Below, one piece after another: positions 1-32,000 of a stretch of DNA of 32,000 bases (positions within the stretch are counted from its first letter, which is position 1; each line of letters begins with the position of its first letter). This DNA comes from Candidatus Kuenenia stuttgartensis (GTDB taxonomy: Bacteria > Planctomycetota > Brocadiia > Brocadiales > Brocadiaceae). The position numbers and the translations under genes were made by a program. Where the stretch lies: NCBI RefSeq assembly GCF_900232105.1, contig NZ_LT934425.1:4080001-4112000 (forward strand). Direction: 5' to 3'. The notes under the pieces are model-generated. The model saw only the letters and a program-made list of their open reading frames with translations. It did not search any database and was not told the DNA's origin.

Positions 1-200
1 AACATGCAAGGATTCTTCCCCATGTGCATATCACAGTGGCATGGATACCTGTATCTTTTCCCCATGAAAGACTTACATGGAAAATGATAAATGCCCCACA
101 GATAACCACCCTCTGTAATCCTCTTGAGTTTATCGATTGCAAATTTACCGTTGAAAGGGAATGGGTCGATCCGGAGGATTATTTTCCGGCAAAAGACTGA
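1..200 (+). CDS. 3' end of an unidentified protein-coding gene (partial, runs off the left edge)
   Basis: Plus frame 3 is open from the window edge to TGA at 198-200 (66 codons ending ...CKFTVEREWVDPEDYFPAKD). It is convergent with atpG. The same-register antisense frame is also stop-free, so the call rests on composition only. No family recognised. Confidence 0.3.
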   Translation, partial: HARILPHVHITVAWIPVSFPHERLTWKMINAPQITTLCNPLEFIDCKFTVEREWVDPEDYFPAKD

Positions 201-246
201 TTTTTGGCTTACCGAATTATTCTCCCATGTTACAAAAAGAAATGAA

Positions 247-1146
247 TCAAAATTGTTTCCCTTCTGATTGCAACGCCTCAAAGCCCGCTACTATATCAAG
301 AAGTTCTTCAGTGATAGAGGTCTGATACTGATGACGATAGGACATATTCAACCCTTCAACCGTTTCTTTTATATTTTTTTCTGCAGTTTGCATGGAAGAA
401 AGCCGGCTTGCGTTTTCACTTGCCATAGACTCTGCAAGTGCCCGATAGAGTAAAACAAAAATATACTGGCGAACAAGCGTTGAAAAAAGTTTCCTCCTCT
501 CCATTGTAAATGTTGGAATTATATGAGATGGCCATTTTTTCCCCGCTAACGCATCCAACCATTCCTGATCCAGCGGCAAGAGATGCGCTGTTTGAGGTTT
601 GCAGGAAGTGCTGGATAACAATTTATGGTGAAACAAAATAACCTTTGTAATTTTCCCCTTCTCTTCCAAACTGTTAAGCGCCGTTACAATTTTGTATCCG
701 GTTTCTACAAGCTCTGAGTGGGACGCCGGTACAGGGAATATTTCTTCAACAGGATGCCCTCGTTCTTCGATAAGATCTGCTGCCCGCACTCCGACGCAGA
801 GCAAAACATATCGTTCATGGGCAATGCTTTTGCTGTACATGCTTTCCAGCGCATATGATGTTATTTGACTATTGAATCCGCCACAAAGGCCATGGTCGGA
901 ACCGAATACCACGGCGCATCCTGCAGTTTTTTCCTTTCCTGATATTTTTGAAACAACTTCTCCCTCTCCTTTTTGGAGAACCACCTGAAGGCCCATTTCA
1001 ATGGTTCGGTAGTAACCGGAAACCGCTTCAACAGCTTCCTCATAATGGCGAACATTTATCGCTGCAAGCGTTTTCATAGTTTTTACTATGGCATGCAAAT
1101 CTTCAGCGCTCTGAATTTTCCTCCTCAACCGTTCAAGTGTTAGCAT
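247..1146 (-). CDS. atpG: F-type ATPase gamma subunit (N-ATPase operon)
   Basis: 299 aa. The N-terminal helix (...IQSAEDLHAIVKTMKTLAAINVRHYEEA) and C-terminal helix (...ITEELLDIVAGFEAL) are typical of gamma. The ATG directly abuts the TAG stop of atpA (1146/1147). Last gene of the operon. Confidence 0.9.
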   Translation of the reverse strand: MLTLERLRRKIQSAEDLHAIVKTMKTLAAINVRHYEEAVEAVSGYYRTIEMGLQVVLQKGEGEVVSKISGKEKTAGCAVVFGSDHGLCGGFNSQITSYALESMYSKSIAHERYVLLCVGVRAADLIEERGHPVEEIFPVPASHSELVETGYKIVTALNSLEEKGKITKVILFHHKLLSSTSCKPQTAHLLPLDQEWLDALAGKKWPSHIIPTFTMERRKLFSTLVRQYIFVLLYRALAESMASENASRLSSMQTAEKNIKETVEGLNMSYRHQYQTSITEELLDIVAGFEALQSEGKQF

Positions 1147-2688
1147 CTAAATGCCCTCTTCTTTTTCAGCAATAACATTTCTTGCCAGAGAGACAATTTT
1201 ATACCGGTCTTCGTCAATGAGTTGTTCTCCTTTTTCAATCTTCTGGCATACGTCAGGCAATTTTTCAGTCACTTCTTTACTGATGGCGGATTCCGCTGCA
1301 GAAATAAGCTCTATGGGCGATTTATCCAATAAGCCTTCCACTACTGCCATTAAAACAACAATTTGCACAGAAACCGGCACAGGTTGAAACTGTGGCTGTT
1401 TGAGAATCTCACGGACACGTTTCCCACGCTCAATAATTTTTCGGGTTGATTCATCTAACCGCGTGCTGAAACGCGCAAACCTCTCCAACTCCTCAAATTG
1501 AGCGTAAGAAAGCCGTAAATCACTTGCCACCATCCTGTAAGACGGAAATTGTGCCTTGCCCCCGACTCTGGATACCGACCTCCCTACATTTACAGCCGGC
1601 ATAATCCCTTTCTGCGCAAGTTCCGGAGATAGATAAATCTGTCCGTCAGTGATAGAAATCAAATTTGTAGGAATATACGCCGAAATATTCTGCGCTTCCG
1701 TCTCAATAATAGGCAAAGAGGTCAAAGACCCTCCTCCAAGCTCTTTTTTCAGGTGTGTGGATCTTTCCAGCAGGCGGGAATGAATATAAAAAATATCGCC
1801 GGGAAAAGCTTCCCTGCCAGGCGGCCTTCTCAGCAGGAGGGATAGTTCCCGGTATGCCCGTGCATGATTCGTTAAATCATCGTACACGATGAGCACATCC
1901 TCTCCCTTATACATGAAATATTCCGCCATGGCAGTGGCGGCATAAGGAGCGATATATTTCATTCCGGGAGTCGATTCACCAGCGGCAACCACGATAATTG
2001 TATTATCCAATACATCATTTTTCCGAAGATCCGCTATCAATTTTGCCACGGAAGAACTTCTTTGCCCTATTGCGCAGTAAACGCAAATAACCCCCTTATC
2101 TTTTTGATTAATAATCGTGTCCAGGGCAATCGTTGTCTTTCCTGTCTGGCGGTCGCCAAGAATGAGTTCTCTTTGCCCCCTTCCTATGGGGATTAAGGCG
2201 TCTATCACCTTTATTCCTGTTTGCAGCGGTATATTTACCGGAGAACGGTCAATAATAGCCGGCGCTTCTCTCTCTATAATTTGACGGTGAGTTGTTCGTA
2301 CCGGGCCATAATTATCCAAAGGCCTTCCCACAGCATCTATCACGCGCCCAAGCAGCATTTTACCGACAGGCACATCTATGACCTTGCCTGTCCGCTGCAC
2401 TTCGCCTCCCGCTTTTATATCATCATCTTCGTCGAGCAAAATGATCCCAGCTTCCCCATGATCCAGGTTGAATACCAGGCCGGGAAGACTGCCGGAAAAA
2501 AGCACCATTTCTTCAGATTTCACATTCCATAAGCCATTTACCCGCGCAATTCCTTTTCCCACGTAAGTAACCGTGCCTGTTTCCCGTATTTCCAGTGGAT
2601 ATTCTTTTTTCTCCAATATCTGTCCGAAGGCATCAAATGCCTTGTTAATTTGTGTTTCCATGAGATTTCCAGTAGTCGCCATAATCAT
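1147..2688 (-). CDS. atpA: F-type ATPase alpha subunit
   Basis: 513 aa. Walker A GDRQTGKT, conserved [10 protein letters not shown]-like block ([12 protein letters not shown]), [20 protein letters not shown] and ITDGQIYL motifs. Confidence 0.97.
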
Positions 2689-2690
2689 GA

Positions 2691-3461
2691 TTACCTCGCT
2701 AATTCTTCATCCAATGTTTTATCCACTTCTTTCTCAAGGAATTTAATGTAATCATCGAGGTTCCATCCGATCCTGTAGTTTTTTACCCTGAAGTCTATTC
2801 CACAAATATGGTCATGGGGAGATATATATTGAATTTCCAGTTTTTCACCCATGACATTGCTGATTTCAGTGGTAATGATTTGCTGCTGTTCTGCAGGAAT
2901 CTCAAACATACTGGTTATCACTGCCTGATAGTGTGATTGTTCTAAAATGTCTTTAATCTTGTTTTTCTCTGTGTTGCCAAGATTTCTGATTTTTTTAAGA
3001 AAGGTATCTGTCATATTTTTTTCAAGATCAGCACTTGAAAGATCCGACAATATTTTTCTCAGAATAGCATATATCTGCGTAGTCGTTTTTTTCCGGAGAT
3101 TTGCAAGAAACGTTTCTCTCTCTTCCTTCAATGATTCATGCCATCGTTCTTTCAATTCTTCAACTTCCCTGCGTGCATTTTCAATAAGTTCCTTTTTCTG
3201 TGCTTCTGCTTCCAAACTTGCGCTGGTAAAGAGACTTTCGCATCTTGCATCATTTTCCTTATTTTTTTGAAGATAAAGTTCTCTTTCGTTGTCTGCGTCA
3301 ATCATCTTCTGTTCCGCCGACTGCAATTTGGAAGCGATCATTTCTTCTCTTGCATTCATAACCGAAATAATCCTTCCATAAAGAAAATGCTTCAGGAGAA
3401 AAACAAGAAGCAGGAAGTTAAATATTTGGGCAAATACGGTGAACCAATTAATAAGCATCAC
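2691..3461 (-). CDS. atpF: F-type ATPase b subunit with delta(OSCP)-like C-terminal extension
   Basis: 256 aa. One N-terminal TM helix ([20 protein letters not shown]), a long charged coiled-coil, then about 100 aa resembling the delta C-terminal domain. GTG at 3461 or ATG at 3458 overlaps the atpE TGA (TGATG). Confidence 0.85.
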
Positions 3462-3739
3462 TGTCCCCCGGCTTTAGTTATCACATAATTCCAAAAAGGA
3501 TTTGCAAAAATAACAATCATAGCTACAACAAAACAATAGATCGCAGTGGATTCTATCATAGCCATGCTGACAAACAACGTCCTCGTAATTGTATTTGCCT
3601 CGTCAGGCTGCTGTGCAATTGAACTGAGAGCCTGAGCCGCCGCACGAGCCTCTCCCAGCGCGGGGCCAATCGAACCAACCGCTATTGTAAAACCGGCGAC
3701 AATAATAGATACCATTCCAATCAGGCCAACATTATCCAT
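3458..3739 (-). CDS. atpE: F-type ATPase c subunit (rotor ring)
   Basis: 93 aa two-helix hairpin with loop QQPD and the helix-2 carboxylate motif MIESTAIY. By eye it is collinear with the Ilyobacter tartaricus c subunit. Confidence 0.93.
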   Translation of the reverse strand: MDNVGLIGMVSIIVAGFTIAVGSIGPALGEARAAAQALSSIAQQPDEANTITRTLFVSMAMIESTAIYCFVVAMIVIFANPFWNYVITKAGGQ

Positions 3740-3745
3740 GCTGTT

Positions 3746-4456
3746 TTACTCCTTTCCTTTTCCATATTTTTCTAATGTTTGTTCTTTTTCTTCATAAACC
3801 CGCGTTGCAGAAGCGATATACACGATAGAAAGAATAGCAAAAATGTACGCCTGTATTAACCCTGTCAGCAAGCCCAACGCCTGCATGAGAATGGGGAAAA
3901 AAATTGGCGCAATCGAAAGCAGGATTGCGATGATAACAGACCCGCTCATAACGTTTCCAAAAAGCCTGACTGCAAGCGCTATCGTACGGGAGGCTTCTCC
4001 CAAAATATTGAACGGCAACATGAATGGCGTGGGTTTCAAATAATGTTTCAAATAACCTATAAAACCGCGTTTTGATATTCCGTAAAACTGCACTGCCACA
4101 AATACACAAATGGCAAGCGCTGCAGTGGTTGATAAGGAACCGGTGGGCGATTGATACCCCGGAATAATACTCATAATGACAGACACTGAAATGAATAAAA
4201 ATAACGTTCCCACGATAGGCAAAAACCTGTCCGGTTCCTGGTTGCTGATTGCCCGAATCTGTTTATTCATGCCTAATACAAGCGTTTCAAGAAGATTTTG
4301 CCAGCGGGATATCTTGCATTCTGTCGTCAATTTCTTCGTGCCAAACCATGACAGCGCAACAATCACTGCCATGGTAATCCAGGTATAGACAATGGTCGCA
4401 TTTAATGCGATCGGCCCAATGTGAAGAACTATTGTATTGTCAGGACTTATATTCAC
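3746..4456 (-). CDS. atpB: F-type ATPase a subunit
   Basis: 236 aa polytopic membrane protein with the essential stator arginine motif (LAVRLFGNVMSG) and C-terminal helices typical of subunit a. Confidence 0.9.
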   Translation of the reverse strand: MNISPDNTIVLHIGPIALNATIVYTWITMAVIVALSWFGTKKLTTECKISRWQNLLETLVLGMNKQIRAISNQEPDRFLPIVGTLFLFISVSVIMSIIPGYQSPTGSLSTTAALAICVFVAVQFYGISKRGFIGYLKHYLKPTPFMLPFNILGEASRTIALAVRLFGNVMSGSVIIAILLSIAPIFFPILMQALGLLTGLIQAYIFAILSIVYIASATRVYEEKEQTLEKYGKGKE

Positions 4457-4469
4457 GCATTACCCCCCA

Positions 4470-4781
4470 CTATTTTGAATGGTATGTCATCTTCATCTTG
4501 GACCCTTCGGGAAGAAAACGTTTTACCAATACTCGTCGTACAATAAAGAACCCCACTAAACACACAAGTAATCGTTCCCAGCGGCCATCCATGATGAAAT
4601 AAAATGTAGCCAGAACAATCGCCATGCGTATAATATAACTTAGCATAATCAGTGCGGAGGGGTATTTTATTATTGGAAGATAATGTATGGTACTCCACAT
4701 GCCGGCAAAATTCAGCAAACCTACCGCCATTCCAACTGCAAGTGCAGTGGCAAGCGTAAATATATCATTTACCATAATCAT
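4470..4781 (-). CDS. atpR: N-ATPase accessory membrane protein AtpR
   Basis: 103 aa, about 3 hydrophobic helices, with an arginine inside a helix (YIIRMAIVLATF). It sits between atpQ and atpB, as in N-ATPase operons. Assignment is by position and topology, not by alignment. Confidence 0.7.
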   Translation of the reverse strand: MIMVNDIFTLATALAVGMAVGLLNFAGMWSTIHYLPIIKYPSALIMLSYIIRMAIVLATFYFIMDGRWERLLVCLVGFFIVRRVLVKRFLPEGSKMKMTYHSK

Positions 4782-4828
4782 TATTCCCCTTTGTTCCAGA
4801 TATATTTAACAGTAAAGCAAGATTCACA

Positions 4829-5135
4829 TTAATCATTTTTATCGGACATTTTTATCCAGCGCCACGCATTCAGGCAACCAATTGCTATGCCAACACTAAG
4901 AAGCGTAAGCGTCCATGACACAGGCGACGGCCATTTTTTATCAATCCAGATACCAAGTGCTATGCCAAGTAATGTGGGAATAGTTATCGACCAGCCTATG
5001 ATCCCCGACATGCCCATGCCAAACCAAAACGATTTGGACTTCGATTCTTTCCTGCCTTTTATTTTACGCGATTCTTTTTTCCCTACTTCCACAACGAATT
5101 TTTTTAATACATCATCCTCTTTCTTTTGTGCAGGG

Positions 5136-5143
<8 letters not shown>
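4829..5143 (-). CDS. atpQ: N-ATPase accessory membrane protein AtpQ (ATPase_gene1/AtpZ-like)
   Basis: Basic N-terminus followed by two TM helices (FGMGMSGIIGWSITIPTLLGIALGIWID..., WTLTLLSVGIAIGCLNAWRWI). I prefer the ATG at 5143 (ATGGTTGA overlapping the atpC stop) over the ORF-track start at 5191. Confidence 0.65.
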
Positions 5144-6928
<1,785 letters not shown>

Positions 6929-7132
6929 TTATTATCGTATTACTTGTTGAAATACTGGTAATACTTTATGTAGCAGCAATTCATCCGTCGCCGCTACACC
7001 GCTGATAATGGCGTTATTGTAGTATTTTAAAAAAACGGACCTGTTGCGAAAAATCAGTATAGGTCAAAAGAAAATTCAATGCAAGCACAATACGCTTGCA
7101 CATTACTTACAAAACGAATGGTTAAAATATTT

Positions 7133-7153
7133 TGTAACACTTTGGTTTTTTGA
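7133..7153 (+). repeat. 21-nt dispersed motif TGTAACAC-TTYRK-TTTTTT-GA, copy a
   Basis: TGTAACACTTTGGTTTTTTGA. It recurs at 25632-25652 (+, TGTAACACTTTATTTTTTTGA) and 25765-25785 (-, TGTAACACTTCAGTTTTTTGA). Confidence 0.7.
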
Positions 7154-7165
7154 AAAACGTAAGAG

Positions 7166-7217
7166 CGAGAGACGAGAAACGAAGGATATCCGTCGTCTCT
7201 CGTCCGTCATCCTTCGT
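7166..7217. repeat. Interleaved inverted repeats (A-B-A'-B' topology) in the atpD / M50-protease divergent intergenic region
   Basis: A is CGAGAGACGA at 7166-7175, pairing with A' TCGTCTCTCG at 7193-7202. B is ACGAAGGAT at 7179-7187, pairing with B' ATCCTTCGT at 7209-7217. Both pairs are perfect complements. Confidence 0.6.
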
Positions 7218-7353
7218 CCTCGGTAGTTTATATTACGCTATAATAGTAGCCAGGAGGTTAAAATTATTATTGCATTTAACATTGAAAAAGATTAGAGATG
7301 CGGTAAGCGTATTTTGGGTTGAATAATTTAAAAACAGATGAAAGGAGAAAAAC

Positions 7354-8463
7354 ATGAACGGATCATTACAGGGGGCATGGAAGATAGGTACGGTAATGGG
7401 TATTCCAATAAGAGTGCATTTTACGTGGTTTATCGTCTTCGGTTTGATTACATGGTCTCTGTCAACTTTATACTTTCCAAAGGCAGCTCCTGACCTACCT
7501 GTGACATCTTACTGGCTAAAAGGCGCCCTTGCAGCCCTTCTACTTTTCGCCTCCGTAGCCTTTCACGAACTGGCCCATTGCATTGTGGCAAAGAGGTACA
7601 AAATTTCCATAGAGAGCATAACACTCTTTATCTTTGGTGGAGTTTCCAGGATGAAAAGTGAACCACCCCACCCAAGGGCTGAATTTAATATTGCTATTGC
7701 AGGGCCTCTTTCCAGTTTTTTTTTGTACGCTTTGTTTTACTTTATTTCTATGGGTGTATCAGGAAGCATGAAGACGCTTTTTATATACCTGGCACAAATC
7801 AATCTGATTATTGGGATATTTAATCTCATTCCGGGTTTCCCTTTGGATGGGGGGAGGGTTTTGAGAGCTATTTTGTGGAGTAAGAATAAGAACTTTTTTT
7901 CTGCGACGCAAAAGGCAGCTGGCGTCGGGAGGAAGATTGCCCTGTTTTTTGTCTTTTTCGGGTTGTTTTCTCTTTTTACAGGAGTGCCGGGAGGTCTGTG
8001 GCTGATGCTTATTGGTTGGTTTCTCTTTACGGCAGCCCAGGCAAGTTATCAGCAGTCAGCGCTTCAGGAATATCTTTTTGGCGTTAAAGTCAAAGACTTA
8101 ATGGTGAGGGACCTGATTAACGTAAGTCCTTCCCTTAGCCTTGAGGAGGTTGTGAATAATTACTTTCTGAAATATGGCTACGGCGGTTTCCCTGTAGTAG
8201 AGGATGGAAAGTATCTTGGTATAATAACCCTGAAAGAAATAAAAGGCATACCTAAAAACGCTTTTGAAGATACAAGAGTCAGGGAAGTTTATCTGAAACA
8301 TAAAAAGCAATGGGAAATATCCGCCGAAGCGGAGGCAATAAAAGCCCTTGAATCGATGCTGAGGGAAGATACAGGGAGGTTGGTTGTTAAGAAAGGGGCA
8401 TCTATACAGGGACTCATAACCAGAAACGGCATTGCCCGTTATGTCCAAATCATCGGGAAATGA
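7354..8463 (+). CDS. Site-2 protease family (peptidase M50) membrane metalloprotease with tandem CBS domains
   Basis: 369 aa. HExxH (FHELAHC) in a TM helix, second zinc-ligand motif NLIPGFPLDGGR, and a C-terminal CBS pair (...GGFPVVEDGKYLGIITLKEI... / ...GRLVVKKGASIQGLITRNGI). SD AGGAG lies 6-7 nt upstream of the ATG. Confidence 0.9.
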   Translation: MNGSLQGAWKIGTVMGIPIRVHFTWFIVFGLITWSLSTLYFPKAAPDLPVTSYWLKGALAALLLFASVAFHELAHCIVAKRYKISIESITLFIFGGVSRMKSEPPHPRAEFNIAIAGPLSSFFLYALFYFISMGVSGSMKTLFIYLAQINLIIGIFNLIPGFPLDGGRVLRAILWSKNKNFFSATQKAAGVGRKIALFFVFFGLFSLFTGVPGGLWLMLIGWFLFTAAQASYQQSALQEYLFGVKVKDLMVRDLINVSPSLSLEEVVNNYFLKYGYGGFPVVEDGKYLGIITLKEIKGIPKNAFEDTRVREVYLKHKKQWEISAEAEAIKALESMLREDTGRLVVKKGASIQGLITRNGIARYVQIIGK

Positions 8464-8588
8464 CACGGTCAATTGATATTCTGCCTTACGAACCTGCAAT
8501 CATACCGGCAGCAAAATATAACCGGAACATCTGCATCAGAAGGAAAGTAATAAGTCCCGGAAACTTAAAGCAAACCGGAGGTGCTTCG

Positions 8589-10160
8589 ATGGTTCACAAA
8601 AAATCGGCATACACAATATCAAGGGAAGACTTTGATGCGGTAATCTTTGATCTTGACGGAGTGGTCACCGATACGGCAAGCGTGCATGCAGATGCATGGA
8701 AAAAGATGTTTGATGAATTTCTCTCCCAATATGCTGCCTGTAATAATAAGCCATTTCAACCTTTTGATATTGACGCAGATTACCGCCTTTATGTTGATGG
8801 CAAACCACGTTTTGATGGCGTGAGGAGTTTCCTCCGTTCAAGGGGTGTTAATCTGCCCGAAGGACAACCAGATGATTTGCCCGGCACAGAATCTATCCAC
8901 GGCCTGGGCAAATTAAAGAATGAATATTTCCTGAAACACATCGGAGACCATGGCGCTGAAGTATATGATTCGACAATAGATTTTATACATAGTTTGAAAA
9001 AACAAGGCTGCAAAACAGCCATAATATCCTCGAGTAGAAACTGCGCCATGATCCTTGATTCAACAAATCTTTCATCCCTGTTTGACGTCAGGGTGGATGG
9101 ACTGGATTCTGAAGTTCTTGGCATTAAAGGTAAGCCTGCTCCGGACATTTTCCTTGAGGCAGCAAGACAGTTAAAGGCGAAACCTGAACGTGCGGTTGTG
9201 ATTGAAGATGCTATTTCAGGTGTTCAAGCAGGAAAAGCCGGCAAATTCAGGCTTGTGGTTGGTGTGGCACGGACAGGCGATAAAGAATCGCTGCTTGAAA
9301 ACGGAGCTGATGTAGTAGTTGAAGACCTCTCTGAAATCGGCGTCAGGAACGATATTGAAGTAATTCATGGCCTGCCTTCCGCACTGGACAGCATTGATGA
9401 TATTGCCAATCAGGCAAGGGGCAAACGCATTGCCGTTTTTCTTGACTACGACGGAACTCTAACCCCTATAGTTGAAACACCCGACAAAGCTATTATGGCA
9501 GAAGACATGCGGGAGGCTGTGATAAAACTTTCCAATAATTGTACGGTAGGAATAATAAGCGGTCGCGATCTAAAAGATGTGCAGGAGAAGGTGGAAATAG
9601 ACTCATTTGTCTATGCCGGAAGCCATGGCTTTGATATTGCGGGGCCAGAGGGATTAAACATAAAGAGTCAGGCAGGGGCAGAATTTCTGCCTGTTCTCGA
9701 TAAAGCAGAGAAGGAACTTTCCGAAAAGCTCCGCTCAATAGAAGGTGTGTTTGTGGAACGGAAAAAATTCGCTATTGCCATTCATTATCGCCTTGTAACT
9801 CCGGAGAAAGCCGAACTTGTAGATGAGATTGTGGATAAAGTGGCTTCCGTCTATCCTGAACTTAGAAAGGCATACGGAAAAAAGATATTCGAACTACAGC
9901 CGGATATTGACTGGCACAAGGGAAAGGCCCTGCTTACCTTATTAAAAGCATTGAAGCTTGACGGAGACGACGTACTGCCTTTTTATATAGGAGATGATGT
10001 GACCGATGAAGACGCATTCTGGACACTCAAAGGCAGTGGTATCGGAATTGTTGTCTGGGACGAACCCTATGAGACGGCGGCTTCTTATAGTCTTAAGAAT
10101 CCGGAAGAGGTACGCAAATTCCTTTTGAAACTTATTCCATTAGGAGGTGGCCATGAATAA
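8589..10160 (+). CDS. Bifunctional HAD fusion: beta-phosphoglucomutase-like domain + trehalose-6-phosphate phosphatase (OtsB-like) domain
   Basis: N-terminal half: HAD motifs FDLDGVVTD, IISSS, KGKPAPDIF, IEDAISGVQAG (beta-PGM type with a large cap). C-terminal half, from about nt 9350: FLDYDGTLTP, GIISGRD, HKGKAL, YIGDDVTDEDAF (T6PP type). I prefer the ATG at 8589, preceded by GGAGGTG, over the ORF-track start at 8460. Confidence 0.85.
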   Translation: MVHKKSAYTISREDFDAVIFDLDGVVTDTASVHADAWKKMFDEFLSQYAACNNKPFQPFDIDADYRLYVDGKPRFDGVRSFLRSRGVNLPEGQPDDLPGTESIHGLGKLKNEYFLKHIGDHGAEVYDSTIDFIHSLKKQGCKTAIISSSRNCAMILDSTNLSSLFDVRVDGLDSEVLGIKGKPAPDIFLEAARQLKAKPERAVVIEDAISGVQAGKAGKFRLVVGVARTGDKESLLENGADVVVEDLSEIGVRNDIEVIHGLPSALDSIDDIANQARGKRIAVFLDYDGTLTPIVETPDKAIMAEDMREAVIKLSNNCTVGIISGRDLKDVQEKVEIDSFVYAGSHGFDIAGPEGLNIKSQAGAEFLPVLDKAEKELSEKLRSIEGVFVERKKFAIAIHYRLVTPEKAELVDEIVDKVASVYPELRKAYGKKIFELQPDIDWHKGKALLTLLKALKLDGDDVLPFYIGDDVTDEDAFWTLKGSGIGIVVWDEPYETAASYSLKNPEEVRKFLLKLIPLGGGHE

Positions 10161-12549
10161 CTGGACACTTTTATATGAAGACTTTAAACCTTCCATGGAA
10201 AGCCTCAGAGAAGCCCTTTGTACACTGGGAAACGGATATTTCGCAACACGTGGTACCTCGCCGGAATCTGAGGCTGACGAGATTCATTATCCCGGTACTT
10301 ATCTCGCTGGAGGCTATAACCGGTTGAAAACTGATATTGCAGGCCGTGTAGTAGAAAATGAAGACTTGGTGAATATGCCAAACTGGTTACTCACGAAATT
10401 CCGGCCTGAAGGCGGCGACTGGTTTAATCTGATGACCGTCGACATTCTTTCCTATCGGCAGGAACTCAACATGAAAGAGGGCATTCTCTCAAGAACAGTG
10501 AGATTCAGAGATAGACAAAATCGCGAAACAACATTGATTCAACGGCGTTTTGTACATATGGCAAATATGCATCTTGCAGCGCTTGAAATTACAATCATAC
10601 CTGAGAATTGGTCAGGGCGTATTCAAATACTCTCCGCCATGGACGGAACTATTATCAATGCAGGAGTTGAACGTTATAAGCAGTTAAACAGCAAACATCT
10701 TGCGCCTGTAAAAAGCGGAAAAGCCGATAATGACATAATTTATCTGCTTGTAGAGACCAATCAATCTCATATCCGTGTGGCAGAGGCTGCAAGAACCCGT
10801 GTTTATATTGAGGGTGAACAGATAGAAGTTGAAAGAAAGCCTGTTGAAGAGCCCGGCTATATTGCTCAGGAATTTTTTATTGAGGCAGTAAATAATACGC
10901 CTGTGACAATTGAAAAGATTGTTTCTTTTTATGCATCTAAAGACTTTGCCATTTCCGAACCTGCTCAGGATGCTGTTGAAGCTCTCAGGCATACCGGCAA
11001 TTTCAAAGAATTATTCGAGCGCCATGCTATGGAATGGAACCATCTCTGGTACAAATGCGACATTCAGATAGCGGACAATGACCGTACACAGATGATTCTC
11101 CGCCTGCACATATTTCATATGCTACAGACGGTTTCCAGAAACTCGATTGATCTGGATATAGGTGTACCTGCAAGGGGTTGGCACGGAGAGGCATACAGGG
11201 GGCATATTTTCTGGGATGAGTTGTTTATCTTTCCATATCTCAATTTGAGAATTCCAGTGCTTACCAGAGCTCTGCTGCTTTACAGATACAGGCGGTTAAA
11301 CAGATCTCGCATTGCCGCTCAAGAGGCGGGATTTAGAGGCGCACTCTATCCATGGCAAAGCGGAAGCGACGGAAGGGAGGAAACACAACAGCTTCATCTT
11401 AATCCCAAATCAGGCCGCTGGCTTCCGGACAACACACACCTCCAGCGCCATGTAAATGCAGCTATAGCGTATAACGTCTGGCAGTACTTCGAAACAACAG
11501 AAGATCTGGAATTTATGGCTACATATGGCACGGAAATGATTCTTGAAATCGCCAGATTTCTGTCAAGCCTCACCTCTTATAACAGAGAAATAGACCGCTA
11601 TGAAATACTCGGTGTCATGGGGCCTGACGAATATCATGATAAATATCCTGACGCTGAAAAACCTGGGCTGAATAACAATGCCTATACAAATGTGATGACC
11701 GTCTGGGTATTGCGTACTGCTATTAAAGCCCTCAACAAGCTGAACCCTAAAAGGAGGTATGACCTTCTGGAAATAATTGGCTTGGAGAAAACCGAGATCG
11801 GACAGTGGCAGGACATTATCCATAAAATGAAGGTTGTCTTTCATGATGATGGCATAATCAGCCAGTTCGAGGGATACAATGAGTTAGCTGAATTCGACTG
11901 GGATGGTTATATCAAAAAATATGGAGATATACAGCGTCTTGACCGTATTCTGGAGGCGGAAGGAGATACAACCAACCGCTATAAGGCTTCAAAGCAAGCG
12001 GACGTACTCATGCTTTTTTATCTCTTTTCTGCAGAGGAACTGCACGAACTTTTTAAAGAAATGGGATACGATTTTGATCCACAAATTATTCCAAAGAACA
12101 TAGAATACTATCTTAAGCGATGCTCTAACGGTTCTACCCTCAGCAATATTGTCCTATCGTGGGTTCTTGCCAGGTCAGATCGTACGGGATCATGGAATAT
12201 TTTTAATAAGGCACTGGAAAGCGATATCTCGGATATACAGGGAGGCACTACACACGAAGGCATACATCTGGGCGCAATGGCTGGGACTGTTGATATTCTC
12301 CAGCAGTGCTATACAGGTATAGCATTCTGTGATGAGATGCTCCATCTGAATCCGAAAATTCCTGAAGGTTTGCAAAGACTCATGTTAAAGATAAAGTATA
12401 GGGGGAACTGGTTTGATATCAACATAACACCGGATGCATTGGCCATTACCTCAAGCAAAGAAAGAGACATAATAACGAAAATTTGTTTCCGCGAAAAGAT
12501 ATATGAAATTAAACCTGGCGACACTTTAAATTTTGATATAAAGGTATAA
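10153..12549 (+). CDS. Glycoside hydrolase family 65 disaccharide phosphorylase (trehalose / trehalose-6-P / kojibiose phosphorylase family; acceptor unknown)
   Basis: About 798 aa. GH65 N-terminal block (LREALCTLGNGYFATRG...HYPGTYLAGGYNRL), central catalytic (alpha/alpha)6 region with HGEAYRGHIFWD, and the putative catalytic-acid motif VMGPDEYH. AGGAGG lies 5 nt before the ATG at 10153. There is an 8-nt overlap (ATGAATAA) with the upstream fusion gene. Confidence 0.9.
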   Translation: MNNWTLLYEDFKPSMESLREALCTLGNGYFATRGTSPESEADEIHYPGTYLAGGYNRLKTDIAGRVVENEDLVNMPNWLLTKFRPEGGDWFNLMTVDILSYRQELNMKEGILSRTVRFRDRQNRETTLIQRRFVHMANMHLAALEITIIPENWSGRIQILSAMDGTIINAGVERYKQLNSKHLAPVKSGKADNDIIYLLVETNQSHIRVAEAARTRVYIEGEQIEVERKPVEEPGYIAQEFFIEAVNNTPVTIEKIVSFYASKDFAISEPAQDAVEALRHTGNFKELFERHAMEWNHLWYKCDIQIADNDRTQMILRLHIFHMLQTVSRNSIDLDIGVPARGWHGEAYRGHIFWDELFIFPYLNLRIPVLTRALLLYRYRRLNRSRIAAQEAGFRGALYPWQSGSDGREETQQLHLNPKSGRWLPDNTHLQRHVNAAIAYNVWQYFETTEDLEFMATYGTEMILEIARFLSSLTSYNREIDRYEILGVMGPDEYHDKYPDAEKPGLNNNAYTNVMTVWVLRTAIKALNKLNPKRRYDLLEIIGLEKTEIGQWQDIIHKMKVVFHDDGIISQFEGYNELAEFDWDGYIKKYGDIQRLDRILEAEGDTTNRYKASKQADVLMLFYLFSAEELHELFKEMGYDFDPQIIPKNIEYYLKRCSNGSTLSNIVLSWVLARSDRTGSWNIFNKALESDISDIQGGTTHEGIHLGAMAGTVDILQQCYTGIAFCDEMLHLNPKIPEGLQRLMLKIKYRGNWFDINITPDALAITSSKERDIITKICFREKIYEIKPGDTLNFDIKV

Positions 12550-12736
12550 ATGCCAATGGGCGTATTCCCGATTTTTTGTAAATCTTCACACCCGAGGTTT
12601 GCCTTTGTCGCGATGCTTTTCCTGTTGTTTGGCAAGAATCAGGCTTATAATAGCTGTTTAATAACTTTTATATTCATAATATATATAAAATCAAGATAAT
12701 TTGGTTCTGGCTTACCACAGGTTAAAGTTGTTGGTA

Positions 12737-14422
12737 TTATGCCCGTGTTAAGTGTCTGTATTTGATGCGATGAGGCTGGTCGGAGGCGGAGCCAATGCGT
12801 CTTTTTCTCTCTTCCTCGTATTCAGTATAGTTTCCCTCAAACCAGATAACCTTGCTATCCCCCTCAAAAGCAAGAATGTGGGTGGCAATCCTGTCAAGGA
12901 ACCAGCGGTCATGGCTTATCACCACAGCGCAGCCGGAAAAGTTTTCCAACGCATCCTCGAGGGCACGCATGGTATTTACATCAAGATCATTTGTTGGTTC
13001 ATCGAGCAGGAGGACGTTTGCGCCTTCTTTTAACATACAGGCAAGATGCACCCTGTTTCTTTCCCCTCCGGAAATAGCGTTCACCGGTTTTTGCTGATCC
13101 GCACCTGAAAAGTTAAATCGCGCCACATATGCGCGTGAGTTGACCTCTCTGCTGCCGATTTGAATTATGTCGTTACCGCCGGATATTGTCTCCCATATCG
13201 TTTTATTCGGATCGAGGGTTTCACGGCTCTGGTCTGCATATGCTAGTTTTACCGACTCCCCTATCCTGATTGTTCCGTTATCCGGCTTCTCTTGTCCGGT
13301 AATCATCCGGAACAATGTAGTTTTCCCGGCACCGTTAGGGCCAATGATGCCTACAATTCCACCACGCGGCAGTGAAAACGTCATATTCTCTATCAAAATA
13401 CGGTCTCCGTATGATTTGAAAACCTTATCCGCCTCAATAACTAAATTCCCCAATCTCGGTCCTGGCGGGATGTAAATCTCCAGTTCTTTTATTTGTTTCT
13501 CGGTTTGTTGCGCAAGCAATGATTCATAAGAATTGATTCGCGCCTTTGATTTTGCGTGCCGTCCCTTCGGACTCATCCGGATCCATTCCAGCTCGCGTTG
13601 CAATGTCTTTTGCCGTTCAGTCTCTTGTTTTTCTTCCTGTTGCAATCTTTTCTGTTTTTGATCAAGCCATGAAGAATAGTTACCCTTCCATGGTATACCA
13701 TATCCGCGGTCAAGTTCTAATATCCAGCCGGCGACATTATCAAGAAAATACCGGTCGTGCGTCACAGCAATCACTGTTCCTTCATATTTCAGCAAGTGTT
13801 GCTCCAGCCAGGCAACCGTTTCAGCATCGAGGTGGTTCGTCGGTTCATCCAAAAGCAGGATGTCCGGTTTTTTTAAGAGCAATCTGCAAAGCGCCACACG
13901 CCGTTTTTCTCCACCTGATAATATCTTTACCGGTGTATTTCCCTCAGGGCAACGTAGCGCATCCATTGCCATTTCAAGCCGGGAATCAAGGTCCCAGGCA
14001 TTAAGCGCGTCAATCTTTTCCTGAACCGCCCCCTGCCTTTCTATCAAAGCATTCATTTCATCGCCTGACATTGGTTCTGCAAATTGTTCGTTTATACGGT
14101 TATATTCATTGTGGAGATCTACCAATTCCTGGACGCCTTCTTCCACAATCTGACGCGCCGTTTTTGTTTCGTCAAGCAAGGGTTCCTGTTCAAGAAATCC
14201 TACCGTATATCCCTGTGAAAGCGTTACCTGTCCGTTATAATTCTCGTCTACTCCTGCCATTATGCGTAAAAGAGAACTCTTTCCCGAACCATTTAAACCA
14301 AGCACGCCAATCTTAGCGCCGTAAAAATAGGAAAGCGAGATGTCTTTTAATACGGGTTTTTTTTCATAAAACTTGCTCACACTGTTCATGGAATAAATAA
14401 CTTTGTTCGGTTGATTGCTCAT
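12737..14422 (-). CDS. ettA: ABC-F ATPase, energy-dependent translational throttle protein EttA
   Basis: 561 aa with no TM domain and two ABC cassettes: Walker A GLNGSGKS and GPNGAGKT; signatures LSGGEKRR and ISGGERNR. N-terminus (...GAKIGVLGLNGSGKSSLLRIMAGVD) and length match EttA/YjjK. Confidence 0.9.
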   Translation of the reverse strand: MSNQPNKVIYSMNSVSKFYEKKPVLKDISLSYFYGAKIGVLGLNGSGKSSLLRIMAGVDENYNGQVTLSQGYTVGFLEQEPLLDETKTARQIVEEGVQELVDLHNEYNRINEQFAEPMSGDEMNALIERQGAVQEKIDALNAWDLDSRLEMAMDALRCPEGNTPVKILSGGEKRRVALCRLLLKKPDILLLDEPTNHLDAETVAWLEQHLLKYEGTVIAVTHDRYFLDNVAGWILELDRGYGIPWKGNYSSWLDQKQKRLQQEEKQETERQKTLQRELEWIRMSPKGRHAKSKARINSYESLLAQQTEKQIKELEIYIPPGPRLGNLVIEADKVFKSYGDRILIENMTFSLPRGGIVGIIGPNGAGKTTLFRMITGQEKPDNGTIRIGESVKLAYADQSRETLDPNKTIWETISGGNDIIQIGSREVNSRAYVARFNFSGADQQKPVNAISGGERNRVHLACMLKEGANVLLLDEPTNDLDVNTMRALEDALENFSGCAVVISHDRWFLDRIATHILAFEGDSKVIWFEGNYTEYEEERKRRIGSASDQPHRIKYRHLTRA

Positions 14423-14700
14423 TTTGGCATGCCTCCGGGAAAAATTGTTACATGGTTTTTTCTGCTTGTATTCTTAATATGAATCAGCATGTGCATAACT
14501 ATAAAAGAATTTTGCCTGCTTAGCAAGCCTGCGGTAGAACTCTTCCATAAACTGTACCGTCGGCAATCGACAATCTACAGTCGGCAAATTGAGATTGAAA
14601 TTATTATTAAAACCTCAACTTATTGAAAAGTTACCATAAAGCACACTTTTTCCGTCAATTTTTTCGCTCCATGCAGAGACGCACAACAACGCTTCCCAAC

Positions 14701-14728
14701 ATTAGTCATTAGTCATTAGTCATTGGTC
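14701..14728. repeat. Tandem heptamer (ATTAGTC)x3 + ATTGGTC
   Basis: ATTAGTCATTAGTCATTAGTCATTGGTC, read directly. It lies in the ettA/lysC divergent intergenic region. Confidence 0.9.
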
Positions 14729-14752
14729 AACTGCCGACTGAAGAAAGGATCA

Positions 14753-14798
14753 TTAAATATTTTGCCGGAAAATGTAAAGAAATTACTGATAAGGTACT
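14753..14798 (+). repeat. Two-box intergenic element (14-nt box TTAAATATTTTGCC + 19-nt box AAATTACTGATAAGGTACT), copy 1
   Basis: Both boxes recur perfectly at 25812-25825 and 25861-25879. The spacer is 13 nt here and 35 nt there. Confidence 0.8.
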
Positions 14799-15036
14799 AT
14801 GTTCTCTACAGTTAAAATATTGGCTATTATTATCGTTAAAAATGATTTGACTTTGTTTAACTCTTTTTATAATCTTGATAAAAATTTTCTTTTAGCTATT
14901 CATAGCACACAAAGCCGCAATCAAAAAGAGTTTAACCACGAAACACTATGGGCACAAAGAAAAACTTACAAAAGAAAGATGTTTTTACAGGGTAATACTA
15001 TATTCACCATTACATTTTTTATCATAAGAGCGACTC

Positions 15037-16278
15037 ATGGGACTAATTGTTCAAAAATTTGGCGGTACTTCTGTTGCTGATGCTGAACGCATAAAGGCTG
15101 CTGCCAGGCGAGTTACAGAAACATATGATGCCGGGAATAAAGTGATTGTTGTTGTTTCTGCGAGGGGACAAACAACTGATGAACTTATTGAACTTGCAAA
15201 TGAAATTATTGATAAACCTTCTACACGCGAAATGGATATGTTATTATCAACGGGCGAACAGGTTTCTATTGCCCTCATGGCAATGGCGATTCATGCGCTT
15301 GGGTATCCTGCAATATCATTTACCGGTGGTCAGGTGGGTATCGTTACGGATAGTTTTCACACGAAGGCGCGCATCCGCAACATCAATGCAGACCGAATCC
15401 GCAAGGAATTAGATAATGGCTCCATTGTTATTGTAGCGGGTTTTCAGGGCATTGACGTAAATGAAAACATAACCACCCTGGGAAGAGGCGGTTCTGATAC
15501 TACGGCAGTCGCCCTCGCATCTATTCTGCATGCGGACAGATGTGATATTTTTACGGACGTGGATGGAATTTATACCGCCGACCCAAGAAAGGTGCCAAAT
15601 GCCAGAAAACTCAATAAAATCTCGTATGATGAGATTTTAGAGCTTGCGAGCCTGGGCGCCCAGGTAATGCACTCGCGCTCGATAGAATTTGCAAAAAAAT
15701 ACAATGTGCCTTTATACGTTCGCTCAAGTTTCAACAACTCTGAAGGAACATTGATATGTAAGGAGATTGATGATATGGAAAACATTGTTGTAAGCGGTGC
15801 AACCGTCAGCAAAAACGATGCAAAAATTACTATCAGGTCTATTCCTGATGTTCCCGGCCAGGCGGCAAAAATATTTCACGAGATCGCGAAAAAAAATATT
15901 AATGTGGACATGATCATTCAAAACGCAAGTGTCGAAGGACGCGCTGACGTAACGTTTACTGTACCGCGAAGTGATTTGAAAAACGCGCTGGAAACTGCAG
16001 AAAAGATAAAAAAGGACCTCTGGGCAATGGAGGTTTTATACGATGACAAAATCGCTAAACTATCCGTAGTAGGGATAGGCATGCGGAGCCATTGTGGTGT
16101 AGCGGAAAAGATGTTCAGTATCCTTGCTGAAGAAAAAATTAACATACAGATGATTAGTACCTCTGAAATAAAAATATCCTGCATAATCGATGAAGCTCAC
16201 GCCGAACGGGCATTAAATGCAGTGCATAAAATATTTGGATTAAACCTCGTCAAAAACGAAGTGGCCGCTAAGGTCTAA
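15037..16278 (+). CDS. lysC: Aspartate kinase (monofunctional, with two C-terminal ACT domains)
   Basis: 413 aa. MGLIVQKFGGTSVAD start, the GFQG...TTLGRGGSDTTAVALA block, and a C-terminal ACT pair (...AKLSVVGIGMRSHCGVAEKMFSILAEEKINIQMISTSEIKIS). Confidence 0.95.
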   Translation: MGLIVQKFGGTSVADAERIKAAARRVTETYDAGNKVIVVVSARGQTTDELIELANEIIDKPSTREMDMLLSTGEQVSIALMAMAIHALGYPAISFTGGQVGIVTDSFHTKARIRNINADRIRKELDNGSIVIVAGFQGIDVNENITTLGRGGSDTTAVALASILHADRCDIFTDVDGIYTADPRKVPNARKLNKISYDEILELASLGAQVMHSRSIEFAKKYNVPLYVRSSFNNSEGTLICKEIDDMENIVVSGATVSKNDAKITIRSIPDVPGQAAKIFHEIAKKNINVDMIIQNASVEGRADVTFTVPRSDLKNALETAEKIKKDLWAMEVLYDDKIAKLSVVGIGMRSHCGVAEKMFSILAEEKINIQMISTSEIKISCIIDEAHAERALNAVHKIFGLNLVKNEVAAKV

Positions 16279-17495
16279 TTTTCGTTTGTACGCGTAAGTT
16301 TCGGCTGATAAATACAATATGGTTCTTCCGCCAAATAGTTTCCTGTATCGTAAAATGCACGAGCCCTGCACCCTTCGCAGACTTTTTTGTATTCACAGTC
16401 CCCGCACTTGCCCTCTAATAAATCCGGATTTCGCAGCTTTTCAAATACCGGAGAATTTTTCCAGATATCTGCAAATTTTTGTTTCTTTACATGTCCCGCT
16501 TCGACGGGCAAATAACCGCAGGGGAAAACCTCCCCTTTATGGGAAACAAAACAAACGCCTGTACCCGCCAAACACCCCTTTGTCATCGCAGCCATACCAT
16601 GGGTTTGGGGAGATATTGTAATCCCTTCCTCTTTTGCCCGTTCTCTCATGATACGAAAATAATGCGGCGCACAGGTAGCCTTCGTCTGAATTTTTGCTTC
16701 TTTTGATAAATCATAGAAATGATTGAGTACTTCTTCGTATTTGGCGGGATGAAGCATTTGATCATCCGCAATCTGAACCCCGCAACCCACAGGCACCAGC
16801 ATAAAAACATGTAGCGCATCAGCACCCAGCTCTAAAGCCAATTTGTACATATCATCTATTTGTTCAACATTATGTTTGGCAATCGTGCAATTTATTTGCA
16901 TACTCATGCCCAGATTTTTCAATCTTTTAAAGCCTTCCATTGAACGCTTGAACGAACCGGGTATTTTTCGAAAATCGTCGTGCGTTTTTTCGTCTGCGCC
17001 ATCAAAGCTGATAGAAACCCTGGCAATGCCTGCATCAACAATTTTTCTTGCCACATCGTCTTCAACAAGTGTACCATTTGTAGCTAATGCAACGCTTAGC
17101 CCTTTGCTTACCGCATGTTTTGCAATATCGAAGATATCCGGACGAAAGAGAGGCTCTCCCCCACTCAATACCAAAATTGGATTGCCCACCTCCACGATAG
17201 CATCAACAAATTCAAAGGCTTCTTTTGTAGACATATCGTCTTTTGCAAGAGTAGTACTTACATCAAGCCTGCGGCAATGTATACACTCCAGATTACAGCC
17301 GACAGTCGTCTCCCAAAACACAAGCCTTAACTGATTTTTCATATTTTTCATATATTCAACTGCAGATTTACCTGATGTATCATGTTTCATACGATCATAC
17401 GTCTGTCTGATTGTTTCCGGATGATCACCATGGCCATGAGGCGTCGGGTGGCTGCTTTTTTGTTTTTGTTCAGTGTGCAAAGTGTTTTCCTCCAT
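16275..17495 (-). CDS. Radical SAM / SPASM-domain protein of the AhbD / NirJ (heme or heme d1 maturation) type
   Basis: CxxxCxxC (GCNLECIHC) about 65 aa from the ORF start. C-terminal auxiliary-cluster cysteines (CAPHYF..., GCLAGTGVCFVSHKGEVFPCGY, GKCGDCEYKKVCEGCRARAF). The start is uncertain: ATG at 17495, 17390, 17351 or 17342. Confidence 0.8.
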   Translation of the reverse strand: MEENTLHTEQKQKSSHPTPHGHGDHPETIRQTYDRMKHDTSGKSAVEYMKNMKNQLRLVFWETTVGCNLECIHCRRLDVSTTLAKDDMSTKEAFEFVDAIVEVGNPILVLSGGEPLFRPDIFDIAKHAVSKGLSVALATNGTLVEDDVARKIVDAGIARVSISFDGADEKTHDDFRKIPGSFKRSMEGFKRLKNLGMSMQINCTIAKHNVEQIDDMYKLALELGADALHVFMLVPVGCGVQIADDQMLHPAKYEEVLNHFYDLSKEAKIQTKATCAPHYFRIMRERAKEEGITISPQTHGMAAMTKGCLAGTGVCFVSHKGEVFPCGYLPVEAGHVKKQKFADIWKNSPVFEKLRNPDLLEGKCGDCEYKKVCEGCRARAFYDTGNYLAEEPYCIYQPKLTRTNEN

Positions 17496-17679
17496 AGTTT
17501 TTTGTATTCATTTTTGACCGACATAATAAGGATTCTTATTATAGAAAATACCCGTAGTTTGGTCAATTAAGAAAACAAACTTTCCTTAAAGCCCTTGTTT
17601 AAAAACAAAAAAGTACTTTGCCGGAAAACGGACATCAACATATAATGATGTAGAGAGAAACCTCGTTAGCCTTTTAAAC

Positions 17680-17708
17680 TTGACAATATATTTTATCATT
17701 GATACCAT
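17680..17708 (+). promoter_or_regulatory. Candidate sigma70-type promoter for the cimA leader
   Basis: TTGACA (17680-17685), a 17-nt spacer, then TACCAT (17703-17708). It lies in the divergent intergenic region, about 205 nt upstream of the cimA ATG. Confidence 0.35.
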
Positions 17709-17839
17709 TTAACCTCATTGTAACTTATAGTTATACAATATATTATTTATAACTAATTGCTTATTTCTTAAGCACTTACATAACTAATCACTCTATTTAC
17801 TTAATCATTTAGTTTTCTCACCAGGCATACTAAAACCTC

Positions 17840-17884
17840 CCCCCATTTTTCTTATTTTGCTATGGAAAATGGGGGTATTTTTTG
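17840..17884 (+). terminator. Intrinsic-terminator-like hairpin inside the cimA 5' leader (possible attenuator)
   Basis: CCCCCATTTTTC (17840-17851) pairs with GGAAAATGGGGG (17864-17875). That gives 12 bp including one G-U, with a 12-nt loop, followed by TATTTTTTG. Confidence 0.55.
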
Positions 17885-17914
17885 TCAATAAAAATTGTAA
17901 CAACAACACTAATT

Positions 17915-19486
17915 ATGGATAGAATCTTTATATACGATACAACGTTACGTGACGGAAGCCAGGCAGAAGGGGTCTCCTTCTCGTTACAGGACAAATTAGC
18001 AATAACCGTCAAGTTAGATGAATTAGGCATAGATTTTATAGAAGGCGGATTTCCCATTGCCAATCCGAAGGACGAATCGTACTTTAAAGAAGTAAAATCT
18101 TTATCTTTAAAACATTCCAAAATCGCATCTTTTGGCAGTACAAGAAAAGTTGGGGTGCGCACAGAAGAAGATAAAAATGTGAATGCCCTTCTATTTGCCG
18201 AAACCCCTGTAGTGACTATTGTGGGTAAAAGCTGGGATTTTCAGGTCACTGATGTTTTAAAAACTACGTTAGACGAAAATGTAAAAATGGTAACGGATAC
18301 TATCTTATTTCTTAAATCCAGGAATCGTGAGGTCTTTTTTGATGCGGAACATTTTTTTGACGGATTCAAAAGCAACCGCGGATATGCGTTGAAAGTTATT
18401 AATGAAGCCTGTTCCGCAGGCGCAGACGTAATAGTTTTATGCGATACCAATGGTGGCAGTTTGCCTGACGAGATTGCAACCATTGTTGAAGAAGTCAGAA
18501 AAAACAATAAGTGCATATTAGGTATTCATGCCCACAACGATGGCGACCTTGCAATTGCAAATACCATTATGGCTGTAAACAAAGGGGTGAGGCATGTACA
18601 GGGAACAATCAATGGTATTGGCGAGCGATGTGGCAATGCGGATCTTTGTTCCGTAATCCCTAATCTGGTTTTAAAAATGGGATATCACTGTTTACATAAC
18701 GATGGCCTTCGGAAATTGACGGAAATATCGCGCTACGTTTATGAAACCGCAAATTTATTGTTTCGCACAAATCAACCTTTTGTCGGGTCAAGCGCTTTTG
18801 CGCATAAAGGCGGTTTACATATCAATGCAATTCAAAAAAACAAGGTTACTTACGAACATATCAATCCTGAATCGGTCGGTAACAAAAGGAAAATATTGAT
18901 CTCTGAACTTTCAGGAAGTGCTACAATTCTTTCCAAAACAGAAAAATTTAATTTAACACACGATACCGCTCTTTTAAGGTCGATCCTCGAAGAAGTGCAA
19001 AATCTTGAAAACGAAGGATATCAACTTGAATCAGCGGAAGCCTCCTTTGAATTACTGGTACGAAAGAAAACCGGAAAATATAAACCATTCTTTGAACTTG
19101 AAGGTTTCAGGGTAATTGTCGAAAAAAGAGAAAATGGTTTACCGATAACGGAAGCTACTGTTAAAATAAATGTCAATAACACACAGGAACTCACTGCCAG
19201 TGAAGGATCTGGTCCGGTAAATGCATTAGATACTGCATTACGAAAAGCATTGGAGAGGTTTTATCCCGTTTTAAAGGACATGAAACTTCTCGATTATAAG
19301 GTAAGAGTTATAAATCCCCGCAGTGCAACCGCTGCAAAAGTAAGGGTAATAATAGAATCAAAGGATAAAGAAAACGTCTGGAGTACTGTTGGCGTATCAG
19401 GAAACCTTATTGAAGCAAGCTGGCAAGCGCTTGTCGACAGCATAGAATATAAACTTATTAAAGAATATGAAGCAAAACAACTTTGA
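17915..19486 (+). CDS. cimA: (R)-citramalate synthase / 2-isopropylmalate synthase family (CimA-type)
   Basis: [23 protein letters not shown]... DRE-TIM N-terminus, the HAHND and [13 protein letters not shown] motifs, and a C-terminal LeuA-dimer regulatory domain. Its length and N-terminus resemble the long CimA class. The ATG at 17915 is preferred to the TTG at 17882. Confidence 0.85.
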
Positions 19487-19566
19487 TCCTGCTTTATAAG
19501 GCAAATGCGAAAAAATCCTCACTGCTTTTAAAACAAAGACAACTATTCAATATTTTTGCTACAACT

Positions 19567-22251
19567 ATGGAAAACGATTTACCATCACACTACAGTCCAA
19601 AAGAAGTTGAATATAAATGGTACCGCTTTTGGGAAGAAAGCGGTTTTTTCCACAGTGAACCATCGTCTTCAAAAAAACCCTACACTATTGTTATCCCCCC
19701 CCCGAATGTCACTGGCGTCCTTCACGTGGGCCATGCTCTCAATAATATAATTCAGGATATTTTAATCCGATGGAAAAGAATGCAGGGCTTTAATGTGCTT
19801 TGGATGCCGGGAACAGACCACGCGGGAATTGCAACACAAAATGTAGTTGAACGGGAGCTTTCTTCAAAAAATATTAAACGACAGGATATAGGACGTGAAC
19901 GTTTTATAGAAGAGGTCTGGAAGTGGAAACAGCAATATGGCTCTACTATCATTCAACAATTAAAAAAACTAGGGAGTTCCTGTGACTGGCAGAGAGAGCG
20001 GTTTACCATGGATGAAGGCCTTTCCGATGCAGTAAAAGAAACATTTGTAAGACTTTACCGCAAGGGGCTGATTTATAAAGGCAAGTACATGATAAATTGG
20101 TGCCCAAGATGCCGCACTGCCCTGGCCGATGATGAAGTTGAACATGAAGAACACGAAGGACATCTATGGCATATAAAATATTCTTTTAAAGAAAATCCAC
20201 AACAACATATCGTTGTGGCAACAACAAGGCCAGAAACCATGCTTGGCGACGTTGCCGTGGCTGTCAATCCAAAGGATGACCGCTACAAAGATTTTATAGG
20301 CAAAACCCTCCTGCTGCCTATATTGGGCAGGGAACTGCCAGTGGTGGCAGACGACTTTGTTAGTCCTTCATTCGGTACAGGCGCAGTAAAAGTAACTCCC
20401 GCACATGATCCAAATGACTTTGCAATAGGCATGCGGCATGCCCTGCCTTCAATTGTTGTTATGGACGAAGATGGAACTATGAATATTAATGCGGGAGATT
20501 ACAATGGACAGGATCGTTTTGAGTGCAGAACCGCATTGGTAGAAGATTTAAAATTAAGAAAGCACATCGATAGAATTATCCCTCACAAACATTCCGTAGG
20601 CCACTGTTACCGATGCCAAACCGTCATTGAACCGTATTTTTCGAATCAATGGTTTGTTAAAATGCGCCCTCTTGCAGATGCTGCAATACAAGCGAGTTTA
20701 AACAAATCAGTCACTTTTTACCCGGAACGCTGGGAAAAAGTTTATTTAAGCTGGTTAGATAACGTAAGAGATTGGTGTATATCAAGGCAAATCTGGTGGG
20801 GACACCGCATACCCGCATGGTATTGCTACGACTGTGGTGCTATTTCCGTTTCAACTGGGGATATAAATCAATGCACAAAATGCAGCAGCCCCCGCCTTAA
20901 ACAGGACGAGGATGTTCTTGATACATGGTTTAGTTCGGCGCTTTGGCCTTTTTCAACATTAGGTTGGCCCAAAGAAACTCCGGAATTGGCATATTACTAC
21001 CCAACATCAACCCTTGTCACCGATAGAGGCATTATCTATTTCTGGGTGGCGCGCATGGTTATGATGGGAATTGAGATGGTGAAACAGGTTCCTTTTTCGC
21101 ACGTATATATTCACGGAACAATTCTCGACGAACAGGGAAGAAAAATGAGCAAATCCCTGGGTAATGGCATAGACCCGCTTCTCATGATTGACCGTTATGG
21201 CGCGGACGCCGTGCGTTTCTCAATTATTATTCTTACCACAGAAGGGCAAGACGTCAAACTATCTGAAAGCAAATTCGAGATGGGGAGAAATTTTACCAAT
21301 AAGCTTTGGAATGCGGCTCGCTTCATATTTATGAATCTAAGTGAAGAAAACCCCGAAGAAATAACCTATGATATAACGACACTTCCGTTTGAAGATAAAT
21401 GGATTCATAGCCGTTTAAATACTACAATTGAAGAATGCACTGCTTCTTTAGACCAATATAAATTTAACGATGCTGCAATGAAAATGTACGATTTCACATG
21501 GCATACATTCTGTGACTGGTATTTGGAAATAGTTAAACATCGTTTAAACAACGCTAACAATAGAATCGACAAAAAAAATGCTCAAACAACTCTTGCAATT
21601 ATATTTGGCAAAACGTTACATTTACTGCACCCCTTTATCCCATTTATCACTGAAGAACTATGGAATAATTTAACCCGTATTGCTCAGCATAACAAAATTG
21701 CACTTCAAATTGGTGGGACAGGTAGTTCTCTTGTAACAAGCCGGTGTCCAATATTCAGTAAACAATTTGCAGATGATACTTCTGAACACATTATGCCTGT
21801 CCTGCAGGACATAATAAGAGCTATCAGAAATATACGCAGCAAAATGGATATTAAGGATAAGCAAAGATTAAAGGCAGTAATTTCTTACCCCCGGGATTTT
21901 GTATACGGTTTGCATGAACATACAAATATGTTAAAGAGAATGGCGAATCTTGAAGAATTGGATATGGGGATTGAATTGCAGAAACCAAGCCATTCTGCAA
22001 GTGAAGTAATTGGAAATCTTCAGGTCTTCGTATTACTTGCCGGCATATTGGACCCGCTTGCAGAAAAAGACCGGCAGTTAAAGCACTTGAAACAATTGGA
22101 AAACCATCTGACCATTATACGCCGTAAACTTAATAATGAAAATTTTGTAGCAAAAGCACCACCGCAAATCGTCGAAACAGAACGGAAAAAAGAAGATGAT
22201 CTACAAGTGCAAATAGAAAAAGTTAAACACATTTTATTAAATATTGGATAA
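19567..22251 (+). CDS. valS: Valine--tRNA ligase
   Basis: HIGH (LHVGHALN) and KMSKS motifs, Zn-type CPRC in the editing/CP1 region, and a C-terminal coiled coil. The ATG at 19567 (MENDLPSHYSPKEVE...) is preferred to the ORF-track start at 19483. Confidence 0.97.
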   Translation: MENDLPSHYSPKEVEYKWYRFWEESGFFHSEPSSSKKPYTIVIPPPNVTGVLHVGHALNNIIQDILIRWKRMQGFNVLWMPGTDHAGIATQNVVERELSSKNIKRQDIGRERFIEEVWKWKQQYGSTIIQQLKKLGSSCDWQRERFTMDEGLSDAVKETFVRLYRKGLIYKGKYMINWCPRCRTALADDEVEHEEHEGHLWHIKYSFKENPQQHIVVATTRPETMLGDVAVAVNPKDDRYKDFIGKTLLLPILGRELPVVADDFVSPSFGTGAVKVTPAHDPNDFAIGMRHALPSIVVMDEDGTMNINAGDYNGQDRFECRTALVEDLKLRKHIDRIIPHKHSVGHCYRCQTVIEPYFSNQWFVKMRPLADAAIQASLNKSVTFYPERWEKVYLSWLDNVRDWCISRQIWWGHRIPAWYCYDCGAISVSTGDINQCTKCSSPRLKQDEDVLDTWFSSALWPFSTLGWPKETPELAYYYPTSTLVTDRGIIYFWVARMVMMGIEMVKQVPFSHVYIHGTILDEQGRKMSKSLGNGIDPLLMIDRYGADAVRFSIIILTTEGQDVKLSESKFEMGRNFTNKLWNAARFIFMNLSEENPEEITYDITTLPFEDKWIHSRLNTTIEECTASLDQYKFNDAAMKMYDFTWHTFCDWYLEIVKHRLNNANNRIDKKNAQTTLAIIFGKTLHLLHPFIPFITEELWNNLTRIAQHNKIALQIGGTGSSLVTSRCPIFSKQFADDTSEHIMPVLQDIIRAIRNIRSKMDIKDKQRLKAVISYPRDFVYGLHEHTNMLKRMANLEELDMGIELQKPSHSASEVIGNLQVFVLLAGILDPLAEKDRQLKHLKQLENHLTIIRRKLNNENFVAKAPPQIVETERKKEDDLQVQIEKVKHILLNIG

Positions 22252-22255
22252 CAAA

Positions 22256-23686
22256 ATGAAACAAAAATATGCGCCTTTCACCACGACAACAATTAAATTT
22301 TTAAAACTTTTATTAAAAAGAAAACATTGGTTTTTTGTAGTACCTTTCTTTTTGCTATGGTTAAATTTTGTTGCTCTTAAAGCAGATGAACAAATTTTGA
22401 ATGCAACTATTAAAATGTGCCCGAAATGCAATGAACTTTACCAAAACAACGAAAAGTTTTGCGGGAAAGACGGGACCGTATTGTCAGATACTAACGGCAA
22501 GTTAGTATGTCCTGTTTGTAAAAAAGAGGGCTCTGGCAATGAAAAATTTTGTGTTGAACATGGAGAAAAGTTAATACCCATAGAAAGACTCTCTGCGGGA
22601 AAAGACCCCGCTGATTTAGAGCGTAACATGTCTCTCGCTGCTAAATATTATCAGGAAGGAAATACGCATTGTGACAACGAATCGTATGATTTAGCTTTAA
22701 AATCTTATCTGAAAGCGGAAGAAGTTTATCCCGATCTTCCCGGGCTGCATTATAATATGGGGTGGCTCTATAGTAAACTAGGAGATGTGGACAGTGCCGT
22801 TGACCACTTGCAAAAATATATCATTCTCGCTCCTGACAGTAAAGACATTACTGAAGTACGGAGTTACATCGCATTATTAAAACAAGCTCACCAGAAAAAA
22901 ATTGAAGTTATTGAAAAGTACAAATCGCGAGACGAGGCAATGGAAAAGGCGCTTGAAATTCAAAACAAAAAACATGATACCGTTTTGATACCGGCTGGCA
23001 AATTCAGTATGGGGACAAATGAAGCACGCGATGTTTCTCAACCTGAGCATGTCGTATATTTGGATGCGTATGAAATAGATCGTTACGAAATTACAAATGC
23101 ACAATACTGGGAATTTGTAAAATACATAGAAGAGACAAATGACCATAGCAAATGTTTCAAGGATGAACCAATCGGTAAAGACCACAAACCCAGATATTGG
23201 GAAGATGAATATTACAATGTGCCGGATTACCCGGTGGCAAGAGTTGATTGGTATGATGCTTATGCCTATGCCGCGTGGAAGGGGAAGAGACTGCCCACTG
23301 AAGCTGAATGGGAAAAGGCTGCGAGGGGATTGGATGTAAGGGCATTCCCATGGGGTAATGAATGGGATCACACAAGATGCAACCTGAGCGGAGAACCCAT
23401 GCCTGTTGGAAGCGTTGAATCCGGCAAAAGCATGTATGGTTGCTATGACATGAGCGGAAGCGTATTCGAATGGTGTAATGATTGGTTTTCTAGCACGTAT
23501 TATCAATATTCTCCTTCAATTAATCCGACAGGCCCGGAAAAAGGTGAGCGGAAACTTATTCGTGGTGGCTCACGATTTTCAAGACCTTTTCAAGTCCGTG
23601 TTACAGAAAGAAAATCAGAACGGCCTGATTTATTCAATATGGCAATAGGATTTAGATGTGCAAAAGACGTCGAGGTTAAAGAGTAA
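22256..23686 (+). CDS. Membrane-anchored protein: double zinc-ribbon + TPR + FGE-sulfatase (SUMF1/EgtB/PvdO-type) domain
   Basis: N-terminal hydrophobic anchor (HWFFVVPFFLLWLNFVAL). Two CxxC...FCxxxG ribbons (CPKC...FCGKDG; CPVC...FCVEHG). TPR-like repeats (...ALKSYLKAEEVYPDLPGLHYNMGWLYSKLGD...). FGE-domain blocks (IPAGKFSMGT, YPVARVDWYDAYAYAAWKGKRLPTEAEWEKAARG, RGGS, FRCAKD). Confidence 0.8.
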   Translation: MKQKYAPFTTTTIKFLKLLLKRKHWFFVVPFFLLWLNFVALKADEQILNATIKMCPKCNELYQNNEKFCGKDGTVLSDTNGKLVCPVCKKEGSGNEKFCVEHGEKLIPIERLSAGKDPADLERNMSLAAKYYQEGNTHCDNESYDLALKSYLKAEEVYPDLPGLHYNMGWLYSKLGDVDSAVDHLQKYIILAPDSKDITEVRSYIALLKQAHQKKIEVIEKYKSRDEAMEKALEIQNKKHDTVLIPAGKFSMGTNEARDVSQPEHVVYLDAYEIDRYEITNAQYWEFVKYIEETNDHSKCFKDEPIGKDHKPRYWEDEYYNVPDYPVARVDWYDAYAYAAWKGKRLPTEAEWEKAARGLDVRAFPWGNEWDHTRCNLSGEPMPVGSVESGKSMYGCYDMSGSVFEWCNDWFSSTYYQYSPSINPTGPEKGERKLIRGGSRFSRPFQVRVTERKSERPDLFNMAIGFRCAKDVEVKE

Positions 23687-23694
23687 AAATAATA

Positions 23695-25421
23695 TGTTAC
23701 CTAAATCCTGCAAACAAGGCAAAGCCTTGTTGCAGGAATAGGATTGAAATGGTAGGATTTCCAAGGTATTCGGCGGTATATTGATAACAAAAAACACCTG
23801 AAAGGAGATTCACCATTTCGATGAAGAATATAGCAAAAAAATACAGCAAAAGACAACCGAAAATCAAGGCAGAGATGAGCGGGAAAGGCTTAACGGTACA
23901 TGCAGGGCTTTTACCGGTATTGAATTTTATGGGTAAGCTGATGTTCCGGGAGAGAGTCCATGAAGCGGTCCATAAGGATCGTGGAGCAAATGCCCGGTAT
24001 CAGTTTGTCGATGCGGTACAAATGGTAGTGATAGGGTTGATAGCAGGGGCGACATCGATGGTAGAGGTGATGAAGGTGTGTACAGATGAGGTATTGAAGA
24101 AGATGTCCGGGTGGAAAGAGGTACCTGTAGATACTACGATAGGACGTATTATGAAGCTGGCGAGTCAGGGAGATATAGTGGAACTGACGGGGGTGATCCA
24201 CCGGTTTAGGGGAAAGATATGGAAGCGTGCGGTGAGATCAGGCCATAAACTCAGGAGTGCTCTTTGCGAAGTATGGATAGATGTTGATTCTACCGTAGAT
24301 GGTGTATATGGGAAACAGGAGGGTGCAGAGGTAGGATATAATCCGCACAAGAAGGGGCAGAAGGCGTATCATCCCTTAATGGCATTTATTGCAGAAACAA
24401 AGGAGGTATTACATAGTTGGTTCCGCTGTGGAAGCGCCTACACGAGTAACGGAGTAGTAGAGTTCATGAAGGAATGTATGGCGTACATGAATAAGGGGGT
24501 AAGGGTGGTATTTCGGGGAGACAGCGGTTTTTTTACCGGAGAATTACTTGAATACCTTGAGTCAATATTGGCGGGATATCTGATTAAGGTAAAGCTGAAG
24601 AATCTGGAAGGATTGCTTGAAGGGCAGAAATGGAATGAGGTGAAAGGGGAGCCAGGATGGGAACAGGCTGAATTTTGGTATCGATGTGCAGGGTGGGATC
24701 GTGCGAGACGTTTTGTGGCAGTGCGGCAATTGGTCAAAAGAGAAAAGAAATTAGTAGAAGTGTCCGTGTATGAGTATTTTTGTTACGTTACAACGGAGCG
24801 GTTAAGTCCGATGGAAGCGCATCGTTGTTATGGAAAGAGGGCTACCTGCGAGACTTTGATAGAAGAGAGTAAAGGACAGATGAATGCGGGGCACATACGT
24901 ACGGGTGAATTTTTGGCCAATGCTGCGCTATTTCAGTGTGCGGTGTTAGCGTATAATCTTTTGAAGTGGATGGGATTGCTCAGTGGTGGAGTGATACAAC
25001 AGTGGGAAGTAAAGACGATGAGACTGTGGTTAATCCGTGTGGCAGGGAAACTGGTGGAGAGAAGCCGGCAGATGACATTAAAATTGCCGGAGAAATTTCT
25101 CCATCAGGAGGAATGGGAAAAGTGGGAACGCATGTCACTGGATGTAGTTTTTCAGTAGAAAACCGACGTTGTATTTCGTTTTTTTAGTCTTTTGAGAGTG
25201 GTAAGTATACCGCAGATGGAGACAGTACATCCCTATCTTGATTTTCATTGCATCAGAGAGCACGTTTCCGACAATTTCCCATGTCTTTTTGTTTAAAGTA
25301 GTACAATAGCGCTACCACAATTGCTAAAAAACGGATATCTGTTATCGCTTTTTGCCAATCTTGGTAGTGGAAAATACTGATTTTCGCATTGCGAAAATCG
25401 TTTGCAGGATTTAGGTGTAAT
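23695..25421 (+). mobile_element. IS1380-family insertion sequence, copy 1 (intact)
   Basis: A 1727-bp block, identical apart from 1 SNP and 1 indel to 26929-28654 in inverted orientation. The inverted-repeat core CCTAAATCCTGCAAAC sits at 23700-23715 and, reverse-complemented, at 25400-25415. The CC-initiated IR resembles the ISEcp1-type IR (CCTAGATTCTAC...). Subterminal hairpins occur at both ends. Confidence 0.85.
23821..25158 (+). CDS. IS1380-family DDE transposase
   Basis: 445 aa. Candidate DDE triad in WIDVDST, FRGDSGFF and TLIEESKGQ. The N-terminus (...GLTVHAGLLPVLNFM) is typical of IS1380/ISEcp1-like transposases. Confidence 0.85.
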   Translation: MKNIAKKYSKRQPKIKAEMSGKGLTVHAGLLPVLNFMGKLMFRERVHEAVHKDRGANARYQFVDAVQMVVIGLIAGATSMVEVMKVCTDEVLKKMSGWKEVPVDTTIGRIMKLASQGDIVELTGVIHRFRGKIWKRAVRSGHKLRSALCEVWIDVDSTVDGVYGKQEGAEVGYNPHKKGQKAYHPLMAFIAETKEVLHSWFRCGSAYTSNGVVEFMKECMAYMNKGVRVVFRGDSGFFTGELLEYLESILAGYLIKVKLKNLEGLLEGQKWNEVKGEPGWEQAEFWYRCAGWDRARRFVAVRQLVKREKKLVEVSVYEYFCYVTTERLSPMEAHRCYGKRATCETLIEESKGQMNAGHIRTGEFLANAALFQCAVLAYNLLKWMGLLSGGVIQQWEVKTMRLWLIRVAGKLVERSRQMTLKLPEKFLHQEEWEKWERMSLDVVFQ

Positions 25422-25631
25422 TATTAAACGCACATTCTCAAACGCCCAGACTTGGGTTAATGAGCCTTGTAGTAACAAAAATCACGATAAATCTTCGCAT
25501 ATAGCATGGGTTAAGACGAATAAATCGTTTCATTCTAAAATCTTGAAATACCTAAACTGGTTGGTTAATCAAAACCAAACAAGCAGAAAACATGAATGGG
25601 TGGAACAACAGACTTCACAAATTAAAAAAAA

Positions 25632-25785
25632 TGTAACACTTTATTTTTTTGAAAAATTCCAATAATAACATTGTTTTGCCGCACGGTGTAGGGAGCGAAG
25701 CATTTGCATGTTTGGGCATGAACGCAGGTATTCCAGTTATCGCAAATACTTTGCCCCTACGGTCTCAAAAAACTGAAGTGTTACA
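25632..25785. repeat. 154-nt imperfect palindrome (MITE-like / structured element) bounded by inverted copies of the 21-nt TGTAACAC motif
   Basis: Outer arms 25632-25652 and 25765-25785 match as complements at 19/21 positions. The inner arms are GTAGGGAGCGAAGCATTTGC (25688-25707) and GCAAATACTTTGCCCCTAC (25742-25760), with one bulge and two mismatches. Confidence 0.7.
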
Positions 25786-25811
25786 AAAAAATTAGTATTT
25801 CAGATTTCACC

Positions 25812-25879
25812 TTAAATATTTTGCCAAAAAGCACGCACTGACGAATGGAAGTGTGCTAAAAAATTACTGATAAGGTACT
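25812..25879 (+). repeat. Two-box intergenic element, copy 2 (upstream of the agmatinase-like gene)
   Basis: TTAAATATTTTGCC (25812-25825) and AAATTACTGATAAGGTACT (25861-25879), identical to 14753-14766 and 14780-14798. The 35-nt spacer contains a small imperfect hairpin (AGCACGC...GTGTGCT). Confidence 0.8.
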
Positions 25880-25928
25880 TCGACGTTACATTTTCACTAT
25901 TAGCGTAACTGAAATATAATCATAGAAC

Positions 25929-26852
25929 ATGTTAAAAAAATTAAGAGATTCTGTTTTGTCTTCTGTTCAATTTGGCGCGTTTTGCTACAATTTCAAATCT
26001 GAACTTGAAGCATACAATAAATCAAAAGTTATTCTATTTGGGGTGCCCTACGATGGAACCGTTTCATATCAATCCGGCACAAAAAAAGGACCAAATGCTA
26101 TATTAGATGCATCTGTTAATATCGAACCATACGATGATGAATTGGGAAATATTTTTAAAATCGGAATCTTTACGGTAGGCAATTTAAATATTGAAGAATT
26201 TTACACCAATGAAAAAAAAGTTATGGAAGAAATATTTACTTGCAGTAGAAAGGTGATAGATGATAATAAGTTTTTGGTGACCTTGGGTGGTGAGCATTCA
26301 ATATCCCAAGGTGCGATAAAAGCATATAAAAATAAATATAAAAAATTATCTGTACTTCAGTTAGATGCTCATTTAGATTTATTAAATGAGTTTGGCGGCA
26401 GCAAATATAATCATGCGAGTGTAATGAGAAGAGTTGTTGAAGATATAGGCTGCAGAGTAACAAGTTTTGGTGTCAGGGTAACTTCTCAGGAAGAATTGGA
26501 ATTTGTGAAAAAAAATAAAAAATCTGTGTCGGTATTTTATGCCAGGAATATTTACAACAATGATTTATGGCATGATGAAGCATTGAAAACTTTAGAAGAA
26601 AATGTCTATATAACTTTAGATGTTGATGGTTTAGATATTTCTATAATGCCTGCTACCGGTACACCCGTTCCAGGGGGGATTGGGTGGTATCAGACAATAG
26701 ATTTTTTGAGGAAAGTTTATGAGAAGAAAAATGTTGTTGGATTCGATATTGTAGAGTTAAAACCAAACATAGGGAATGAAGCTCCAAATTTTTTAGCAGC
26801 GAATCTTGTTTACAAAAATATTGGTTTTTACAAAAAATATTCCAGACAATAA
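25929..26852 (+). CDS. speB: Agmatinase-like ureohydrolase (arginase family)
   Basis: 307 aa with the full Mn-ligand set: GGEHSIS, LDAHLDL, TLDVDGLD...PATGTP, GFDIVELKP. The N-terminal GVPYDGTVSYQSGTKKGPNAI block is agmatinase-like. Substrate cannot be fixed from sequence alone. Confidence 0.75.
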   Translation: MLKKLRDSVLSSVQFGAFCYNFKSELEAYNKSKVILFGVPYDGTVSYQSGTKKGPNAILDASVNIEPYDDELGNIFKIGIFTVGNLNIEEFYTNEKKVMEEIFTCSRKVIDDNKFLVTLGGEHSISQGAIKAYKNKYKKLSVLQLDAHLDLLNEFGGSKYNHASVMRRVVEDIGCRVTSFGVRVTSQEELEFVKKNKKSVSVFYARNIYNNDLWHDEALKTLEENVYITLDVDGLDISIMPATGTPVPGGIGWYQTIDFLRKVYEKKNVVGFDIVELKPNIGNEAPNFLAANLVYKNIGFYKKYSRQ

Positions 26853-26928
26853 AATGACAAGACAGTGCCAATAAATAAAGGTATTACGATTTTACCCACT
26901 TGAAACTAGAAAGAGCCAAAAATATATT

Positions 26929-28654
26929 ATTACACCTAAATCCTGCAAACGATTTTCGCAATGCGAAAATCAGTATTTTCCACTACCAAGATTGGCAAAA
27001 AGCGATAACAGATATCCGTTTTTTAGCAATTGTGGTAGCGCTATTGTACTACTTTAAACAAAAAGACATGGGAAATTGTCGGAAACGTGCTCTCTGATGC
27101 AATGAAAATCAAGATAGGGATGTACTGTCTCCATCTGCGGTATACTTACCACTCTCAAAAGACTAAAAAAACGAAATACAACGTCGGTTTTCTACTGAAA
27201 AACTACATCCAGTGACATGCGTTCCCACTTTTCCCATTCCTCCTGATGGAGAAATTTCTCCGGCAATTTTAATGTCATCTGCCGGCTTCTCTCCACCAGT
27301 TTCCCTGCCACACGGATTAACCACAGTCTCATCGTCTTTACTTCCCACTGTTGTATCACTCCACCACTGAGCAATCCCATCCACTTCAAAAGATTATACG
27401 CTAACACCGCACACTGAAATAGCGCAGCATTGGCCAAAAATTCACCCGTACGTATGTGCCCCGCATTCATCTGTCCTTTACTCTCTTCTATCAAAGTCTC
27501 GCAGGTAGCCCTCTTTCCATAACAACGATGCGCTTCCATCGGACTTAACCGCTCCGTTGTAACGTAACAAAAATACTCATACACGGACACTTCTACTAAT
27601 TTCTTTTCTCTTTTGACCAATTGCCGCACTGCCACAAAACGTCTCGCACGATCCCACCCTGCACATCGATACCAAAATTCAGCCTGTTCCCATCCTGGCT
27701 CCCCTTTCACCTCATTCCATTTCTGCCCTTCAAGCAATCCTTCCAGATTCTTCAGCTTTACCTTAATCAGATATCCCGCCAATATTGACTCAAGGTATTC
27801 AAGTAATTCTCCGGTAAAAAAACCGCTGTCTCCCCGAAATACCACCCTTACCCCCTTATTCATGTACGCCATACATTCCTTCATGAACTCTACTACTCCG
27901 TTACTCGTGTAGGCGCTTCCACAGCGGAACCAACTATGTAATACCTCCTTTGTTTCTGCAATAAATGCCATTAAGGGATGATACGCCTTCTGCCCCTTCT
28001 TGTGCGGATTATATCCTACCTCTGCACCCTCCTGTTTCCCATATACACCATCTACGGTAGAATCAACATCTATCCATACTTCGCAAAGAGCACTCCTGAG
28101 TTTATGGCCTGATCTCACCGCACGCTTCCATATCTTTCCCCTAAACCGGTGGATCACCCCCGTCAGTTCCACTATATCTCCCTGACTCGCCAGCTTCATA
28201 ATACGTCCTATCGTAGTATCTACAGGTACCTCTTTCCAACCGGACATCTTCTTCAATACCTCATCTGTACACACCTTCATCACCTCTACCATCGATGTCG
28301 CCCCTGCTATCAACCCTATCACTACCATTTGTACCGCATCGACAAACTGATACCGGGCATTTGCTCCACGATCCTTATGGACCGCTTCATGGACTCTCTC
28401 CCGGAACATCAGCTTACCCATAAATTCAATACCGGTAAAAGCCCTGCATGTACCGTTAAGCCTTTCCCGCTCATCTCTGCCTTGATTTTCGGTTGTCTTT
28501 TGCTGTATTTTTTTGCTATATTCTTCATCGAAATGGTGAATCTCCTTTCAGGTGTTTTTTGTTATCAATATACCGCCGAATACCTTGGAAATCCTACCAT
28601 TTCAATCCTATTCCTGCAACAAGGCTTTGCCTTGTTTGCAGGATTTAGGTAACA
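26929..28654 (-). mobile_element. IS1380-family insertion sequence, copy 2 (inverted; transposase frameshifted)
   Basis: A 1726-bp inverted copy of 23695-25421. The only differences I can see are a 1-nt deletion in a T4 run (A3 at 28422-24 versus T4 at 23925-28) and a synonymous SNP (28239 versus 24111). Confidence 0.85.
27192..28528 (-). pseudogene. IS1380-family transposase with a -1 frameshift after codon about 35
   Basis: The original ATG is at 28528. Loss of one T in GAATTTTATGGG, giving GAATTTATGGG, separates the first 35 codons from the remaining 409-codon ORF (27192-28421). That ORF could still initiate at its own Met. Confidence 0.7.
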
Positions 28655-28663
28655 AAATAAAAT

Positions 28664-28695
28664 AAAAAAAGGCATCTAAAAAGATGCCTTTTTTT
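28664..28695 (-). terminator. Bidirectional rho-independent terminator downstream of the HAO-like gene
   Basis: AAAAAAAGGCATC-TAAAAA-GATGCCTTTTTTT, with a GGCATC/GATGCC stem flanked by A7/T7. It lies 28 nt after the HAO-like stop. The IS copy 2 end (28654) sits 10 nt away. Confidence 0.8.
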
Positions 28696-28722
28696 AAAAT
28701 TATCACTCAATTTAATACATTA

Positions 28723-30477
28723 TTACTGTTGTGATGCATCACGTCTCTTTTTCCAAATAGCAGCGCTAATCATAAGTACTGCAACGCCACCAATAATACT
28801 GCCTAAAATACCGGCAAGACCTTTTCTCTTCTTTGACTCCAAAAGTTCGTCTAATTTCTTTAATTTTTTGAGTTGTTCAGCCTGACTCTCTAACTTGTTA
28901 ATACCCTGATACACCTTTGCTGCTCCATACCACCAGGCTATATCTTGCTGTCCATGAGCAACGCCCTTATATGCATGTGCCTTGTCACCAAACCACATAT
29001 TTGCATACTCTAATTCTATCTGAGAAGGGTTGTTCTTTCCAGTCATAAATACTCCATACAGCCCCAAAATAGGTCCTATTACAGGCACTTTCCCACCAGT
29101 AGTTTTAAAAGCACTGTATACAGCTTCACCTAACAGACCTGGTCCTAGCGCATCAGCAAGAATATCACCAAGCGGAAAGATATCTCTTTTCTTAATAGGT
29201 ACTTCAAACGCATCAAGCGCTACTATTTCGTCAAGAATACCTTGCGCCCTATCCTGCAACCTCCACATTTCAAACATAAACTCGTCTAAATTCTCCCGAT
29301 ATAACCTTGCAAACCTAGGGCTATGGCACTTACTGCATACATTGACCCACTGCTCAGATCTCTTTTTGTTTTCAGGAGAATAAACGTCTAGTTTATAGTT
29401 CATCGGTGGTAAATTAATGCCGTAAGGATAATCTTTTAATGATGATTTATATTCAATCCCTTTAGGAGGAATAGTTCCCATCCTCCATACACCTTTAGTG
29501 ACAGGGTTATGTGCAAATGTTCCATTTCCCTGGTCAAAATGACAAAACTGACACGTGGGTGTTCTATAATCTTTGCCAGGAACTACCTCAGCCAAAGGCT
29601 TTTCCCAGTCCCAGTGTTCACCTTCCATGTGATAAATATATCCCATCTTCGATTCACTATACGTTTCAGCATCCGGATGATCAAAACCCATGTGGCAACT
29701 CATACAGGCTTCTGGTCTCCGGCCTTCCGCTGCTGCAAATTTATGTCTTGAGTGACATATGTTGCAACGGTCTGTTGCATGACATAAATCGCAACCGAAC
29801 TGTGCTGCCGGATAACCTCTTCTAAACATCTCTGGATACCACGGTGGTACCACATTTGCCATAAGGCCGTCAATGTGATTAGGTCTGCCTCGTTCTCTTT
29901 CACCCATAAATTCAGTTACTTCTTTTGGGTGACATTCACCACAATGAGCAGGCGTAGGCATATGTAACTCCTTATGATCTTTCCCGTGGCAATCGCTACA
30001 GGTGACCTCTTTCAACTCACGACCAATAAGTTTTTCTATTTGTTGTGTCTTTTCGGCAAATTGCGGGGACTTTTTAGGATTCGCGTGTGTCGAATCCTTC
30101 CAGTCATTCACAAACCCAGGCGTAACCTCTTCATGGCACGTAACACAATCAGTAGGTTTAAATCTTTCTAAAAGTTGGTCATAATAAGTACCATCTGGTT
30201 TCACGTAGTGCCTCCCCGGGAACCAATACATCTGCAATGGCACTGGTTTATATAACTCCATCCAGGGCCCTGCACCCTTTTCCAGCCCAACATTAGCCCC
30301 GAGCCAATCCCACATTGGCAATGGTTCATTTGGATATAGAATCTCATAGTAACTGGTTGCTTTTTTTTGTAATTCTTTTAAATTTGCCTCAGCCTTCACT
30401 TCTTTAACATTTGAAAAAAAGACACACATTAAAAAAGGGATAGCGATTAGTACCGCTCTCATCCTGTGAAACTTCAT
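28723..30477 (-). CDS. Octaheme hydroxylamine-oxidoreductase-like (HAO family) cytochrome c with a C-terminal TM anchor
   Basis: 584 aa with a signal peptide (…FFSNVKEVKA). Eight CxxCH motifs: CVTCH, CSDCH, CGECH, CDLCH, CNICH, CMSCH, CQFCH, CSKCH. HAO-like spacing and N-terminal block (DCVTCHEEVTPGFVNDWKDSTHA). C-terminal helix GLAGILGSIIGGVAVLMISAAIW followed by KKRR. GGAGG SD upstream. Confidence 0.9.
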   Translation of the reverse strand: MKFHRMRAVLIAIPFLMCVFFSNVKEVKAEANLKELQKKATSYYEILYPNEPLPMWDWLGANVGLEKGAGPWMELYKPVPLQMYWFPGRHYVKPDGTYYDQLLERFKPTDCVTCHEEVTPGFVNDWKDSTHANPKKSPQFAEKTQQIEKLIGRELKEVTCSDCHGKDHKELHMPTPAHCGECHPKEVTEFMGERERGRPNHIDGLMANVVPPWYPEMFRRGYPAAQFGCDLCHATDRCNICHSRHKFAAAEGRRPEACMSCHMGFDHPDAETYSESKMGYIYHMEGEHWDWEKPLAEVVPGKDYRTPTCQFCHFDQGNGTFAHNPVTKGVWRMGTIPPKGIEYKSSLKDYPYGINLPPMNYKLDVYSPENKKRSEQWVNVCSKCHSPRFARLYRENLDEFMFEMWRLQDRAQGILDEIVALDAFEVPIKKRDIFPLGDILADALGPGLLGEAVYSAFKTTGGKVPVIGPILGLYGVFMTGKNNPSQIELEYANMWFGDKAHAYKGVAHGQQDIAWWYGAAKVYQGINKLESQAEQLKKLKKLDELLESKKRKGLAGILGSIIGGVAVLMISAAIWKKRRDASQQ

Positions 30478-30560
30478 TATTTTGCCTCCTCTTCCACTAA
30501 ATCCAGCATTATAATATTTCGTTTAAAAGATCCGCTTTACTGTTTAACTCTTTGAAAATG

Positions 30561-31652
30561 TCAATTTATTTTAGGGAGTTTGAATTCTTGCAAGCCTATA
30601 TCATCAGTGGCAGTAGTTTTATATGGTTCTGTATGTTCCGGAAAAAACCATTCATCACCTTTGCCATATTCCTGAAAAAATTTCAAACGCATTTCGTGAG
30701 CTCTTGTATGATGACAAGGTCCACAAATGTTATAAACTGTCCCAAACGTACCTATTTTCGCTATCTTCTGCCCTTCGGGAGCCTTACCAACTTCCATGAA
30801 ATATGCATATGTTTCACCTGCACCGTGACAAGCTTCACATGTTACCCCTTCTTCCGAGTAAGTACCGGTATCTGCATCATACCCAGTTGTATGACACTTA
30901 AAACATGTTGTTCTGTATGCCTCATTCCCCGCGATATAATCAGGCGCCTTTTTTACTTTTTCGAATGTCTTAAATTTTATCCGCTGCCATCTTTCAACAT
31001 GCGGAGAGGTTAGCCCGGTATGGCATTTCAAACACTTGTCACTCCCTACATAAATATTCTTATCACCCGTTATGCAAAAACGCTTGAAATCCCCCATTTC
31101 AATTCGCTGATTTGGGTCATTCTCTTCCGGGGTTAACGTTGCAAGTTCATCCCAAAATTCAAACAAAGGTTCCGCAGTTTTCAGTTTTTTCAACATATCT
31201 CGTCTTCCGACAACCATACCCTCATGCGCCATTTCTTCATTAAGCGCCCTTCCAATCCCACCGTGACAAACTGTACATCCGTAAATATCAGACGGAAAAT
31301 ATTTTGTGTTAGGATGAACCGCTACAAGTTTCCTTTCGTCAATGTGGCATGTTATACATCTGTCAACTTTATCGCCATTTTTGCCGTCTGTCCACGCATA
31401 GTCGCCTTTTAAAAGAATCTGCTTCACTTCGTACTTTGGACTTTTCAAAGAGGTTAGCCTCTTGCCCAACATTTCTCTTTCCTGTACTGAAGTCGCGGCA
31501 TTAAACTCCCTCTCAACTTCCTTTGCATTTTCTTTGTAATATTCTTCCTGATATTTCTTCCATTCAGGATTGAATTCTTCGTTGAACCAAACAAGCGTGC
31601 TGATAAAAAACATGCTACTAAAAACAAAAAATATCAGTCTTTGTATGCTCAT
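30561..31652 (-). CDS. Membrane-anchored hexaheme cytochrome c
   Basis: 363 aa with an N-terminal TM helix (LIFFVFSSMFFISTLVWF). Six CxxCH motifs: CITCH, CTVCH, CLKCH, CFKCH, CEACH, CGPCH. It is immediately upstream of, and co-directional with, the HAO-like gene. Confidence 0.85.
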   Translation of the reverse strand: MSIQRLIFFVFSSMFFISTLVWFNEEFNPEWKKYQEEYYKENAKEVEREFNAATSVQEREMLGKRLTSLKSPKYEVKQILLKGDYAWTDGKNGDKVDRCITCHIDERKLVAVHPNTKYFPSDIYGCTVCHGGIGRALNEEMAHEGMVVGRRDMLKKLKTAEPLFEFWDELATLTPEENDPNQRIEMGDFKRFCITGDKNIYVGSDKCLKCHTGLTSPHVERWQRIKFKTFEKVKKAPDYIAGNEAYRTTCFKCHTTGYDADTGTYSEEGVTCEACHGAGETYAYFMEVGKAPEGQKIAKIGTFGTVYNICGPCHHTRAHEMRLKFFQEYGKGDEWFFPEHTEPYKTTATDDIGLQEFKLPKIN

Positions 31653-31689
31653 AAATCACCTGCCATAAGAAATATTTTTTGTACTAAAA

Positions 31690-32000
31690 TCATATGTTAA
31701 TCCAAGGTGTCGCTATAATATACTTAATATTAAAAGCAATCCTTAAAAACATTTTTAATACAATACCAATCATTGTAAGCATAAGCCCCATCGTTATGAC
31801 ATAACGTATAACGCCTATCCTATTAAAAAAATTACTATTAACCAAAATGGGAACAACTAATCCAACGAAATAAAAGCCTAACAACAATGCCATACCTACC
31901 GACAACGGCATATTATGTAAAGGCGGAGGCGTTGGAAAATCATGCGTCCATTTTTCCCACGGCCAAAAGAAAGACCAAAAAGGCCCTCTCAATGCTGTTC
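31690..32000 (-). CDS. Integral membrane protein, C-terminal part (gene probably continues beyond the right edge)
   Basis: The frame is open to the window edge; the ORF-track start is only a TTG at 31992. At least two hydrophobic helices (MPLSVGMALLLGFYFVGLVVPILV; YVITMGLMLTMIGIVLKMFL). It is 37 nt upstream of the hexaheme gene on the same strand. Family not recognised. Confidence 0.45.
   Translation of the reverse strand, partial: TALRGPFWSFFWPWEKWTHDFPTPPPLHNMPLSVGMALLLGFYFVGLVVPILVNSNFFNRIGVIRYVITMGLMLTMIGIVLKMFLRIAFNIKYIIATPWINI

Follow-up and report, generated by a model that had tools for sequence, protein, structure and literature searches.

We propose that two overlapping genes of Candidatus Kuenenia stuttgartensis, on the forward strand of the 32,000-nt stretch of DNA analysed here (the window), probably act together to convert 2 glucose 6-phosphate (G6P) to trehalose and 2 Pi by way of beta-G1P (beta-glucose 1-phosphate) and trehalose 6-phosphate (T6P), with no nucleotide sugar involved. 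The first gene (8589..10160) encodes a 523-aa fusion of a beta-phosphoglucomutase (beta-PGM) with a T6P phosphatase (T6PP), and the second (10153..12549) encodes a 798-aa inverting phosphorylase of family GH65, predicted to be a T6P phosphorylase (TrePP). This interpretation was put forward in an initial annotation of the locus and is supported, in that every part of it that is computationally testable came out favourably. The direction of flux, and with it that of the first two steps, is what we infer from the gene architecture alone.

Both reading frames are present in the window, the first running from 8460 or 8589 to 10160 and the second from 10147 or 10153 to 12549. That the fusion gene starts at 8589 is supported by the lengths and N-termini of its homologues, which comprise 523-525 aa and begin MV....A..IS..DFDAV, and by a Shine-Dalgarno sequence, GGAGGTG, read at 8577..8583 (forward strand), 5 nt before the ATG; the longer frame from 8460 finds no support among the homologues. 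The same 523-aa protein is annotated, at equal length, in NCBI assemblies. Pfam and TIGRFAM matches divide it into two HAD domains. The claim that a single polypeptide joins an intact beta-PGM to an intact OtsB-type domain is borne out by family-model scores and by the catalytic residues that are kept, and the motifs quoted in its favour (DLDGVVTD, SSS, KGKPAPD, EDAISGV, DYDGTL, SGR, KGKAL and GDDVTDE) all occur in the translation.

The N-terminal, HAD-IA domain of beta-PGM type (8625..9338, residues 13-250) was assigned from its match to the beta-PGM family model TIGR02009 (residues 16-223; 174.8 bits, cut-off 153.35), its nearest solved relative and residue mapping. Its score on the stricter equivalog TIGR01990 is 114.9 bits, below the cut-off of 189.4, which counts against a synthetic role for the module. 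The nearest solved relative is a 260-aa beta-PGM, 8h5s (227 bits), which we take to be M. tuberculosis Rv3400. The key residues are the nucleophile D21, the acid/base D23, T29, H33, G71 and R74 of the cap, S147/S149/R150/N151 of the S-x-S-K-N distal phosphate site, K182 (motif III) and E206/D207 (motif IV), and each catalytic or distal-phosphate residue has its counterpart in L. lactis beta-PGM; position 150 is R here and K in most homologues. The C-terminal, HAD-IIB domain (9420..10133, residues 278-515) matches the T6PP equivalog TIGR00685 at 178.6 bits (cut-off 68.05) and PF02358 with E = 3e-51, and its nearest solved relative by far is a validated T6PP, M. tuberculosis OtsB2 (5gvx, 239 bits). 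Conservation in the fusion protein was judged across 81 sequences, which cover more than 15 phyla; the residues of HAD motifs I-IV of the T6PP domain (D286, D288, S324-G325-R326, K444, D469, D470 and D473) are invariant in all of them.

The GH65 protein contains PF03636, PF03632 and PF03633, each past its cut-off, with E-values of 7e-70, 2e-124 and 4e-10 for the N-terminal, central and C-terminal domains. The catalytic (alpha/alpha)6 domain (11101..12291, residues 317-713) holds the phosphate site, the -1 subsite, the catalytic acid and the specificity positions, which we compared across 66 sequences from more than 15 phyla, with CsKP as the numbering reference. The acid, E493 (CsKP E483), is invariant, as are W354, D355, K614 and Q615 of the -1 subsite (CsKP W343, D344, K596 and Q597), and F353 (CsKP F342) is found in 60 of the 66. 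Within the phosphate site, which takes the place of a catalytic base (R341/Y348/S661/T662/H705, corresponding to CsKP K/R330, Y337, S631, S632 and H675), position 662 is S or T and the other four residues do not vary. In the NDP-sugar transferase, a His replaces CsKP Y337; the intact phosphate site and the retained Y348 rule out both this identity and that of a hydrolase.

Substrate specificity is predicted from the fingerprint DQGQDE, formed by D71, Q402, G404, Q412, D426 and E603 (CsKP 64, 392, 394, 402, 416 and 585) and verified biochemically for T6P phosphorylases (De Beul et al.). Five of these positions are unambiguous in the alignment. CsKP 416 depends on the placing of one 3-residue gap, corresponding to the invariant D426 if the loop is aligned gapless from a conserved His (CsKP H423) and to W423 with the gap placement of HMMER; this dependence also counts against synthesis. 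The comparison with trehalose (TreP; TRIGPP), kojibiose (EEAPxx) and maltose (KV[MF]NES) phosphorylases proposed in the initial annotation thus returned the T6P-phosphorylase fingerprint, and those three identities were rejected. Because it combines the acid and phosphate site of a phosphorylase with this fingerprint, the enzyme is predicted to be TrePP-like, as had been suggested. Among solved structures it is closest to 9lb6 (449.8 bits, compared with 347.8 bits for the kojibiose phosphorylase 3wiq), with which it shares WQSG and PDN motifs in the alignment; 9lb6 was deposited as 'Trehalose-6-phosphate hydrolase', and its aligned phosphate-site residues are phosphorylase-type. Caldithrix abyssi CaGP makes T6P from beta-G1P and G6P, and the reaction T6P + Pi <-> beta-G1P + G6P, with inactivity on glucose, has been demonstrated in the literature only for CaGP and L. 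lactis TrePP.

The two genes are closely joined. The ATG of the GH65 gene lies at 10153 and the TAA stop codon of the fusion gene at 10158-10160, and the 8-nt overlap that had been described between them, ATGAATAA, is indeed read at 10153..10160. The Shine-Dalgarno sequence of the GH65 gene, AGGAGGTG, lies within the 3' end of the fusion gene (10142..10149, forward strand). This arrangement suggests that translation of the GH65 gene is coupled to that of the fusion gene.

The module is widespread, with 80 loci from bacteria and archaea that together represent more than 15 phyla. In 77 of them the fusion gene is followed directly by the GH65 gene, in the same order of beta-PGM, T6PP and GH65, and since the same pair recurs in this order in other genomes, the arrangement is not due to chance. 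The initial annotation had set this linkage beforehand as a point on which its reading could fail; both the gene neighbourhood and the fusions show it to be conserved far outside this genome, archaea included. All three activities are encoded by a single ORF in 13 of the 77 loci. Single-ORF versions occur in Actinomycetota, Desulfohalobiaceae, Nitrosococcus and archaea, and more than 120 triple-fusion proteins of about 1,300 aa are among the matches listed, including those of Nitrosococcus, Sulfurimonas, Desulfohalobiaceae and archaea. Where the genes are separate, 37 junctions overlap, -4 and -8 being the commonest spacings; the window likewise holds two genes, overlapping by 8 nt, and not a triple fusion of about 1,300 aa. 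The pairwise identities of the fusion and GH65 proteins correlate (r = 0.83), which suggests that the two proteins co-evolve. Across the 66 GH65 and 81 fusion sequences, catalytic positions show either no change or conservative substitution, so each of the three activities appears to be functional.

No third conserved gene was found beside the module among the 80 loci. In this genome the module adjoins an N-type ATPase operon, the c subunit of which has the motif MIESTAIY, presumably Na+-binding, and mechanosensitive channel genes lie close to the module in three other loci. These neighbours point to a salt-related setting, which speaks for the synthetic reading.

We suggest that the two genes would form a self-contained, translationally coupled module for making the stress sugar trehalose, one that works without UDP- or ADP-glucose. 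The N-terminal beta-PGM domain would convert G6P to beta-G1P via beta-glucose-1,6-bisphosphate; the GH65 enzyme, running in reverse and with the specificity predicted from its fingerprint, would combine beta-G1P with G6P to give alpha,alpha-trehalose-6-phosphate and Pi; and the C-terminal domain, a T6PP by homology, would release trehalose and Pi. The net reaction would be 2 G6P + H2O -> trehalose + 2 Pi. The beta-PGM equilibrium favours G6P about 25-30 fold, and that of L. lactis TrePP is shifted to a similar extent towards T6P synthesis. The conversion of 2 G6P to T6P and Pi would therefore lie near equilibrium; hydrolysis of T6P (about -13 kJ/mol) would then make the whole route exergonic, pulling the two preceding steps forward. 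Since this last step is irreversible, the module would be unable to consume free trehalose. Overlapping or fused genes would keep the three activities near one another and in stoichiometric proportion, which would matter because beta-G1P is a thermodynamically disfavoured intermediate. If G6P stems from glycogen phosphorolysis, the route would cost no ATP or UTP, a saving well matched to dormant cells and to anaerobes short of energy. Our literature search found no description of 2 G6P -> trehalose + 2 Pi as a natural pathway, and recent reviews list TrePP solely as a degradative enzyme, in keeping with the earlier claim that this route is absent from the described trehalose pathways.

One alternative, unlikely if by no means negligible, is that OtsA makes T6P from UDP- or ADP-glucose, that the phosphatase domain is an ordinary OtsB, and that the GH65 enzyme and beta-PGM act phosphorolytically, recycling surplus, toxic T6P to G6P at high Pi, such that the module sets T6P and trehalose levels at a branch point rather than making trehalose independently. 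The GH65 reaction is freely reversible and the characterised TrePP/beta-PGM pairs are degradative; that the characterised homologous systems (L. lactis TrePP with PgmB, and M. tuberculosis Rv3400) are catabolic counts against synthesis more generally. tblastn with E. coli OtsA as the query gave no match in the 32-kb window and placed a GT20 otsA gene within 6 kb of the module in only 5 of the 80 loci, in one of which (L071) it lies directly upstream on the same strand. For Ca. Ethanoperedens, a lineage in which the module occurs, a published survey reported that most genomes have homologues of OtsA. Both findings also count against synthesis by the module itself: the phosphatase domain could be no more than the OtsB partner in an OtsA pathway, and the five loci suggest that OtsA may feed it in some genomes. 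However, otsA is missing within 6 kb in the other 75 loci, whereas the GH65 gene is present in 77, and otsA is therefore not the usual partner of the module. Moreover, a branch point of this kind would be a UTP-wasting cycle, and would require two enzymes competing for one substrate to have been fused repeatedly, as in the 13 single-ORF loci among the 77 and the abundant triple fusions in databases. A phosphatase joined to an enzyme whose synthetic product the phosphatase uses as substrate looks like the pattern of consecutive pathway steps, as in the route from G6P that we favour.

The two remaining alternatives are both improbable. The GH65 enzyme might glucosylate a sugar or polyol phosphate other than G6P, which the 'T6PP' domain would dephosphorylate to yield another alpha-glucoside compatible solute; acceptor specificity in GH65 is diverse and several subgroups are uncharacterised, but the fingerprint is that of enzymes verified on G6P, the T6PP equivalog cut-off is passed by a wide margin, and the validated T6PP remains the closest solved structure. 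Slightly less probable still is catabolism as in Lactococcus lactis, in which T6P, formed from trehalose by a kinase or imported as such, would be split by the GH65 enzyme and beta-PGM would complete its conversion to 2 G6P. The specificity type, judged by the De Beul et al. fingerprint, is that of the L. lactis catabolic enzyme, and in five loci the GH65 gene is closely followed by a PfkB-family sugar kinase gene. A fused T6P phosphatase would, however, reverse the kinase or PTS step, and no PTS gene was found in the window or among gene families common to at least three loci. Module carriers include archaea and strict anaerobes, which generally do not have a sugar PTS able to supply T6P, so a PTS is not expected as its source, and we know of no bacterial trehalose 6-kinase.

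M. tuberculosis OtsB1 (Rv2006) presumably has this layout too, with a HAD region, then a T6PP-like one and then GH65. This DosR-regulon protein, whose function is unexplained, is described in the literature as 1327 aa with T6PP homology and as 'Glycosyl hydrolase, otsB1'; judged by these two statements, it would resemble the single-ORF versions in architecture and size, whereas the module here is split into two overlapping genes. Reviews note that T6PP activity was seen only for OtsB2, and no obvious phenotype, or none under the conditions tested, was seen in an otsB1 mutant of M. tuberculosis, which counts against synthesis.

With OtsA/OtsB (TPS/TPP) the module shares an identical last step, a PF02358/TIGR00685 T6P phosphatase, but its T6P is predicted to arise from beta-G1P and G6P via an inverting phosphorylase and not from UDP- or ADP-glucose via a GT20 synthase. 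The GH65 enzyme is like TrePP (EC 2.4.1.216; GH65 subgroup 22, De Beul et al. 2021; L. lactis TrePP and CaGP) in its three-domain type, phosphate site and DQGQDE fingerprint. Lactococcus TrePP serves trehalose breakdown in a system that has a trehalose PTS as the source of T6P and a separate beta-PGM but no T6P phosphatase; here, the beta-PGM partner is fused to a T6P phosphatase, the window holds no PTS, and the synthesis direction is predicted. Similarly, the beta-PGM domain shares its catalytic and distal-phosphate residues with L. lactis PgmB and M. tuberculosis Rv3400, but is joined to a second HAD enzyme, scores below the NCBIfam beta-PGM equivalog cut-off and, unlike those catabolic enzymes, is predicted to work from G6P to beta-G1P. 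The same chemistry underlies in vitro cascades that pair a GH65 phosphorylase with beta-PGM for T6P or trehalose, including a one-pot route to T6P, described in a review, where T6P phosphorylase is combined with beta-PGM, which provides G6P out of beta-G1P. Those cascades are engineered mixtures fed maltose, whereas the module described here is natural, genetically linked and includes the phosphatase.

The fusion gene and the GH65 gene that follows it make up a real, very widespread and tightly linked three-activity unit. Judged from its sequence, this module probably serves trehalose synthesis independent of nucleotide sugars, which is the best-supported reading of its function. The two open reading frames lie on the + strand at 8460/8589-10160 and 10147/10153-12549, and are read from ATG codons at 8589 (523 aa) and 10153 (798 aa), respectively. 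A start of the fusion at 8460, with which the ORF would run over the stop codon of the M50 peptidase gene ahead of it, was rejected because homologues, at 523-525 aa, begin at the residue corresponding to ATG 8589 and a strong Shine-Dalgarno sequence (GGAGGTG, 8577-8583) precedes that codon. The protein is called at exactly 523 aa in several NCBI assemblies. Ahead of the GH65 ATG, positions 10142-10149 read AGGAGGTG, and the stop codon of the fusion (TAA, 10158-10160) lies within an 8-nt overlap of the two genes, ATGAATAA. The initial annotation had described two same-strand genes with an overlap of this length and had quoted β-phosphoglucomutase (β-PGM) and trehalose-6-phosphate phosphatase (T6PP) motifs; the ORFs and their junction bear out the former, and all of the motifs are found in the fusion. 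Scans for promoters and terminators gave counts at or below shuffled expectation.

Both HAD domains of the fusion appear catalytically intact. Residues 16-223 score 174.8 bits on the β-PGM family model TIGR02009 (cut-off 153.35) and 114.9 bits on the strict β-PGM equivalog TIGR01990, which is below its cut-off of 189.4. The N-terminal domain aligns end to end with the L. lactis β-PGM and retains every catalytic residue: the nucleophile D21 and acid/base D23, T29 and H33 of the hinge, G71 and R74 of the cap, S147, S149, R150 and N151 of the distal-phosphate site, and K182, E206 and D207. Its nearest solved structure (227 bits) is a 260-aa β-phosphoglucomutase, 8h5s, which we take to be Rv3400 of M. 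tuberculosis. Rv3400 is a β-PGM validated in vitro and in vivo. Residues 278-515 score 178.6 bits on the trehalose-phosphatase equivalog TIGR00685 (cut-off 68.05), have all four HAD motifs intact, and find their nearest solved structure (5gvx, 239 bits) in M. tuberculosis OtsB2, an essential and biochemically validated phosphatase of trehalose-6-phosphate (T6P). Across 81 sequences from many phyla, the HAD catalytic residues of both domains are invariant or conservatively substituted. The OtsB2 structure aligns with fusion residues 177-514 (window 9117-10130), that is, with the T6PP domain and the last ~70 residues of the β-PGM domain. Since the catalytic residues are lost in this β-PGM-matching part (GKPAPD to GS-GLD and EDA to SAH), the N-terminal domain of OtsB2 looks like a degenerate remnant of a β-PGM::T6PP-type fusion.

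All three domains of GH65 enzymes occur in the second protein, whose residues were mapped via the numbering of kojibiose phosphorylase (CsKP) used in a GH65 review. E493, the catalytic acid, is present, and so are the -1 subsite (F353, W354, D355, K614, Q615) and the phosphate site (R341, Y348, S661, T662, H705), the latter invariant in 66 sequences except for S/T at 662. In GH65 phosphorylases this site takes the place of the catalytic base of hydrolases, and its integrity therefore identifies the protein, at the sequence level, as a phosphorylase. On these residues a hydrolase or an NDP-glucose transferase was rejected, the retained Tyr (Y348) counting against the transferase variant. In the scheme of De Beul et al., DQGQDE at six specificity positions (64, 392, 394, 402, 416 and 585) marks T6P phosphorylases (TrePP); the authors confirmed this with the Caldithrix abyssi enzyme (CaGP, APF18594.1), which made T6P from β-glucose-1-phosphate (β-G1P) and glucose-6-phosphate (G6P) and did not use glucose. 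The window protein carries D71, Q402, G404, Q412 and E603 of this fingerprint; the sixth position (416) is an invariant D426 if the loop, which differs by 3 residues in length, is aligned gap-free from the conserved His (CsKP H423), and W423 by HMMER's own gap placement. The window protein does not match the fingerprints of trehalose (TRIGPP), kojibiose (EEAPxx) or maltose (KV[MF]NES) phosphorylases, and these specificities were rejected. The fit to the one fingerprint and the misfit of the others support the initial suggestion that the enzyme is TrePP-like. Its best solved relative is 9lb6, with 449.8 bits; kojibiose phosphorylase 3wiq (347.8 bits), glucosylglycerol phosphorylase and maltose phosphorylase rank well below it. 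The 9lb6 structure, which the window protein matches end to end, is deposited with 9lb7 as 'Trehalose-6-phosphate hydrolase', a name probably inherited from an annotation; its aligned phosphate-site residues are of the phosphorylase type, and a literature search found no paper citing 9lb6 as a structure.

The two genes stay linked well beyond this genome, across more than 15 phyla of bacteria and archaea. Scanning one genome per species gave 568 relatives of the fusion, of which the best 80 were analysed. These come from Thermodesulfobacteriota, Planctomycetota, Nitrospirota, Chloroflexota, Actinomycetota, Cyanobacteria, Bacteroidota, Gemmatimonadota, Acidobacteriota, Verrucomicrobiota, Alpha-, Beta- and Gammaproteobacteria, Synergistota, Thermotogota, Atribacteria and Binatia, and from the archaea Ca. 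Ethanoperedens and Ca. Argoarchaeum. Of the relatives with a name, a Nitrospirota MAG is nearest at 84% identity, followed by Ca. Loosdrechtia, an anammox bacterium, at 72%. In 77 of the 80 loci the gene directly downstream of the fusion encodes a GH65 protein with 48-72% identity to that of the window; in one of the remaining three there is no space for such a gene. Fusion genes without a GH65 neighbour are followed by 2-oxoacid dehydrogenase genes in locus L015 (fusion at 5986-7554) and by a molybdopterin enzyme gene in L028 (4389-6020). Where the genes are separate, there is an overlap at 37 junctions, usually of 4 or 8 nt, and at most of the remaining ones the spacing is below 10 nt. In 13 loci the three activities form one ORF of about 1,150-1,400 aa, and a protein search with one actinobacterial triple fusion as query found at least 120 further full-length triple fusions. 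Those listed include Nitrosococcus halophilus, N. oceani, N. wardiae, Sulfurimonas, Desulfohalobiaceae, Elusimicrobiota and a methanogen-related archaeon; M. tuberculosis OtsB1 is not among the best 120 matches to this query, which are only environmental and Nitrosococcus/Sulfurimonas relatives. In N. halophilus (CP001798; L086, 10001-15234) the triple fusion comes after the glutamate synthase genes gltBD and a truncated sodium:solute symporter gene, and overlaps a downstream class I/II aminotransferase gene by 4 nt. The fusion and GH65 proteins show correlated pairwise identities (r = 0.83), and we therefore consider that the two were inherited or transferred as a unit.

Clustering all ORFs of the 80 loci revealed no conserved third gene; besides the module, only antisense shadow ORFs recur widely. 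Sporadic neighbours are P-type ATPases (10 loci, within 6 kb), GH13 (6), PfkB kinases (5), GT4 (4) and MscS (3). P2-type cation-transporting ATPases (Cation_ATPase_N/C) lie upstream on the module strand in loci from unrelated phyla (L047, 3077-5845; L065, 1829-4573; L012, 3393-5969; L074, 1962-4685). A paper on DosR-related genes counts among them both ctpF (Rv1997), a P-type ATPase gene, and otsB1 (Rv2006) of M. tuberculosis, whose locus numbers are close to each other. In the window, the module has the same arrangement as in several NCBI assemblies; it is preceded by an M50/CBS peptidase gene and followed by a convergent ABC-F ATPase gene. Upstream, one gene away, lies a divergent, complete N-type ATPase operon (247-6928, - strand; beta, epsilon, two small membrane proteins at 4829-5191 and 4470-4781, a, c, b, alpha, gamma), a synteny common to four NCBI assemblies. 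The c subunit carries the motif MIESTAIY, presumably Na+-binding, and the operon and the module may form a salt-stress neighbourhood. Farther along, two inverted 1.74-kb IS copies (23690-25424 and 26926-28659; DDE_Tnp_1_4 transposase; 99-100% identical) enclose a 1.5-kb segment with an arginase-family gene (25929-26852) and look like a composite transposon or recent inversion substrate; the same kind of transposase lies directly downstream of the GH65 gene in L082, from a related assembly. Two adjoining multihaem c-type cytochrome genes (28723-31652, - strand; Multi-haem_cyto, cytochrome c554/c7-like), unrelated to the module, hint at a respiratory lifestyle.

In the proposed pathway, the β-PGM domain would convert G6P to β-G1P, the GH65 enzyme running in reverse would join β-G1P and G6P to give T6P and Pi, and the phosphatase domain, which would have to leave G6P and β-G1P untouched, would release trehalose and Pi. 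Literature values put the preference of β-PGM for G6P on a par with that of TrePP for T6P synthesis, which would leave the first two steps together near equilibrium; T6P hydrolysis would drive the whole route. If fed from glycogen phosphorolysis, it would carry no nucleotide triphosphate cost. The presence, integrity, linkage and predicted specificity of the three catalysts are evident from the loci; the direction of the first two steps we infer. Synthesis is favoured because the phosphatase is irreversible, so that free trehalose cannot be broken down by the module, because the phosphatase acts on the very compound that the GH65 enzyme would synthesise, and because repeated fusion of the two fits consecutive steps and not competitors. 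To our knowledge archaea and strict anaerobes generally lack a sugar PTS, and that the carriers include both also argues for synthesis, as does the presence of otsA, the usual source of T6P, within 6 kb in only 5 of 80 loci.

Those few otsA loci could be cited for another reading, in which OtsA makes T6P and the GH65 and β-PGM parts serve as a phosphate-dependent return valve. In L071 the fusion is immediately preceded by a same-strand GT20 (OtsA) gene (1974-3317), suggesting an otsA-fusion-GH65 operon, and L018, L066 and L029 also have OtsA homologues within 6 kb, with a weaker match in L015. The known TrePP and β-PGM homologues, moreover, are catabolic. Such a valve would create a futile cycle and fits the fusions poorly, and we consider it unlikely. 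The window itself contains no otsA, treS, treYZ, treT or PTS genes. Catabolism through a kinase or the PTS might be read from the PfkB-family sugar kinase gene that follows the GH65 gene in L065 (10067-11008), L007, L012, L072 and L074, but the fused phosphatase contradicts it; we give this explanation very little credence. The kinase could supply G6P or, less likely, phosphorylate trehalose. GH65 acceptors are diverse, so that another acceptor and another product can be envisaged; this is contradicted by the fingerprint and by the T6PP equivalog score, and strikes us as quite improbable.

Trehalose is among the major stress protectants, and the set of routes by which it is made (OtsAB, TreS, TreYZ, TreT, TreP) is regarded as complete. 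The genes of the module currently go by the names 'trehalose-phosphatase', 'alpha,alpha-trehalase' and 'TreP/MalP'. In a 2026 survey of alkane-oxidising consortia this GH65 was tallied as 'TreP/MalP', with no mention of the fusion. Our full-text literature search, covering few subscription-journal papers, turned up no account of the module as a pathway. The novelty is one of combination, as each enzyme is of a known family and none is a new kind of enzyme. We lean, somewhat beyond even, towards the wider view that the module and its single-polypeptide form represent a widespread, previously unrecognised trehalose pathway that would supply a function for OtsB1 and a rare case of a biosynthetic GH65 enzyme in vivo. 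If so, a route via a reversed phosphorylase would change how trehalose capacity is inferred from genomes, and it would explain how energy-poor anaerobes with the module, such as sulfate reducers and alkane-oxidising archaea, could make an osmolyte from hexose phosphate or glycogen at no expense of UTP or ATP. The module would also offer biotechnology a natural three-enzyme, cofactor-free cassette for trehalose or T6P.

Among known systems, M. tuberculosis OtsB1 probably has the same three regions as the module. OtsB1 (Rv2006) is a T6P phosphatase homologue of the DosR dormancy regulon, annotated as a glycosyl hydrolase and without known function, for which our reading proposes a concrete, testable role; it is a single protein of 1327 aa, whereas the window module consists of two genes overlapping by 8 nt. 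According to recent reviews, GH65 enzymes typically serve degradation in vivo, and TrePP figures there only as a route of T6P degradation, whereas the GH65 enzyme of the window is predicted to be synthetic.
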